This document shows positions 1 to 61,379 of a stretch of DNA of 61,379 nucleotides, piece after piece. Under the pieces are notes generated by a model. That model worked only from the letters and a program-made list of their open reading frames with translations. It made no database searches and was not told the DNA's origin. Where the stretch lies: positions 1-61,379 of the forward strand of contig WAKA01000126.1 in NCBI GenBank assembly GCA_015523565.1, in the 5' to 3' direction. How positions within the stretch are numbered: the stretch's first letter is position 1; every line of letters begins with the position of its first letter. Source of the stretch: Candidatus Heimdallarchaeota archaeon (GTDB lineage Archaea; Asgardarchaeota; Heimdallarchaeia; Heimdallarchaeales; Kariarchaeaceae). The position numbers were made by a program, and so were the translations under genes.

Positions 1-392
1 TGCCTAAACTTCCCAAAGAGGAAATAAAAGAGCTGTTTGAAATAATCAAAAACGGCAATCCCAGCGATAAGGTTCGAGCGGTTCAGCGCTTGGGAAGGAT
101 ACGGAGGGAAGAATGTGTTGAGCCACTTCTATATGCCTTGAAAGACGAATATTATCTTACCCGAATGGTTGCAGTTCAAAGCCTTTCTTGGATTGCTGAT
201 GAACGAATGATTGACCCATTAATTGAAATCCTTCTTCATGATGAGAATCCCAAAGTTCGTTTTCAGGCCGCAGAGGCACTAGCCCCCTTAATTCAGGATC
301 ATCCAAAAATTCTGTCTGCTTTCAGGAAAGTGGAAGTCAATGGGTTGGACTTGCCAGAATTCAAGGATTTAATCAAAACTGTCTTATCATAG
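1..392 (+). CDS. HEAT-repeat (PBS lyase-like) protein, 5' end at window edge
   Basis: Frame is open from base 3 (PKLPKEEIKELF...), and bases 1-2 'TG' are probably the end of the ATG. HEAT-like units: VRAVQRLG, TRMVAVQSLS, VRFQAAEALA. Confidence 0.8.
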   Translation, partial: PKLPKEEIKELFEIIKNGNPSDKVRAVQRLGRIRREECVEPLLYALKDEYYLTRMVAVQSLSWIADERMIDPLIEILLHDENPKVRFQAAEALAPLIQDHPKILSAFRKVEVNGLDLPEFKDLIKTVLS

Positions 393-394
393 CA

Positions 395-1345
395 TTGAAA
401 CTTAAAAGTATGGTATTTTATTTTCTCAAGCTTAATTGGGAAGGGATTCCTCCACACCCCTATATCCTTGTTGCTGATGAAACGGGAAAAATAGAAAAAA
501 GAGAGCTGATACATGGCGAAACCATTAATTTGAAAATCAATGATCTGGGTTTTTGTATTGGCACAGAATTAGATAGGGGGGTGTGGATATCATGTCAAGA
601 AAACCAATCTCGACATGGCAAGACAAAACGAGATCACCCGAATGAAGTCACTCAGGGAAACCAATGTTCCCTTTGTCTTTCAGAAGATTTCTTTTCATGC
701 AGGAAAATCTGTACTGGTAATTTTTGTAATCCCTCATCTCAAAAAGCATTTGACCTATGCCAACCTGCCGAAACCGCGGTTTACTTGACCAAAATTGGAG
801 ACAAGAACAAAGTTGGTGTTTCCCTTAATCCTCTGAAGAGATGGGTTGAACAAGGAAGTGATTTTGCCACATGGGTTATCAAACTCCCAGGTTTGGAGGC
901 AAGGAAGGTTGAACATGAAATCTCAGGGGCATTTAACTTCAGTTTGCAAGTCAGCTCAAAATACAAGTCCAGTCAATTGCATCAAAAAATGGATGGCAAA
1001 TCATTAGAGGAACTTGAAATGGCTATTGAAGCGGTAAAACAAACTGGCACTGCTATTGCAAAGGAAAGGGGCAAACCTGTTGTGGTCAATCCCGATCCTA
1101 CCTTTCAGTCGCTTTCAAAATATTATGGGGATTTGGATGCAATCTCTCGTCCTGTCCAGGAAATTAAGATCGATAGGGGTGTTGAAATCGGAGGTAAGAT
1201 AATTGCCATAAAGGGGCCATTAATCGTAATTGAAAAAAATGGCTACTTTTTCAGTGTCAATTCTAAAAAATTAAGTGGATGCAGTTTTACTGAAATTGAA
1301 AATGCAAATGTCAAAACTCAATTTTCACTGGATGATTGGTTTTGA
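395..1345 (+). CDS. DUF2797-family protein (Cys-rich, GIY-YIG-like region) with C-terminal PIP box
   Basis: CxxC clusters, VYL...KVGVS...RWVEQG...EARKVE pattern typical of DUF2797. C-terminus QFSLDDWF. Confidence 0.75.
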   Translation: MKLKSMVFYFLKLNWEGIPPHPYILVADETGKIEKRELIHGETINLKINDLGFCIGTELDRGVWISCQENQSRHGKTKRDHPNEVTQGNQCSLCLSEDFFSCRKICTGNFCNPSSQKAFDLCQPAETAVYLTKIGDKNKVGVSLNPLKRWVEQGSDFATWVIKLPGLEARKVEHEISGAFNFSLQVSSKYKSSQLHQKMDGKSLEELEMAIEAVKQTGTAIAKERGKPVVVNPDPTFQSLSKYYGDLDAISRPVQEIKIDRGVEIGGKIIAIKGPLIVIEKNGYFFSVNSKKLSGCSFTEIENANVKTQFSLDDWF

Positions 1346-1391
1346 AAAAATACAAAGCTCTATTAAGTTCTAATCAAACACTGAAAATGCA

Positions 1392-4148
1392 ATGGAAAAG
1401 AAATGGATAACCCACACGCCCATGATGAGACAATGGAGTCAAATGAAAACAGATTTGGGCGAGGATGTCATTCTTTTTTGCCGAATTGGCGATTTTTATG
1501 AGCTTTTCTATGAAGATGCAGAAATTGGTGCACGAGAACTGGATATTGCTTTAACCTCCCGAAAAATAGGAAATTCCGCTCACCCGCTCGCGGGTGTACC
1601 TGTTAGGAGTATAGATTCATATGTAAGCAGACTCGTTTCTAAAGGATATAAGGTTGCCATTGCAGACCAATTAGAAGACCCCAAAGCAGTAAAAGGGGTT
1701 GTTAAAAGGGGCATCACAAGAATTGTAACAAGGGGAACTATTGTTGATGAATCTCTCTTGAACGCGGGAAAAAACAACTACATCGCCTCTATTCTGGAAG
1801 TAAAAAGCAGATCTGGAAAGGAATTTGGTCTTGCAGTTGCAGACCTGTCTGTAGGTGACTTTTTTGTTAAGGAATTCAAAGGGCCTGATGCAGAAACATT
1901 GCTTAAATATGCTCTTGACATTACTTCCCCCGTAGAATTTGTTTATCCTGACCAGATGGAGGATCGTATTAAAGTTTACTTGAATGATGACATAAAATCA
2001 GAATATACTTTAACGGCTCGTCCTGATTTTTGGTTCGACCCTGTTGAGGCTACAGAGGTTTTATGGACTCATTTCAATGTCAGTTCGTTGAAAGGCTATG
2101 GTATCGAAGATCAAAGCATTGCTGCCCGAGTAGCTGGCGCTCTTTTGAGATATCTGAAAGAAACACAGATGAGACCTATTAGTAATATAACAAAAATGCA
2201 AATTCTAAATCTTAGCAATGTCATGATGCTTGATAAAAATGTGTTGAGAAGTCTAGAGGTCTTTGAAAATACTTTGGACCGTAGTGAAGTCGGCACCTTG
2301 GTTGAACTCATGGACAATACGGCTACAGCTATGGGAAGCAGACTATTGCGAAGATGGTTGGCGGCTCCTCTTGTCGATCCGAAAGAAATTTTGAAAAGAT
2401 GGTCTATTGTAGAAAAACTTCTTGAATCAGAAATTGAACAGCACTCATTACGCTCAATTTTGCAATCAATCCATGACATCGAAAGAATTGCGACAAGGAT
2501 TTCATTGAAACTTGTTCGTCCAGCAGAACTTATTAAATTAAAGGAGTCATTAAGTTTTCTCCCCCAGATTACTGCAATTCTAGATGAAATCCGCACTAAT
2601 CCTGGAATAAATGACCTCCTTGAAAATTTTGATACCTTGGAGGATATTCATGAATTTCTTTCAAAATGGATCTATCCTGAACCTGCGGCTTCTCCCTCTG
2701 ACGGTTCAGTCATTGCTTTTGGTGTCAACAGCCGTCTTGATGAACTTCGGAAAATCCTTGAAGAAGGTGAAAGATGGGTAAAACGCTATGAGGAAGAACA
2801 AATAAGGAAAACTGGAATCACTTCACTTAAGGTTAAACAAAATAGACAATTGGGATATTACATTGAAGTTACAAGAAAAAACACAAGCAAAGTGCCATCC
2901 CATTATGTCAGCAGGCAGGCGATGGTCAATGCTGTCAGGTATGTTACTGATGAACTTAAGCAATGGGAGAGCAATATTCTCAATGCAGAAATTGAGATTG
3001 TCGAGTTGGAAAATGAATTGTACTCAATGGTTCTTGAGAATCTGGGTAAGCACTTCGAACGAATTCACGAAACAGGACAAAAGCTTGCCTACATAGATTG
3101 CCTATCAAACTTTGCGTATCTTGCTTCTACAAATAACTATTCAAAACCAGAGCTTGTAGATGGCACTTCATTGCTTCTTCAAGGCGGTCGTCATCCTGTA
3201 ATTGAATCTTTCCAAAACTCACAAGCATATGTCCCAAATGACGTTCGGCTTGACAAGATTAACAATCAACTTTTAATCATCACGGGACCAAATTACAGTG
3301 GTAAAAGTTCATTGCTACGAATGGTTGCTTTGAATATCATAATGGCCCAAACAGGTTCATTTGTTCCCGCGAGCAATATGAAACTTGGAATATTTGACAG
3401 GATATTCACAAGAATCGGTGCCTCTGATAATCTAATAGCAGGTCAAAGCACTTTCATGGTTGAAATGCTTGATGCGGCAAACTTTGTGAACAATTCCACA
3501 AATCGATCACTAATCATCGCGGATGAAATTGGTCGCGGGACATCAACCTATGATGGGTTGGCAATTGCATGGGCAATAGCTGAATATCTTCACAATTCTG
3601 AGAAGAAACCATTGACAATGATTGCTACACATTATCACCAACTTTCAGAATTGGAAGGGTATCTGGAAAGGGCGAAAAACTATCATTTCCAAATCAGCTT
3701 TGATGGGGAACGCCCAATTTTTAATCATAAACTATTCCGAGGAAGTTCTGACAAAAGTTTTGGCGTTGAGGTTGCAAAACTTGCTGGACTTCCACTAGAC
3801 CTGATTGTACGAGCAAGGTTCATATTGTCTATTTTGGAATCACAAGCTTCAACCATTGAAATTGAACAAATCGACACCTCCGTTGCCAATAAAATAAAGG
3901 TTGCAACAGAATTGGAGGAACAACAGGCAAGTTTGGCTTCTTGGATTGATGCAGATCCACCTTCCCAACCAAAGAAAAAGGAATCTTCTCAGAAGAGAAA
4001 AGAGAAAAAAACAACTGTCCTGCAATTGACACCCAACCAATTAGAAGTAATTGAAACGATCAAAAGCATTTCAATTGAAAATCTGACTCCAATTCGTGCA
4101 CTTCAATTAATGGAGGAACTGAAAAATCTTCTGATGAGGGACGAATAA
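1392..4148 (+). CDS. mutS: DNA mismatch repair protein MutS (MutS1)
   Basis: TPMMRQW, GDFYELF (Phe-X-Glu), Walker A TGPNYSGKS, STFMVEM, DEIGRGTST, SFGVEVAKLAGLP. Confidence 0.97.
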   Translation: MEKKWITHTPMMRQWSQMKTDLGEDVILFCRIGDFYELFYEDAEIGARELDIALTSRKIGNSAHPLAGVPVRSIDSYVSRLVSKGYKVAIADQLEDPKAVKGVVKRGITRIVTRGTIVDESLLNAGKNNYIASILEVKSRSGKEFGLAVADLSVGDFFVKEFKGPDAETLLKYALDITSPVEFVYPDQMEDRIKVYLNDDIKSEYTLTARPDFWFDPVEATEVLWTHFNVSSLKGYGIEDQSIAARVAGALLRYLKETQMRPISNITKMQILNLSNVMMLDKNVLRSLEVFENTLDRSEVGTLVELMDNTATAMGSRLLRRWLAAPLVDPKEILKRWSIVEKLLESEIEQHSLRSILQSIHDIERIATRISLKLVRPAELIKLKESLSFLPQITAILDEIRTNPGINDLLENFDTLEDIHEFLSKWIYPEPAASPSDGSVIAFGVNSRLDELRKILEEGERWVKRYEEEQIRKTGITSLKVKQNRQLGYYIEVTRKNTSKVPSHYVSRQAMVNAVRYVTDELKQWESNILNAEIEIVELENELYSMVLENLGKHFERIHETGQKLAYIDCLSNFAYLASTNNYSKPELVDGTSLLLQGGRHPVIESFQNSQAYVPNDVRLDKINNQLLIITGPNYSGKSSLLRMVALNIIMAQTGSFVPASNMKLGIFDRIFTRIGASDNLIAGQSTFMVEMLDAANFVNNSTNRSLIIADEIGRGTSTYDGLAIAWAIAEYLHNSEKKPLTMIATHYHQLSELEGYLERAKNYHFQISFDGERPIFNHKLFRGSSDKSFGVEVAKLAGLPLDLIVRARFILSILESQASTIEIEQIDTSVANKIKVATELEEQQASLASWIDADPPSQPKKKESSQKRKEKKTTVLQLTPNQLEVIETIKSISIENLTPIRALQLMEELKNLLMRDE

Positions 4149-5947
4149 TGGGATTAATCAAGGAAATTCCTCCAAACCTAGTTCGAAAAATTGCTGCAGG
4201 GGAAGTGATTACTCGCCCTGTAGATATAATCAAAGAGCTTATCGAAAACTCCATTGATGCTGATTCGTCAAAAATCAATGTGGTATTTGAAAATGGAGGC
4301 ATAGATCGAATAATCGTTGAAGACAATGGTTCGGGCATTCCAAAGGAAGATGTGGAATTTGCATTTAAACTACACACTTCAAGTAAGATAGATGAAAACA
4401 AGCTCTTTTCAGTTCCAACCTTGGGTTTTAGAGGGGAGGCGCTCTCGTCAATTTCCATCGTGTCAAAAATTAGGTGCAAAACCAGATATCATAAAGAGGA
4501 AGAAGGAACAGAATTAATCTTGGAAGCAGGAAAAGTAATCAAGAAATCCCCAATAAAATTCTCTCAAGGTACTAGGATGGAAATCACGGGTTTGTTTCAT
4601 AATGTCCCCGCTCGCCGCAAATTCCTAAAAAGCCCCCAAACAGAAAAAAGGCAAATTGTCACAGTCTTTACTCATTTTGCATTGATGTACCCCTCCATTC
4701 ATTTCATTCTTATGGAAATCAAAAATGGTAGACAGACCAAAGTTCTGGAAAGTCCATCTAGGTCCAAATTCTTATCTGTGGTCTATGATGTCTTGGGCGC
4801 CGATATTGCATCAAATCTGATTCATGTGGAAGGAAATGCAGGTCGATGGGCTGTTGACGGGTTTGTTTCAATTCCATCATATATTAGAAAAGACAGAAGC
4901 CAACAATTTGTTTCTGTCAATGGTCGCATGGTAAGACATTCAGATATCAATAAAACCATTGAAGAAGCATATGGCTCAAGATTACTCAAAGGAAACCATC
5001 CAATTATCATAGTAAAGTTAGAGGGAGAACATGAGTGGGTTGACTATAATGTTCATCCACAAAAGCTTGAAATTCGGTTTTCTGCTTCTGATCCCATATT
5101 GTTTGAATTAAAGGAATTAATAAGCCAAACACTTGATGCCAGTTCCGAACTTCCCAAATTGGACAGGAAAAAAGCTCCAAAGGTAAAAGAGACCCCTGAA
5201 ATTGCTTCAAATGAAACAACAAAAATAGGTGTTGCAAAACCTGTTGTTGAGACAACTTCATCGTTTACGCAAATGTCTTTGTCAGATACAATGTCTTTGG
5301 AAAAAGCATCAAAGAATTCCAAGTTGCCTGTAGCAGCAGAAGTCAAAGGTGGCTTTAGAATACTAGGGCATATAATGAAGAAATTCGCGTTAATAGAAAA
5401 AGATGATGAATTGTGGGTGATGGATGTTCATGCATCTGATGAGCGGGTAAAATTCGAACAATACGAATCAATGAAGAACAGACTAGTGATGTCTCAGTCT
5501 CTTTTATCTCCTGTTCGTTTCAACCTTACCGAAAATGATCGTTCCGCTTTAATTGAACATTTGGAACCGCTAAAAAAATTTGGATTGGAAATTTCACTTG
5601 GTGAACGCTCAGAAGTACTGGTTCATAGTGTTCCTGTTTATTTTGATCAGGATATAACAAGAGATAGCCTCAAAAGCCTGTTGCTTGATTTCTCTGCCTA
5701 TGTTCAAGAATTTGGAGACAAACGGGTCAATACCCCTCTTGACAGTATTGAATATCGCGTTGTCGCAAGACTGGCTTGCCATGGTGCAGTTAGGTCTGGC
5801 TATCATGTAAGTGATGCAAAAATTGCGGAGATCCTAAAAAATCTCATGAAATGCAAAAATCCATGGACATGTGCGCACGGGCGACCAACAATTTTAAGAA
5901 TAGATCTAGGTACGATCGAAAGTTGGTTCAAAAGAACTGGTCAATAA
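4148..5947 (+). CDS. mutL: DNA mismatch repair endonuclease MutL
   Basis: IAAGEVI, KELIENSIDA, GFRGEAL. C-terminal endonuclease motifs DVHASDERVKFE, ACH and CAHGRP. Start overlaps the mutS stop (TAATG). Confidence 0.97.
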   Translation: MGLIKEIPPNLVRKIAAGEVITRPVDIIKELIENSIDADSSKINVVFENGGIDRIIVEDNGSGIPKEDVEFAFKLHTSSKIDENKLFSVPTLGFRGEALSSISIVSKIRCKTRYHKEEEGTELILEAGKVIKKSPIKFSQGTRMEITGLFHNVPARRKFLKSPQTEKRQIVTVFTHFALMYPSIHFILMEIKNGRQTKVLESPSRSKFLSVVYDVLGADIASNLIHVEGNAGRWAVDGFVSIPSYIRKDRSQQFVSVNGRMVRHSDINKTIEEAYGSRLLKGNHPIIIVKLEGEHEWVDYNVHPQKLEIRFSASDPILFELKELISQTLDASSELPKLDRKKAPKVKETPEIASNETTKIGVAKPVVETTSSFTQMSLSDTMSLEKASKNSKLPVAAEVKGGFRILGHIMKKFALIEKDDELWVMDVHASDERVKFEQYESMKNRLVMSQSLLSPVRFNLTENDRSALIEHLEPLKKFGLEISLGERSEVLVHSVPVYFDQDITRDSLKSLLLDFSAYVQEFGDKRVNTPLDSIEYRVVARLACHGAVRSGYHVSDAKIAEILKNLMKCKNPWTCAHGRPTILRIDLGTIESWFKRTGQ

Positions 5948-7153
5948 CTATTGATTGTTATTGTTTGACATTCTCGATTCCAATAGTACCTTTAATTCAG
6001 TCTCAAATCCCAAAGTTTTGAGTGTAAGGGGTAAAAAGTCATATTCCTTGATATATCTAATATTTTGGATGCTCATTGTATATGTCTTTGGTTCATCGAT
6101 TATGTAATCATGTTTCAAATAATATCTCATCAATTCATCATGTGCATTGTTGAATTCCTCAAAACTCCGATGAGCGGAGATAATAAACCCGTCCAAATTT
6201 TTGGAAACATAGAAGAAAGGCGCTAACAGATTTCTCACCATTTCTGCAGCTTCCTGCCTTTGTCTCATTGTGGTTCTGGGATTGAATTTCCTGTAAGAAA
6301 ACACTAAGATTTTCATTCCCAGCTTTTGAAGGTCTGGTACCGCTCTTGGGAAACAAATGTTTTGTGCAAGGAATTTTCTTTTGGCATTTGCAACAGTGTT
6401 TCTTGAAACTCCCACCTCTTCTGCAATTAATGTATCCGATTCTTCAGGGAATTGGACAAGACCAGTCAAGACTTTCTTCTCTGCCTTTGTTAATTTGACA
6501 GGCTTGACCTTTCCAGTCGGTATTGTTTTTCTTTTCTCATAAGGTTCAGAGGCAAATCCAAATGTTTTTGCAACTAAACTCTCATAATCCATGAATGCAC
6601 GAATTCTCGTAATTTCAAATGGAAAGTGAACAACGTCCATTCCATTCTTGTCCAAAAATTTATTGTCAGAATACAGTTGAATGAACTTCTCTTGATTCTT
6701 TGCATATTCCGTAAGGTTCTTGCTGGCAGACAAATTGAATGCCTTGTTCGACTCACTGGCAATATGGAAATCCTCAACAAAAGATTGAAGCAAGTTCTTT
6801 GCCACTCGCATTCTTTCCTCTATGGTTGTAAATCGGTTCAAATGCCCATGCATCGCCACCAAAAGTTCCAATCCAATCTTTGGAAAATTCGGTACATAGT
6901 ACCGCTTGTAATATCCATTTTCCTTCAATCGTGTCTTAATGGAGGAAAAGGTGGACTTTTTCATGCCAATCTGTGAATGAACTGCTTGATCTGTTAAATC
7001 TGGCCATTTGATCAATGAATGCAAAACTCTTGCTTCATTTTGACTCAATCCGCTTACGCGATCTTCATTTAGGCTCCATTCATCATATCTCTGCATAGTA
7101 TACAACGGAATTAGGTAGTTGATCTTAAAAAACGTTTTGAAAATTTTCACCAA
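5948..7153 (-). CDS. Tandem-duplicated Lrp/AsnC-like winged-helix regulator
   Basis: Two similar halves: LSQNEARVLHSLIKWPDLTDQAVHSQIGMKKSTF...PNFPKIG and LTKAEKKVLTGLVQFPEESDTLIAEEVGVSRNTV...PDLQKLG. The true start is probably the later ATG (MQRYDE). Confidence 0.7.
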   Translation of the reverse strand: MVKIFKTFFKINYLIPLYTMQRYDEWSLNEDRVSGLSQNEARVLHSLIKWPDLTDQAVHSQIGMKKSTFSSIKTRLKENGYYKRYYVPNFPKIGLELLVAMHGHLNRFTTIEERMRVAKNLLQSFVEDFHIASESNKAFNLSASKNLTEYAKNQEKFIQLYSDNKFLDKNGMDVVHFPFEITRIRAFMDYESLVAKTFGFASEPYEKRKTIPTGKVKPVKLTKAEKKVLTGLVQFPEESDTLIAEEVGVSRNTVANAKRKFLAQNICFPRAVPDLQKLGMKILVFSYRKFNPRTTMRQRQEAAEMVRNLLAPFFYVSKNLDGFIISAHRSFEEFNNAHDELMRYYLKHDYIIDEPKTYTMSIQNIRYIKEYDFLPLTLKTLGFETELKVLLESRMSNNNNQ

Positions 7154-7396
7154 TCCAAAATCTGGAAAAATTCTTAATTTAGGTGTAGATTCTTACCGTG
7201 TACGCATAGTAATGGGATTTATAATGTAGTGTAAATTGTCGTGTTTGATCCTTTCGTTTTACAATATTCCTAATTGCCATTGTAAATCCAACTTAAATTC
7301 ATCCCTTTTAAAATTAATGAATTTTGTTTTTCATAATTCCAAATTTATTGACTTCAAGAAGAAAGACTTAAGGGAGTCATTGCTAATTAAGACATA

Positions 7397-7990
7397 GTGT
7401 CTTCAGAAATAAGAAGCTTTATTCGCCAAATTGAAAAATGGGTTGAAACCGATCCTGAAAAGGCATTGTCAGAGGGAATTACAGCAATTCAAAAAGAAGA
7501 TAGACTATTCAATTTTGAAGGGTCATATATCATTGCATCAAAACTTGCAGAAATTCTTGAACAATTGGGTGACAAAACGAGAGCTGCCAAAATGGCGGGA
7601 ATTGCGGCTATTAGAGCAACATTTCTGAACAATCCAATCGAGGAAAAAAAATCTTTGGCAAAATTGGATCCCGAAAGACCAATTTCATTGTTTGCTAATT
7701 CTATTGTAGATGGGAAAGGGGACGATAGTCACAAACACTACTACTTGCTTGAATTGGAACAGCAATCCCTTTGGGGGGATTTCAAAAAACTTACCCCTTT
7801 ACCGTTCATTGATTTTGAAAATGCCGATGAGGCAAAAATGATTTTGGAGGATTATTTTCCAAATGCAATCTATCATTTGCATATGATTGAAAGAAATACA
7901 CATCAAAAAAGGAGAATAGATATCCCCGTTGGACAGTTGGAGGAATTGGACGTAATTGAAACAGTTCGAACGGTTATAATTAAAATTTAA
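7397..7990 (+). CDS. Hypothetical protein with helical, TPR-like N-terminus
   Basis: 197-aa ORF, first of a co-directional five-gene cluster. No family recognised. Confidence 0.6.
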   Translation: MSSEIRSFIRQIEKWVETDPEKALSEGITAIQKEDRLFNFEGSYIIASKLAEILEQLGDKTRAAKMAGIAAIRATFLNNPIEEKKSLAKLDPERPISLFANSIVDGKGDDSHKHYYLLELEQQSLWGDFKKLTPLPFIDFENADEAKMILEDYFPNAIYHLHMIERNTHQKRRIDIPVGQLEELDVIETVRTVIIKI

Positions 7991-8061
7991 GAGTAAAGAA
8001 AAAGCATGCTGTCAATCCAGATGCACAATAAATTTTAAGGTTGAAAACAGTGTGATATTGA

Positions 8062-9687
8062 ATGAGCTTTGGCAAAAAACCATTGGGCAAGGCAATTTGG
8101 GGTACAACAACCTATCGAGTTCTATTAGAGACTTCCTCACAAGCATTTACAGAAGACATGACTGGTACACTTACGTTATATGAAAGAAGATGGGTTTCTC
8201 AACGTGCAGACTTTGAAAGTAGGAGTGAAATGATAAATGCTCTTCGAGAAATGTGGGAATCCTCATTAAGACAAGGGATTATACAGGATGCAAGATTTGC
8301 AAGATGGTTAGAGGAATATCTAAATGAAATTGGTATTGCTGTAGAATACGAAGATGTCTTAAAAGCAGTAAAAGGGGAAAAGTCAGATGTGGAAAAGTCT
8401 CATCTTTCTCCTGATGAGCTTGTTGAAGTATTAGGCAACGAAAAAGAGATGAAAGATGAGGAATTGAAGGAAATTTCAGAATCTTTTGATGGGATTGTCA
8501 CGACAGGTGTTTCTGTTGGATTTAATAGGGAAATTGCTATAGAGGAAACAGAAGAAATCCTTAGCACTCTAGTTGAAAAATATAAAACAAAGGCAAGGCT
8601 AACAACTTCTACAATTGTAAAATTCAAGGATCTTCAGGGTGAAGAAAGAACTATCCAATCAGAGGCGCCCATTATTTCTTCGCCTACAATTGGGGCAATG
8701 GTTCTCACAAGGGATTTTGTCAATTCATTCGGTTCCGAAATAGATTATTTGGAAATGGAAATTGTAATTCCATATGAATATGAAATCCACAATTTTATTG
8801 TCGATGGATCACTTTCTCGAATTGCAGAAATTGAAACTCCTGATGGTGTTCTTGTTAAGTGGAAATGCGAAAAACTCAAACCAGGGCAAAAGGTAGGGCT
8901 TACATATCACTTACTCCCCCGTATTACTCGAACAATTATCATTCAAACTCCCAAGATGGCCCAGATATTTCGGGTCTATGAAAAAATTGAGAAAAACAAT
9001 GGCTTGTTTGTAAGTGAGACCAAAATCAGTAATCCAACTTCTGAAACTATCTCTTCTGTTGCAGTTCTCGACCAAATTCCTCGATTTTTGAGCATAAGCC
9101 ATTCTTCTCCCCCCATCAATCCTCCATTGGCAACCACAAATGTAACGGAAGACAATTTTGAAGTCAATTGGTTATTTCAGAACCTGGCGCCAGATGGTTC
9201 ATTGGAAATACAGTATGAGCTACAAGAACGGCCTTATGTTGTGAGAGACATATATCTTGTCAAGACTCCAGAATCTGTTCCGATATTGGAAGGGCTCAAA
9301 ATAACGAAACCACTGAAAAGACAATCTGGTTATGGGGTTATCTTTGGATGTAGGGGTCTAAGACCAATTAATGAGCCAATAACAATTATTGATGAGCTTC
9401 CCAAGCACATGAGTGTTTCAATCATTGACATGACTTCCGGAGACATGTCTGTAACTGAAGAACGGGGTCGAATCCTTGTTAAATGGGAGCTTGAAAGATT
9501 GGAAAAAGATAAGGAGGAATTTGCATATCTCCGCTATAAATCAGAGGAAACATATGAGAATACCTCCCTAAACATTATGATAAAGGAAAATGAACCTGAA
9601 AGAATATTGGATTCGGAAACCAATAGGAAAGTTGATTCCATTGTTCTACCCCATAAATTCATAGAAGAGGTGGATACGCAATTCTGA
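8062..9687 (+). CDS. Cytoplasmic multi-beta-sandwich (Ig-like / mu-homology-like) protein
   Basis: Repeated [VI]xDx[IL]P...xW.....L.P......Y units (VLDQIPRFL...VNWLFQNLAPDGSLEIQY; IIDELPKHM...VKWELERL). No signal peptide. Resembles the 31085 ORF. Confidence 0.6.
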   Translation: MSFGKKPLGKAIWGTTTYRVLLETSSQAFTEDMTGTLTLYERRWVSQRADFESRSEMINALREMWESSLRQGIIQDARFARWLEEYLNEIGIAVEYEDVLKAVKGEKSDVEKSHLSPDELVEVLGNEKEMKDEELKEISESFDGIVTTGVSVGFNREIAIEETEEILSTLVEKYKTKARLTTSTIVKFKDLQGEERTIQSEAPIISSPTIGAMVLTRDFVNSFGSEIDYLEMEIVIPYEYEIHNFIVDGSLSRIAEIETPDGVLVKWKCEKLKPGQKVGLTYHLLPRITRTIIIQTPKMAQIFRVYEKIEKNNGLFVSETKISNPTSETISSVAVLDQIPRFLSISHSSPPINPPLATTNVTEDNFEVNWLFQNLAPDGSLEIQYELQERPYVVRDIYLVKTPESVPILEGLKITKPLKRQSGYGVIFGCRGLRPINEPITIIDELPKHMSVSIIDMTSGDMSVTEERGRILVKWELERLEKDKEEFAYLRYKSEETYENTSLNIMIKENEPERILDSETNRKVDSIVLPHKFIEEVDTQF

Positions 9688-9730
9688 TTGGTAATTACGT
9701 ACCCTTTTAATTGTTGTAATTAATAATAAT

Positions 9731-10456
9731 ATGAGAATGGTTGAATCAATAAAGAATTCTGGACTTCCAATTCCTGCTACACCCAAAAAAAAGGAAGAGG
9801 ACCCAAAAGAAAAAGATGAAATCATTTCCAAAGGAAAAAACAATGCATATATTCATGTAAGGGTAGACCCTCATTTTAAAGAAGACCTTCTAAAAAAAGT
9901 TGAAGAACAAAATACAAATTTGACTGCCTTCGTAGTCAATACACTTTCTGAAGCTGTCTACAAAAAAGAAGAAGAAGAAATTGACAAGGATGAGAAATTC
10001 TTGGATGAGATCTTGGATGCCATGGAAAATTTGGAAAGGAGAATTGAAATCCGACTTTCCACACTTCAAGACACCTTTAACTCATTGATTGGTCGACTTA
10101 TTGATTTTGAGAACAGAGAAAGGAAACGCAAAAAACGAAGAAGAGGTTCAAAAGACGATGATGAGGACGAAGACATCCGTTCTGCTTTGGAAAAGGAAAA
10201 TGTCCTGAAAATAGAACCTGAAAAGATTATTTATGCAAGGGTAAAAAGATATATTGAAAACCGAGGCTCAAACAACTTTCCAGAATACGAAGAAATCCTT
10301 GCCCACTTAGAAACGGATTCAAGAATAAAAGAATATTTAGATGTCCAAGGCGCTGATTTTCCAGGATGGAAGGAATCTTTGATAACTGATGCTATTGAAG
10401 AGGCCATAGAAGAGTTGGGTATTTCTGTTATTAGGAAAGGAGGTGAGAAGAAATAG
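9731..10456 (+). CDS. Ribbon-helix-helix DNA-binding protein with coiled coil and a basic/acidic tract
   Basis: AYIHVRVDPHFKEDLLKKVEEQNTNLTAFVVNTLSEAV fits the RHH pattern. It is followed by a heptad-like segment and RERKRKKRRRGSKDDDEDED. Confidence 0.6.
   Translation: MRMVESIKNSGLPIPATPKKKEEDPKEKDEIISKGKNNAYIHVRVDPHFKEDLLKKVEEQNTNLTAFVVNTLSEAVYKKEEEEIDKDEKFLDEILDAMENLERRIEIRLSTLQDTFNSLIGRLIDFENRERKRKKRRRGSKDDDEDEDIRSALEKENVLKIEPEKIIYARVKRYIENRGSNNFPEYEEILAHLETDSRIKEYLDVQGADFPGWKESLITDAIEEAIEELGISVIRKGGEKK
10439..10446 (+). promoter_or_regulatory. Shine-Dalgarno GGAGGTGA upstream of a putative ATA start (10453)
   Basis: Strong archaeal SD 6 nt before an in-frame ATA that overlaps the upstream TAG stop. 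Confidence 0.55.
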
Positions 10457-12012
10457 CCCGCCGTCCTTTCGTTCGAAGAAAATCAAATGAAAAACGAAAT
10501 GAAGAGGCCTTGGACATATTCAAGCTTTTCAATCGGCTTAGACCAAATACCCGCCAAAAGTATTACCGAATAATTAATAATTTTGCACAATTCCTTTTGA
10601 TCCACAAAAAATCATTATGGGATGCCACTGCGCTTGATATTCGAAAATATCTTCTCCAAGAGGGTGATGCACAAGCCCGTAGCATCCTAAAAACATTTTA
10701 CAGGATATTGATTGAATCTGGTGAATTCATAGGGGACAACCCTGTAATTGTCTTAGCAAACTTGGAAGAAGAAGAAAGAAAGCATGGCTTGGAAGAACCC
10801 AAAACAATTTCCACTGCCGAATCAGTCCTACAAAGCCTAAATCCAGACATGGATCTCAACACTGATCTTACAACCCCTCGTGTTCAAAAGAAAAAGAAAT
10901 TGCCCAAACCCATCATGACCTTGACAGATCTTGAACATCTTCTTAAAAGAACATCCCATATCAGGGAAAAGGCAATTTTGGAAGTACTTTTCTTTACTGG
11001 TGCCAAACTCAAAGAAATAGTTGATCTAAATGTTTCCGATGTCGATTTGGAAGGCAGAAAAATTCTCTTTTTTGAAAATAACCAAGAAGTCTCTAGAGCA
11101 ATTGCCATTCCAAAACGCGCATTAAATTACCTTAAGCTCTACGAAAGATGGAGATATCGCCAGCTTTCTCCCTCAAACGCCTACTTCATAACAAAGCGAA
11201 CAAAAGAAAGAATGAACGTTTCTACAATATCTACATGGCTTTATAGGCTCCAAAGGGACAAAGAACCTGAAAACCGCTGGACTGCCTCCGATTTCAGGAA
11301 AAGGGCAATACTTCAGCACTATTGGCTTACCAAGGATTTGGCATCCGTGACCCGTTTTGCAGGATTTAAAAGACCGGAAGCCACACTTCGTGTAGTCAAT
11401 CAAATCCTAATGGATCGTGGTATAGAAACACTAGACGAACTAGCTAACCTGCCTGAATTTGAAGACTTGGAAAAAGACCGGAAAAAAGCAAGCACTAGAT
11501 TGGAAGAGCAATCCACAACCATTACCATCAATCTTGATCCTGATGAACTTGAAATAATCAGAAAATCAGGCTTGACCCCAACCCAAGCTGTCAAAACGGT
11601 TATTTCCTTGAAAGACCTTTATTCTGCCTTTGCTCCCGTTGCCGCGGCTCCGGCAAGATCTGCACCTTCAGCCAGCTTGGCCGCTGCCATGAATGTCGGT
11701 AAGCCAGGAGGGGTACCAAGTTTAGGCAGTAAGGCAAAACGTGAAAGTAAACCCAAGCCCATGAAACCCAAAGGACCTATTGGTCCACGACCGGGTGGTC
11801 CTGGGCCAGCCCCCATGGGTGGCGGCGGTCTAAGTTTCCTAAGCGAGCTAAAGGCCAAACTTCAAGCAAGAAACAAAGAGCAAAAAGAAAAGAAGGAGAT
11901 TACTGTAGGTCCCCAAGATCACTTTTCAAATGTAAAAATTGTTGATGCCAATTCACCTAATGAAGAGGAAACAAAAGAGGACGAAGAGGATAAAGAAAAG
12001 ACGGAAAGCTGA
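10453..12012 (+). CDS. Catalytically degenerate tyrosine-recombinase (Xer/integrase)-fold protein with Pro/Gly-rich tail
   Basis: SAM-like N-domain (NTRQKYYRIINNFAQFL...ATALDIRKYL). Box I EKAILEVLFFTGAKLKEIVDLNVSDVD; box II TASDFRK...DLASVTRFAGFKRPEATLRV. The ORF-track start is TTG 10510, but the frame is open back to 10447. Confidence 0.8.
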   Translation: MARRPFVRRKSNEKRNEEALDIFKLFNRLRPNTRQKYYRIINNFAQFLLIHKKSLWDATALDIRKYLLQEGDAQARSILKTFYRILIESGEFIGDNPVIVLANLEEEERKHGLEEPKTISTAESVLQSLNPDMDLNTDLTTPRVQKKKKLPKPIMTLTDLEHLLKRTSHIREKAILEVLFFTGAKLKEIVDLNVSDVDLEGRKILFFENNQEVSRAIAIPKRALNYLKLYERWRYRQLSPSNAYFITKRTKERMNVSTISTWLYRLQRDKEPENRWTASDFRKRAILQHYWLTKDLASVTRFAGFKRPEATLRVVNQILMDRGIETLDELANLPEFEDLEKDRKKASTRLEEQSTTITINLDPDELEIIRKSGLTPTQAVKTVISLKDLYSAFAPVAAAPARSAPSASLAAAMNVGKPGGVPSLGSKAKRESKPKPMKPKGPIGPRPGGPGPAPMGGGGLSFLSELKAKLQARNKEQKEKKEITVGPQDHFSNVKIVDANSPNEEETKEDEEDKEKTES

Positions 12013-12033
12013 TTGAATAAATTTTTATGAGTA

Positions 12034-12354
12034 TTGGTTCGATATAATTACATGGAAGATGAGAAATTTTACAAGACATTGCGGTTAAATATTTTGGAAA
12101 TGCTTAAGCCGAGCGCCGCCCGAAAAAACCGTCCTAAACTTACAGATGTTGATTTTTTGGCAAAAATTAAATCTCTTTACATCTTAAGCAAAAGAAAACC
12201 AACAAAAGACGAAACAATGAAGTGTATTAAGGATCTCATTGATTTTGGGTATGTCAAAGAATCCAAAATGGATTCGGTAACCATTTGGTCAATAACTGAT
12301 AAAGGTGTTGATGCATTAAAACAGCTTTCACATGGTGAAGAGGTCAAAATTTAA
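12034..12354 (+). CDS. Small winged-helix protein
   Basis: TKDETMKCIKDLIDFGYVKE...WSITDKGVDAL is a wHTH recognition helix plus wing signature. Confidence 0.65.
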   Translation: MVRYNYMEDEKFYKTLRLNILEMLKPSAARKNRPKLTDVDFLAKIKSLYILSKRKPTKDETMKCIKDLIDFGYVKESKMDSVTIWSITDKGVDALKQLSHGEEVKI

Positions 12355-12605
12355 AGAAGTGAAACCATTTCTTGAATGGTATTCATGAGAAAGGTATTGG
12401 ATGTTCCCTCCTGAAGTAATTCATTTACAATTTTGGAAACAGTTTTTTTGTCAGGTATTGAATTTCGCAAAATTTCAATTTTTGTTGTTGTTGGGATCTC
12501 TTCCTTCTCCAAAATTTTTCTGACCATCTCTTTATAAATAAAGTAGTCAGACATCATTTCGACTTCTTTTTCGCGCATCATAGCAGCATGCTCAGCATCA
12601 CACAC
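12351..12605 (-). CDS. Small hypothetical protein
   Basis: 84-aa ORF converging on the wHTH gene. Start uncertain. Confidence 0.45.
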   Translation of the reverse strand: MCDAEHAAMMREKEVEMMSDYFIYKEMVRKILEKEEIPTTTKIEILRNSIPDKKTVSKIVNELLQEGTSNTFLMNTIQEMVSLL

Positions 12606-12768
12606 AATAACGTTTCTTCTAGCTCCGCTATAATAACTTTTGTAGCGTTATTCGGAATTGTTTTACCGTTCGTGTACGATTTTCACAACCTTCCAATTCC
12701 CAAAAAATAATTGTTCTGATTCTGATTTGTTGAGTATTATTTTTATGAACCACTTTTTGTTTTATACC

Positions 12769-14319
12769 ATGGATGTCAAGTCCAAAATCTTGCTTGTCAT
12801 TATTGATGGCTTTGGGATTTCTGAAAAAATAGAAGGCAACTCAATAAAGCTTGCGAATACTCCTAATTGGGATGCTCTTGTCAGGGAATATCCATGGATA
12901 CCCTTAGATGCTTCTGGAAATGCTGTTGGATTACCCGACGGAGTGATGGGCAATAGTGAAGTTGGACATCTCACCATTGGATCAGGAAGAATAGAATTTC
13001 AAAGTTTTGAAAAAATAAATCAATCAATTAAAAACGGAACCTTCAAAGACAATCCTCAGCTACAAAAATTAATAAACAATGCCATAGCTCAATCAGGTGT
13101 AGTTCACCTAATGGGGCTAGTCAGTAAAGGTGGTGTTCATTCTCATTTTAACCATTTAAAGGCTTTAATTTCAATATTTGCAACTAATCCTGGAATAAAA
13201 AAGGTGTATATTCATGCATTTACTGATGGGAGGGATGTTTCTCCTCATAGTTCAATTCATGATATCCCTGAACTCATTGAATACATCGGAAATTTTGGAA
13301 ATGTAAAATTGACTGATATTATTGGTCGATTTTATGCAATGGACAGAGACAAAAGATGGGAAAGAACCAAAATTGCATATGATCTCCTAACCGCTGAACG
13401 AACTCAAGAAATGGTAGTCACCGACCTTAAAAGTGAAATCCAAAAACGTTACGAGGTAGGTGAAACTGACGAATTTTTAAAACCAATCATCCTTTCGACA
13501 GAGGGCACAATACAGGACAATGATACAGTTCTTTTCTTCAACTTTAGACCAGATCGTGCAAGACAACTCACTCAGTTTTTCATCTCACCCCAAAAATGGT
13601 CTGAACTTCATCTCAAAAAACTAAACAATTTGAATTTTGGCACAATGACTGAGTATGATCCGAATTACAATGTCATTGTCCTTTTCCCTGATGAAAAAGT
13701 AAAGAATACACTTGCAGAGGTACTGTCAAATCATGGAATCAGGCAATTACATGTTGCAGAAACAGAAAAATATGCCCATGTGACTTATTTTCTTAATGGT
13801 GGTGAAGAAAATCCTTTTCCGAATGAAGACCGAATTTTGATCCCAAGCAAAAGAAATTACCCAACCTATGACTTAATTCCTGAAATGAGCACAAAAGAGA
13901 TTGGTGATGCAGTAATAAAAGGATTGCAAGGTAATCCCCACTCCTATGACTTTATTGTTTGCAATTTTGCCTCTCCTGATATGGTTGGTCATACTGGAAA
14001 TCTAAAAGCAACAATTGCCGCAATTGAAATATTGGATGGGGTGCTTGGGAACATCCATTCTGAAGCAAAAAAGAATGAGTTTGTCATGATAGTAACAGCA
14101 GACCATGGGAATGCAGAACAGATGCAGGATGAAAACGGCAATCCTCACACAGCTCATACAACAAATCCTGTTCCGTTTTTAATAACAAAAATGAGATTAA
14201 AACTGAAATCCCATGGAGGGCTGTCAAATGTAGCCCCCTCAATACTTGACTTGATGGGTATTCAAAAACCACCAGAAATGACATCAGAAACACTAATTGT
14301 CCATGACAAAGTGGAATGA
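12769..14319 (+). CDS. gpmI: 2,3-bisphosphoglycerate-independent phosphoglycerate mutase (bacterial type)
   Basis: IIDGFG, MGNSEVGH, GGVHSH, AMDRDKRW, AETEKYAHVT, DMVGHTG, TADHGN. Start moved to ATG 12769 (MDVKSK). Confidence 0.95.
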   Translation: MDVKSKILLVIIDGFGISEKIEGNSIKLANTPNWDALVREYPWIPLDASGNAVGLPDGVMGNSEVGHLTIGSGRIEFQSFEKINQSIKNGTFKDNPQLQKLINNAIAQSGVVHLMGLVSKGGVHSHFNHLKALISIFATNPGIKKVYIHAFTDGRDVSPHSSIHDIPELIEYIGNFGNVKLTDIIGRFYAMDRDKRWERTKIAYDLLTAERTQEMVVTDLKSEIQKRYEVGETDEFLKPIILSTEGTIQDNDTVLFFNFRPDRARQLTQFFISPQKWSELHLKKLNNLNFGTMTEYDPNYNVIVLFPDEKVKNTLAEVLSNHGIRQLHVAETEKYAHVTYFLNGGEENPFPNEDRILIPSKRNYPTYDLIPEMSTKEIGDAVIKGLQGNPHSYDFIVCNFASPDMVGHTGNLKATIAAIEILDGVLGNIHSEAKKNEFVMIVTADHGNAEQMQDENGNPHTAHTTNPVPFLITKMRLKLKSHGGLSNVAPSILDLMGIQKPPEMTSETLIVHDKVE

Positions 14320-15000
14320 TTGAAAAACATACAAACCATATTGGTATTGTTGAAAAAAATCCGAATATTATTGGTTCGTCATGGAACAACTGATTGGAAT
14401 AGGGAAAAAAGACTTCAAGGGCAACTTGATTTACCAATCAATTCCCAAGGAAGAAGAGAGGCAATGACTGTATCAAATCGCTTGAAATCAGAACCTATCA
14501 GTGACATTTTCTCCTCAGACCTTCTTCGATGCCGTCAAACAGCAAGTTTTATTCGAAATAGGCATCCCCAATCAATCTACCATGAAACCAATTTTCTCAG
14601 AGAGGCAAATTCTGGAATTATGGGCGGTAAAAATATTAGGCGGCTCATGGGGTCTGAATTGTCATCTTTAAATGCCTTGAAAGAGTTTTTCAAACATTAT
14701 GGCGAATCAATGGAGGATGTATTCAATCGGATTTGGAAGTTTTTGAATTATCTCCTTTCGAGAAAAGAGGAGTTTGAAGGGAAAACAATCGTTTTTGTCA
14801 CTCATGGCGGTCCCATCAGAATGATATTGGGAAAACTTCTTGGGTATAAACAATCAGAACTCCGTTTGGCAACCAATGAAATCAAGATATCCAATTGCTC
14901 TATTACTGAAATTGTTTACGAGAATGCAAAATGGGAAATTAAGTCAATCAATGATACCGAACATTTGAATCAATTGAAAAAAGTACAACCTATCCTATAG
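14320..15000 (+). CDS. Histidine phosphatase family protein (PGM-like)
   Basis: LVRHGTTDWN, SSDLLRCRQTA, VTHGG, ISNCS. Confidence 0.9.
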   Translation: MKNIQTILVLLKKIRILLVRHGTTDWNREKRLQGQLDLPINSQGRREAMTVSNRLKSEPISDIFSSDLLRCRQTASFIRNRHPQSIYHETNFLREANSGIMGGKNIRRLMGSELSSLNALKEFFKHYGESMEDVFNRIWKFLNYLLSRKEEFEGKTIVFVTHGGPIRMILGKLLGYKQSELRLATNEIKISNCSITEIVYENAKWEIKSINDTEHLNQLKKVQPIL

Positions 15001-15043
15001 CCTGCTTTCAAATGCTTATAAATGACGCCTTATCAAGTCAACT

Positions 15044-16360
15044 ATGGTTTTTGCACCAGAGGTTTACCAAAAAAGGAGAAATTTATTTGCCAAAAAAATG
15101 AAAGAAGGTGTTTTGATTCTTCCATCAAATCCAGAATCCATTATGAGCAACGATGTTCATTATCCTTACCGACAAAATTCTAACATTCTTTATTTCTCTG
15201 GGTTTAAAGAGCCCAACACTGTTCTGGTTCTCGAAAAATCCAATGACAACGTAAAATTCACTATGTTCGTACCTCCACATGATCCAAAATTTGAAATCTG
15301 GAATGGAAGGAGACAAGGGGTTGACGGTGCTAAAAAGAATTTTTTTGCAGATGAAGCCTTTTCCATTGAAAGTTTCTCGGAGAAACTATTGGAAATCATT
15401 GCAGATCAAAATGTTCTTTATTATACTTTCGGGATAAACCCTGAAATTGATCAACTTATTCTGAATTCCAAATCCAAACTCAAAGAAAAAAGAAAACAAT
15501 TCCCTCTTGAAATAATCGATCCTGAGCCAATGATCCATGAAATGCGGCTAATTAAACAGCCTGAGGAAATCGAAATAATGAAAAAAGGCTCTGAAATTTC
15601 TATTCATGCACATTTAAATGCCATCAAAATGACTCGTCCAGGAATGTATGAATATGAAATAGACGCAATTTATGAATATGAGTTTAAAAGACACGGTGCC
15701 AAACGAGCCGCCTATCCTTCAATAGTTGGATCTGGCAAAAATGCAGTCATTCTCCATTATATCGAAAACAATGATCGTTTGGAAGATGGTGACCTATTAC
15801 TTGTCGACGCAGGATGTGAATACAACGATTATGCAATTGATATTACCCGAACTTGGCCTATAAACGGAAAATTCTCAGATGAACAAAAGAAAATCTATGA
15901 AATAGTTCTTACTGTGCAAAACGAGTGTATCGATAAATGTGTCAGTGGGATCAAATTTGGCGATCTCCATAATTATTGCGTCAAACGCATAACTGAAGAA
16001 TTGATCAAACTCAATCTCCTATCTGGTGATATAGATGAAATAATCGAAAATGAGGGATATAAACGATTTTTCATGCATGGGCTCGGACATAATCTTGGTA
16101 TTGATACCCATGACGTATCAACCATTCCACTTAAAGAAAGAATTTTGAAACCTGGAATGGTTGTCACGATTGAACCTGGTATTTATATCCCTGATGAACC
16201 AGATATCCCTGAATCATACAGAGGCATTGGCGTTCGAATTGAGGATGACATCCTGATTACAGAAACAGGGAATCTAAATCTAACAGAAAAACTTCCTAAA
16301 TCGATCAAAGAAATTGAAAAACTGGTTGGCTCAGCTCATTCTGCCACTTCTGTGCTTTGA
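15044..16360 (+). CDS. pepP: Xaa-Pro aminopeptidase
   Basis: AMP_N domain (YRQNSNILYFSG), DAGCE...DITRT, HGLGHNLG, TIEPGIY, GVRIEDD. Confidence 0.93.
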   Translation: MVFAPEVYQKRRNLFAKKMKEGVLILPSNPESIMSNDVHYPYRQNSNILYFSGFKEPNTVLVLEKSNDNVKFTMFVPPHDPKFEIWNGRRQGVDGAKKNFFADEAFSIESFSEKLLEIIADQNVLYYTFGINPEIDQLILNSKSKLKEKRKQFPLEIIDPEPMIHEMRLIKQPEEIEIMKKGSEISIHAHLNAIKMTRPGMYEYEIDAIYEYEFKRHGAKRAAYPSIVGSGKNAVILHYIENNDRLEDGDLLLVDAGCEYNDYAIDITRTWPINGKFSDEQKKIYEIVLTVQNECIDKCVSGIKFGDLHNYCVKRITEELIKLNLLSGDIDEIIENEGYKRFFMHGLGHNLGIDTHDVSTIPLKERILKPGMVVTIEPGIYIPDEPDIPESYRGIGVRIEDDILITETGNLNLTEKLPKSIKEIEKLVGSAHSATSVL

Positions 16361-16689
16361 ACCGCAGGATATCTTTCCATCATTTGTTTTCCAAAATCAT
16401 CAATTCTTTCTATAATATCACATAAAACCATCCCGAATTCACCAATGAAATATGTATGGTGGGGCGGGTTAATTGTCTTCTTTTCTACAATGCCATGGGT
16501 CATGAAATCTGAAAGTAAACCCGAAAGAACGGAAGCAGATATGCCTGGAACGCGTTGTTTTATTTCACCAAATGTCAACGGCGAATGTGTCAATTCATGC
16601 AACACTTTTATTGCCCATTTTCTTCCAATCAATCTTAATGTTTCTTCTACATGGGTTGGTAGGTCTCCTACTTCCTCGTCAAAATCCAC
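16336..16689 (-). CDS. HxlR-family transcriptional regulator
   Basis: TLRLIGRKWAIKVLHEL...TFGEIKQRVPGISASVLS. Confidence 0.85.
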   Translation of the reverse strand: MDFDEEVGDLPTHVEETLRLIGRKWAIKVLHELTHSPLTFGEIKQRVPGISASVLSGLLSDFMTHGIVEKKTINPPHHTYFIGEFGMVLCDIIERIDDFGKQMMERYPAVQSTEVAE

Positions 16690-16823
16690 ACGTTCTATTT
16701 TGTTTGCTTATTATAAGCTTTTCAGGTTCAAAACCGTAATATTGCATGATTCCATGTGTTTGAATGCAAGATTGAATAGGTTTTCCAGAATATTCTTTTA
16801 GGTCAATTTCCTTATAATACCTA

Positions 16824-17576
16824 GTGAGTGATGGAAAACTAAATTTCTTTGTGACATGCCCAAAATGTGAAAAAAGAGAGAAGGTATTGTTTGAAGTGCC
16901 TGAAATGAAAGAGACCAAAACCTTTGGTGGTATTCCTCTTCCTTCTGTAAAAAAGGAAGAAATCTTTTCTCTTAGTTATAATCATGATACCCATACACTC
17001 ATAGTCAATTTTCTTAAAGACGGCACAGTTCAGTCATGCCAAACAATGGAACGGATTGATCGGTCATTGGAAGGTCTTTCAGCTCGTCCCGTGCAACAAG
17101 GGATTAATTTGGCAGAAGGATTGGAAAATGAGTGCTTTCTGTTAATTGTCTCGAAGCTTCCTGATATGTGGGAAATCATGCGCATGATGTCTGCATTGTT
17201 TTTGAAAAACATCCCTTCAGAATTGAACTTCCGTTCTTCCCGAACATCGAACTCATTCATTATAGATGTTGGAAAACTACGTATCGCATTATTTAAGGAT
17301 ACAATGTCCCATAACAATAAAATTTTCCAACGACCTGAACTTTATCTCCTCCTTGATGCAAGAAACAAGCAAAATACATCAATTAATATTCAACCTCCAA
17401 AAATGTTCATTCTAGTAAATTCATTGACCGATCTGACAGACCCGTCAAACACCGAGCTAATGAATTTAATAGATACAACCAGACCCACTGCATTTTTTCA
17501 AGGGAAAACCTTTTCAGAAATTATCGACTCAATTTCAAATATTCTTGTCTTTATTGAACAAGCGGAAAGTTCATAA
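16824..17576 (+). CDS. Hypothetical protein with N-terminal CxxC...HxxH putative Zn domain
   Basis: CPKC ... YNHDTHTLIVNF. Confidence 0.55.
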   Translation: MSDGKLNFFVTCPKCEKREKVLFEVPEMKETKTFGGIPLPSVKKEEIFSLSYNHDTHTLIVNFLKDGTVQSCQTMERIDRSLEGLSARPVQQGINLAEGLENECFLLIVSKLPDMWEIMRMMSALFLKNIPSELNFRSSRTSNSFIIDVGKLRIALFKDTMSHNNKIFQRPELYLLLDARNKQNTSINIQPPKMFILVNSLTDLTDPSNTELMNLIDTTRPTAFFQGKTFSEIIDSISNILVFIEQAESS

Positions 17577-17672
17577 TTAAAGAGGGTGTTTCAATTTGTT
17601 AGTTATCTTTCCTTAATTCAAGGGATGTGAAAGACTTACTTATAAAGTATGTTTCGAAATCAATATTAGACA

Positions 17673-20420
17673 ATGGAAACCCAGCAGAATTTGTCTTTTG
17701 AAAATCATAAATTTCATACAATCCAGAAGGAAGAGGCTTTGAAAATCCTAAATTCTGATTATGGGGGATTGACTCACACAGAAGTCAACTTAAGGCGAGA
17801 TAAATATGGGAAAAACGAGATCATTTCAAAAAAGAAAATATCTGTGTTTCAACTTTTTATTAACCAATTTAAAGATATACTTGTTATAATTCTAATCATT
17901 GCCGCCTTCGTAACGGGTATTGTATTGCATGAAATTGGTGAGGCAATACTGATAGTCATAATACTTATTCTGAACGCTATTTTGGGCGTTTACCAAGAAT
18001 GGAAGGCAGATAAGGCTCTTGAAGCCTTAAGCCAAATGCTTACACATAAAACGAGGGTGATTCGAGAAAAGAAGGAGCATGAGATTGACAGTGTTGAACT
18101 AGTCCCTGGGGATATCGTACTTTTACAACAGGGCGATAGGGTTCCCGCGGACATGAGAATATTAGAAGTCAACAACCTGAAAGTTGATGAATCTCAATTA
18201 ACGGGAGAAAGTACAGAAGTCCATAAATCCAGCTTTACTGTGTTGCCTGACCAAACACCACTAGGTGATAGGGTAAACATGGCATTTATGGGAACCTATG
18301 TGACATTTGGGAAAGGCAAGGGTGTTGTTGTTGCGACAGGCATGGAAACAGAAGTAGGTAGGCTTGCATTAGAAGTAGATGCCATTGATGAAGAACCAAC
18401 ACCAACTCAGGTGAAACTAGATGAATTCGGCAAAAAGCTTGGTGCTGCAATAATAGGTCTTATGATATTCATGACCTTATATGGAATTTTCATTACAAAT
18501 CTAGATTTCTTGATAATGATTGAAACTGCTGTAAGCTTGGCTGTCGCAGCAATTCCAGAAGGACTTCCAATTGTAATTACATTAGCCTTGGCCCTTGGTG
18601 TTCAAAAGATGGCAAAAGAGCATGCCATTGTAAAAAAACTGCCCGCTGTTGAAAGCCTTGGCGCTGTAACAGTCATATGCACTGACAAAACTGGTACTTT
18701 AACAGTCAATCGGATGACTGTTCAAAAGGTAATTGCTCTGAAAGACGGAACTGCCGTGGTTGAGGATCCAAAAGAAATTGCTTCTGAAATTCAAGAAAAA
18801 AAACTTTCCTCAAGCGAATTTCACATGTTAAGAGGTGCTGTTCTATGCAACAACGCAAAGTTGGATGACAACAATGAATTCGGAGATCCAACAGAGTTGG
18901 CTTTACTCCGTTTTTCCAAACAATTAGGTTATGAAAGGAAAGACTTGGAAAAACAATATCGAAGAATTGATGAAATCCCATTTGACTCAGAAAGAAAAAG
19001 GATGACTATTGTTGTTGAAAACATCTTTGATACAGATGATAAGATTGCATATATGAAGGGTGCACCTGAGGTTTTATTAAACATGGCTCAAAAGATAGAT
19101 CTTGGAAATGGTCCAGAACCCTTGACTGATGAAATCAAGAACCAAATTCAACAACATATCGATTCTTTGGCTGAGCATGCCTTAAGAGTTTTAGGCTTTG
19201 GATATTTTTCCCTTAGATCGACTTCTTACAATATTTTTGAATTTGAATCAAATATTGTCATTTGTGGTTTCATGGGAATGATTGATCCACCAAAAGAGGG
19301 GGTTAAAGAAGCAGTTTCTCAGTGTAGAACAGCAGGAATCAAAGTGATGATGGTCACTGGTGATCACCATAAAACAGCAGTCGCTATTGGGAAACAAATT
19401 GGCATTGTTGATGATGAAAGCAAGGTATTGACGGGTATTCAATTGGATCAAATGGATGATGAGAAATTAGCTTCCAAAATTTCTGAAATTCAAGGATTTG
19501 CCCGCATTAGTCCTCAACATAAATTGAGAATTGTTCGCTCTTTAAAGTCGGTAGATGAAATAGTTGCAATGACGGGAGACGGCGTAAATGATGCTCCCGC
19601 CTTAAAAGGTGCAGATATTGGGATCGCGATGGGCAGTGGAACGGATGTAACAAAGGAAACTGCTGACATGATTTTGGAAGATGACAACTTCACAACTATT
19701 GTCAAGGCTGTAGAAGAAGGTCGAGGGATCTATGACAATATGACCAAATTCATTCGTTATATGCTTTCCAGCAATCTTGCAGAAATCATTGTGATCTTTC
19801 TTGCAATAATTCTTGATTTACCTCTTCCATTTGTTGCAACCCAAATCCTTTGGATCAATCTTGTTACAGATGGTGTCCCTGCATTGGCTTTGGGAACAGA
19901 CCCTCCCTCTGATGGAATTATGAAAAGACCCCCTAGAGACCCCAAGGAAAGCCTTATTTCTGCAGAACGTATCAACCATATCCTCCTTTTTGGCTCCTTC
20001 ATTTCCTTTGTCACTTTGGGATCATATATCATATTCCTTGAAACAAATTGGTTTGGGACAAAAGGAAATCATGCGGTCGCCAGTTCCATTGCCTTTGCAA
20101 TCATGTCCTTAACTCAATTTGCACATTCATTAAATGTCAGAGAAGATACCGCCTCTATTCTTGGTAAAAATTTGATAAAGAACAAGCCATTGATTTGGAC
20201 TGTTATTATCTCGACGATCCTACAAGTCTTTGTTATTCAAGGTGACGCAATTTTATCTAATTTTGGCATTGAAAGTACCTTTTTCAATGATTTCTTTAAC
20301 ACAGTGCCTCTTAATTCATTTCAATGGACTTGGGTTGTCATTTGTTCATTATTGCTTGTTGTATGGGCTGAATTCCTCAAATTCATTAAACGAAACACAA
20401 TTTTTAAATCAATTTGTTAA
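17673..20420 (+). CDS. P-type IIA cation (Ca2+)-transporting ATPase
   Basis: TGES, PEGLP, DKTGTLT, KGAPE, MVTGD, TGDGVND, QILWINLVTDG. Confidence 0.95.
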   Translation: METQQNLSFENHKFHTIQKEEALKILNSDYGGLTHTEVNLRRDKYGKNEIISKKKISVFQLFINQFKDILVIILIIAAFVTGIVLHEIGEAILIVIILILNAILGVYQEWKADKALEALSQMLTHKTRVIREKKEHEIDSVELVPGDIVLLQQGDRVPADMRILEVNNLKVDESQLTGESTEVHKSSFTVLPDQTPLGDRVNMAFMGTYVTFGKGKGVVVATGMETEVGRLALEVDAIDEEPTPTQVKLDEFGKKLGAAIIGLMIFMTLYGIFITNLDFLIMIETAVSLAVAAIPEGLPIVITLALALGVQKMAKEHAIVKKLPAVESLGAVTVICTDKTGTLTVNRMTVQKVIALKDGTAVVEDPKEIASEIQEKKLSSSEFHMLRGAVLCNNAKLDDNNEFGDPTELALLRFSKQLGYERKDLEKQYRRIDEIPFDSERKRMTIVVENIFDTDDKIAYMKGAPEVLLNMAQKIDLGNGPEPLTDEIKNQIQQHIDSLAEHALRVLGFGYFSLRSTSYNIFEFESNIVICGFMGMIDPPKEGVKEAVSQCRTAGIKVMMVTGDHHKTAVAIGKQIGIVDDESKVLTGIQLDQMDDEKLASKISEIQGFARISPQHKLRIVRSLKSVDEIVAMTGDGVNDAPALKGADIGIAMGSGTDVTKETADMILEDDNFTTIVKAVEEGRGIYDNMTKFIRYMLSSNLAEIIVIFLAIILDLPLPFVATQILWINLVTDGVPALALGTDPPSDGIMKRPPRDPKESLISAERINHILLFGSFISFVTLGSYIIFLETNWFGTKGNHAVASSIAFAIMSLTQFAHSLNVREDTASILGKNLIKNKPLIWTVIISTILQVFVIQGDAILSNFGIESTFFNDFFNTVPLNSFQWTWVVICSLLLVVWAEFLKFIKRNTIFKSIC

Positions 20421-20492
20421 AATGTTAATAATTCTTTTACACAAACATGATTTTTTATAAATGCTTAAGTTATATTAGGTGTTTTTTCACAT

Positions 20493-22325
20493 ATGGATAC
20501 ATCCCACAAAACCCCATTTCTAAGAGCGCCGGGTCTTCAAGATGATGGTTTCCGAGAAGAGCTGAGACTGATAACCATTGCGTCAGTTGTGGGCATTGTT
20601 GGTGGCATCGGTGCTGTAGTTTTCCGTAAGGTTGTAGAAAGTACAAAAGAAATTTTTCACTTAATTTTTAATGGCATTCCTTTTCTTTCAGACGAAATCA
20701 ATACTGTTTTGGTTCCCACTATCGGTGGTTTGATTTGTGGATGGATTGTTTTTACCTATGCCTCAGAAGCCAAAGGGCATGGTGTTCCTGAGATAATTGA
20801 ATCTGTGAACCTACAAGGTGGCAAAATGCGATATCGGGTTCCATTCATTAAAATCATTGCTTCAGCCATAACAATCGGCTCTGGTGGGTCTGCTGGTAGT
20901 GAAGGACCAATTGCACAGATTGGCGGTGGTTTTGGAAGTATGGTCGGTCAATATTTTAACCTTAAGCCAGAAGAAAGAAAGTTGATGGTTATTTCTGGAA
21001 CATCTGCTGGAATTGCGGCAATTTTCAATGCTCCTTTAGGTGGGATCCTTTTCGGAATAGAAATCATTAGGAGAGACAAAAAGCAGTTTTCACCCTTTCC
21101 TTTGATTATGGCGACAGTTATCGGTACTACTGTTAGTCAGCTCATTTTAGGTGACAAGTCTGTCTTTGAATTTCCTGACTTGGATGCAACAATAAACCAA
21201 ATCGTATTCAATATTCCATTTTTCCTATTTTTAGGTGTTCTTATGGGATTATATTCCATTTTTTGGATAAGGGGTTTTTATTTCATCGAAGGCTTGCTTG
21301 AAAAAATCCCTACCTCTCCTATTTTAATTACTGGACTAGGGGGATTTTTAGTGGGATTGATTGAACTTTATTTTCCAGACGTTGATGGAAGCATTGGTTA
21401 TGCCCCCATTAATTCCGCCCTCTCTTTGAAGCTGGGTATTGAAATGTTCATTGTCCTTGCGTTGATGAAATTCTTGGCTACCGCATTTTCAATTGGTTCT
21501 GGTGGTTCTGGTGGTGTTTTCGCCCCTACTCTTATGCAGGGTGTTATGCTTGGAGCAGTATTCGGCATTGCTTTGAAACCAATAATCCCTGGCGGTTTGG
21601 TAATTAACATTTTTGCAGTTTTAGGAATGGCTGGGTTATTTGCCGCTTCAACACGTGCTCCATTGACCAGCATTATTATGACCAGTGAAATGGTGGGCGA
21701 TTTTAATCTTTTCATCCCCCTTTTATTTACAGTAACTGCTTCATGGATTGTCAGTAGCCTATTATTGAGAGAAGACATATATATTTTCAAGTTGATTCGG
21801 AAAGGCATAATCTTTGAGGAATCAACTGATTATCTTGAAGAACTCGAAGTTGGTGATGTCATGTCACATAATTTGGTGTTTGTCACGCCTTCCCAATCCA
21901 TTGAAACAGTTTTGGAACTAATGGAAACTACTGGCCATACTGGTTTCCCTGTTATCCTAAATGGGAAATTGGTTGGAGTAATTACTGAACATGATGTAGA
22001 CAAGGCCATTGCTCATGGAAGAAAAAATGCAACAGTGGCAGACATTTGCACAAAAGAGGTTGTTACAGTCTATCCTGATTGTCCTCTCTCTGTTGCCGCA
22101 CAAATAATGGCGGAGAAAAAAATAAACCGTTTGCCTGTTGTTGAAGGAGAAGATGCTCCAGACAAAATCATTGGTTGGATTACAAGATCTGACATTATTC
22201 GAGCCTATCACAAACGTAAGTCAATGAATCAATTAAACCAAATTGAACGGAAACTTTTCCAAGAACTTCATGTTTTTGATGAAACCAGTGTTCGATTGAA
22301 ACAAGAGAAGAAGATTACAAAATAA
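20493..22325 (+). CDS. ClC chloride channel/transporter with CBS pair
   Basis: GHGVPE, GSEGP, FNAPLGG, GGVFAP. C-terminal CBS domains. Confidence 0.93.
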   Translation: MDTSHKTPFLRAPGLQDDGFREELRLITIASVVGIVGGIGAVVFRKVVESTKEIFHLIFNGIPFLSDEINTVLVPTIGGLICGWIVFTYASEAKGHGVPEIIESVNLQGGKMRYRVPFIKIIASAITIGSGGSAGSEGPIAQIGGGFGSMVGQYFNLKPEERKLMVISGTSAGIAAIFNAPLGGILFGIEIIRRDKKQFSPFPLIMATVIGTTVSQLILGDKSVFEFPDLDATINQIVFNIPFFLFLGVLMGLYSIFWIRGFYFIEGLLEKIPTSPILITGLGGFLVGLIELYFPDVDGSIGYAPINSALSLKLGIEMFIVLALMKFLATAFSIGSGGSGGVFAPTLMQGVMLGAVFGIALKPIIPGGLVINIFAVLGMAGLFAASTRAPLTSIIMTSEMVGDFNLFIPLLFTVTASWIVSSLLLREDIYIFKLIRKGIIFEESTDYLEELEVGDVMSHNLVFVTPSQSIETVLELMETTGHTGFPVILNGKLVGVITEHDVDKAIAHGRKNATVADICTKEVVTVYPDCPLSVAAQIMAEKKINRLPVVEGEDAPDKIIGWITRSDIIRAYHKRKSMNQLNQIERKLFQELHVFDETSVRLKQEKKITK

Positions 22326-22373
22326 CCAAAGATTATAAAGAATAAATATAAAGAATCGTGAAATCAATTCATC

Positions 22374-23684
22374 ATGCAAAATACTATGCCACCAGAAATC
22401 GATGAGTTTCAACACAATGTCTCCCCACGACTAAAATTTTTTGCGTCTTTTCTCATTGGTATATTTGGAAGCCTTCTTTTTGCATGGATTTTTGGTGACT
22501 TATTAGGATCATTGCTCAATGCCATTCAAGAAACCCCACTTTACTATTTAATTCCATTTTCAGTTTCCGCTTCGCTTTTCGCATATCTTGTCTATAAAGC
22601 TAAGGTTCTTGGAATACATGGATTGGAATTTCTTTCAATTTTTGTTTTGGCAATCTCCTTGTCAGAACTCTTCAAAATGATTGCAGGGGAAACACTATTG
22701 ACAACCGCCCCATATCATCGTGGAACAAATGTTTTTGCAACACTGAATGACATGATGATGCCATTGGCTGTATTGGCCTTATATCTTCATGTAGAATTAA
22801 TTGAAAACAATCATCCCAACTTACTGCGCGCCATTGGAATATTTTCTTCTGGTCTTCCATTGATTTTCGGAGGATTACTTCAAATTATTCTGAATTCCAC
22901 AAACATTTTGGAAACAATCTTACATTTCCCAGGATTGGAAAAAGAGGTAGAGGACGTATTGACCTTTTATCTCTATATTTTTGCCCTGTTCATACTTTGG
23001 ATTAGTGTTTTTGGATTAAGGGTCATGTATGGTACTCTAGTTCATGCAGACAGTGCCGCCATCTCACGTGGCTCACAATTCATGATTATCGGATTTTCCT
23101 CACTGATTGGAAATTTTGTCCTATTGGGTGTTAGAGATACAATAAACCTAATGGCAATTCTCTCATTCAATTTAAGTTTCACAGTTCATACTTCTTGGTT
23201 GTTGATGGGTACCATAATTATTATGTATTTAGCCTATCTGCTTTCACCACAATTTGCTTTTTCTGTTCCCTTTGACGTATATCAACTTATAGTAATCAAC
23301 CGTGAAGATGGTGTTACCCTATTCAGCTTCATAAATGAAATCCGCTCATATAACAAGCCAGCAATTCAAGTGGCCTTGAAATCTCCTGCCATCGTAGCCA
23401 TTCAAACATTGTTGAAGGAAATCACTTATGCAGAAGGTGTGGTTCATCTTATAGGCATGTCTGACAGACAAATCCTATTGCAATCACAAGGATCTGTGAC
23501 CTCTGTCCTAATTTCTGAAAAATCCTCTTACATACTGAACAAAGGACTTGAAGGATATACCAGGGAATTTTACAATAGGTATAAGAATGAAATCGAAAAT
23601 TTCACTGGAAATGTTGGTGTGTTTAAGGGTTCTATGGATATTTTGAGGAAATATTTCCCATTTTTCAGGGAAGAAAGTCTTTAG
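22374..23684 (+). CDS. Multi-TM membrane protein with C-terminal longin-like domain
   Basis: About 8-9 hydrophobic segments, then VYQLIVINREDGVTLFSF...AIQTLLKEI...FTGNVGVF...RKYFPF, a pattern I associate with Asgard longin-like domains. Confidence 0.65.
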   Translation: MQNTMPPEIDEFQHNVSPRLKFFASFLIGIFGSLLFAWIFGDLLGSLLNAIQETPLYYLIPFSVSASLFAYLVYKAKVLGIHGLEFLSIFVLAISLSELFKMIAGETLLTTAPYHRGTNVFATLNDMMMPLAVLALYLHVELIENNHPNLLRAIGIFSSGLPLIFGGLLQIILNSTNILETILHFPGLEKEVEDVLTFYLYIFALFILWISVFGLRVMYGTLVHADSAAISRGSQFMIIGFSSLIGNFVLLGVRDTINLMAILSFNLSFTVHTSWLLMGTIIIMYLAYLLSPQFAFSVPFDVYQLIVINREDGVTLFSFINEIRSYNKPAIQVALKSPAIVAIQTLLKEITYAEGVVHLIGMSDRQILLQSQGSVTSVLISEKSSYILNKGLEGYTREFYNRYKNEIENFTGNVGVFKGSMDILRKYFPFFREESL

Positions 23685-23688
23685 GATC

Positions 23689-23997
23689 TTATATTTTAAT
23701 GTAAACATATCCGTCTTGGACTACTATCTCATACAATTCCAATGGATCTTTTGCAGGGGGGTTCAATGCTTCTCCTGTTTCAAGTTCAAATGTTGATGCA
23801 TGGAGTGGACATGTCAGAAATCCGTCTCCATAAATGCCATTGGCCAAATCAAATGTCTTATGGGTACATATCCTGTTTGCAGCGATGATTTTGCCATTGA
23901 TACGAACCAAAAGAACAGGAACTCCCTCTACATCTACCGCTTTGATTTTATCTTCTTTTACCTCTTCCTCTTTGCATAGTTTCACTAACTCAGGCAC
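23689..23997 (-). CDS. Rieske [2Fe-2S] ferredoxin
   Basis: CTH...CPLH motifs. Likely GTG start at 23997, just downstream of sufD. Confidence 0.9.
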   Translation of the reverse strand: MPELVKLCKEEEVKEDKIKAVDVEGVPVLLVRINGKIIAANRICTHKTFDLANGIYGDGFLTCPLHASTFELETGEALNPPAKDPLELYEIVVQDGYVYIKI

Positions 23998-24010
23998 ATT
24001 ACCACCCTTG

Positions 24011-25333
24011 TCAATTTGAATATGCATTCCATTTATCGGCAATTAATTTTCTCGCATAATCTTTCAATTCATCAAATTCTATATATTTGATCAGTGGTTC
24101 AAAGTATCCTTTAATCAAAATTGCCTTTGCCTCTTCTTTTGGTATCCCACGTGATTCCACATAAAACAGCTTTTCTTGATTCAGGGGTTCAACAGATGCA
24201 GAATGTGCCGCCACTACTTCATTTTGGTCAATCATCAATGCAGGGATTGCAACTATTTGTCCTCTGCCCACTGTCAGACCATGTGATGTTAACCATGAAT
24301 CTGCATTTTTCCCTGTTTTTGGAATCTGAATCAACCCTCTTAAAACAGATTCTGCTTTGTCAACCATCACCGTTCTTGAATGGGTTTGACCGATTGTGTC
24401 ACTTTGAACATGCACTAACTCCGATTTTACATCAATCCTTTGGTTTCCAATTCCAAATTGTGAGAATAAATCATAACCTTCTGATCCTCTTCCTTCCAAC
24501 AGCATTTTACTGTTTATTTTTGTCATTTCACTGCCTTGCAATTGTGAATATGTGGTATATTTCGAATAATCTGAAAGCAAGGCAATGCGGGAAAGGACAA
24601 AAACATGATTTGTGGCCAGATTTTGAAATTGAACATGATTTAGTCTAGCATTTGCATTTAGAATTATTGTTTGTGCAATGGCAGACAGATTTTCATTTCC
24701 TGGATTTGTAGACGTGCTGAAATCTTCAACGAATGTCAATTCGCTCTCCTCTTCCATATATATAATCATTTCATGGAAAGAGGCAATCCCTGAATTTTCA
24801 GCTACCATTGATCTTATTACAGGTCGTTCAAGCTTCACACCTTTCGGCACATATAAAACCAATGTATTGATAGAAAATGCCTTGGAAAGGGCCCCTAGCT
24901 TGTCAAACCCCATATGTTCGTCTGCCTTTTGTATGATTTTCTTAACCAATTCCTCATTCTTTTCCGCTAATGCTTGTATGGTACCAAAGAAAATACCATT
25001 TTCCAATTCATATTTTTCCTTTTCAATTTTCCCGTCAACAGTTTTAATATCTATCTTAAAGTCTTCCAATTCATTTTTTTCTGTTTTCATTTCTTGTCTT
25101 CCGTTTATTTCCCAAAAGGGCTTAAGATTGGAAGGGTCAAATTTCTTGAAGTCTGTGTATTTGTAAAACAAGGTGTCCTGATCAATTGGGATTGATTTAA
25201 ATGTTTGAAATGCTTTTATTCTCCTCGCTTGAATCCAATCCATTTCTTTATTTGAAGATGAAATCTTTTCAATGGATTGTTCAGTTGTATAATCTGTTAA
25301 AAATAATGTATCTGGAGATTTCATGTCTTTCAA
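24011..25333 (-). CDS. sufD: Fe-S cluster assembly protein SufD
   Basis: YKYTDF, beta-helix region, AIPALMIDQNEVVAAHSASV, FYVESRGI. Confidence 0.88.
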   Translation of the reverse strand: MKDMKSPDTLFLTDYTTEQSIEKISSSNKEMDWIQARRIKAFQTFKSIPIDQDTLFYKYTDFKKFDPSNLKPFWEINGRQEMKTEKNELEDFKIDIKTVDGKIEKEKYELENGIFFGTIQALAEKNEELVKKIIQKADEHMGFDKLGALSKAFSINTLVLYVPKGVKLERPVIRSMVAENSGIASFHEMIIYMEEESELTFVEDFSTSTNPGNENLSAIAQTIILNANARLNHVQFQNLATNHVFVLSRIALLSDYSKYTTYSQLQGSEMTKINSKMLLEGRGSEGYDLFSQFGIGNQRIDVKSELVHVQSDTIGQTHSRTVMVDKAESVLRGLIQIPKTGKNADSWLTSHGLTVGRGQIVAIPALMIDQNEVVAAHSASVEPLNQEKLFYVESRGIPKEEAKAILIKGYFEPLIKYIEFDELKDYARKLIADKWNAYSN

Positions 25334-25466
25334 TTAAAATTGTCTGAACATTGTTATTAAAAGTAAAGATAGGTTAAGTTGCAAGGTATTCAAGAAATGC
25401 AGTTTGGATAATTCTCACTATAGGTTCATTTATATTGTTCATTATCGATTTTTGTATAGAAAGCCT

Positions 25467-26873
25467 ATGACAACCAATCCAGAACTAGAATTTGATTACA
25501 AGGCCGGTTGGGCAGACCCTGAAAAATTTACTGCTGCCACAGACTATGGACTCGATGAAGATGTTGTCAGGCAGATCTCTAAGTTGAAGAATGAACCTGA
25601 ATGGATGTTGGAATTCCGACTCAATTCCTTGAAACTGTTCTATGAGATGCCTATGCCAAAATGGGGAGACCCATTGCTCCGAACGATAGATTTCCAAAAG
25701 ATCCGCTATTATGCGAGATATTGGGACAAGCCCGAAAAAAATTGGGATGATGTGCCTCCTGAAATCAAGGAAACATATGAAAAACTTGGTATCCCTGAGG
25801 CAGAACGAAAGTTCTTGGGTGGTGTCGGTGCACAGTACGACTCTGAAACTGTCTATCACAAACTTCGGGAAGACCTGGAAGCGAAAGGGATTATTTTTCT
25901 TTCAACAGATGAAGGGTTAAAAGAATATCCTGAATATTTTGACAAATATTTTGGCAAGGTCATCCCTCCAAATGACAACAAGTTTGCTGCCTTGAATTCT
26001 GCAGTTTGGTCTGGTGGGTCTTTTATTGTTGTCCCAAAGGGTGTCAAGGTCGATGTTCCGCTCCAAGCTTATTTCAGAATAAATGCAAAAAATGTTGGAC
26101 AATTTGAAAGAACCTTGATTATTGCAGAGGAAGGGTCTGATGTACATTACATTGAGGGATGCACTGCTCCTACGTATTCCAGCGATTCACTTCATGCAGC
26201 AGTGGTCGAGCTAGTCGCATTGGAAGGTGCTCGAATTCGTTATACAACTATACAGAATTGGAGCAATAACGTCTATAATCTTGTCACCAAACGAGCCTTT
26301 GCTTATAAGAATGCACTAGTGGAATGGGTTGACGGTAATATCGGCTCAAAACTTACGATGAAATATCCTTCCATTTATCTTATGGGTGAAGGAGCAAAAG
26401 GTGAAGTTCTCTCTGTTGCCTATGCTTCGTATGGACAACATCAAGACACTGGTGCGAAGATTCTGCATCTTGCACCGAACACCCAATCCCGAATAACTGC
26501 CAAAAGCATTTCACGGGGTGATGGTAAGACGACTTACCGTGGTCTGATCAAAGTGGCTCCCAATGCTAAAAATGTTGTATCCAATGTCATTTGTGACGCT
26601 TTGCTCTTGGATGATGATTCAAAGAGCGATACCATCCCCTACCAAGAAATTCAAAGAGATGATGCAACGATCACGCACGAGGCAACTGTCGGGAAAATCG
26701 GCAAGGAGACAATGTTCTACCTAATGAGCCGGGGACTTCCTGAAAATGAAGCTCTTGCGCTAATTTGCATGGGCTTTTTTGAACCCTTTGCAAAAGAACT
26801 TCCAATGGAATATGCAGTTGAATTGAATCGGTTAATCGAACTTGACATGGCAGAATACGGTGCAATCGGTTAA
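25467..26873 (+). CDS. sufB: Fe-S cluster assembly protein SufB
   Basis: [40 protein letters not shown]. Start at ATG 25467. Confidence 0.96.
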
Positions 26874-27016
26874 AGTCAATTTCTATTATCAAAGAGACAA
26901 GTCAATTAGACTTATCTTGCCTATTATATAAAGCAAAACCATTGAAGATTTTGACGGAATGAGCGCTGATAGTGTACCATTTCACTCTTTATTTAAAAGG
27001 CTCATTCTATATCTAT

Positions 27017-28267
27017 ATGGTGGCATCAATGGATGAAGCGTACATTAATGAAATAAGAAAGGATTTTCCGATTTTAGAGACAAAGGTACGGGAAGGCGTT
27101 CCTCTAATTTATTTAGATAATGCCGCCACGACGCAAAAGCCTCGACAGGTAATCGATGCAATTTCTGAATATTACTTGAAATACAATGCAAACGTTCATC
27201 GAGGGATTCATGCACTTAGTGAAATTGCCTCTGAAAAATATGAAGATGCACATTCAAAGGTGGCAAAATTTCTCAATGCAAAATTCTCGGAAATTGTATT
27301 TACCAAAAACACTACTGAAGGGTTGAATTTAGTTGCCCATGGATTGAGAAACTTGCTCAGCAGGGGAGACGAAATTGTTGTCACAAGAATGGAACACCAT
27401 TCAAACCTTGTTCCCTTTCAAATTGTGGCTAAAGAGACTGGTGCTGTCCTAAAGTTTATTGAAATGGAAGATTTCGAAAAGCTGGATCTCAATTCTGCTG
27501 AAAAAGTCATTACAGATAAAACAAAGCTGGTCTCTATTCCCCATATGAGCAATGTTTTGGGAACAATCAACCCTGTCAAGGAAATTGCTCAAATTGCTAA
27601 GGAACACGACGCTTTGATGCTTGTTGATGGCGCTCAATCTGTTCCACATCTTAAAATCGATTTCAAAAACTTAGGCATTGATTTCCTTTCATTCAGCGGT
27701 CATAAGATGCTTGCACCCATGGGGATTGGCGGTCTTGTTGGAAGGGAAGAAGTTCTGGCTAATTATGAACCTCTTCTCTATGGTGGTGAAATGATCAGGA
27801 ACGTTGACTATGACATTGCAACATGGAATGACCTTCCGTGGAAATTCGAAGCGGGAACTCCAAATGTTTCTGGTGGTATCGGACTTGGTGTCGCAGTTGA
27901 TTATCTTCAAAACATTGGTATGGATAAAGTACACCAAATAGAATACGAATTGACAAAATATACCTTGGATCGATTTGAGGAACTTGATTTTGTCAAGGTG
28001 TATGGACCAGACGCAGAGCATCGCGGAGGGGTTGTCTCCTTTAATGTATATAATGATTCTGGTCAATTAATTCATCCCCATGATGTTTCTACACTGCTGG
28101 ATGAAAATGGTATCGCCATTCGTGCAGGTCATCATTGTGCTCAACCACTTATGAAATCAATGCATATTCCTGCAACCAATAGAATTTCATTCTATATTTA
28201 CAATACCAAAGCAGAGGTTGATCGGACAATCGAAGTGCTTAAGCAAATCAAGGACATTTTCAATTGA
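27017..28267 (+). CDS. sufS: Cysteine desulfurase SufS
   Basis: YLDNAATTQKP, SGHKM, FEAGTP, RAGHHCAQP. Confidence 0.96.
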   Translation: MVASMDEAYINEIRKDFPILETKVREGVPLIYLDNAATTQKPRQVIDAISEYYLKYNANVHRGIHALSEIASEKYEDAHSKVAKFLNAKFSEIVFTKNTTEGLNLVAHGLRNLLSRGDEIVVTRMEHHSNLVPFQIVAKETGAVLKFIEMEDFEKLDLNSAEKVITDKTKLVSIPHMSNVLGTINPVKEIAQIAKEHDALMLVDGAQSVPHLKIDFKNLGIDFLSFSGHKMLAPMGIGGLVGREEVLANYEPLLYGGEMIRNVDYDIATWNDLPWKFEAGTPNVSGGIGLGVAVDYLQNIGMDKVHQIEYELTKYTLDRFEELDFVKVYGPDAEHRGGVVSFNVYNDSGQLIHPHDVSTLLDENGIAIRAGHHCAQPLMKSMHIPATNRISFYIYNTKAEVDRTIEVLKQIKDIFN

Positions 28268-28276
28268 GGTGAAAGA

Positions 28277-28657
28277 ATGAATATCTATCGTGAAAATATT
28301 TTGGAACACTACAAAAATCCCCTGAACCATGAAGAAATGGAAGATGCCTCTGCTGATTTTGAAGATTCAAATCCTGTTTGTGGTGATGAAATCCATTTTT
28401 GGGTTAAAATCAGCGATGATGGAAAAATAGAACGGGCTACCTTCAAGGGTACAGGATGCGCCATCAGTCAGGCTAGCGCCTCAATGCTTACTGAAACTGT
28501 TGAAGGCATGTCAATTGATGAAGTCGAGGAAATGGGATCTGATGAAATTCGTGAGCTTGTAGGTGTTCCACTCAGCCCGGTTCGTTTGAAATGCGCATTA
28601 TTGGGGCTCAAAGTTCTCCAAGGAGCCCTCTTGAAATACAAGGGAGAACATCAATAA
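28277..28657 (+). CDS. sufU: SufU/IscU-like scaffold or sulfur-transfer protein
   Basis: ILEHYKNP, NPVCGD, GCAISQASAS, RLKCALL. Confidence 0.9.
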   Translation: MNIYRENILEHYKNPLNHEEMEDASADFEDSNPVCGDEIHFWVKISDDGKIERATFKGTGCAISQASASMLTETVEGMSIDEVEEMGSDEIRELVGVPLSPVRLKCALLGLKVLQGALLKYKGEHQ

Positions 28658-28664
28658 AATAAAG

Positions 28665-29432
28665 GTGAATGATATGGCTGTCTTAGAAATAAAAGATCTA
28701 CATGTATCTGTTGAAAACCAAGAAATTCTTCATGGCGTCAACTTAAAAATTGAATCCGGACAAATTGCCGGTATCATGGGAAGAAATGGATCAGGAAAAT
28801 CCACTCTTGCCAAAACAATCTTTGGGCATCCCGATTATGAAGTAACCAAAGGTGATATCCTCTTCAATGGTGAGAGCATCCTTGATAAATCCACTGATGA
28901 AAGAGCTCGGATGGGCTTGTTTTTGGGATTTCAAAGCCCTATTGCAATAGAAGGCGTCACACTTTCAAACTTTCTACGAACTGCCTTGCATTTGAAATAT
29001 CCAGATCAAAAATTGGAAAACCCCATTAAGTTCCATAGAAGATTAAAACAGGAATTAAAGGAGGTTGGACTGGATGAAAATTTTATTTCTCGCGGCGTGA
29101 ATGAGAATGCTTCTGGTGGCGAAAGAAAAAAAGCTGAAATTATTCAATTGAAAGCATTAAAACCAGTCATCGCGGTTTTAGATGAAATTGACAGTGGTTT
29201 GGATATCGATGCTCTTAAGTCAGTCGCTGATGCAATTATCAGGGAAAAAGAAGAGAATGGGACTGGGTTTCTATTAATCACACACTACAACAGGCTATTG
29301 ACCCACACAAAACCTGATGTTGTTTATCTGATGCATCAAGGTAAAATTGTCATGAAAGGTGACTCAGAACTTCCTCAACAGTTAGAAGAGAAGGGATATG
29401 AGGCATTGGTCAATCAGGTAACTGCCTCTTAA
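28665..29432 (+). CDS. sufC: Fe-S assembly ATPase SufC
   Basis: GRNGSGKST, SGGERKK, LDEIDSGLDIDAL, ITHY. Confidence 0.95.
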   Translation: MNDMAVLEIKDLHVSVENQEILHGVNLKIESGQIAGIMGRNGSGKSTLAKTIFGHPDYEVTKGDILFNGESILDKSTDERARMGLFLGFQSPIAIEGVTLSNFLRTALHLKYPDQKLENPIKFHRRLKQELKEVGLDENFISRGVNENASGGERKKAEIIQLKALKPVIAVLDEIDSGLDIDALKSVADAIIREKEENGTGFLLITHYNRLLTHTKPDVVYLMHQGKIVMKGDSELPQQLEEKGYEALVNQVTAS

Positions 29433-29686
29433 AATGCAGACAAAACTATTCTGAAAAGCACAAACACAATCCAATTTACAAGAATATAGGCTATCAATAT
29501 CATGGCGGGAGTAGTGATAAATACCTCCTTTTTCCTTTCTTTGGATATTTCTTCCCTATGATCCCATGTATAAATTCCAACTCTGATGGCCTGTGCAATG
29601 AATGGCAAAAATATCAAAAAAACTACTGCAAACACTAAATAGAAAACAATGTCTTCAGATACCATTTCATTTCTCCTCCATCGCAA
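29429..29686 (-). CDS. Small 2-TM membrane protein
   Basis: Two hydrophobic segments. The probable start MVSEDIV directly follows the HhH gene. Confidence 0.55.
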   Translation of the reverse strand: MRWRRNEMVSEDIVFYLVFAVVFLIFLPFIAQAIRVGIYTWDHREEISKERKKEVFITTPAMILIAYILVNWIVFVLFRIVLSAF

Positions 29687-30938
29687 AGCTAATCCATCCC
29701 TTTACTTTTTTAAGCGGTGCTTTTGTTATTTCTTTTAATTTTTCCTCATCGACTTCACGTAATTGCCTAATAGTTTCGATTCCCGAAGCTTTTAACCTCT
29801 GTAAATATGTTGGTCCAATTCCTGGAACTTTCAATAGTTCGTCCCCTATTTCTTTTGTAAACTCCACTCCTTTTGACATTGCTTTTGCATTTTCCAAAAT
29901 CAATTTGGCTTTTCTTGTTGGAACTTTAAGTATTCCGCTCAATTCTTCAAAAGAGAGATTCAATAACTTTTCAATAGTGTCTATTTGTACTGAAAGAAGT
30001 CGTCTTTTGTATGTAGGTCCAATCCCGCTGATTTTCTCAAGATCGAATTTCGATTCTTCTTCCTTGATTCTTGGCTCTATTTCATTTAGACCTAATAATT
30101 TTCGGGCTGAATTTATGAAACGATATGATTTTTGATGGGAAAACTTGGTCTGCAATTGGTCAACGCCAGCTTTTGCTAAATCAGAGACTGTCATTATCCC
30201 TAATTCATTTAGGATTTGCTCTGTTTTAGGTCCTATTCCTGTGATCACATGGACTGGCTGTATTTCAATTGATACTTCCTCTTTTTCTTGTTTTTCTATT
30301 ACTGCTGGTGGCTCTTGAATTTCCAATCCCAAATAATTCAGGACATATTCCAACCATCCTTGCACTTTTTTTAATGATGCATGGGTAATGTTCTTGACTT
30401 CTTTCAAGTTCATGTCAGCAAGTTGATGGAAAAATAGAATTCCATGTTCTTTTAACCTCTTGAAATACGTTTGTCCAATGCCTGGCACCTCCAGTAATAA
30501 TATGCCTGTCTCCTTTAGTGGGGTCTTCTCATCCTCTGTTATTTGAATTGGTATTTTAATTGAAGGTTCTGGAACTTTTTCTCTAATCTCAAACTCCTTT
30601 TCTATGAATGCAATGGTTCCATCATCCATAGGCGCTTCAATATGGAACCTCCATATCCCATATCTTTTAGTGTTTTGTAATTTTGTCTCAAAAATAACTG
30701 ACTTGCCACGTCTTCTCGCTTTATATCTATTTTCTCCTTTGGCATCCACTAACAAAACAACAGTTGACTTCCAATCTGCAACTCCGTTAATTTGCAATTT
30801 GAGTAAGTCTTTTGGTTGAAATAATTCTGTTTTCTCTTCTCCTCTAAAAAGCTCAATAGAAACATTTTGAATGTGACTTGCTTGATCAACTGCTTTGTCT
30901 TCTTGTTCAATTGATTCCTTATTGTTATCCATTATCAA
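29667..30938 (-). CDS. Protein with four helix-hairpin-helix modules and an N-terminal beta domain
   Basis: VPGIGQTY, ITGIGPKT, ISGIGPTY, VPGIGPTY repeats. Confidence 0.8.
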   Translation of the reverse strand: MIMDNNKESIEQEDKAVDQASHIQNVSIELFRGEEKTELFQPKDLLKLQINGVADWKSTVVLLVDAKGENRYKARRRGKSVIFETKLQNTKRYGIWRFHIEAPMDDGTIAFIEKEFEIREKVPEPSIKIPIQITEDEKTPLKETGILLLEVPGIGQTYFKRLKEHGILFFHQLADMNLKEVKNITHASLKKVQGWLEYVLNYLGLEIQEPPAVIEKQEKEEVSIEIQPVHVITGIGPKTEQILNELGIMTVSDLAKAGVDQLQTKFSHQKSYRFINSARKLLGLNEIEPRIKEEESKFDLEKISGIGPTYKRRLLSVQIDTIEKLLNLSFEELSGILKVPTRKAKLILENAKAMSKGVEFTKEIGDELLKVPGIGPTYLQRLKASGIETIRQLREVDEEKLKEITKAPLKKVKGWISFAMEEK

Positions 30939-31084
30939 GCTGATTAACTATCATATGCTTTTAACGAAATCGTAATATCCATGCATGGGGGGAAAAAAGG
31001 GTGATGTATTTTTATATAATTCAGCTTGTTGGCACAAAGTTATAAAATTATAATCTATTTAATTATTTAACTATTGTACAAGAG

Positions 31085-33268
31085 GTGCAAAATATGGTTG
31101 ATTTGAGTGAGCTTATTGAGATGTCTTCCTCGCAAGATAAGAAAGTGAGAAAACAGGCAGCTCAAGAATTTAAAAAGTTAGATTATAGATACCCTGAAGC
31201 AATGGAAACTTTGCAACGATTGACGAATGATCCTGATAGGGGTGTTCGAAAAGAGGCAGAAAAAAGCCTGAAAGAATTAAGAAACAAACCAGAACCAGAA
31301 CCTGTTGTATCTGAAGAAGCTGGAACTGAAGGGACGGCATTTGATGGTCAAGTAGGAGATTCTTCGCTTGAAGCAGGGGAGTATGATGTTGAATCCTCCC
31401 TATCTGTCGAAGAAGAACAGAAATTGGACGAAAAATATGAGGGAAGGGGGCTAGTGGTAGAAATCCAAGAAATTGAAAAGATGACCTTGGATTCTACAGG
31501 AAATATATTGGAGAAATCCAATTGCGAAGGTGTTGTAACTGTCCTTAACAACGGGCAAAAAGACAGGATATTTGGTATTGACTTAAAATTGAAAGGATTT
31601 GAAGGGTTGAATGAACAAGATGGTGAAGAACCATTCAACGAGGACATCAGCATTATTGATCTTGATCCAAAAGAAACATGGCAAAAGCATTACAACTTTG
31701 AAAGCAGTGAGGAGCCAATCCAAGTTAAAATTGAATATGTTGATGAAGAAAGCGGTTTGCTTCCTAATTTTCTTGGAAAAGAAGAGGTTACATTCAAAAA
31801 CAATATCCAGATTACCAACACTTCTGATCAAGAATTAAAGAATGTAAAAATCATGAAGTTCATCAGTCAATATGGCAAGGTTCAAGACGCAAGCTCAAAC
31901 ATGGGCAATGTCAATTCTGAAGGTGATAAGGTTATCTTGACATTAGACGCCCTTGCCCCTGGTGAAACTGCAACATTGACAGTTACATTAACAGGATCGT
32001 TACCTGAAGGGGTAACTGCTTATGAAGCTGGTCAAATTCTAGTATCGTATGACCAACCCAAACTTTATTCTGGCTTGGATTTTGTTTCAATTGATGGTGT
32101 CTCCAACCATAAGCAATCATTAAGGAGAGTTGAAAGAGAAGAGGAGCCTGGCGTATATGATTGTGTTGTCTATTTTGAAAACCGATCTGAATTCCCTTAT
32201 GACTTAAATACCCTAAAGGTGTTTGAAGGCAACATTGAAAACCAGACACTTGTATTGGATTGGGATGGAACAGAAGGAACAGAGGAAGAACGTGAGGTTC
32301 AACCTGGTGAGAAAGTGGCATTTGAGTTTGCATTTGAATATGACGGTGAAGGAGCGCCAACGTTTGGAAGGATTGTCGATTTTTCAGTTCAAAGTCAAGT
32401 GATGGCTTATACACACACTGAACTAACGATTCCTGCAGAGAAACTCAAATTCATGGCGCTTGCTGTCCAAAAAGTGTACGAACTGGACAAAGTTCCATCT
32501 TATACCAAAACCAAAGTTCCTACACTCATCGAAGTTACAGGTGTTGGTACTTATCCATTGGAGGCAATTGAAGTCAAGGACAGTATCCCCTCTGGATTTG
32601 AAGCACCCCAAACTGAAGAAATTGAAGTTAGATATAATGGTGAACCATTAGCTGATGGATTTACTGTTTCTGGAACTGCATTGGAAAGTGAAGACATATC
32701 CAATGAACGACAATTGGTTATTCAATTTGAACATTTAGAGGAAAATGAAAAAATCCAAGGATTCAAGGAAAACGACAAGTTTGAAATTCATTATCCCGTG
32801 ACAGTGGTACGACCAACAAAAGATGCTGGCGTTTTGAAAGGTGCCGTGACTGTTGAAGGCTATATTTATGCAAACCCTGATCAAAAAGTCGTAACAACAG
32901 CAGAAGATGAAATCCAAGGCATCGAGGTTGTCCACGAGAGAATTGCCATTGATGTTGCAAAAGAACTGTTGGCAACCACAACAGCAGAAGGAAAGGGTTT
33001 CCAGATCACGCTTTTCGGAGAGAACTTCGGAAACAAGGCAGTAACCTTTACATTGAAGGACTTAATTCCCAAGGGATTCCGAATTGTCGGTGACACCATA
33101 GAGGAACCACCTGTAAAAAGTGAAGACGTAAAGACTTCAGAGGAAGGAACAGAAAAACTTTGGACTTTTGAAAATGTAGGTCCTGGTGAAGAGGTGAAGG
33201 TTACCTATACTATAGTTGGAGAAGGAAAATATAACCCAAGAGATGCACAGGTAGTTGCACAAGGTTAA
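31085..33268 (+). CDS. HEAT pair + acidic linker + mu-homology-like/Ig-like beta-sandwich protein
   Basis: DKKVRKQAA...DPDRGVRKEAEKSL; GLVVEIQEIEKMTLDSTGNILEKSNCEGVVTV; VKDSIPSGF and LKDLIPKGF repeats. Very acidic, no signal peptide. Confidence 0.65.
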   Translation: MQNMVDLSELIEMSSSQDKKVRKQAAQEFKKLDYRYPEAMETLQRLTNDPDRGVRKEAEKSLKELRNKPEPEPVVSEEAGTEGTAFDGQVGDSSLEAGEYDVESSLSVEEEQKLDEKYEGRGLVVEIQEIEKMTLDSTGNILEKSNCEGVVTVLNNGQKDRIFGIDLKLKGFEGLNEQDGEEPFNEDISIIDLDPKETWQKHYNFESSEEPIQVKIEYVDEESGLLPNFLGKEEVTFKNNIQITNTSDQELKNVKIMKFISQYGKVQDASSNMGNVNSEGDKVILTLDALAPGETATLTVTLTGSLPEGVTAYEAGQILVSYDQPKLYSGLDFVSIDGVSNHKQSLRRVEREEEPGVYDCVVYFENRSEFPYDLNTLKVFEGNIENQTLVLDWDGTEGTEEEREVQPGEKVAFEFAFEYDGEGAPTFGRIVDFSVQSQVMAYTHTELTIPAEKLKFMALAVQKVYELDKVPSYTKTKVPTLIEVTGVGTYPLEAIEVKDSIPSGFEAPQTEEIEVRYNGEPLADGFTVSGTALESEDISNERQLVIQFEHLEENEKIQGFKENDKFEIHYPVTVVRPTKDAGVLKGAVTVEGYIYANPDQKVVTTAEDEIQGIEVVHERIAIDVAKELLATTTAEGKGFQITLFGENFGNKAVTFTLKDLIPKGFRIVGDTIEEPPVKSEDVKTSEEGTEKLWTFENVGPGEEVKVTYTIVGEGKYNPRDAQVVAQG

Positions 33269-33377
33269 ATCATGTAAATATTATCAATTCTAATAATCAA
33301 TGACTATTTATCTGAATAATTTATACTAAAAATCAATACACCAAAAGTTTATTTTCTTAATTGAATTACATCAAATC

Positions 33378-33962
33378 ATGGCAACAACAGCAGAACTATT
33401 GGGAATACTATATCCCTATATCATGATAATCATTGGCATTCTAGGTGTTGCATTGGGAATTGATCGTATTTTCAAGAAAAGGGAAGAAGAAAGCAAGAAG
33501 CTTCAAGTCCTTTCCTTTTTTGGAGGGTTGGTCTTTTTGGCGCTTCCCATTGTCATGGTTATAACCATTGATACAGAAGGTGTCTATTCCAACTATACAT
33601 TGCTTCTTATGTTTTTAACAGGTCTGTCGCTAAATGCAAGACCTTTTGAAAAGATTCCTGCCGCATTTACAATTGTCTCTTTAATAGGGATACTTATTTT
33701 TGTACTTGTGCTTCAACTTCGACAAACCTCTGAATTTATACAGGGAATCCCATTACAGTATATCCTTATTGGGATAGGGGTTATAATCCTAATCCTTTTC
33801 CTCATGACTTTTATGGCTGAACAGGCATTGGATGCCTTTCTCTTCCTTCTTGGTTGGGGTCTTATTGTCCTTGTTCTTTCCTTGTTGTCCTTAATACAAG
33901 CCATCGCAATACTTGTAACTGGAAACAGATACGGATTGCTCTCATTTGTCGGTTTCGGATAA
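33378..33962 (+). CDS. Hypothetical membrane protein (about 6 TM)
   Basis: Highly hydrophobic 194-aa ORF. Confidence 0.7.
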   Translation: MATTAELLGILYPYIMIIIGILGVALGIDRIFKKREEESKKLQVLSFFGGLVFLALPIVMVITIDTEGVYSNYTLLLMFLTGLSLNARPFEKIPAAFTIVSLIGILIFVLVLQLRQTSEFIQGIPLQYILIGIGVIILILFLMTFMAEQALDAFLFLLGWGLIVLVLSLLSLIQAIAILVTGNRYGLLSFVGFG

Positions 33963-33992
33963 GTTAAGTTCTGTATTCCTCTAACTAACATA

Positions 33993-34487
33993 TTGAAACA
34001 ACATTTCACAGCAACTACTTACATATTGAATGAAAAACAAGACAAAATGGCTTTCCTTTGGCATCCAAAACTTAATTCATGGATGCCGCCTGGTGGGCAT
34101 ATCGAAAATAATGAAACACATGAACAGGCCGCGATAAGAGAAATAAAAGAAGAACTGGGTTTTATTCATGGCAAATTTATCATCCCATGCCAAGTTCAAC
34201 CCAAAAGAATAGACAAAAGGGCAAGAATCATGCTTCAACCTCACTTAATTCTCAAAGAAGAAATAGCACCAGATCACTTTCATTTGGATCTTATTTTTTA
34301 TGCAATTTGCAATGAACAAACAATAAACTCACCAGAAGGGCATATGACCAAGTGGATGACTCTTGAAGAAATCCATCAAACAGAAAAAATGATCCCGAAC
34401 GTAAGGCTGTTGGCTATTCGAGGATTTACCCTTCAGGGACTTGAAACCGTTGACTTTAGTTTCTTTGAAAGTTCATCAAGCATATAA
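33993..34487 (+). CDS. NUDIX hydrolase
   Basis: Nudix box GGHIENNETHEQAAIREIKEELG. Confidence 0.9.
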   Translation: MKQHFTATTYILNEKQDKMAFLWHPKLNSWMPPGGHIENNETHEQAAIREIKEELGFIHGKFIIPCQVQPKRIDKRARIMLQPHLILKEEIAPDHFHLDLIFYAICNEQTINSPEGHMTKWMTLEEIHQTEKMIPNVRLLAIRGFTLQGLETVDFSFFESSSSI

Positions 34488-35389
34488 ATTACCAAATCCT
34501 CAAGCGAAAACTTGCTTTCCCAACCCCATTCCTCCTTTGCAACAGTGTCATCAATGGATTTTGGCCAACTGTCTGCAATCTGTTGCCGATAGTCTGGTTT
34601 ATAGTCGATAATGAATTCTGGAATATGCTTTTTTATTTCCTCTGCCAACATCTGTGGTGTGAAAGATATTCCCGCCACATTAAATGTTCGATGAATCAAT
34701 TTGTCTTCTGGTGCCTCAAAAAGTTGTATTGTTGCATTGATGCAGTCTGGCATTGCCATCATTGGCATCATTGTGTCTGGTTTAACAAAACATGTGTATT
34801 TTTTCTCTTCGATTGCCTTATAGAATATTTCCACTGCCCAATCAGTTGTTCCTCCCCCTGGGAGTGTTTTTGCCGAGATAATCCCTGGATATCTCAGGGA
34901 TCGGAAATCCAATCCAAATTTCAAGACAAAATATTCTCCTAATAATTCTGTATAAACCTTTGAAATTCCATAGATTGTTGTGGGTCGCATGATTGTGTCA
35001 TTTGGCGTATCAATTTTTGGAGTTGAAGGTCCAAATGCTGCAATAGAACTTGGGGACAATATCCTTTGGACATTCTCCTCATGGGCAACGGTAAGTACAT
35101 TCTCCAATCCACGAATATTTACATTCATTGCCAAGTAAGGATTTTCCTCTCCTTTGGCAGAGAGTATTGATGCATTATGGATAATTCCCTCAATTTGGTA
35201 TTCTCGAACAATCTGCCTTAACGCTTCCCTATCTGTTACGTCAAGACGGGTAAATGTACTATATTCTAATTCTTCTTTAGGTGGGTCTCTGATGTCTGAA
35301 GAAATTATATTGTATCCTCGTTTTGATAATGCAGGTATCAACTCACTGCTAATCTGTCCAGAACTTCCAGTAACTAATATGTTCTTCAT
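34433..35389 (-). CDS. L-threonine 3-dehydrogenase (SDR / NAD-dependent epimerase type)
   Basis: ILVTGSSGQI, PSSIAAFG, YGISK, LRYPGIIS, PGGGTTD, RQQIADSWP. Confidence 0.85.
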   Translation of the reverse strand: MKNILVTGSSGQISSELIPALSKRGYNIISSDIRDPPKEELEYSTFTRLDVTDREALRQIVREYQIEGIIHNASILSAKGEENPYLAMNVNIRGLENVLTVAHEENVQRILSPSSIAAFGPSTPKIDTPNDTIMRPTTIYGISKVYTELLGEYFVLKFGLDFRSLRYPGIISAKTLPGGGTTDWAVEIFYKAIEEKKYTCFVKPDTMMPMMAMPDCINATIQLFEAPEDKLIHRTFNVAGISFTPQMLAEEIKKHIPEFIIDYKPDYRQQIADSWPKSIDDTVAKEEWGWESKFSLEDLVIYMLDELSKKLKSTVSSP

Positions 35390-35521
35390 AAGACTTTCTA
35401 ACAGTATTTTGATATCTTATTTTACTTTTTGAAGGGACAGGTCAAAACAGGAAAAAAATCAAAATTTTTAATCAAATTCCCAATCTTAACCCTTAATTTC
35501 TATTGAAATAATAAAAAAATT

Positions 35522-36349
35522 GTGGAAACCCCGATAAGACTAGAACAATGGATGGTTATCCGAATATCTGGAAACGATAAGACTAACTTTCTTAATGGTC
35601 TTATCCCAACCGACATCAATAAGGTTCCTCTTGGACAATTCATTAAAAGTTGTTGGCTTTCCCCCCAAGGGAAAATAAAAAGCATTTTTTGGATGGGTTA
35701 TTTCAAAAATGATCAGCTCTTGTCTGATGATGGATTTATTTTCCTTGTTCCACCAGAAATGAAAAGAGAACTAGTTGAAGACCTTGTTCGTTTCAATCTC
35801 AATCTTCAGGTGAAATTAGAGGATATCAGTTCAGAAATCCCTCCATTGTATTTTTCTGCAAGTGATGTTACAGATTGTTATTACCGCATGAGTGGTTTTC
35901 CTTTCTTTCCAGATGGTTTTTTTGTCTTTGTATCAGAAATCCCTGAATCGATTCCTTATTCCGAGAGTTTACCCTATTTAGTAAAAAAAGATTATATTCC
36001 TCCGTACGCTCTAAAAGGATTAAACCCATTTGAAGTTGGACTTCGTGACTGTATTGATCTTGAAAAAGGATGCTTTTTGGGTCAAGAACCTTTAGCGCGC
36101 ATGACTTATCGTGGACGTCCAAGATACATGACATATTTATGTTCGCTTGACATGCAAAATTTTGAAAAATACACAAAGGACGACAAGATTGTCTCTGAAT
36201 CCCATGAGATTGGTCGCATTGTGTTTAAGATGAAATTGGGTGATGAAGTTTTTTTCATTTGCCAACTCAGATCAAGGGATTTGCCAGAAACTATTTTTTC
36301 ACAAGCCTTGAAGACACTTAATGCCAGAATTGTTGGTAAATATAGCTAA
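35522..36349 (+). CDS. ygfZ: YgfZ/GcvT-like folate-binding Fe-S maturation protein
   Basis: Signature KGCFLGQE; ISGNDKTNFLNG. Confidence 0.85.
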   Translation: METPIRLEQWMVIRISGNDKTNFLNGLIPTDINKVPLGQFIKSCWLSPQGKIKSIFWMGYFKNDQLLSDDGFIFLVPPEMKRELVEDLVRFNLNLQVKLEDISSEIPPLYFSASDVTDCYYRMSGFPFFPDGFFVFVSEIPESIPYSESLPYLVKKDYIPPYALKGLNPFEVGLRDCIDLEKGCFLGQEPLARMTYRGRPRYMTYLCSLDMQNFEKYTKDDKIVSESHEIGRIVFKMKLGDEVFFICQLRSRDLPETIFSQALKTLNARIVGKYS

Positions 36350-36401
36350 GCATCATATTTTTCAAGTTTGGTTTAAAAAAGGATAGATTCCTGGAGAAAT
36401 C

Positions 36402-36785
36402 ATGCTTAATCAATATATTCTTCTGGCAATTACTATTATTGTCCTTGCATTTGCACTTTTCATAGGTGAAAAGGTGTTTGGAAATCGAAAGGTGAAGTTA
36501 ACTGGTTCATATTTCCTTATGGCTATTTTGGTGGCTGTTGTTATCCTTGTCCTGTTGATTGTTTCATATGCTGTTTCTGGTTTTTTCAGTTTTCTCCCTG
36601 GAATTTCAGGCATTGGTTCCATCTTGGGCTTCATCCTTTCAGCATATGCAGTTAAATCCCTGCTCATGAAATCTGCCTCATATGAACGTGCGGTTTGGGT
36701 AACATTGGTTGCATTTTTGGTTGTATTTCTTATTGAAGGTATTGCTTCGCTTTTAGGGACGTCAATTATCGTAATCATTGCCTAA
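36402..36785 (+). CDS. Small 4-TM membrane protein
   Basis: Hydrophobic 127-aa ORF with an SD-like GGAG upstream. Confidence 0.65.
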   Translation: MLNQYILLAITIIVLAFALFIGEKVFGNRKVKLTGSYFLMAILVAVVILVLLIVSYAVSGFFSFLPGISGIGSILGFILSAYAVKSLLMKSASYERAVWVTLVAFLVVFLIEGIASLLGTSIIVIIA

Positions 36786-37474
36786 ATTAGCAAATCTTGT
36801 GCTTGATAGCTGATTATCCTTTCATTGAATTTCTCGGCATACTCACAATTTGCATCTATTCCCCTTCCCCTTCTTCTTATGCGCATTAATTCTCCAATGT
36901 CTTTCCAACCAAAAAGATTTTCATAATAATTTCCGCATGCAGTAACCTTGTCAATGGTTGAACTCACATCAACATATATTGTTGGCAGTAAATCATTCTC
37001 GTGATAATAAAAAAGTCTTATCGGTTCTCGATAACTTTTGCCCCTTCCCATTAACTTATCCAGACGACAAAAGGTCAAGGCATCCAAAACAATTTGTGCT
37101 GTATTCCGATGGTCATGGTGTACTGATTGTGGTCCCCAAGATATTATTGCATGTGGTTGCAATTCCGCAATTTTTTTAGCTAACTCTATGGCATTGTCCC
37201 TCGTCGCTGAAATTCTGGTATCCCCCCAATCAAAGAAAATGGGATCATTAATGCCCAATAGTGTGCAAATCTCATATGCCTGTTCTTCTCTTACATTTTT
37301 GATTTTCTCAATGCTTTCATTTCCAAATTTTGTTGTGAGCTCTCCATGACTTAAAAAAATAAGAAAAACATTGTCACCATTTTCTGCGTGCTTTGCAAGC
37401 GTCCCCACCATCCCCAACTCATCATCTGGGTGTGATAGAATCGCTAAAATCCGTTTTTCTGATCGAAAGCTCAT
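36782..37474 (-). CDS. PIG-L family deacetylase
   Basis: SHPDDE, R..EA-like segment, HHDH. Confidence 0.9.
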   Translation of the reverse strand: MSFRSEKRILAILSHPDDELGMVGTLAKHAENGDNVFLIFLSHGELTTKFGNESIEKIKNVREEQAYEICTLLGINDPIFFDWGDTRISATRDNAIELAKKIAELQPHAIISWGPQSVHHDHRNTAQIVLDALTFCRLDKLMGRGKSYREPIRLFYYHENDLLPTIYVDVSSTIDKVTACGNYYENLFGWKDIGELMRIRRRGRGIDANCEYAEKFNERIISYQAQDLLI

Positions 37475-37637
37475 AAGACGAAAATTTCCATGAAATTAAA
37501 TCTCTTTTGCAATTGGCAAATATGCATGCATTGCTTTCTAATTAACGGAATTCATATATTTCGTGTTTTTAAGTGCTTTCAACAGAAAAAAATAACCTGA
37601 ATTTGGTAACAAAACCTCAAAACTCTTAAATTCTCAA

Positions 37638-39500
37638 TTGGGAAAACCACTTGTGTTTCAAAGACCATTTTCCCTGTTGCTTATTCTTGCTCTAATTGTC
37701 AGTGGATTTCCTCCAACTCCGATATCGGCATTGGAAACAGGTTCTGTCAGGTCTGGCATTGTTCCAAACAAGGCACCGATCAAAATAACAATTAAATTCT
37801 GGGGGTTTCCTAACACTTTCTTCATTTCAAATTTGGAATTGCCGAACCATATTGTCCATGAGTATATCGATACACGTGATGATAAAGTCAAGCAATATTG
37901 GGAAGGAATTTTAGGCATCCCTTTTGCATGGGAGTATAAAATCGAATACGTTTATGATACGCAACCTGGAAATATTTTTGATCTGACAAATTTCTTTGCA
38001 GTAAACTCCACAAGCAAAGATAATGTCTTTGTCAATGAAAATGGCACCATAAAAACAGTCTCTGGTAAACAAATGAATGTTAAGACAATGGCTAATTTTC
38101 TTAGAAACTATGATGCCGAAACTGGATATACAATTCATGTTATAGATGGCAGGATATTTGACGCATCCAAAGATTCATTGCATTGGTATTCCATAAATGA
38201 AAACCAAATCTACTTTAGAAATAGTATGGATCTCAGAAATCTAGGTGAAATTTCCTCTACCAGTCTTTTCTATGATGTCAATGCATATGCACCAACATTC
38301 ATTAACATTGAGAATGGAAGCCAAAGAATGATTGATGTTATAGCTTCTGATGTTTTCATTGATCAATTCCTTACTCCAAGATTAAGCGAAATTATTGAGA
38401 AAATAATAATTGGAAGTCCATACTACCGAAAATTTGGTTTTGTAGATTATCGCCGAATTCCCGACTTAGAATTTGCAAAAGTGGTCATTGGCGGGAATTC
38501 CTCTCCAGTCTCCCCCCTGCAAGTTCACTTTAGCACTTCTGCAAATAAATATGAAAATAAAATCCGTGATTTCCTGAGTTTTCTTCCTACTAAAATCAAT
38601 GTCAAAACATCTTTCATGGAAGTGTCTGACAGTAAAAGAATTCAATCTTTCTTATCGTCTTATACAAAAACAATCAATGGATCGAAAGTTATCGTAATGG
38701 ATGATCTGAAAGCAGAGGCACTGAAAAATTCCATCCGCTTTGATAAGTCAATTTACACCCAATTTCCAAGTGGATTTTTCTACCTTACTGTCTTCTTTGA
38801 CCAAGGTACGGATGAAAGAGTACAATTCCTTTATAATAAATCCACTGGTCTTAAAGAATATTCAGCCGATATCATTGGATTGGACATCGTCAACATTTCC
38901 ACATGGCTTGATTCACCAATTGAACGAGCTTCAACTACAATAAGCGATTACGCATTACGTTCAGTCGGGAAACTATTGGGATTGCCAATTCTCAAAAATG
39001 GCATCACTGCTTTTCTTGAAACACCGATGTCAGAATATGGGTATGGGAAATCAAAATCAGGCAAATCATTTTCCCAACTAGAGAAATTTTCATTTTGGAG
39101 AAAACTAGCCATGATATACAATATTTCCAGCATTCTATTGTATAATTCTGCCCTTGCCGATTTAAACAAGAATAACTACAAATTCATACCACATCAAGAA
39201 ATCTATGATGCGGACGCTGTTAGAATTAATGCCACGGTGTTTTGGAAAAGAGGAAACTACAAAAAGGCAATGGAAACATATTTGATAGCTTTTGAAAACA
39301 TGACACAAGCGGTTCAAAAAATCAACAAGAGGATTTTTGCATTTTCAAACAGCCTGATTTTTGCATCTGGAATGTTCCTCTTGTTTTCCGTCTATTCGCT
39401 CATGAAAAGCTATGTGATTCCAGCACCAAATTCAATCGTAAATGCAAAAGGAATTCCTGTTTCTTGGTATTCAAAAAAAGAAGAGAAAAATGAAAAATAA
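37638..39500 (+). CDS. Secreted, C-terminally anchored protein with a degenerate metzincin-like motif
   Basis: Signal-like N-terminus, many NxS/T sequons, RSVGKLLGL...TPMSEY, TM helix near the C-terminus. Confidence 0.6.
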   Translation: MGKPLVFQRPFSLLLILALIVSGFPPTPISALETGSVRSGIVPNKAPIKITIKFWGFPNTFFISNLELPNHIVHEYIDTRDDKVKQYWEGILGIPFAWEYKIEYVYDTQPGNIFDLTNFFAVNSTSKDNVFVNENGTIKTVSGKQMNVKTMANFLRNYDAETGYTIHVIDGRIFDASKDSLHWYSINENQIYFRNSMDLRNLGEISSTSLFYDVNAYAPTFINIENGSQRMIDVIASDVFIDQFLTPRLSEIIEKIIIGSPYYRKFGFVDYRRIPDLEFAKVVIGGNSSPVSPLQVHFSTSANKYENKIRDFLSFLPTKINVKTSFMEVSDSKRIQSFLSSYTKTINGSKVIVMDDLKAEALKNSIRFDKSIYTQFPSGFFYLTVFFDQGTDERVQFLYNKSTGLKEYSADIIGLDIVNISTWLDSPIERASTTISDYALRSVGKLLGLPILKNGITAFLETPMSEYGYGKSKSGKSFSQLEKFSFWRKLAMIYNISSILLYNSALADLNKNNYKFIPHQEIYDADAVRINATVFWKRGNYKKAMETYLIAFENMTQAVQKINKRIFAFSNSLIFASGMFLLFSVYSLMKSYVIPAPNSIVNAKGIPVSWYSKKEEKNEK

Positions 39501-39534
39501 CAATCATTGTTATCAAACAAGTTAAAGAAATCAA

Positions 39535-40023
39535 GTGGATATAGAACTTATGGTTGCAATTGGAGATCCTGCACCAAAAGCTATTTTATGGAAAACAGCC
39601 CCTTCTGGGACAGAAAAACAATTTGATCTTGGGAAATCTTATGAAACTGGAGTTACTGTACTCTACTTCTTTCCTGCGGCCTTTACAGGTGTCTGCACCG
39701 AGTCAAACTGTCAACTCCGTGATGACTTCGAAGAATTTGAGACCCTAAATGCCAAACTTTTTGGTGTTTCCGTTGACTTGCCATTCAGTCAAGCCAAGTT
39801 TATGGAACTTAACAATCTCAATTATCCTTTACTTTCTGATTTCAACAAGGAATTAATTACCGCTTTTGATATTGTTGACAACGATTTTGTAGGATTTAAA
39901 GGCGTTGCAAAACGATCTCTGTTTGCAATAAAAGATGGAAAGATAATATTCAAATGGGTTGCGGATTCACCTGGAAACTTCCCCCCATTCGAGGAACTAA
40001 AAGCAAAATTAAAGGAATTGTAA
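39535..40023 (+). CDS. Peroxiredoxin (BCP/AhpE-like)
   Basis: FFPAAFTGVCTESNCQLRD, GVSVD, LLSDFN. Confidence 0.9.
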   Translation: MDIELMVAIGDPAPKAILWKTAPSGTEKQFDLGKSYETGVTVLYFFPAAFTGVCTESNCQLRDDFEEFETLNAKLFGVSVDLPFSQAKFMELNNLNYPLLSDFNKELITAFDIVDNDFVGFKGVAKRSLFAIKDGKIIFKWVADSPGNFPPFEELKAKLKEL

Positions 40024-40037
40024 CTTTCAAATAAAAT

Positions 40038-40466
40038 GTGGAATTTCAAACCCTGAATGAATTGCACTCAAAATCATTCATTGTACAGACTCTTACAGAG
40101 TTTTTCCTGATATTACTTGCTCTTCATTATTGGCTTCCGATAATGCTTCTTCCTTTTTATTTCCCCTTGAAATTCATTCAAGTCATCTATTATGCTCCGA
40201 GAAATATTAGCATTGACTACCAACCACCTTTGCTGTTTGTGCAAATTAGAACCCTTTGCATTACAAAAAGACATGTCTTGCAATTCCCAAAAGCAAAAAT
40301 CAGGCTAAATATGGATCGCCATTGGAAAGCATTTCTTCTAATTGCAAATGGGGATGGAAGTGTCAAGTTGAAATATAAGCTCAATCCAAGTGATACTTTT
40401 GAAATAATGGATTTTCTCTCGATTCTAGCCAATGGTGTAGTAACAAATATCAAACTCCATAACTAA
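40038..40466 (+). CDS. Hypothetical membrane-associated protein
   Basis: N-terminal hydrophobic segment. No family recognised. Confidence 0.45.
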   Translation: MEFQTLNELHSKSFIVQTLTEFFLILLALHYWLPIMLLPFYFPLKFIQVIYYAPRNISIDYQPPLLFVQIRTLCITKRHVLQFPKAKIRLNMDRHWKAFLLIANGDGSVKLKYKLNPSDTFEIMDFLSILANGVVTNIKLHN

Positions 40467-40497
40467 AAATAAAAGGAATTCCATCAGTAAAGAAAAT

Positions 40498-41004
40498 GTG
40501 GAAATTCCATTCCTTTTGCTTCGAATCCAAATTCCTGAGGAATATCTGATCAATGCCAGACAAATTACAATTGAAATGTTAATGGAACACTTACAAGCTA
40601 AACCCGCAGTAATTTTCAATTTTTACGCACAGGCATATGGAGTGGAGGTGAAAGATTACAAATACTTACCTAATGGTGGTTTTTTTGTAGATTTTGAAAC
40701 CCGTCATTGTACTCATTATGCAGAAATCAAAGGAATTGAAAGAAGAGATCGGCTTTTCTCAGAAAAGATTTACCAGCCTCTTGTTCCCCCCATTTACCGA
40801 GAAAGTTGGTTTGATAAAAAAGACGCAATTCGCTCATATGCTATCATCATTACGAAAATCATTCCATTATCCCACCCCATTCCTATTGAAGATTTTCTTC
40901 TTTACGAATCAAATGGAAATGTATCCCCATTTGATGATCTTCACCATCCTAGACCAGTATTGCCACCTGAATATTGGCAAAAAGAAACTATGTCCTTAAT
41001 GTAA
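40498..41004 (+). CDS. Hypothetical protein, possibly PUA/ASCH/EVE-like fold
   Basis: YAIIITKIIPLSHPIPIEDF resembles the C-terminal motif of ASCH/EVE domains. Confidence 0.45.
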   Translation: MEIPFLLLRIQIPEEYLINARQITIEMLMEHLQAKPAVIFNFYAQAYGVEVKDYKYLPNGGFFVDFETRHCTHYAEIKGIERRDRLFSEKIYQPLVPPIYRESWFDKKDAIRSYAIIITKIIPLSHPIPIEDFLLYESNGNVSPFDDLHHPRPVLPPEYWQKETMSLM

Positions 41005-41089
41005 GCCTTAGTGTATGGATGCCATTTTTTAAAAACAAATAATAAAAATTACATTTCTTTTTTAATTACTAACATGTTATGAAGTAATT

Positions 41090-41368
41090 TTATGCGTCTA
41101 TCTCTATTCCTTCTTCCTCAAGGATTGTCTCTACTTCATGGAGCTTGTCTGCTGCCAATTGATAAAAAACAGATCGCATATCCTTCAAGTTTGGATATCG
41201 GACAATCAATCCTCTCTCCATGAGTCTTCGAATACAATACCTTACAGACCTAATCGGAAGATTTAGAGTATTAATAATCTCCTTTTGGGTCTTTCGTCCA
41301 TGGTCATGAAGGAATCTTAACATTATGATAGCGTTTGCAGGGAGTTTTTGTTCATTTTGCGAATACAT
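41090..41368 (-). CDS. MarR/TrmB-like winged-helix regulator
   Basis: KTQKEIINTLNLPIRSVRYCIRRLMERGLI...PNLKDMRSVFY. Confidence 0.8.
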   Translation of the reverse strand: MYSQNEQKLPANAIIMLRFLHDHGRKTQKEIINTLNLPIRSVRYCIRRLMERGLIVRYPNLKDMRSVFYQLAADKLHEVETILEEEGIEIDA

Positions 41369-41789
41369 TAACGAAACTTAGGTTTTGGAGTATATTAATT
41401 TTATCCGAGTAAAAATATTAATCGAATTTCTTATTAAATCACTATGTGTTGTACGAATCATTCCGAAATTTTGATTTTGTGTTTACGCTGTTCGAATATA
41501 GATTTCGAATTATTTTGGCGCTATTCGCGGAATCGTAACGCCTGAATTTTTTCTTACATCATCTCTTCAACTTTGTTACAATATTTTCATATAGTTTTAT
41601 AATCCTTTTCAATTTGGCTTTTATAGGGCTTAATTTCCAAAATTAACCAAATATTTCATCAATTGGCCTTTACAATATATCTGATTGTTGTAATGCCAAA
41701 TGATAAATAAACCTTTATCCGCATAAAACAGAGGTTTAAATACATAAATTATGAAAATTCAGTTTTTCTTCCCCTATTTAACCCTTTAG

Positions 41790-42821
41790 ATGATTTTGAG
41801 ACTTAATGTCTCATTGTTGTTCCTAATGCTCTGTTTAATTAAATACCAATCAATAATGCATAATGTGACTGATTTTGTGAAAAAAGATGGATATAAAATC
41901 GTTAAGTCAGACTCAGAGGCATTAGAGGGAATTGAAACAATTCTGAACAAAAGAATTCCAATCGTTTCTGATGTGGGATCAGACATCTTTGGTGCTGTTC
42001 TTTGGTTCAGGAGGATTATTGGTCTTTCCATCAATGGAGCAAATCTGCATGAAATTCCTGACGACATTTCGAATCTTTCAGAGCTTCGTTTCCTCTATCT
42101 AGAAAATAACCTCATTTCTGAAATTCCTGTTTCCATTAAAAGACTCAATAACTTGGAAACATTTTCTATTGCATCCAACATTGTCAAAAATATTTCAAAC
42201 ATCCCAACAAGCATAAAGATTCTAAATGTGTCCAACAATAAATTACGCGGAAAAGTATCAATATGTCTTCCAAATCTGCAAGAATTTATATCATACAGGA
42301 ATGGTCTTTCTATGGTTCAATTTTTTGAAACAAAAAATCTAGAGATTGTTAATCTGTCCAATAATGCCCTGACTTCTTCACCAACTTCTGAAAGCATACC
42401 AAGTTTGAAATCATTAATTCTCAAGAATAACCAAATCTCCGATCTCCCTCATAAAATTCCATCAACAATCAAGCATATTGACCTTTCAAAAAACAAGCTA
42501 AATGCAAATCTGGATCTGACTTCATGGGGTGCATTGCCGAATCTCAATGAACTTGATTTGTCATCAAATGGTCTTGTTTCACTTAGACTAATTCCTAATC
42601 AATTTCCCTCTTTGCGGGTTTTGAAACTATCAAACAATAGGTTTCAAGCAATTCCAAAAGAACTTCAGACAATGCAAAAATTGGAAAAAATCTTTCTTGG
42701 GGGGAATCAACTCATATCGTTTGACATCAATGAAAATCCCTGGCCATTATTGAAATATGTAGACTTGAAACATAATCCAATCCAAACTAAACCAAAATGG
42801 CTAAAAAAACTAAAGGGATAG
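41790..42821 (+). CDS. Leucine-rich repeat protein
   Basis: About 11 LxxLxLxxN repeats. The true start is probably later (MHNVTDF). Confidence 0.9.
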   Translation: MILRLNVSLLFLMLCLIKYQSIMHNVTDFVKKDGYKIVKSDSEALEGIETILNKRIPIVSDVGSDIFGAVLWFRRIIGLSINGANLHEIPDDISNLSELRFLYLENNLISEIPVSIKRLNNLETFSIASNIVKNISNIPTSIKILNVSNNKLRGKVSICLPNLQEFISYRNGLSMVQFFETKNLEIVNLSNNALTSSPTSESIPSLKSLILKNNQISDLPHKIPSTIKHIDLSKNKLNANLDLTSWGALPNLNELDLSSNGLVSLRLIPNQFPSLRVLKLSNNRFQAIPKELQTMQKLEKIFLGGNQLISFDINENPWPLLKYVDLKHNPIQTKPKWLKKLKG

Positions 42822-43181
42822 CTCATTCAATTCTCTACATTCCTCTAAAGTTGCCACTGCCCTTCTCAGATGTGGGATGACAATGGAACCTCCAACAACC
42901 AAGGCAATATTGAAGGTTTCCCAAAATTCTTCATTAGTCACCCCTTCCAATACCGATTGGATAATGTGGTATGTTATGCAGTCATCACACCTGAGAACCA
43001 TAGATGCTACTAAACCAAGCAATTCCTTGGTTTTTTTTGGAAGTGCACCATTGCTATATGCTTGTGTATCCAAAGTAAAGAATCTCTTTATCCCCAAATG
43101 TCCACTTTCCAATATTTTTCTATTCATTTTTTCTCTGAATTCCTTGAATTCATCAAGTGACTGATGGTTTAGTTCACCCAT
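42810..43181 (-). CDS. Carboxymuconolactone decarboxylase (AhpD-like) family protein
   Basis: GALPKKTKELLGLVASMVLRCDDCITYH. Confidence 0.9.
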   Translation of the reverse strand: MGELNHQSLDEFKEFREKMNRKILESGHLGIKRFFTLDTQAYSNGALPKKTKELLGLVASMVLRCDDCITYHIIQSVLEGVTNEEFWETFNIALVVGGSIVIPHLRRAVATLEECRELNELSL

Positions 43182-43304
43182 AAATTAAAATTTCCTGTGT
43201 TATATTATTGGTTCCGATTTAAGCAAACAAAAAATTTACAGAATATGACTTTTCCATCAATCATCATGAATTAAAATTTTAAGTGCTTTCAAGCAGAGAC
43301 AATC

Positions 43305-44840
43305 ATGTCAGAGGATGTCTTGCTTTCATACAATCCTGAAAGTCCTTTTACCCCTGATTCCCAACATTGGGGGGATCAACCTTGGTATAAGAAAAACATA
43401 ATCAAATGGGCTCTGTATGATTTGGGAAATACCATTTATTCAATGGTTGTTGTCTCATTGACCATCGGTGCTTTACTCTACATCAAGTATTATGAGCAAG
43501 GCATGCCTGGTAATGAGGCAGTATCAAAGGGAAACAACACATTGGCAATAGCACTTATGATTGGTAACTTAATAATGGCTTTTGCATCTCCCTTTCTTGG
43601 TGCAATTGCAGATCAAAGGTCAGAAAGGAAAAGACTTTTGATGAAGGTGACTTGGCTCTGTATCACGTTCATGGCAATGCTTGGACTTTCATATTGGGTT
43701 GACGACATCCTGATATTGGTCATAATATTCTTGGCCGCCAATTTATTCTATCAAATTGGATTAATAATTTACGATTCAATGTTACCTTTTATTGCAGACA
43801 AAGAAGATATTGGCAAGGTCTCTGGTTTTGCCATTGCTGTTGGATATTTTGGCTCAATCATTGGAATTGGTCTTGGGTTTATGTTGATTGCTCTCGGTTT
43901 CCCTGATTATGTAGTCAGACCTGCAAAAGAAGTCAATGGAGTCTTGCAACCCGATCAATTTGAAATTGGTTATATCCCTTACATTTATCCTCTGGCCGCG
44001 ATTGTTTTTCTTTTGTTTGCACTTCCCATGTATACTGTCAAAGAAAAAACACTTCGTGAAAGAACTACTGACATTGAAAAAACACTTGCCCAAACAATGG
44101 ATGAAGTCATCGACACAGCAAAAGAAATCGCAAAATATAGGTCTATGAAGTTGTTTATCATTGGTTGGTTGATTTTCGTCGACGCCGCCAATACTGTGAT
44201 CGCATTTATGGGGCAAATGGTCACTGTTGGTCTAGAATTTGGAAAAAGTCAATATGCCTTGATTGTATTGGGGATCGGCATCATTACTGCTGTCCTGCTA
44301 ACCTATCCTGTGGGATTGTTTGCAGACAAGTATGGTCCAAGAAAAACATTGTTCCTTATTACCTTCCTATGGCTATTAAGCATGACCCTTGCATTTTTCA
44401 CCAATATAACGGATCATTCCGCTAAAGAGCTGGGTCTTGCAGGTCCCACTGCCCCATGGTTGGTTTATGTCTTCCCAATCATTGTGGGTCCTGCCTTAGG
44501 TGGTACTTGGGTCGTTCAGCGCCAATACCTTACTGAATTGTCCCCTCCCAAAAAAGTGGGAAATTATTTTGGTTTTGCCAATATTTTCGGGAGAATCTCT
44601 GCTGCATTCGGACCGATTATTTTCACAAAAATGATTGATTTCTTCTGGCTGGAACTCGGATATAGCATAAATGTCTCAACTAGGCTCGGAATTTTCGTTC
44701 TGGGTACCTTATTGATTATTGGATTCGTAATTCTGCTTTTTGTGAAAGACCCTCACGAGTATTATCTGAAAGGTGCAAAAGCTAATGGCAAAGGACAATG
44801 GCTAATCGGTGCAAATGTCTTGTTTGATGAAAATGAATAG
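43305..44840 (+). CDS. MFS transporter (UMF1/Atg22-like)
   Basis: WALYDLGN, SPFLGAIAD, YDSMLP, about 12 TM. Confidence 0.88.
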   Translation: MSEDVLLSYNPESPFTPDSQHWGDQPWYKKNIIKWALYDLGNTIYSMVVVSLTIGALLYIKYYEQGMPGNEAVSKGNNTLAIALMIGNLIMAFASPFLGAIADQRSERKRLLMKVTWLCITFMAMLGLSYWVDDILILVIIFLAANLFYQIGLIIYDSMLPFIADKEDIGKVSGFAIAVGYFGSIIGIGLGFMLIALGFPDYVVRPAKEVNGVLQPDQFEIGYIPYIYPLAAIVFLLFALPMYTVKEKTLRERTTDIEKTLAQTMDEVIDTAKEIAKYRSMKLFIIGWLIFVDAANTVIAFMGQMVTVGLEFGKSQYALIVLGIGIITAVLLTYPVGLFADKYGPRKTLFLITFLWLLSMTLAFFTNITDHSAKELGLAGPTAPWLVYVFPIIVGPALGGTWVVQRQYLTELSPPKKVGNYFGFANIFGRISAAFGPIIFTKMIDFFWLELGYSINVSTRLGIFVLGTLLIIGFVILLFVKDPHEYYLKGAKANGKGQWLIGANVLFDENE

Positions 44841-44886
44841 TCTCTTATCGCTTATTTTTTTAGTTGGAAACCATATTTTCTATATA

Positions 44887-45906
44887 ATGAGCACGACATC
44901 AGTCTCGCTTTCCGACCAAGATATTGAAGAGGAAGCAGAAAGGCTTTATTCTGAATTGAAAAATGTCGGGTGGACATATGAGGATTGTGCAATCATAGCT
45001 CCACTCACCTTGGAAATCAATCAAATTAAAAAAGAGAAAAATGCAATCATTTTAGCACATAGCTATGTCACCCCAGACATTATCTTTGGTGTTGCAGACT
45101 TTTCAGGGGATTCACTGGGACTTTCCAAAAAAGCGGCAGAAACAGATGCCGACATGATTGTCTTTGCTGGAGTCGTTTTTATGGCTGAAACCGCAAAAAT
45201 CCTTTCCCCCGACAAGACTGTTGTTGTTCCCGATATAGAGGCTGGATGTTCTCTGGCTGACGGAATCACTGCTGAAGATGTTAGAAAGCTGAAAGAAAAA
45301 TATCCTGGCATCCCTGTTGTGGCATATGTCAACACAACAGCCGCAGTCAAGGCAGAGGCAGATGTCTGCGTTACTTCTGCCAATGTTGAAAAAATAGTCT
45401 CAAAACTGGATTCAGACAAAATTATCTTTATCCCTGACAAAAACATGGCTAACTATCTCAGAACAGTTACTGACAAGGAAATTATTGATTATGATGCAAC
45501 TTGTGTTGTCCATGACAATATCAATCCTGACTCTATAGAGATTGCACGAGAAAGGTTTGGGGAAGTAGTCATCTTGGCACATAGTGAATGCCCCCCTGAT
45601 GTTCTTGATAAGGTTGATCTCGTGGAAGGAACATCTGGAATGAAAAAATACATCGAAGAACATCCTGAAGCAAAACGTATCATGCTGGCGACCGAATGCG
45701 GACTGGCTGACCGTTTCAGTGTTGAATTTCCAGATCGCGAGTTCATTGGGTCATGTGTAATGTGCCCTTATATGAAACGAAATGAACTTCGCAAGGTATT
45801 GAAGGCGCTGAAAAATCCTGATCCTGAACAAATTATCCAAATCCCTGAAGATATACGTATCAAGGCAAAGAAGTCACTTGACAAAATGTTTGAACTTGGT
45901 CAGTAG
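44887..45906 (+). CDS. nadA: Quinolinate synthase
   Basis: ILAHSY, GVVFMAET, AGCSLAD, YVNT, CVVH, AHSEC, CPYMK. Start at ATG 44887. Confidence 0.95.
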   Translation: MSTTSVSLSDQDIEEEAERLYSELKNVGWTYEDCAIIAPLTLEINQIKKEKNAIILAHSYVTPDIIFGVADFSGDSLGLSKKAAETDADMIVFAGVVFMAETAKILSPDKTVVVPDIEAGCSLADGITAEDVRKLKEKYPGIPVVAYVNTTAAVKAEADVCVTSANVEKIVSKLDSDKIIFIPDKNMANYLRTVTDKEIIDYDATCVVHDNINPDSIEIARERFGEVVILAHSECPPDVLDKVDLVEGTSGMKKYIEEHPEAKRIMLATECGLADRFSVEFPDREFIGSCVMCPYMKRNELRKVLKALKNPDPEQIIQIPEDIRIKAKKSLDKMFELGQ

Positions 45907-45907
45907 A

Positions 45908-47569
45908 TTATGATGGTCGCCACATTTTCTCTTTCACAAAATTCCTGTAATTTTCAACCTCTTGGATCTTTCGCTCTTCACTCCATTCCAGCTCATTAGC
46001 CATAAGCTCTCCAACTTTTTCAACTGCTTCCAATCCATTCCCCTCGCAAAAAGCCAATTGAAATCTTCTTCTTAACACATCAATGATGGTTCTTGCATGT
46101 TCATACCTTGCTGCAACTACAACCATTGCCTGTATAAACGGTAAGCCTTCAACTAAAGGATTCTTTAATTCCTCATTCTCTTCTAGAACCTTTTCAATCA
46201 ATTCAATTGAAGAACCATAATGGTGAATTAGTGTCTCTATTGTTCTTTCACTGAACCCATACCTTTCCTTGAATTCGAATGAAATTTTCTCTTTAAAGCT
46301 TTCAAAACCGTCCCACTCATCAAAGTCCCCTCCCCAAATTGGTAGTTTGTCTGTTAGGCATTTCATTCCACGTCTGTTATAACCCAAATTTCTAACTGCT
46401 CTGTCCACAACCTCCTTCGCCATTAGCCTATATGTAGTCAATTTCCCACCTGCAATTGAAATGACATCTCCATAATCCTTTATTGTGTGTTCACGACTGG
46501 TTTTCCGTTCATCCTTTCCGGGCTGGTAAATTAATGGTCTTACTCCTGCAAATGTGGAATATATATCTTCATACGAATAGTTCGCATCAGGGAAAAGTTT
46601 GTTTAATGCATCCAAAATATAGTCAATGTCTTCCTTGTCTGCCACTACCTTATCTGGTGAATCCTTCCAATCTGTATCTGTCGTTCCTACAATATCGTAC
46701 TCGCCCCAAGGCATTACAAAAATTGGACGGTCATCCGTATTCGCCAAAAGAATGCAATGATCCTTCAATCTGGGTTTTACTGTCAAATGGATACCTTTCG
46801 TCCTTCTCACCCTTATATGCCCCTCAAAGTTATCATCCAAATTCTCTGTCAGATCTGACCAAGGTCCAGTTGCATTGACCAATAAACGTGTCTTTACTTT
46901 GAACTCCTCTTGGGTTTCCTCATCCACAATTGTCAGTTCTACACCATCATCAACTCTCGTCCAATGTTTTAACCTTGCATAATTCAAGGCATCACCATGC
47001 CCTGACAGTCCATCAAGGATATTGCTTAATACCAACCGTGAATCATTTGTCCTCGTATCAAAATAGTAAGCTCCCTTTATGATATCATCATTGTTTACGA
47101 TAGGAAACCTCTCGATCAATTCATCTCTCTTCAACATTTTATGACGACCTATTTGCTTGGGAAAAGCCAAGATATCATAGGCAATCAATCCTAGTTTTAC
47201 CTTCCATGGTTTCTGTTTTGTCCATGTATACAGTGGAATGACAAATGGCATCACCTTTGAAAAATGTGGCGTGAGATCAGCAACCACTTTCCGCTCCAAC
47301 GCCGCTTCCCTTACCAGCTTGAATTCATAATTCTCTAGATATCTCAATCCCCCATGTAACAATTTTGAACTTTCTGAAGATGTGCCACTTGCAAAATCCC
47401 CCTTTTCAACCAGTCCAACATTCAAACCCCTTAACATGGCATCACGGAAAATTCCTGCCCCTGTAATCCCGCCTCCCACAACAAAAATATCATAATACCG
47501 TTTCTTCATTCTTTCCAATACATCTTCCCTTGTTGGAATGGTCTCTGCCAAATGTTCTTCCGTTTCCAT
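45908..47569 (-). CDS. glpD: FAD-dependent glycerol-3-phosphate dehydrogenase/oxidase
   Basis: VGGGITGAG, DFASGTSSESSKLLHGGLRYL, FAGVRPL, GGKLTTYRLMA. Confidence 0.92.
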   Translation of the reverse strand: METEEHLAETIPTREDVLERMKKRYYDIFVVGGGITGAGIFRDAMLRGLNVGLVEKGDFASGTSSESSKLLHGGLRYLENYEFKLVREAALERKVVADLTPHFSKVMPFVIPLYTWTKQKPWKVKLGLIAYDILAFPKQIGRHKMLKRDELIERFPIVNNDDIIKGAYYFDTRTNDSRLVLSNILDGLSGHGDALNYARLKHWTRVDDGVELTIVDEETQEEFKVKTRLLVNATGPWSDLTENLDDNFEGHIRVRRTKGIHLTVKPRLKDHCILLANTDDRPIFVMPWGEYDIVGTTDTDWKDSPDKVVADKEDIDYILDALNKLFPDANYSYEDIYSTFAGVRPLIYQPGKDERKTSREHTIKDYGDVISIAGGKLTTYRLMAKEVVDRAVRNLGYNRRGMKCLTDKLPIWGGDFDEWDGFESFKEKISFEFKERYGFSERTIETLIHHYGSSIELIEKVLEENEELKNPLVEGLPFIQAMVVVAARYEHARTIIDVLRRRFQLAFCEGNGLEAVEKVGELMANELEWSEERKIQEVENYRNFVKEKMWRPS

Positions 47570-47703
47570 TTCAATTAAACCTCTTTTGAGGTTTCATATA
47601 TATTGGTTCAATATACAGAATTTCTTCCTAATTATTGGAAAATCCCTTGCAAAATTCCGAATTTAGTCATAGATTTTAATTTGCAAAGACACATTGAAAA
47701 CTT

Positions 47704-48558
47704 GTGATCCCCAAAATTATCATAAAACATGATGTACATAATTGGATTGCTGAGGATTTACCTTTTTATGACATTTCCTCCAGCTTTGTCCCAAATAAAA
47801 AAGTCACAGCTGTCATAATTGCAAAGCAGGAAGGTATTGTCTGTGGATTGGAAATTGCTGAGGAAATTTTCTCTCAATGTGGCACTGCATTTCTCCCACT
47901 GAAAAATGATGGAGCTCACGTGAAAAAATTGGATCAAATCGCACAAATCAATGGAATGGTTCGCGATATTTTGATTGCTGAAAGAACTGCATTGAACATA
48001 CTTGGTCATTTGTCAGGAATAGCTACACAAACCAACAAACTTGTATCGCTGTTGACTTCACAAGGACTGAAAACAAGAATTGCCGCAACCCGGAAAACCC
48101 TTCCAGGATTGAGAAGATATGAAAAATACGCCGTTGAAATAGGGGGTGGCGATACCCATCGTCTCAATCTCAGCGATATGGTTCTCCTCAAGGAAAATCA
48201 TCTTGCAGAATTTGAAAGTGTCACCCAAGCCCTTCAAACAGTAAAGGATAAGATATCCTTTTCCAAAAAAATAGAAATTGAAGTGACCAATGAAACTGAA
48301 GCCTTGGAAGCCGCCTCAACAGGATTGGCTGATATTATCATGCTGGACAATTTTTCGCCTGATGAAATCAGAAATGTAATCCACAAAATAAAAAAAATTG
48401 ATCCAAACGTACTCATCGAAGCTTCAGGAGGTATTACCCCCCACAATCTAGTTGACTATGCAACCGCAGGTGTCGATATAATATCAATGGGATACCTTAC
48501 ACATTCCGTAAAAAATTTTGACTTGTCCCTCTTGGTGAAAACAAACATCGATAATTAA
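47704..48558 (+). CDS. nadC: Quinolinate phosphoribosyltransferase
   Basis: AERTALN, TRKTLPG, HRLNLSD, KENH, IMLDN, EASGGI. Confidence 0.95.
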   Translation: MIPKIIIKHDVHNWIAEDLPFYDISSSFVPNKKVTAVIIAKQEGIVCGLEIAEEIFSQCGTAFLPLKNDGAHVKKLDQIAQINGMVRDILIAERTALNILGHLSGIATQTNKLVSLLTSQGLKTRIAATRKTLPGLRRYEKYAVEIGGGDTHRLNLSDMVLLKENHLAEFESVTQALQTVKDKISFSKKIEIEVTNETEALEAASTGLADIIMLDNFSPDEIRNVIHKIKKIDPNVLIEASGGITPHNLVDYATAGVDIISMGYLTHSVKNFDLSLLVKTNIDN

Positions 48559-48574
48559 CTATTTCTACGACAAT

Positions 48575-50074
48575 TTACACGGATTCAATAATTTTTTCCT
48601 CAATGCCACCTATGGACCTTAAGTACTCTTTCCTGTCTTTCCTAAGCTCTTCCATTCTTTTCTTGAATTCATCCGCTCCAAAATACTGCCTTGGATCAAA
48701 CTTCCCAAACTCATCCTTGAAACTTTTTCCATTGATGAGTTTTGGAACTTCATAACCTAAATCCTCATCAAATTCCCACTCAATGTTGCCACGGATTGCC
48801 GCCTCAATAAAGTAAATGGTGTCATCAACTCCTATGTTGTGACTTTCATCTCCTACATATCCTGTATTTACAACAAATGAATTGACACCTCCCTTTTTGG
48901 CTATCAGTTCCTGCATTCGGTTCACATTCAATCCTTTATTCGAAATGATGAATGGATCAAATCCCACAACTCTCCTTGGTTCTCCAACACGTGATGGGTC
49001 TTCCGCTGATGTCACTATGGATTCTCCCAAGGCGTAATATGCCGCAGATTGTTCTGGACTTGTTAACCTGCCTATTGGTGGTAATTCAGGACGCCTAGTG
49101 TTATACAGAATGAAATTCAAGTTTGGAAGGTCAATGAAATCGCCTGTACCCCTTAAACTTTCCCTGGAAATGATTGCTCGTGTATTTCTTGTAATGGAAA
49201 AGTTCTTCCAGTCAATTTTGCCGTTCTCATCCACATATACGTTCTCAAGAATGTTCCCTGGCTTAAGGGTCGCTTCTGTCAATTGCTTGTGCTCTGGAAA
49301 TGAGTCACACTTGACATAGAACCCCTTTTCTGTTCCATAAACGTTGGTCTCGCTGTCAATCAATACAATGTCATCTTGAAGGATTACTACTCCCTCAGGA
49401 TCTTTCAAATGATGGTCGTGGCATGTCAAGGTCGTCTTTCCTGTACCGGACAACCCGAAAATTATCATGCCTTTCTTGACGATCTCCCCTTCTTCATTAA
49501 GCTTGAATACCTTTGAACCAGCGTGTACTCCCAAACCATGGTTGTCCGTTCTCATTATTTCCATGACCATTCTAAGAATACTCATTTTCGCCTCCCCATA
49601 ATAATCTATTCCCAAAACATAGGTGATACGCCTCTTTGGATCGACAATGACTCTCCTTTCAGGATAATGGGGGACATACAATGTCATGATGTCTGGATTT
49701 TCATGCGGTTTATCTGCCACAAAGAAATTCCTTTCCAACATCAAGGCAACGTTTGCATTCTTCTTATAGACTGCAAAAGATGCATTCATCCGAATTTTTG
49801 GATTTTCTCCAACATGCAAATGCATGACCAAAAAGTCTTCTGGCTTGACCAATTCATATACTTTCGAAATCACTTCCTCATTCTCTTTGTCTCCATCTGC
49901 CAAAATATGCGTAAATGCTGCAGACCTTGCATGGATTTTCGTGTGGAACAAAGGAAGACCATATTCATTTGGAACCATTTGGGGTTTCGACAATTCAAGC
50001 AAATTATCTCTTGAAGGATTTACCTGATCCTCAGGCACTTTTGAAATGAATTCAAGAAAACGCTCCTTGTACAT
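48575..50074 (-). CDS. pckA: Phosphoenolpyruvate carboxykinase (ATP)
   Basis: YYGEAK, FGLSGTGKTT, QDD, GTEKGFYVK, NTR, VNTG. Confidence 0.85.
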   Translation of the reverse strand: MYKERFLEFISKVPEDQVNPSRDNLLELSKPQMVPNEYGLPLFHTKIHARSAAFTHILADGDKENEEVISKVYELVKPEDFLVMHLHVGENPKIRMNASFAVYKKNANVALMLERNFFVADKPHENPDIMTLYVPHYPERRVIVDPKRRITYVLGIDYYGEAKMSILRMVMEIMRTDNHGLGVHAGSKVFKLNEEGEIVKKGMIIFGLSGTGKTTLTCHDHHLKDPEGVVILQDDIVLIDSETNVYGTEKGFYVKCDSFPEHKQLTEATLKPGNILENVYVDENGKIDWKNFSITRNTRAIISRESLRGTGDFIDLPNLNFILYNTRRPELPPIGRLTSPEQSAAYYALGESIVTSAEDPSRVGEPRRVVGFDPFIISNKGLNVNRMQELIAKKGGVNSFVVNTGYVGDESHNIGVDDTIYFIEAAIRGNIEWEFDEDLGYEVPKLINGKSFKDEFGKFDPRQYFGADEFKKRMEELRKDRKEYLRSIGGIEEKIIESV

Positions 50075-50256
50075 ACGCGATTCCCGAAAGTTTGCTTTAA
50101 TTATATTTTGTTATTCCTGCCAAGTGATCTACATTTAATGAACAAAAATTCATTTTTTTGTGGTATTTCCTCCAAAATTGCTTTTTTTCATAAAGGAATT
50201 TTCATATGACCCCAAACAATTGACAAATTAAGGGTAATGCCCATTTCAAATTATTA

Positions 50257-51549
50257 ATGTTCTCAACGCCTGAAGAATTTTTCACAATAGTTCCTGAACT
50301 TAAATCAATCAATTTGGAACTTTGTGTCTCGTGCAAAGGCACACAACTCAAATGCGGAATGAATTATTGTCCAATTCTCAAGGCTTTCGAAATGAAAAAC
50401 AAAGTGAATTCAAAAATTGAAACCATCTCTTTCAATAGGACTATTCATGGACCCTCTCCGCAGGTATTCATTGGAAGCACAAATTATCCCAATGTCATGT
50501 CTGGACCAACATCCGTCCTTTTTCCTGATGATGCAAAATTAGACCTCATTGCTAATCCTGCCGCTTGGAACACACTTTCGCTTGATGAAGTCATTGAAAT
50601 GAGATTTAATCTCTCAAGGAACATGAAGCAACTGCCTGTCAATATTGTCCGCCATGAAAACTCCTTTGTAGAAAACATGCAGGAAATAGCACTGTCAACC
50701 CGTCCTGTCGATATTGAAGGTGAACTCCTCAAACCAATCCAATTCTCCCCTAAGGTTGATCCCATTTCTCAACCGTTTGGTCCAAGCCTCGAAATCAAGA
50801 AATTCAAATTGGTTGAAAATCCAAAAATCCCACAAAAAGTGGATACAATATTGTCTGATGAACTCTCCACATTCCATCAGTTGAATCTCCTTGACAGAAA
50901 TGGGTTTGATGTTTATTATATCCAGAATATCTTTTCAACAGGTCTTATGGGAAAGGCAGATCAACGGAAAATTGTCCCTACAAGATGGACTATTACCGCC
51001 GTCGACGATACGCTCGGAAAAACAAAACTTAGGAAAATACGGGATTTCCCCCCATTGTCTAATATTCTTGCCTTCCATGGCGGACTCTTCGGAAATTATT
51101 TCACCATTGTATTGTTTCCGGGTCTTTGGATGTTTGAAAACTTTGAGGCTTGGGGAAGCAACTCCATATTCACATTGGGAACCAATGGCTTTCTTTCCTT
51201 GAACGATGAAGGCTTCAATGCACAAACACGCTATAATGGCAAAAGTAGCTACGCATCACAGGCGGGAGGATACTATGCCGCCAGACTGGCTGTGCTTGAA
51301 TACCTTGAAAAAATTGGGAAACAAGCCATGGTTGTCTCAATCAGGGAAATCACCAATGAATATACTGTGCCGGCTGGGGTTTGGGTTGTCAGGGAAGCCG
51401 CCCGAAAAACATTGGCAACACCCCCAACTTCTTTTAGCTCAAGAAACGAACTCCTTGAATGGATACATGAAAAAATTCGAAGACCTCTGATTGACTATTC
51501 CTCAAGATCCAAAATACTTGCGCAACAAAGCCTTCTTGACTTCTTCTAA
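50257..51549 (+). CDS. nreA: Nre-family archaeal DNA repair protein
   Basis: LCVSCKG...CG...CP, RKIVPTRWTITAVDD, GGYYAARLAVLEYL, PAGVWVVRE. C-terminal PIP box QQSLLDFF. Confidence 0.9.
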   Translation: MFSTPEEFFTIVPELKSINLELCVSCKGTQLKCGMNYCPILKAFEMKNKVNSKIETISFNRTIHGPSPQVFIGSTNYPNVMSGPTSVLFPDDAKLDLIANPAAWNTLSLDEVIEMRFNLSRNMKQLPVNIVRHENSFVENMQEIALSTRPVDIEGELLKPIQFSPKVDPISQPFGPSLEIKKFKLVENPKIPQKVDTILSDELSTFHQLNLLDRNGFDVYYIQNIFSTGLMGKADQRKIVPTRWTITAVDDTLGKTKLRKIRDFPPLSNILAFHGGLFGNYFTIVLFPGLWMFENFEAWGSNSIFTLGTNGFLSLNDEGFNAQTRYNGKSSYASQAGGYYAARLAVLEYLEKIGKQAMVVSIREITNEYTVPAGVWVVREAARKTLATPPTSFSSRNELLEWIHEKIRRPLIDYSSRSKILAQQSLLDFF

Positions 51550-52436
51550 TGCAATTCTTCTGTACTTTTATACTGCATCCTCTCCCTCATCAAATCCGCA
51601 AATTCATCCGCCATCCCCCTCTTGAACCATTCGTAGCCGACATCCATGAAAGATTCCTTCATCTTGCGATATTCAAGAAACATTTGTGTCAGTTTTGGTA
51701 TCTTTGGACGTATCAATTCAAGCATCTTCTGCGCAACAATCCGTATCTCCTTCTGAGCATGCTTGTCCAAACGCAAGTCAAGAAAATGAAACAGATTATG
51801 CAAATCCATCTTAAAGGTATACGTCGTCATCATGTTTTGAGGCAAAAACTGCCGGGCTGTCTCAGGTGCAACTCCTCGTTCAATAAGGTCATAATAAAGT
51901 TCCAAGCTTTCTTTTGTTATCCTATATGCCTTCTCATAATCCTCATCAAAATCATCAGAACCATATAGAATTACATTCCCACTGCCCTGTTTCGTAATGG
52001 AAGTATCCCTGCGCCGAAGCTCAAAATCAAAAAATGACATGTCCTGTGTCGTATACCTCCTGCTGACCTCGTTTATTGATGCTGTCCTGTGCCGATGCAT
52101 CTGCCTCGCAACAAATATCGGCACATGTACCAAAAACATGAACTCTATATTCTCAAAGGGACTGGTGTGTCGGTGCCACATTAGATATCTGGCAAGGGCA
52201 ATGTCCTGTGCCTCAGTCCTGCCAACCTCTTCCTTCGAGAATATCTTGCCATAGGAAATCCGTGCAACTTTTGCAGGCTTGCGATCATCATCCAATTGCA
52301 TCATGTCCAACAATTCAACATCAATGCCATGAAACTCCACCGTGAGCCGCTCTCCACTCTTGAGCTCAATCACTATGGGTTTGGGGTCATATTTCGAATC
52401 AACCCACTCATGTTCTACCATACCCCCCCTTTGCAT
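51546..52436 (-). CDS. thyX: FAD-dependent thymidylate synthase
   Basis: HTSPFE, ARQMHRHRTASINEVSRRY, HAQKEIR. Confidence 0.95.
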   Translation of the reverse strand: MQRGGMVEHEWVDSKYDPKPIVIELKSGERLTVEFHGIDVELLDMMQLDDDRKPAKVARISYGKIFSKEEVGRTEAQDIALARYLMWHRHTSPFENIEFMFLVHVPIFVARQMHRHRTASINEVSRRYTTQDMSFFDFELRRRDTSITKQGSGNVILYGSDDFDEDYEKAYRITKESLELYYDLIERGVAPETARQFLPQNMMTTYTFKMDLHNLFHFLDLRLDKHAQKEIRIVAQKMLELIRPKIPKLTQMFLEYRKMKESFMDVGYEWFKRGMADEFADLMRERMQYKSTEELH

Positions 52437-52529
52437 GTCCGCTTTTGGCTGTTACGATAATCCATCATACTTACCACATCTTAAAATCCTACATTTAAAT
52501 AGGTATATGCATCCTATCATTTATAGAAA

Positions 52530-53270
52530 ATGGCTGGATGGATAGACGATCAATACAAATTTCTTCATAGGGCACTGACACATCCAGTCAAGCTCATGAG
52601 AAAAAAAGCATTCGAACAAATCAGCAATGAAAATCTCCTTCTTAAATTTATCATGAAATCAAATGACAGGGATCTAAAAAAAATGGCGTTCAACAAAATC
52701 AAGGACGAACTCCTTCTCAAGCAACTTGCCATTGGATGCATGGACCCCGACCTTAGAAGATATGCCGTCGTCGAGCTTAAAACACCTGACGACTCACTCT
52801 TCTCATATCTTGTCAATGAAGACAATGATTTTCTCGTCAGAAGGGAAGCACTTGAAAAAATAAGGGACAAGAGAACAATTGAAAAACTGGTTCCAAAAAT
52901 ATCAGAACCATCACTCAAAAAAATAGCACTCGCAAAAATCTCTGACCAATATTTCCTCAGAAGGATTGCAGTCAATGACCCCAATCCAAAGATCAGGCTC
53001 TATGCATTGAGGTGTCTCAAGCAATGCGACTCATATTATCTCTACCAAAGGGCGCTGAATGATGCCGATTTCTATGTCAGGGAACTCGCCTGCCGACTTA
53101 TCCGTAACGATGCCCTGCTTTGCGATTTGGTCCTCAAAACATCTGACATGTTACTTGCACAACAGGCAATCCTCAAAATCAATAACGTGGAACTGCTTGC
53201 ATACCTAAGAATGCTTGCCCCCTCACATCTTCAAGCCTTGATCTCGAAACGAATTTCTCAGGTCAAATGA
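52530..53270 (+). CDS. Short HEAT-like repeat protein
   Basis: Repeats of about 24 aa, e.g. RKKAFEQISNENLL, KKMAFNKIKDELLL, RREALEKIRDKRTI. Confidence 0.75.
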   Translation: MAGWIDDQYKFLHRALTHPVKLMRKKAFEQISNENLLLKFIMKSNDRDLKKMAFNKIKDELLLKQLAIGCMDPDLRRYAVVELKTPDDSLFSYLVNEDNDFLVRREALEKIRDKRTIEKLVPKISEPSLKKIALAKISDQYFLRRIAVNDPNPKIRLYALRCLKQCDSYYLYQRALNDADFYVRELACRLIRNDALLCDLVLKTSDMLLAQQAILKINNVELLAYLRMLAPSHLQALISKRISQVK

Positions 53271-53307
53271 TATATCATCCCATTTATATAGCATAACTGC
53301 CCAAAAA

Positions 53308-53703
53308 ATGTTAATGATTGAACCCGAAATCAATAAATCCATCACAATTACAGATAATGCAAAGGCCGCTGTACTTGAAGCAGTCAAGGATTTCTCGGGC
53401 GAATGGTTCCTTAGAATTTTTGTCCAGAACTCACCCACAGGATTGCAATACGCAATGGCTGTGGATACAAAAGCATTCAGCCAAGACAAGGTCATCGAGA
53501 CCAATGGCTTGAAAGTTGTTGTTGATAACATAAGTGAGCCTTTTGTGCTTGGCGCCACTGTCGATTTTGTCAAAACTGAGGAAAACGCAGGCTTCAAGGT
53601 GTCCAACCCCTATGTCGATCTCTCAGCCATCGGGGGAAGCTGTTGCTCTGGTGGCTCTTGCGGAGGTGGGAGCTGTGGAAGCGGCGGCTGCGGTTCCTGC
53701 TGA
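53308..53703 (+). CDS. HesB/IscA-like A-type Fe-S carrier with Cys/Gly-rich tail
   Basis: ITITDNAK...LRIFV...VVVDNISEPFVLGATVDFV...GFKVSNP; tail CCSGGSCGGGSCGSGGCGSC. Confidence 0.82.
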   Translation: MLMIEPEINKSITITDNAKAAVLEAVKDFSGEWFLRIFVQNSPTGLQYAMAVDTKAFSQDKVIETNGLKVVVDNISEPFVLGATVDFVKTEENAGFKVSNPYVDLSAIGGSCCSGGSCGGGSCGSGGCGSC

Positions 53704-53704
53704 T

Positions 53705-54502
53705 TTAAAATGAACTTCTTCGCTTGATCATTCGATCTGTTGTGAATACTGTTACATCATTTAACTCATTTGAATTGACTAGATCCAAAATAATTTTTGT
53801 CACCTGCTCTTCTGGAAGACCAAACTCATTTGCAATCTCATCAAACATAATCTGGTTCGCTCCCCCTTCCCATTGACGCTTGACATGCTCTACCACCATT
53901 TCTGGTACCATGTCCCTTAACATCAACCGTCCACTTGCAAGTTTGACAACCGCACTTTTCTCATCACTTAACCATTTTTCCAAAATCCCCTCAAATATTT
54001 CACGATGTGGAAGCTCTTCCAAGATATCTTCATACATTATTTCATCCTCTACAAAATCCTTGCCTGAAAGAACCCCTTCCCATGTCTGTTTCAAATATCT
54101 CTGACTGTAAACCTTTTCCTCCCCAAAAATGTACTCATTGATTCTCTGCTTCCTCCTTAACTCATCCTTTAGCGCCAATATTGACCGCTTTTTGCTCAAT
54201 TTCAATGCTTTGCTCAATTCATCTACTGTAATGGGTTCTTGCTCAATTTGTTTCAATATTTGCTCAAAAATTGGTGTTGGATCTCCTGGAATAAACCAGC
54301 CCTTCTTGCCAACAAACCTCCCCGCAATCTTTTTCTCAGCAACCAATCTTTCCATGACTTGCTTTAAAATTTCCCCATCTACTGGTGATTCAGGTAGATT
54401 TGTTATTTGAACGGGATCCTCAAACGGGAAGTTGAGTAAAAACTCTTCGGCTTTCTGCTCTGGGGTTTTCCGACCCCCAAAAATTTTCTTGAAAAATGAC
54501 AT
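53705..54502 (-). CDS. Tandem winged-helix (PCI/UFL1-like) protein with amphipathic N-terminus
   Basis: MSFFKKIFGG start. wHTH-like units ITVDELSKALKLS and IMFDEIANEFGLPEEQVTKIILDLV. Confidence 0.55.
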   Translation of the reverse strand: MSFFKKIFGGRKTPEQKAEEFLLNFPFEDPVQITNLPESPVDGEILKQVMERLVAEKKIAGRFVGKKGWFIPGDPTPIFEQILKQIEQEPITVDELSKALKLSKKRSILALKDELRRKQRINEYIFGEEKVYSQRYLKQTWEGVLSGKDFVEDEIMYEDILEELPHREIFEGILEKWLSDEKSAVVKLASGRLMLRDMVPEMVVEHVKRQWEGGANQIMFDEIANEFGLPEEQVTKIILDLVNSNELNDVTVFTTDRMIKRRSSF

Positions 54503-54584
54503 GATCTACATTTCTTGGTGGATTTCATATAATTTGCGGTTCCATTTCTCCCTTTCTTGATTCTTCCTTCGTTACTACTGCCGC

Positions 54585-54761
54585 ATCTGCCCTGTGCATT
54601 GCGCGGTGGTTTCCATTGCCTGCTTTGCGCAGTATGCGCAGTGTTGTTTGCGCACGCTGCGCAATTTTGAGTTGCGCAATGCATTATACTGCGCAATTAT
54701 CTGCCCTGTGTTGCGCAGTGCATTGCGCAACATTGCCTCCATCCAATGCGCAACTTGCGCA
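54585..54761. repeat. Non-coding array of TGCGCA palindromes
   Basis: Ten exact TGCGCA (54626, 54635, 54649, 54658, 54673, 54690, 54712, 54724, 54747, 54756) plus TGCGCG at 54600. Direct repeat ATCTGCCCTGTG at 54585 and 54699. Confidence 0.92.
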
Positions 54762-54868
54762 GCAGTAGATTACTTCTATTAAACAGAATGTCCTTTGTGA
54801 CAATCCCTGCTATCCCTCAGTTACCTTTTTTAATCCCCGTGTGAATCATTAGTTTGTCAGGTGATTTA

Positions 54869-55102
54869 ATGGCTAAGGCATACGTATTGATCAATACCGA
54901 CGTGGGTAAGGAAGACGAAATCCTGCAGAAAATCAGAAGTTTTGACGGAATTGAAGACGCACATATTGTCTATGGAACCTATGACATGATTGTCAAGGTT
55001 AAGGCACAAACACAAGGGGAACTCAAACAGACTATCCTTAAACAGTTCAGAACCCTCGACCATATGCGGGGAACCATTACTCTCATTGCTGTCGATGATT
55101 AA
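54869..55102 (+). CDS. Stand-alone Lrp/AsnC ligand-binding (RAM) domain protein
   Basis: AYVLIN...G.E..I...HIVYGTYDMIVKV. SD AGGTGA before ATG 54869. Confidence 0.88.
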   Translation: MAKAYVLINTDVGKEDEILQKIRSFDGIEDAHIVYGTYDMIVKVKAQTQGELKQTILKQFRTLDHMRGTITLIAVDD

Positions 55103-55992
55103 TCTTCAAATTCCTGCTTGATTATCCAAATATTTGAAAACAGTATTAACAACATCCCTATAAATATCTGCAAATTGGGAATGACTCCCCTAAATATGTC
55201 TATCAACAACGCAAATATCGGTTCCAAAGCAAAGATAATCGCTATATGTGACGAGGGAACCCCTACATTCTGTGAATATGTCTGCGAAAAAAAAGCAAAG
55301 GCTGTTGCCAAAACTGATGTGACCACTAACGTCACCCAAACAATATATGGCAAATTCATTCCTGAAAAAGGATTCCACACTGTTCCCCTTGCCATTGCAA
55401 CAATATATGCCTCGGTTGAAACAACAAACAATTGCACAATTACCAACCCTATTGGATCATGTCCACTTACCCGTTCTGTATAAAGAACATGTAGTGCAAC
55501 TGCAATTGCAGTCAACACTATGATGGCATCCCCAATCTCTATCCTAAAATTGGATATGTCCAATGTCATTAATGCAAGCCCTATCAAGGCAACAAATGAA
55601 AGCGTTAACTCAATACGCCTCAATGCACGCCCGAAGAAAACACCCAAAATAGGTACAAACACGACATTCAGCCCAGTGATGAATGCGGCCTTTGCTGGTG
55701 TTGTCATTGTCAATCCAACTGTTTGAAACCAAAAGGAAAGATAAAGCAGGGTTCCCAATATTGCCCCATCTTTAAGCATATCCAAATGCATTGCCTTTAT
55801 CGTTTTGATGCCAAATGGAAACAGCAAGATCCCCCCCAAAAAAAATCTGACTGCTAAGAACCCATCTAATGGAATGATGGATACTGTTTCCTTAACCAAT
55901 ACAAATGTACTGCCCCAAAAAAAAGTGGTTAAAATCAGAGAAATTATCCCTGTCTGCTTTGAAGAAATGCCCACATCTCTGCTTCTAGTCAT
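55099..55992 (-). CDS. EamA/DMT family transporter
   Basis: WGSTFVLVK, AAFITGLNVVFVP, IFALEPIFA. Confidence 0.9.
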   Translation of the reverse strand: MTRSRDVGISSKQTGIISLILTTFFWGSTFVLVKETVSIIPLDGFLAVRFFLGGILLFPFGIKTIKAMHLDMLKDGAILGTLLYLSFWFQTVGLTMTTPAKAAFITGLNVVFVPILGVFFGRALRRIELTLSFVALIGLALMTLDISNFRIEIGDAIIVLTAIAVALHVLYTERVSGHDPIGLVIVQLFVVSTEAYIVAMARGTVWNPFSGMNLPYIVWVTLVVTSVLATAFAFFSQTYSQNVGVPSSHIAIIFALEPIFALLIDIFRGVIPNLQIFIGMLLILFSNIWIIKQEFED

Positions 55993-56017
55993 GCAAATTA
56001 AAACTTGTTTTAATGGT

Positions 56018-56320
56018 TTATTCTGGCGTAAATATCTCTATATGGATTTCTGGAACTATTGCCTTGCATATTTTTCTGACACCATGGTCTCCTGGTTCAT
56101 AACGGCATTCAACTAATTTTGCCTTTTCCAAATGCTTTACTTGTGCTGAAATATTGGCCTCGGTTTGATCCAATGCCCTTGCAAGTTTGCTGATGTCATA
56201 TTCTTCCTCTGCCAGCAGTTGCAGAATCTTGAATCTCGTAGGTGAAGACATTGCCTTTGTAATTGCAATTATTCGATCTTGATCTGTGCTTTTCAATAAT
56301 ATTTTCTTCATAACAATCAC
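56018..56320 (-). CDS. ArsR-family HTH regulator
   Basis: KAMSSPTRFKILQLL...DISKLARALDQTEANISAQVKHLEKAKLV...GVRKIC. Confidence 0.88.
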   Translation of the reverse strand: MIVMKKILLKSTDQDRIIAITKAMSSPTRFKILQLLAEEEYDISKLARALDQTEANISAQVKHLEKAKLVECRYEPGDHGVRKICKAIVPEIHIEIFTPE

Positions 56321-56618
56321 TTCTTTAATGGTTTATCAGCAATATTTAATTAAATGGTGAGTTATTTAAAGCTTACACTATATTGCAAATTTTTAAAATC
56401 TTAATTTTTACTTTAAGATCAATTTAATATTATTTATCGATTCATTATATGGTCTCTAAAATCATTCTGGCGCTTTTTTGTTTTCTCTCTCTAAAATTTG
56501 CCTTTACCACCCTTTCTATTTGCTGTTTATAAGTATTATTCTCCTTTCTCCCAAGGAACTTAATGATCAATCCGTAAGAACCGAATATCTTTTATTGGTG
56601 GATTTTTTTTCTCTTTTT

Positions 56619-57146
56619 ATGGTTGAATCTCTTCCTGATCATGTTCCCATTGAAATTGATCAAAAAGACATTGACTTGTTAATTAATGCCCTTGATCTTA
56701 TGGGCTTTTCATTTACCCCCATGCAAATTTTACGGACTGGTGTGGTCTTTTCTAAAGTAAAACAAATTAAATTTAACAATCAACTTGTGGAGTTGCATGT
56801 CAGAATTTATCACAATGGGAAAATCACTGCTGAATTTGAGCCCAGGAGATTGAGGAATCCAATTAAACATATCTTCTCTGCAAGCTATTCCGCGCATGAA
56901 TGGGTTATTTCTGTTCTAAAGGAGAATAGTATTGACTACCATATAAACGAAGGCTTAAGGTTTATTTACAATATGCAGGTTCCTGATGATTTTCCTTTTC
57001 GAATTAATGAACTTCTGAAATTTATGGTTGGTTGCATTTTTCATTATCCTTTGGGGTTGGGTTGGATGATCTGGTATCGGTTAAGAAAACATTTTTTCCA
57101 TTCTGTTTTTCAAATCGAAAGTCAGTTTCCCAATGAACAAAGCTAA
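56619..57146 (+). CDS. Hypothetical protein
   Basis: Likely start at ATG 56619 (MVESLPDH). Motif ELHVRIY...AEFEP...H. Confidence 0.55.
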   Translation: MVESLPDHVPIEIDQKDIDLLINALDLMGFSFTPMQILRTGVVFSKVKQIKFNNQLVELHVRIYHNGKITAEFEPRRLRNPIKHIFSASYSAHEWVISVLKENSIDYHINEGLRFIYNMQVPDDFPFRINELLKFMVGCIFHYPLGLGWMIWYRLRKHFFHSVFQIESQFPNEQS

Positions 57147-57164
57147 ATCCCCCTGTTTTATCTC

Positions 57165-57175
57165 TTTTTTTTTTT
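57165..57175 (+). terminator. Oligo-T tract (archaeal-type terminator)
   Basis: T11 run starting 19 nt after the stop at 57146. Confidence 0.5.
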
Positions 57176-57279
57176 AAAAAATTGATCATCGTTTTTCTTC
57201 TTCCATTAAATTCCTTACTCCCTTTGTTAATCTCGTTTTATTTCAAAATTGTTAATGGATTACTCTAGTGTTTTTCATC

Positions 57280-57556
57280 ATCGATTCTTCTTCGATGATC
57301 ATTGATGTTTTTCGTTTTGTTCGCGATTTTCGTCGTATTCTCCAGTGTTTTCATATTTTTCTAGGAATGGCCTTTTTTGTTTGTGATGTTGCATAATTTC
57401 TATTTCTGACTTGCGTGGTTATGTTTTTTTATTTCATCGATGATCATCGATGGTTTGTTGGTGGGTATATCGATGATATATCGATGATCTATTATTGTAT
57501 CGCGATTCAATTTTGGATATCGATGGTTGTTTGATTTCCATCATCGATTGGAAATC
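57280..57556. repeat. Non-coding array of ATCGAT palindromes
   Basis: Seven exact ATCGAT (57280, 57436, 57446, 57469, 57480, 57519, 57543), a perfect 18-bp palindrome at 57435-57452 and a tandem ATATCGATGAT x2 at 57467-57488. Confidence 0.88.
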
Positions 57557-57585
57557 CATAACTACTTTCATCAGAATATTTGGAT

Positions 57586-58038
57586 ATGCATATTTCTCAG
57601 CAAGTAGTAAGGTTCAGTGATACTGATGCCGCAGGAATACTCTATTTTGGATCTTTTGCAACCTATTTCGATGAAAGCTTTCTAAGTGCCCTAAGAACCC
57701 ATGGGATTGGTTGGGATGAGCATAAATCGTACAACTTTCTTCTGCCAATCGTGGAACATAAAACTAAATTTTATGCTCCTCTAAAATTTGGAGATCATGT
57801 AAATGTCTATTGCTATATCTCTCATATTGGCAACAGCTCATTCAAAAGTTCACATGTGATTGAAAATATCCAAACCAAAACTGTTTGTGCTTCTGGTTAT
57901 ATCATTAGAGTTGTTGTTGATTACAATACGTTTGAAAAAAGGGTAATCCCTAAAATTTTAAGAAAAACGCTGGAAAACTTTCAGGTTATATCCCAATCTG
58001 TTTCCCCACAGATTAGACAGTATCTTATTCAATCATGA
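57586..58038 (+). CDS. Acyl-CoA thioesterase (4HBT/YbgC hot-dog fold)
   Basis: VRFSDTDAAGILYFGSFATYFD, FYAPLKFGD. Confidence 0.9.
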   Translation: MHISQQVVRFSDTDAAGILYFGSFATYFDESFLSALRTHGIGWDEHKSYNFLLPIVEHKTKFYAPLKFGDHVNVYCYISHIGNSSFKSSHVIENIQTKTVCASGYIIRVVVDYNTFEKRVIPKILRKTLENFQVISQSVSPQIRQYLIQS

Positions 58039-60244
58039 AAATTGCCTTGAAAGATTTACTGCTGGTCTTATATTCTTGATGTCCAATTTGCTCAAAACCT
58101 TTTGGGGTCATTTTTGCGGGAGTTGGCAAAACAACAACTATATCCGCGTTTCCATTGTACTTTACATTTAGTGTCAATTTTCCATTTTTGATTTTGGCAT
58201 CAAGGCTAATTGATGAATTTATGTCCATCCTCAAATTTTTGATGCTTGTTCCGTTTTCCATCCATTCCTTCGGCATTCCCTCCAAAAGTCTTATCGTATT
58301 TTCCTCTTTTGTTGCAAATAAATCTGAAATTAGATTGATGAACTCCGCAGCTACATATGCATTTGGGGAATCTCCAACTGACCCCCCTGTCAATCTTGGT
58401 GAAATTGCTTCTGCCCAACCTTGATCATTGACCCTATTTTTCACAAGGAACTGGATGATGTTGTTGACTTTGTCATTTTCCCCAAACAATCTCGAAACTT
58501 GGGCCAATGTAATTGCATGGTATGTCCCATATGAATTCCATGGCTGAAAAATCATCAATCCCCCGTCATTGACATAATTCTTCCAAATATGGGTTACTGT
58601 ATCCATGATGGGCTTGAAGTCCTTATTGAAAATTTTCAAGGGGAAAATGGATTGAAGATTCAAAATGATCAGGGAATTTTCTGGAAATCCTGGTCCCGCA
58701 GTTATAATGCCATATTTTTCATAATTCTTCGCAAGCTCATCCGTCATGGTCATATAAAGTTTTTCATAATCTTTTCTCAGTTTCTCTTCTTCTCCCTTCC
58801 TTCCCAAAATCCCCCATATTTTGCTCGTTATTTTTGTAATTCCATAAATCCAAAACAACTGGAAGAAAAAGGTTCCCTCTTGCCTAAACCACTCTTGTAC
58901 AAAAGGGGTTTCTCCAATGGGGATTTCATTCCCTTGTTTTTGTGCCATCAATCTTGCCTTTGATACAGTTTCGGTGATCTTTTTTAGAATGCTGAGTTTT
59001 TCCCCCAGCCAATTGGTATCGGAATTGAAATTATGCTGTTCAACAATTGCAAACAAGACGGATCCAATCCCATCAAAATGCTTGAGATTTTCAAAATAAT
59101 TTTCTCCTTTCAGCAATTCAATACTTTTATCAAGCAATTGAGGAGCGAATGTAAATCCCAATCTGTTCATGGCCTTTATTTGACCAAATAATGCTTGGGG
59201 CCAAACAAAATGTTGACCACCTGCACCTATTGTCACAATTTTTTCTCTGAGGTCTGTCAGCATTCTGAGCACAATAGCTGAATTCCTGAACATTTTGTCT
59301 ATATCATCATGCCCTGTGTTTATTTCAGGAATTTCTTCCATTTCCTCTTCCCATTTCTCTTCCACATCGTCTGCATCAATTTCCTCATCAAGGTTTCCTT
59401 CTAGACTGATATTCATCTGCACCATTGCCCTTACTGGAAAAGATGCCGCCCAAGATGCGGCATTCGCTTCACAGTCTACACTGTTCTGTGATTGTTTTGC
59501 CCTTCCAATCCATCTGCCTGCATGCCCTTCTGAAATGGGCAATAGAACGCATTCCACAGGCGATGAAAAAAGATTGATTGAGGGTTTCCCTTCAACTTCA
59601 ACTACATTTTCCTTATTATTGAAAGTGATCTTCTTGATCTCTGTTATTCCATCTTGGTCGAATGGAGTAATTGTCACAAATAATGGATGGTTTGCAAACC
59701 CTCTGATAACGTTTATTCCCAATGCCTCATTGCCTTCCCCGTCATCATCCACCATGCATTCGAATACCATCACGTCATTGTCCACTTCCCACTTGACAAT
59801 GAGAATAGGATAACCGTCTTCATTTAGTTCAATGCTTACGTCTCCAATTTCTGATGAATACTTTGCCTTGCCATCTATCATTGTCCCGAACAATAATGTA
59901 TAGGTATTTTTTTTTGGAATGATGCCCCCCCTGTGGTCAACTAATACTTCATGTGTGGAAAACGGTGAGGCAAGTGCAAAAAAATTCCTTGTATCATCAT
60001 TTGAAATTAAAGGTGTCCCTCCAAATCCTTTTTGGGCGTTGCCTTTTGGGATGAGTTGCTCTGCAATCCAAGCAGGAAAGACCACTGAGTTTTTTCCCAT
60101 GGAAAAATACTGTCGAGTTATCCATGCTTTGGCAATCAAGTTCCCCATGCTTTCAAATGATTGTTCACTTATTGTGGTTCGTTCGCCTAAAATTATTTTG
60201 GCTCTCTCAAATACCTCCGCAAATGCCTTACTATAATTTTCCAC
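58025..60244 (-). CDS. Six-hairpin (alpha/alpha)6 glycosidase-like protein
   Basis: N-terminal beta domain, then a helical region, WAEAISP...GGSVGDSPNAYVAAEFI and IRLLEGMPKEW tail typical of GH15/GH116-like proteins. Confidence 0.6.
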   Translation of the reverse strand: MENYSKAFAEVFERAKIILGERTTISEQSFESMGNLIAKAWITRQYFSMGKNSVVFPAWIAEQLIPKGNAQKGFGGTPLISNDDTRNFFALASPFSTHEVLVDHRGGIIPKKNTYTLLFGTMIDGKAKYSSEIGDVSIELNEDGYPILIVKWEVDNDVMVFECMVDDDGEGNEALGINVIRGFANHPLFVTITPFDQDGITEIKKITFNNKENVVEVEGKPSINLFSSPVECVLLPISEGHAGRWIGRAKQSQNSVDCEANAASWAASFPVRAMVQMNISLEGNLDEEIDADDVEEKWEEEMEEIPEINTGHDDIDKMFRNSAIVLRMLTDLREKIVTIGAGGQHFVWPQALFGQIKAMNRLGFTFAPQLLDKSIELLKGENYFENLKHFDGIGSVLFAIVEQHNFNSDTNWLGEKLSILKKITETVSKARLMAQKQGNEIPIGETPFVQEWFRQEGTFFFQLFWIYGITKITSKIWGILGRKGEEEKLRKDYEKLYMTMTDELAKNYEKYGIITAGPGFPENSLIILNLQSIFPLKIFNKDFKPIMDTVTHIWKNYVNDGGLMIFQPWNSYGTYHAITLAQVSRLFGENDKVNNIIQFLVKNRVNDQGWAEAISPRLTGGSVGDSPNAYVAAEFINLISDLFATKEENTIRLLEGMPKEWMENGTSIKNLRMDINSSISLDAKIKNGKLTLNVKYNGNADIVVVLPTPAKMTPKGFEQIGHQEYKTSSKSFKAIFMIE

Positions 60245-60439
60245 AATATAACTATTCTTTCAATTTATATATAGATAATGCCTGTTCCTTTTATATATCG
60301 CATAATATTTCTATCAGTTCCAACAAATTATTATTTTTATATGGAATTGTGACAAAATCGTTTCGTCAATATGTCTGAATTCAAAAATTTTCAGCAAATG
60401 GTTTGGCTTTAAAAACCGCCAGTTATGATTGAAAATAGA

Positions 60440-61039
60440 TTATTTCTTGCTCTTTGGTTTCCTTGATAACAATGGAACTAATATTCCAATGAAAGGAATT
60501 GGGAGGGAATTTGAAGTGCTGGTTTCATCACGATGGGCCACAAATCCAAACTGAATTTCAAGGTCAATGGTTACTGCTTCATCACCAAAATAATACAAAA
60601 CCAATTTTATTGAATTCGGATCATCTAACCATGTTCCATTTTCATCCTTTAAGGCAAATGGATATGCAATATTGATTTTTCTTTGTAACTTAGACCATTC
60701 AAATATTCCTAGATCTGGATCTTGGGATTGAAGACCGTTTTCTTCTGGAGTTGGTTTTGGCAACCTGCTCTCATTATGAAAAAATACCAATCTGAAGTCG
60801 GTCCAATCAACATTGGTTTGGTTTTTGAAAATAAGACCTATTGCCTCAAATTTGATGCCTTTATATTCCATATTTACAACGCTTTTATTGACTGAGAAAA
60901 TATATTCTTTATAGCCAGCTCCGGCAAATATGAAGGTTTTATGACCAAGAACTGGCAAAGTACTCTCTGCCCCTTTGGTGGCTGTTATCATTAGTGACAG
61001 AAGAAGGATTACAATTATTTTTCTAAGCATTTGTTTCAC
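60440..61039 (-). CDS. Secreted/surface protein with C-terminal hydrophobic plus basic tail
   Basis: Signal peptide MKQMLRKIIVILLLSLMITATKG. Ends TSTSNSLPIPFIGILVPLLSRKPKSKK. Several NxS/T sequons. Confidence 0.7.
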   Translation of the reverse strand: MKQMLRKIIVILLLSLMITATKGAESTLPVLGHKTFIFAGAGYKEYIFSVNKSVVNMEYKGIKFEAIGLIFKNQTNVDWTDFRLVFFHNESRLPKPTPEENGLQSQDPDLGIFEWSKLQRKINIAYPFALKDENGTWLDDPNSIKLVLYYFGDEAVTIDLEIQFGFVAHRDETSTSNSLPIPFIGILVPLLSRKPKSKK

Positions 61040-61041
61040 CT

Positions 61042-61379
61042 CTAAAATATGTTCACCCCTACTCCCCCTACAAGTGAAGATGACACAGTTTCTCCATTTA
61101 ATGTATTTGCAAAGGGATTATCAAAGTATACCCATCCATCATCCATTATAACTTTAAAATCTTCGTTCGATGGGAATGTGCCAAGAATTAAGTTACAACA
61201 AACAAAAACAAACGCTGAACCCTCGCAATTTTCAATACCAGTTTTATTTATGGTCTTACCGACCATTTCACCTTTTTCAGATACATGTCGCATTTGAAGG
61301 AAATGTGAAAAAGATGGCATTATTAAAGCATCATTAAAATAATTATATAAATACGCTGTCTGATTTAATGAAAGCATGG
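61042..61379 (-). CDS. Partial hypothetical (probably extracellular) protein, truncated by the window edge
   Basis: Open frame runs to the window end. Its 3' end carries a GAGGTGA SD for the next gene. Confidence 0.5.
   Translation of the reverse strand, partial: MLSLNQTAYLYNYFNDALIMPSFSHFLQMRHVSEKGEMVGKTINKTGIENCEGSAFVFVCCNLILGTFPSNEDFKVIMDDGWVYFDNPFANTLNGETVSSSLVGGVGVNIF

What the first reader, a model, noticed from the sequence alone, without database searches (positions are those of the whole stretch)
7397..12354. Candidate undescribed system: five-gene cluster built around a dead recombinase
Seen: five co-directional, closely spaced genes with no recognisable enzyme activity. They encode a helical protein, a cytoplasmic beta-sandwich protein, an RHH + coiled-coil protein, an inactive integrase-fold protein with a Pro-rich tail and a small wHTH protein. 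I saw no att-like repeat, tRNA target, viral or conjugation genes, and the flanks are housekeeping (mutSL, gpmI). Inference: a domesticated chromosomal module with three DNA-binding folds plus scaffolds. It could organise or segregate the chromosome by coupling DNA to a cytoskeletal or membrane structure. No ParA or SMC ATPase is present, so any motor would be encoded elsewhere (e.g. Asgard actin).
Basis: partly seen in the sequence, partly recalled or inferred. Interest (0 to 1): 0.8.

Follow-up and report, generated by a model that had tools for sequence, protein, structure and literature searches.

The report
Domesticated dead recombinase with borrowed tail
The five genes are real but are not one system: the core is a two-gene pair that one branch of Asgard archaea took from a small mobile element, stripped of its DNA-cutting residues and fitted with a tail shared with a candidate actin regulator, so it may tie DNA to the cell's scaffold, which is untested.

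Summary
All five ORFs exist. The five-gene unit does not: it is seen in only three genomes of the host's genus (one reordered). g1, g2 and g5 are single-copy, order-wide genes with other neighbours elsewhere.

The conserved unit is g3 (RHH, coiled coil) plus g4 (tyrosine-recombinase fold): adjacent in 16/16 loci, single-copy, confined to two families among 400 Asgard genomes, with its own TATA-like box. g4 lacks the catalytic Tyr and both His in 24/24 homologues yet is under strong purifying selection.

The scan reported this pair twice before on other DNA, as XerA-like. New here:
(1) g4 is sister to intact integrases of a multi-copy mobile RHH+integrase cassette (98/100; grouping with host XerA rejected, p-AU 0.004), and g3 matches that cassette's RHH gene full-length.
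(2) g4's tail is homologous to the C-terminal part of an unlinked WH2-like-repeat protein.
(3) No SMC or Smc5/6-like gene was found in 12 genomes of the host family.

Best reading: a non-cutting DNA-binding complex tethering DNA to a scaffold, possibly actin (0.4). A repressor role is a close rival. No binding was shown.

The parts
7397..7990 (+). g1, 197 aa, helical N-terminal part plus small C-terminal domain; order-wide single-copy gene; not part of the g3-g4 unit
   Evidence: 44/51 genomes; next to g2 in f2, next to g5 in most of the host family
8062..9687 (+). g2, 541 aa, alpha/beta N-domain plus three tandem beta-sandwiches, no signal or membrane segment seen; weak structural likeness to mu-homology subdomains; not part of the g3-g4 unit
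   Evidence: model pLDDT 82; best Z 10.0 to AP2 mu2 against about 8.4 for unrelated folds; 39/41 genomes
9705..9711 (+). TATA-like box 32 nt before ATG 9737: probable own, leaderless promoter of g3-g4
   Evidence: same box at -37 to -31 in 9/14 loci, at most 2/14 in any other 15-nt bin; inferred, not mapped
9731..10456 (+). g3, RHH (about 9842-9958), coiled coil (about 9983-10105), C-terminal helical domain; homologue of the partner gene of a mobile integrase cassette; start probably ATG 9737
   Evidence: hhalign 96.6%, E 5e-10 over 186 columns to the mobile gene
10439..10456 (+). Shine-Dalgarno-like GGAGGTG (10439-10445) and ATA start (10453-10455) overlapping the g3 TAG stop: translational coupling through a non-canonical start
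   Evidence: ATA at the same place in G001 and G003; ATG overlap in G007 and L034; restores the conserved basic N-terminal arm; inferred
10453..11448 (+). g4 core: basic arm, core-binding domain, catalytic domain without catalytic set (Arg1 to K at 11005, His1 to S at 11287, Arg2 kept at 11296, His2 to F at 11365, Tyr to V at 11392)
   Evidence: dN 0.098 with saturated dS against G001
11521..11631 (+). g4 conserved strand-helix-helix segment, RHH-like by pattern only
   Evidence: 95% identical to G001; no statistical match to RHH
11632..11826 (+). g4 Pro/Gly-rich disordered linker; many homologues carry GP[NS]L repeats and two keep a WH2-like repeat, this copy does not
11827..12012 (+). g4 invariant amphipathic helix (E-L-x3-L-x2-R) and acidic tail; homologous to the C-terminal part of the unlinked WH2-like 'W' protein
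   Evidence: E, L, L, R invariant in 24/24
12034..12354 (+). g5, small winged-helix protein (start probably ATG 12052); order-wide single-copy gene; follows g4 only in G000 and G001
   Evidence: 44/51 genomes

Best explanation
The five-gene run is a genus-level juxtaposition of a two-gene unit (g3-g4) with three older genes. g3-g4 descends from a small mobile RHH+integrase cassette that became fixed, single-copy and chromosomal in the ancestor of the host family (inferred Kariarchaeaceae) and one sister family [well supported, about 0.85]. The integrase lost its cutting residues but kept its DNA-clamping fold [shown in sequence and model; DNA binding inferred from MrpR, TnsF and Ndc10]. It gained a disordered tail related to the order-wide W protein [homology shown; direction inferred]. 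Proposed mechanism [inferred]: g3 and g4 are made together, g3's RHH and g4's clamp bind and bend chromosomal sites without cutting, and the conserved tail helix docks on the same partner that W binds, most plausibly actin, tethering or positioning the chromosome in a lineage where no SMC was found.
For: Adjacent in 16/16 loci with changing flanks. Exactly co-distributed, 13/400 genomes each, single copy. Tyr and both His absent in 24/24, Arg2 kept in 24/24. g4 82% and its core 91% identical to G001, above gpmI (66%) and pepP (70%), with dS saturated. Tree: dead clade sister to four intact mobile integrases, 98/100; dead+XerA rejected, p-AU 0.004. g3 matches the mobile partner, same order and strand. 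The cassette has six copies in G009, three broken, and five contigs share 80-92% identical cassette stretches, three of them ending at a common boundary. Each genome keeps an intact XerA. A g4-tail profile searched against three whole genomes of family f4 returned only g4 and W (E 3e-5, 0.002, 0.02); hhalign tail vs W 95.5%, score 49 against at most 17 for 100 column shuffles. Tail helix resembles the VASP F-actin-binding site as printed in PMC10340426. Host has an actin. Canonical SMC and Smc5/6-like gene found in 0/12 host-family genomes.
Against: No binding, localisation or expression data. W's own link to actin is unproven: no Pfam WH2 hit, and a PDB search with the tail profile gave only non-significant hits. 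The window's g4 and 22 of 24 homologues score no WH2-like repeat. Family f4 has both the pair and an Smc5/6-like gene, so the pair did not simply replace SMC. Family f2 (0/31) and two host-family genomes (80-82% complete) gave no match for the pair. Low-complexity tails can converge, and column shuffling is a lenient control. The mobile ancestor is known from one 63%-complete genome and one metagenome contig; long branches meet at that node.
Confidence: 0.4

Rival explanations
1. Domesticated repressor or immunity factor, like MrpR: g3-g4 binds operators or the ends of related mobile cassettes and blocks their integrase or their transcription, or regulates host genes; the tail is a generic interaction arm.
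For: MrpR is a tested dead recombinase acting as a repressor (PMC10516654; Z 13.2). RHH proteins are usually repressors (general knowledge). The active cassette family still exists in the same host family.
Against: No shared operator-like palindrome upstream of g3. The active cassette multiplied in G009, which carries an intact g3 and a g4 that runs intact to the contig end. It does not explain an invariant tail helix shared with W.
Confidence: 0.27
2. Nucleoid-structuring or DNA-bridging complex with no actin link: the tail helix mediates self-association or binds a non-cytoskeletal partner shared with W.
For: Fold, conservation and missing SMCs fit equally. Short amphipathic helices in disordered tails are common; W failed WH2 family tests here and in earlier scan notes.
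Against: The tail's only detected relative has a VASP/WASP-like order of parts, and two homologues keep a WH2-like repeat (10.7 and 11.9 bits against 7.1 at most in 1200 shuffles).
Confidence: 0.2
3. Accessory or inhibitor of host XerA at dif, acting in chromosome dimer resolution as a non-cutting partner.
For: An intact XerA co-exists in each genome examined; XerA is the closest solved structure.
Against: g4 does not descend from host XerA and is never next to it in the loci read.
Confidence: 0.07
4. One reading: all five products form one module.
For: All five lie together in three genomes of the genus; g1 and g5 lie within about 5-20 kb of g3-g4 in G006 and G007, and g1 within about 10 kb in L035 and L036.
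Against: mutSL, gpmI, ggt and the TrmB-like gene show the same loose regional linkage. g1, g2 and g5 are kept in f2 without g3-g4. g3 has its own TATA-like box. In f4 genome G018, g1, g2, g5 and g3-g4 lie on four different contigs.
Confidence: 0.06

Closest known systems
MrpR of Bacillus prophage SPbeta (PDB 8a0a; PMC10516654) and phi3T SroF (PDB 9rd5)
   Same: Whole tyrosine-recombinase fold (Z 13.2 and 13.5); MrpR lacks most catalytic residues and binds DNA without recombining.
   Different: Those are phage genes; MrpR keeps its Tyr. g4 is chromosomal, vertically kept, has no Tyr, has an obligate RHH partner gene and a long tail.
Yeast Ndc10/Cbf2 and DUF3504 proteins such as QRICH1 (Crypton-derived; PMC3212892)
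   Same: Host-domesticated, catalytically dead recombinase folds taken from mobile elements; Ndc10 binds centromeres. Distant structural match (Z 7.2 and 6.5).
   Different: Independent origin from eukaryotic Cryptons; no GCR1_C domain here; Ndc10 links DNA to microtubule kinetochores. An analogy, not orthology.
TnsF of Tn6022 (PMC10293859)
   Same: Inactivated tyrosine-recombinase domain used for DNA binding, with an active relative in another element.
   Different: TnsF serves a transposon; no Tn7 genes here; no zinc fingers.
Archaeal XerA (PDB 5hxy, 4a8e; NF040815)
   Same: Closest solved fold (Z 20.6).
   Different: 64 bits against a cut-off of 220; catalytic set lost; separate intact XerA in the genome; shared clade rejected.
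Ena/VASP EVH2 and WASP-family VCA modules
   Same: Order of parts in g4 homologues and W: Pro/Gly region, WH2-like repeat, Gly run plus basic amphipathic helix, acidic end; likeness to VASP FAB by eye.
   Different: No significant profile match; no EVH1/WH1 domain or tetramer coil; fused to a DNA-binding fold.
Mu-homology domain of AP/COPI adaptors (for g2 only)
   Same: Top structural hits for one beta-sandwich (Z 10.0, 9.6, 9.4).
   Different: Three tandem sandwiches, no longin domain detected, 8-12% identity, small margin over adhesin folds; DUF11-like folds also match.

Membership tests
Active tyrosine recombinase | Core-binding plus catalytic domain fold | tested here: met
Active tyrosine recombinase | Catalytic R-K-H-R-H/W-Y | tested here: not met
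   Tyr, His1, His2 absent in 24/24; Arg1 kept in 9/24; Arg2 in 24/24
XerA orthologue or duplicate | Branches with host XerA | tested here: not met
   (p-AU 0.004)
Currently mobile or decaying element | Patchy, multi-copy or broken copies, att/tRNA target, cargo | tested here: not met
   single intact copy in 13 genomes, genera monophyletic where sampled, no tRNA in the window or 22 loci
Domesticated dead recombinase (MrpR/TnsF/Ndc10 kind) | Catalysis lost under purifying selection, with an active mobile relative | tested here: met
Domesticated dead recombinase (MrpR/TnsF/Ndc10 kind) | Binds DNA without cutting | not testable with these tools
   needs EMSA and cleavage assays
Partition system (ParABS, ParMRC, SegAB) | NTPase gene next to the DNA-binding adaptor | tested here: not met
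   none beside g3-g4 in 16 loci
Partition system (ParABS, ParMRC, SegAB) | Centromere-like repeat array nearby | tested here: inconclusive
   none seen in 3000-17000 or upstream of g3; sites could lie elsewhere
WH2 / VCA / EVH2 actin-binding module | Profile match to PF02205 or solved members | tested here: not met
   no Pfam WH2 hit for 24 g4 homologues or W; PDB hits E above 1
WH2 / VCA / EVH2 actin-binding module | Binds actin | not testable with these tools
   needs co-sedimentation or pyrene-actin assays
Ribbon-helix-helix (g3 N-terminus) | Profile match to RHH families | tested here: met
   NF041551 E 2e-5 (24 bits, cut-off 30), 2kel E 0.0015, many short RHH-sized hits; weak but consistent
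Ribbon-helix-helix (g4 second segment) | Profile or structure match to RHH | tested here: inconclusive
   pattern only; no match; monomer model cannot form the ribbon
AP/COPI mu subunit (g2) | Mu-homology domain plus longin domain | tested here: inconclusive
   Z 10 for one sandwich, no Pfam hit, domains not folded singly

The most novel reading that the evidence does not exclude
g3-g4 is an archaeal DNA-to-actin coupler: a mobile-element recombinase turned into a chromosome-binding clamp and fitted with an actin-regulator tail, paralleling yeast Ndc10 by convergence and helping to position or segregate the chromosome in an Asgard family without detectable SMC.
Probability: 0.18. Interest if true: 0.92.

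Novelty: new variant of a known kind. Interest (0 to 1): 0.66.

Why it matters
How Heimdall-group archaea organise and segregate DNA, and whether their actin touches the chromosome, is open. This pair gives a short, cheap test: one 22-residue helix against host actin, and one dead recombinase against genomic DNA. Even without an actin link it is a traceable case of an archaeal host taking over both genes of a mobile cassette, with the active relatives still present in the same family. My literature searches found no description of it, within a library that lacks most subscription papers.

Tried and rejected
The g3-g4 complex was therefore never modelled. No RNA run was listed for the region, so co-transcription was not tested. 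The profilin search rang nowhere, controls included: uninformative. ScpA was not found in five genomes including one from f2, so it does not discriminate. An apparent 'SMC in f2, pair in f1/f4' complementarity was rejected because f4 has both. The tail-helix profile finds no second protein in the host's own genome, because the host's W lacks that helix. No conserved operator upstream of g3. Catalysis by a shifted Tyr in cis was rejected: no Tyr after the His2 box within the recombinase domain in 24/24; supply in trans was not tested. Atlas searches for g2 and for g4 residues 305-385 gave nothing usable. Viral contigs held only distant integrases. Searches were input errors, corrected.
Full report
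1. Observation. The five ORFs are present at the stated coordinates, on one strand, between mutS-mutL plus a TrmB-like gene and gpmI. There is no tRNA, no convincing att-like repeat and no shift in composition. None of the five has a paralogue in the genome, apart from a weak g4 match to the host XerA. Named homologues of g4 come from Heimdallarchaeota LC_2 and Kariarchaeaceae, so I infer the host family (f1) is Kariarchaeaceae. One correction: the conserved basic arm of g4 lies upstream of the TTG at 10510, and the frame opens at an ATA (10453) overlapping the g3 stop, behind a Shine-Dalgarno-like site. The same ATA occurs in both congeners that carry the gene, and two other relatives have an ATG overlap. 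g4 is therefore probably 519 aa.

2. The five-gene unit is not conserved. The same order occurs in G001, and G003 has g1-g5-g2-g3-g4. g1, g2 and g5 are single-copy across the order (44/51, 39/41 and 44/51 genomes), including family f2, where g3 and g4 were not found (0/31). In f2, g1 sits next to g2. In most of f1, g1 sits next to g5 and g2 is on another contig. In G018 (f4), g1, g2, g5 and g3-g4 lie on four contigs. A loose regional linkage survives in f1, but mutSL, gpmI and ggt share it, so it is not specific. A TATA-like box lies 31-37 nt before g3 in 9/14 loci, the window included, which suggests g3-g4 is its own transcription unit.

3. The real unit is g3+g4. The two are adjacent and co-directional in 16/16 loci (13 genomes plus three other assemblies). 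Each has strong matches in the same 13 of 400 Asgard genomes, in f1 and f4 only. g3 is RHH, coiled coil and a helical C-domain; a search of 1.8 billion representatives found only seven proteins at E below 1e-10. g4 models as core-binding plus catalytic domains (XerA Z 20.6, MrpR 13.2, Ndc10 7.2). The nucleophile Tyr and both His are replaced in 24/24 homologues, Arg1 varies and Arg2 is invariant. Against G001 the catalytic domain is 91% identical (dN 0.098, dS saturated), more conserved than gpmI or pepP. This is a maintained pseudoenzyme, not decay.

4. Origin. The g3 profile weakly hit genes in G009. They lie directly upstream of integrases with a complete catalytic set, in the same order as g3-g4. 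G009 has six such integrases, three broken by stops; five of its contigs share 80-92% identical cassette stretches, three ending at a common boundary with different flanks: a small mobile element. A further copy was found on a metagenome contig (L141). The partner genes align to g3 over 186 columns (96.6%, E 5e-10). In a 61-sequence tree the dead clade (100/100) is sister to these integrases (98/100), away from host XerA; forcing dead+XerA together is rejected (p-AU 0.004). Genera are monophyletic where sampled, as expected for vertical descent. Caveats: long branches, few outgroups, and one incomplete genome as main source. The matching partner gene is independent support.

5. The tail. After a conserved strand-helix-helix segment (RHH-like by pattern only) come a Pro/Gly linker, an invariant helix and an acidic end. 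The host genome has another protein, W (G000:C222:19741-21024), with a coiled coil, GPNLG repeats and three WH2-like repeats; it has orthologues in f1, f2 and f4. In f4 and some f1 genomes W carries the same helix as g4. A g4-tail profile searched against three whole f4 genomes returned only g4 and W, and the two profiles align at 95.5% (score 49, shuffles 17 at most). Two g4 homologues keep one WH2-like repeat. Since W is wider spread and the mobile integrases have no tail, I infer g4 took its tail from W or a shared source. The helix resembles the VASP F-actin-binding site (PMC10340426), but no profile test reaches significance, and W's actin link is itself unproven.

6. Context. The host has one actin, FtsZ-like genes and MinD/ParA-family ATPases elsewhere. 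Asgard archaea often carry two SMC complexes (10.1101/2024.01.07.573240). Canonical SMC was found in 14/14 genomes of two other families of the class but not in f1 or f4. An Smc5/6-like gene (my label, from size and neighbours) was found in f2 (28/31), f3, f4 (3/3) and f7 but in 0/12 of f1. These genomes are 63-94% complete and related, so this is 'not found', not proven absent, and f4 shows the pair can co-exist with an SMC-like gene.

7. Mechanism. Shown: fold, loss of catalysis, selection, pairing, mobile relatives, tail homology. Inferred: co-translation, complex formation, DNA binding without cutting, docking of the tail on W's partner. I give 0.4 to a DNA tether to a scaffold; within that, 0.18 to the full actin-based positioning reading. 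Rivals: repressor or element immunity 0.27, actin-free nucleoid organiser 0.2, XerA accessory 0.07, five-protein module 0.06.

8. Comparison and novelty. It works like MrpR, TnsF, Ndc10 and DUF3504 proteins, all dead recombinases reused for DNA binding, but it is a member of none: its source is a different element. It is not an active recombinase, an XerA duplicate or a ParABS/SegAB system, and it fails the profile test for WH2. g2 has a weak likeness to mu-homology domains (Z 10) and is a separate question. The scan had already reported the g3-g4 pair on other DNA (e1-1238243, e1-5423325) and W several times. Verdict: new variant of a known kind, interest 0.66.

Noticed in passing
L224:10742-12025 (G000:C222:19741-21024): W protein: coiled coil, Pro-rich region, 11 GPNLG-type repeats, three WH2-like repeats, C-terminal helix; order-wide; about 4-8 kb from two FtsZ-like genes in this genome. 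Candidate actin regulator, no Pfam WH2 hit.
   Followed up: partly
L114-L121 (G009) and L141: Apparently undescribed small mobile element: RHH/coiled-coil gene plus tyrosine integrase, six copies in one genome, three intact; found in 1 of 400 Asgard genomes; ends not defined.
   Followed up: partly
host family, 12 genomes: Neither canonical SMC nor the Smc5/6-like gene was found; only Rad50-like long ATPases were seen.
   Followed up: partly
window 10453-10456: ATA start codon overlapping a TAG stop, conserved in three genomes of the genus; gene callers truncate these proteins (P0002-P0005).
   Followed up: yes
window 5948-7153 (-): Two-repeat TrmB/HTH regulator 96% identical to G001, the most conserved gene in the region; next to mutL, and directly after g4 in G003, G007 and L034.
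   Followed up: no
window 7397-9687: g1-g2 adjacency is kept across family f2; g2 has a second, N-terminally related gene in f2 genomes. Possible helical plus mu-like adaptor pair.
   Followed up: partly
L221:4858-9542 (G015): 992-aa SMC-like gene followed by 231-, 192- and 147-aa genes (kleisin-, kite- and zinc-finger-like by position only), with a 98% identical duplicate of the SMC N-terminus 2 kb away, perhaps an assembly repeat.
   Followed up: no
G008:C52:9085-11038: Two tandem genes with strong tubulin/FtsZ-family scores covering the whole domain (E 1e-58, 1e-56), above the FtsZ hits of relatives; possibly Asgard tubulins.
   Followed up: no
G003:C4:261655 and L034:20876-21692: A Cdc6-like gene lies 23 kb and 9 kb from g4 in two long contigs; no Cdc6 match in this window.
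   Followed up: no
L122:10580-12057 (G131): A more distant RHH/coiled-coil/wHTH gene directly before an integrase in another Asgard class: the cassette layout may be wider spread.
   Followed up: no
window 24011-29432: SUF-type iron-sulfur assembly cluster, recognised by eye from translations.
   Followed up: no

Follow-up and report, generated by a model that had tools for sequence, protein, structure and literature searches.

The question raised by this locus, which lies on a Heimdallarchaeota contig analysed as a window of 61,379 nucleotides, is what an integrase-fold protein lacking the catalytic residues of its family does with a conserved C-terminal extension. The body of the protein (P0001) has an integrase-fold profile: residues 141-292 match Phage_integrase (PF00589, E 4.8e-12), and a SAM-like N-domain matches PF02899 at the cut-off. 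Inspected by eye in an alignment of 23 sequences (A1, the source of all per-region pairwise identities given below), the catalytic R-K-H-R-(H/W)-Y set is absent: the Arg-I column varies between K, Q and R, the box reads D-F-R-K-R, the last His is Y or F, and no conserved Tyr occupies the nucleophile position. We infer that the body is a DNA-binding-type pseudo-enzyme, in which the dead integrase and the adjoining RHH-like element are predicted to bind DNA. P0001 resembles inactive DNA-binding proteins of the tyrosine-recombinase fold, which have lost the catalytic set and presumably retain the fold in order to bind DNA; we know of none that carries a conserved, disordered docking arm. The gene is present as a single copy in its own genome and occurs in 13 of 400 genomes of the phylum, confined to two families of one order. 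The final 170 residues (positions 11500-12012 of the window) gave no Pfam match at all over aa 331-500, and it is this segment that the original prediction had read as a VASP/WH2-like module linking DNA directly to actin.

All the strings on which that prediction was built are present in P0001 in the order stated (Table 1). Across 30 or more orthologues the tail keeps a constant architecture: a beta-alpha-alpha element of RHH-like pattern, a disordered P/G/S spacer, a single conserved helix and an acidic end. The spacer of P0001 contains the genus-specific SLAAAMNVGK, one VPSLG unit and a P/G run, and over aa 461-500 the acidic residues (D+E = 13) outnumber the basic ones (K+R = 6).

Table 1. 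Features of the pseudo-recombinase locus, with nucleotide positions numbered in the window.
Feature	Position	Strand	Basis
Upstream partner gene: RHH-like N-terminus, coiled coil, then basic and acidic run	9731..10456	+	tblastn
Integrase-fold pseudo-recombinase with C-terminal extension, P0001, 500 aa	10510..12012	+	ORF list and translation
RHH-like beta-alpha-alpha element, TITINLDPDELEIIRKSGLTPTQAV..., aa 337-374	11518..11631	+	Conservation; AF2 helices 344-353 and 357-373
Disordered A/P/G/S/K-rich spacer, aa 375-436	11632..11817	+	AF2 pLDDT 32-39
SLAAAMNVGK, aa 389-398	11674..11703		
PKPMKPKGPIGPRPGGPGPAPM, aa 415-436	11752..11817		
GGGGLSFLSELKAKLQARNK, aa 437-456	11818..11877		
G-run and predicted docking helix, aa 437-463, core LSFLSELKAKLQARNK at aa 441-456	11818..11898	+	AF2, conservation, HMMs
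Short conserved 'hGxKIhD' motif, HFSNVKIVD, aa 471-479	11920..11946	+	Recurs in orthologues
Acidic disordered end, aa 480-500	11947..12009	+	Composition; AF2 pLDDT <50

Conservation along the tail is concentrated in islands. The RHH-like element has the highest mean pairwise identity of the whole protein (0.74 in A1, compared with 0.67 in the integrase core), with G354, P357, T358 and Q359 invariant. The original label of this element rests on its beta-alpha-alpha pattern and two predicted helices, but the element matched neither Pfam families nor PDB sequences, and the RHH assignment is therefore pattern-based only; the element is probably an additional DNA-binding or dimerisation element. 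The sole yield of the PDB search with its profile, a 'GLTPxQAV' match to TALE repeats, was rejected as coincidental. Identity falls to 0.53 in the helix, 0.41 in the spacer, 0.23 after the helix and 0.25 in the acidic end. Within the helix, E446, L447, L451 and R454 are each at least 90% conserved, and the most distant orthologues, in the second family at about 34% identity, retain it as 'AAYISELKEILKKRRQ'. Retention of the 'FLSELKAKL' helix in orthologues was a check set in advance, and it was confirmed. AF2 predicts a helix at aa 441-460 with pLDDT 76-79 between flanking segments at 32-39; the helix is not confidently packed on the core, and the pTM of the whole model is 0.26. A further small island is the 'hGxKIhD' motif (mean identity 0.37 vs 0.23-0.25 in its flanks), present in every orthologue group in variants such as LGGKIVD, LGAIIKD and TGKIVVKKD. 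Two of the strings that had seemed significant fared less well. SLAAAMNVGK is confined to the genus, being present in the closest relatives (P0003-P0006) alone, and the LKK-unit HMM described below does not pick it up; of the P/G run it is the composition, and nothing beyond it, that is conserved.

The helix recurs in a second protein. A separate scaffold protein with a coiled coil (the P0025 family), found in 41 of 47 genomes of the same order, has as its C-terminal half a cassette in which P[SN]LG repeats are followed by LKK(A/V) helices and then by an 'ELKxxLxxRR' helix. The scaffold as a whole comprises an oligomerising coil, P/G repeats, LKK(A/V) helices, a basic RR helix and an end helix. 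An HMM of the tail helix retrieved scaffold proteins at 17-23 bits (E 5e-5 to 3e-3), the best unrelated ORF among 16.4k ORFs of the same genome reaching 7.5 bits, and profile searches run genome by genome returned scaffold members from three families (E 3e-5 to 9e-4). In the reciprocal direction, an HMM built from scaffold helices only placed the P0001 ORF first of 16,464 at 11.6 bits, with a marginal E of 0.17 and a runner-up at 5.8 bits, and it matched the integrase orthologues at E 1e-4 to 3e-3. HMMs in both directions thus find in P0001, after the G-run, a helix of the pattern 'h-x-x-E-L-K-x-x-L-x-x-R-(R/N/K)': by these comparisons the predicted docking helix is the 'RR-type' helix of the shared cassette. 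Together, the spacer and helix of the P0001 tail copy this cassette, which is confined to a single order of Heimdall-group archaea. The link between the scaffold cassette and a dead recombinase is what is new here.

These matches bear directly on the caveat attached to the original prediction, that the resemblance might be a product of low complexity. A tail rich in P, G, S, K and E that matches nothing in Pfam, the PDB or the Atlas could be chance sequence of no specific function; nothing relevant came from sequence or profile searches of the PDB with the tail, or with the C-terminal half of the scaffold, and the ESM Atlas gave no usable match for either protein. Chance sequence is largely refuted, however, by conservation and by the cross-family HMM matches: the helix and the RHH-like element persist as islands down to about 34% identity, and the matches run both ways, well above the proteome background. 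We regard this explanation as scarcely credible. What the evidence supports instead, at the level of sequence, is that selection has kept the tail as a modular docking arm attached to a DNA-binding-type body.

How complete the cassette is varies among the integrase orthologues. Their spacers hold 1-10 P[SN]L[GKSD] units; P0001, with one (VPSLG), carries a reduced cassette without the LKK unit. An LKK-type unit stands directly before the helix in L015 (26.3 bits, iE 5e-6), in L004/P0008 (16 bits) and in P0023 (6-13 bits). The variants also appear to change together in the two proteins. The integrase unit of genome G045 is most similar to the scaffold units of its own genome, with scores of 82 and 75 vs at most 57 elsewhere; in G049 the PNLK variant is shared by the integrase-fold protein and the scaffold, as is PSL[DE] in G051, so that this co-variation rests on 2-3 informative genomes. 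Blastn between the integrase and scaffold loci of G045 found no DNA similarity, which argues against recent gene conversion. Outside the two proteins, the LKK-type unit has a weak match (E 9e-5) in a TPR protein of about 940 aa, where some 8-9 such repeats can be seen by eye at the N-terminus. Searched against 1.84 billion proteins, the unit profile gave 15 matches, none with an annotation and 13 plainly family-like. Of the five whose sequences were inspected, P0040 and P0041 appear to be unrelated repeat proteins, and no eukaryotic WH2 protein could be made out in this set; no longer relatives were found for the metatranscriptome fragment P0042.

Sharing of the cassette also helps to weigh an explanation that needs no outside partner, in which the basic helix and acidic end fold back onto the DNA-binding surfaces and gate DNA binding, in the manner of the acidic tails of HMGB1 and SSB. 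Such a tail would suit the succession of a basic helix and a strongly acidic disordered end on a DNA-binding-type protein. Acidic, disordered C-terminal tails or tips are well known on DNA-binding proteins, for instance bacterial SSB, with its 'DDDIPF', and HMGB1. Most orthologues outside the genus of P0001 end in an acidic run and a hydrophobic tip, 'I(S/P)D(L/M)P(D/T)F(D/E)(F/L)' or '(I/L)PD(L/M)PDF(D/E)(F/L)', whose 'PDF(D/E)(F/L)' recalls the SSB tip; unlike them, P0001 and its genus lack the tip. Intramolecular gating, however, leaves unexplained why a scaffold without a DNA-binding domain should carry this helix and these repeats, and why repeat and unit variants co-vary between both proteins, and AF2 gives no confident packing of helix on core (low pTM, disordered flanks). 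We judge it improbable.

A docking arm could also serve a membrane or the division machinery. Tethering of DNA to the membrane by an amphipathic helix would be in keeping with a short helix, containing Leu/Phe as well as Lys/Arg, that a flexible arm carries at its end, but its hydrophobic moment, at 0.09-0.12 over 18 residues, is low, the mean hydrophobicity is negative, a strongly acidic segment follows and the helix is not at the extreme terminus, which makes this reading very improbable. Alternatively, the helices may be MIM1-like tails that bind MIT domains of Vps4 or other ESCRT-associated proteins, linking DNA to division. By eye, the spacing D-L-x3-h-x2-L-[KR]-K of the LKK units recurs at the C-terminal ends of the two ESCRT-III proteins of the genome ('DLEKEIEELRKDD' and 'LEDELEALKKELEGK'). 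Yet these two Snf7-family/ESCRT-III tails score negative bits with both HMMs and rank beyond 1000 among own-genome domains, the RR-type helix has Arg or Ala where MIM1 has its third hydrophobic residue, and ESCRT-III and Vps4 are Asgard-wide whereas the cassette is restricted to one order. We consider a MIM1-type tail quite improbable.

In its strong form, the proposal that started this work makes the tail a true actin-binding module of WH2/VASP-EVH2 type and P0001 a direct DNA-to-actin linker. Such a linker could serve, for example, in actin-based chromosome positioning or in actin-dependent control of DNA binding. Part of the resemblance stands. In the scaffold and in full-cassette orthologues, the order of P/G repeats, LKK(A/V), basic RR helix and, in the scaffold only, an end helix parallels the PRR-GAB-FAB-coiled coil order of VASP, as well as tandem-WH2 proteins, and AF2 gives a short isolated helix at each unit. 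The VASP GAB is printed as ..AKLRKVS and the FAB as ..MLARRRKAT (PMC10340426), and scaffold units (..ALSSLKKV, ..ALAGLKKAP) show LKKV-type motifs on inspection by eye, as do orthologues L015 and L004. According to a published report (PMC9433394), Asgard gelsolin, including that of Heimdall archaea, uses an LKHV/LRRT-type motif to contact actin; this genome encodes a two-domain gelsolin and one strong eukaryote-like actin (456 bits, on another contig).

Measurable similarity to VASP or WH2 was what did not hold, and the cassette fails every formal comparison in Pfam, in the PDB and in shuffles of GAB and FAB. PF02205 (WH2) gave no match to the tail at E<=1 and none at E<=10 to the scaffold, 26 isolated units or the TPR array, nor did the thymosin and VASP families of Pfam; a six-frame scan of the whole genome with PF02205 returned just three 11-bit chance matches elsewhere, and the unit profile found none at E<=10 among PDB chains, WH2-actin complexes included. 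Against the tail-helix HMM, human VASP FAB reaches 2.1 bits, equalled or bettered by 132 of 5000 shuffles (3%), and GAB scores 1.8 bits against the unit HMM, equalled or bettered by 669 of 5000 (13%); the VASP GAB/FAB likeness is, as a matter of sequence statistics, indistinguishable from composition. The own-genome gelsolin gave no score with the unit or the tail-helix HMM. P0001 itself ends its helix in ...LQARNK, without an L-(K/R)-(K/R)-(V/T)-type motif, and the other supposed element, SLAAAMNVGK, is not conserved. Pfam detects neither EVH1 nor VASP_tetra domains in it, its tail has no PPP run and hence no polyproline, and its C-terminus is acidic and disordered; the profilin of Heimdall LC_2, from the same clade, is in any case reported not to bind VASP polyproline (PMC8410842).

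Compared feature by feature, the full cassette and the EVH2 plus proline-rich region of Ena/VASP both present short motifs within disordered sequence (P/G-rich repeats, an LKK(A/V) helix, a G-run with a basic RR(R/A)K helix), and the scaffold family also has an oligomerising coil. The differences are that the cassette shows no statistical similarity, EVH1 or polyproline and that the main coil of the scaffold is N-terminal. In the integrase copy, moreover, an acidic tail replaces the tetramerisation coil, the N-terminal body is a DNA-binding-type pseudo-enzyme and P0001 lacks the LKK unit. With WH2/beta-thymosin and tandem-WH2 proteins (Spire, Cobl, VopL/VopF), the scaffold and some orthologues share an amphipathic helix, L-K-K-(V/A) and an acidic 'xEEK', in units repeated 2-4 times after a Pro-rich region and beside an oligomerisation element. 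Unlike WH2, the cassette goes undetected by PF02205 and has, by eye, a shorter helix-to-LKK spacing than the canonical motif, and the tail helix of P0001 has no LKK motif at all.

A further comparison is with ParR, the centromere-binding adaptor of type II (ParMRC) partition systems. ParR couples an element of RHH type that binds DNA to a C-terminal helix by way of a disordered tail, and this helix docks in the cleft of an actin-like filament protein. P0001 has an element of RHH-like pattern, a disordered tail and a helix. Its body, however, is a dead integrase plus the RHH-like element, its helix is not terminal, and no actin-like ATPase gene or iteron array adjoins it: no family of iterons or centromere-like repeats was found at positions 6800-12500 of the window, and no actin, gelsolin or other cytoskeletal genes lie near the integrase or scaffold loci. 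This lack of linkage to actin genes and of ParMRC-type neighbours counts, with the results above, against a direct DNA-to-actin linker of WH2/VASP-EVH2 type, which we hold to be doubtful. What does adjoin the gene is the upstream partner, found by tblastn directly 5' in 10 of 10 orthologous loci, including those of the distant family. The beta-sandwich neighbours of the integrase and scaffold loci were considered as paralogues and ruled out (E 0.22).

Since the same cassette occurs in a VASP-like scaffold, the pseudo-recombinase probably tethers DNA to a shared partner. The explanation that we favour, and consider probable, is that P0001 is a DNA-bound adaptor whose last ~165 residues form a docking arm for a partner common to the scaffold. 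In this model, the dead integrase body and its obligatory upstream RHH/coiled-coil partner would sit on DNA, and the flexible arm would display the helix as a short linear motif. The displayed helix would then recruit the partner of the scaffold helices or bring P0001 to that partner, while the acidic end may tune DNA binding or bear a second docking tip, lost in this genus. Actin is the leading candidate for the common partner, though a tentative one, put forward by analogy: the scaffold layout resembles Ena/VASP and tandem-WH2 proteins, gelsolin uses LKHV/LRRT motifs, and a eukaryote-like actin is encoded. It is rather unlikely that the full archaeal DNA-actin tether exists, in which the dead recombinase and its partner mark DNA sites that are coupled to the eukaryote-like actin through a WH2/VASP-like cassette.

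Asgard archaea possess actin, profilin and gelsolin, and we know of no nucleator, elongator or cargo adaptor for Asgard actin. That an eye-catching VASP GAB/FAB likeness turns out no different from composition is a negative result that also matters. Were the DNA-actin tether true, it could serve chromosome positioning or segregation, functionally similar to ParR-ParM but acting on a true actin, or, alternatively, actin-state-dependent control of DNA binding, functionally similar to the eukaryotic MRTF-type sensors of G-actin; in that case the cassette borne by the coiled-coil scaffold would be the functional equivalent of Ena/VASP in archaea. More broadly, one short docking cassette is carried by at least two proteins of a single Heimdall order, an Ena/VASP-like oligomeric scaffold and a DNA-binding-type pseudo-recombinase, and thereby defines a small network of the type 'motif plus unknown hub'. 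If the hub is something other than actin, the cassette would mark an undescribed, lineage-specific interaction system around a conserved chromosomal protein; should the hub be actin, the carriers of the cassette would be the first factors for actin assembly and actin tethering from archaea, and would provide a direct link between DNA and the cytoskeleton in the closest relatives of eukaryotes.

The stretch under study belongs to the gene for P0001, an integrase-fold pseudo-recombinase in which Pfam recognises a SAM-like N-domain and a tyrosine-recombinase domain (aa 141-292, E 4.8e-12), with no match on the last 170 aa; its 'dead' label reflects a reading of the catalytic residues made by eye. 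An antisense ORF (11619-11858) was set aside as a mirror of the P/G-rich coding sequence, nothing more. P0001 has 22 database homologues, including ones named Heimdallarchaeota LC_2 'XerC' and Kariarchaeaceae. The gene is single-copy and lineage-restricted: of 400 Asgard genomes, the carriers come from just two families within a single order and have one orthologue each (9 of 11 genomes plus the window's own in one family, 3/3 in the other). It is paired with an RHH/coiled-coil gene, which lies immediately upstream in all 10 orthologous loci, the distant family included. A downstream wHTH gene is limited to the window's genus, and no iterons or centromere-like repeats were found around the operon.

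Coordinates of the pseudo-recombinase, its tail elements and related genes, with mean pairwise identity in the 23-sequence orthologue alignment (A1)
Feature	Coordinates	Strand	Identity (A1)	Remark
Whole gene, 500 aa (P0001)	window:10510-12012	+		window 11500-12012 is its 3' third
Integrase core			0.67	
RHH-like segment	aa 337-374	+		string quoted by original prediction, present
SLAAAMNVGK	aa 389-398	+		string quoted by original prediction, present
P/G run	aa 415-436	+		string quoted by original prediction, present
GGGG plus helix	aa 437-463	+		string quoted by original prediction, present
Acidic end	aa 480-500	+	0.25	element quoted by original prediction, present
Tail helix			0.53	
Spacer			0.41	
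Post-helix segment			0.23	
Upstream gene	window:9731-10456	+		RHH-like N-terminus, coiled coil, 'RKRKKRRRGSK' then 'DDDEDED'
Scaffold P0025, 395 aa	G000 contig C222:19840-21024 (= L016:7841-9025)	+		own-genome motif scan
143-aa protein, G051 contig C31	L055:1129-1557	-		RR-type helix, E 0.003 per genome
~900-aa protein, G040 contig C15	L056:494-3316	-		weak LKK-unit profile match, E 9e-5

The original prediction had read the tail as a VASP/WH2-like module, and every string that it quoted is present in P0001 in the claimed order (aa 337-500). The helix, whose conservation it had proposed to check, is kept even in the most distant orthologues (~34% identity), as 'AAYISELKEILKKRRQ'. SLAAAMNVGK does not hold as a conserved element, being confined in A1 to the closest relatives (P0003-P0006), nor does the P/G run, of which composition alone is kept. 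The RHH-like element has the highest mean pairwise identity of any stretch of the protein (0.74), and sequence comparison gave no confirmation of the RHH label. AF2 on the alignment predicts helices at 344-353 and 357-373, disorder at 374-440 (pLDDT 32-39), and a helix at 441-460 (pLDDT 76-79) followed by disorder. Together with the conservation pattern, this gives a tail that opens with a small folded element, runs through a flexible spacer to a single short conserved helix and closes on an acidic stretch. The tail is therefore more than low-complexity sequence: it is a conserved, modular, mostly disordered arm. A role for the helix as a membrane anchor is unlikely, given its hydrophobic moment of 0.09-0.12 and the acidic segment behind it.

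The RHH-like element contains an invariant 'GLTPTQAV' turn ('SGLTPTQAV', aa 353-361, window:11566-11592), which in a PDB profile search matched the TALE-repeat 'GLTPxQVV' (summed E 0.019); at ~0-5 bits per repeat, we take this as coincidence. Some 15-25 aa past the tail helix lies a second motif, 'HFSNVKIVD' (hGxKIhD, window:11920-11946), kept in all orthologue groups, with 'TGKIVVKKD' in the distant family. In most orthologues the C-terminus is an acidic run capped by 'I(S/P)D(L/M)P(D/T)F(D/E)(F/L)' (A1 columns ~720-735; e.g. P0009-P0024, L002-L006), and the window's genus (P0001, P0003-P0006) is without a 'PDF(D/E)(F/L)'-type tip. By eye, the orthologues' tip resembles the C-terminal one of bacterial SSB, and it looks like a candidate second docking site that has been gained or lost. 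In the orthologue L010 (genome G052), additional 'GGPSLG(A/S)KK' repeats past the helix replace the plain acidic end, which indicates that the repeat region can occupy either side of the helix.

A scan of the window's own genome for the tail's motifs led to the coiled-coil scaffold protein P0025. Its N-terminal coil (AF2 helix 16-69) is followed by some 13 'GGPNLGGAPS' repeats, then by three short helices of type '..DAIKGALSSLKKVPKEE' ('..ALSSLKK(V)') and a conserved end helix '..MKSLLQEKLKAAFK' (AF2). Its relatives often have an extra helix past the LKK units ('NAVLSELSQVLQRRRKRS', 'FGYQSELKQKLQARSD' or 'KSEFASILEKRRQ'), and this is the pseudo-recombinase's own tail helix. The LKK-unit family occurs in 41 of the order's 47 genomes (E<=0.01), where the scaffold is a single gene, and in none of 353 Asgard genomes outside the order at E<=1e-4; against 1.84 billion proteins, the profile gave just 15 matches at E<=1e-3. 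In that search P0042 (101 aa) and P0039 (158 aa) appeared, built almost entirely of 'GGFNPAAALKGL(K/R)' units. The source of P0042, a marine metatranscriptome catalogue ('merc', ERR1712023), suggests oceanic transcription of a member of the family. Another carrier of the RR-type helix is a 143-aa protein whose helical N-part leads through a P/Q/T-rich linker to a C-terminal '..SELQNLLQRRRARR' / '..SSVTSELQNLLQRRRARRAQKKK'. A weak match to the LKK-unit profile fell on a ~900-aa protein that starts with about 8-9 tandem ~28-aa units 'xxDLxxxIxDxxxxLKKVxxEEKxxx' before a large TPR region.

Judged by sequence profiles, the link between recombinase tail and scaffold is statistical rather than visual. 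An HMM of the tail helix from 26 integrase sequences gives 17-23 bits (E 5e-5 to 3e-3) on scaffold members, against 7.5 bits for the best unrelated ORF among the 16,464 of the genome, and per-genome profile searches recovered the scaffold in three of the order's families, plus the 143-aa protein. Conversely, an HMM of scaffold helices only gives the window's gene the top score in its own genome (11.6 bits, E 0.17; second best 5.8 bits), and integrase orthologues match it with E-values of 1e-4 to 3e-3. A complete LKK-type unit directly precedes the helix in several integrase orthologues, namely L015 (26.3 bits, iE 5e-6), L004/P0008 (16 bits) and P0023; P[SN]L[GKSD] repeats, as many as ten, are present in these orthologues as well. 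The two-way matches and these orthologues therefore indicate that the full cassette (repeats, LKK helix, RR helix) is common to both families, with a reduced form in the window's genus (one VPSLG and the RR helix, without the LKK unit). In genome G045, the integrase LKK unit has its closest counterparts in the scaffold units of the same genome (scores 82 and 75 versus <=57 for other genomes); blastn between the two loci found no similarity, so the likeness is maintained at the protein level and is no recent copy. The repeat variants PNLK (G049) and PSL[DE] (G051) likewise appear in integrase and scaffold alike. With only two or three informative genomes, this co-variation is suggestive, hinting at a partner common to both proteins. 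What is new here is a dead recombinase with the scaffold's cassette, brought out by two-way HMMs, full-cassette orthologues and within-genome co-variation.

The element layout of the cassette and scaffold parallels that of Ena/VASP, human VASP having a PRR, a GAB (223-APGLAAAIAGAKLRKVS-239), a FAB (259-278) and a coiled coil (PMC10340426). However, the window's tail helix differs from WH2 in lacking the LKK motif, and its P/G run from Ena/VASP in lacking polyproline; in Heimdall LC_2, which belongs to this clade, profilin reportedly does not bind VASP polyproline (PMC8410842). The proposed VASP/WH2 kinship failed every formal test: Pfam WH2 matched neither the tail, the scaffold, 26 isolated units, the TPR array nor the six-frame genome, and the LKK-unit profile found no PDB chain at E<=10. 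VASP FAB scored 2.1 bits with the tail-helix HMM (equalled by 132 of 5000 shuffles) and GAB 1.8 bits with the LKK-unit HMM (669/5000). No actin or gelsolin gene lies in the neighbourhoods of either family. In the literature, WH2-like motifs in Asgard archaea were found in gelsolin linkers only, and no Ena/VASP-like or tandem-WH2 factors were found. Alternatively, the helix may bind an MIT domain or ESCRT partner, since LKK units and ESCRT-III MIM1 tails have the common spacing D-L-x3-h-x2-L-[KR]-K, but ESCRT-III tails score with neither HMM, and the resemblance is as visual as the VASP one, like those to ParR and the SSB tip.

The arm's helix and repeats are common to a separate scaffold family, and the arm is probably an adaptor, whichever its partner. 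Actin leads the candidates, doubtful as that identification is, on the basis of the scaffold's VASP-like/tandem-WH2-like grammar, the eukaryote-like actin encoded in the window's own genome, and Heimdall gelsolin, reported to contact actin via an LKHV/LRRT-type motif (PMC9433394). Some other hub may take actin's place, or the tail may regulate intramolecularly. The tail's RHH-like element might pair with the RHH of the upstream gene as a heterodimer. As an adaptor, the dead integrase and RHH-like element, together with the partner protein, would bind DNA, and the arm would offer a short linear motif to the same partner that the scaffold helices bind.
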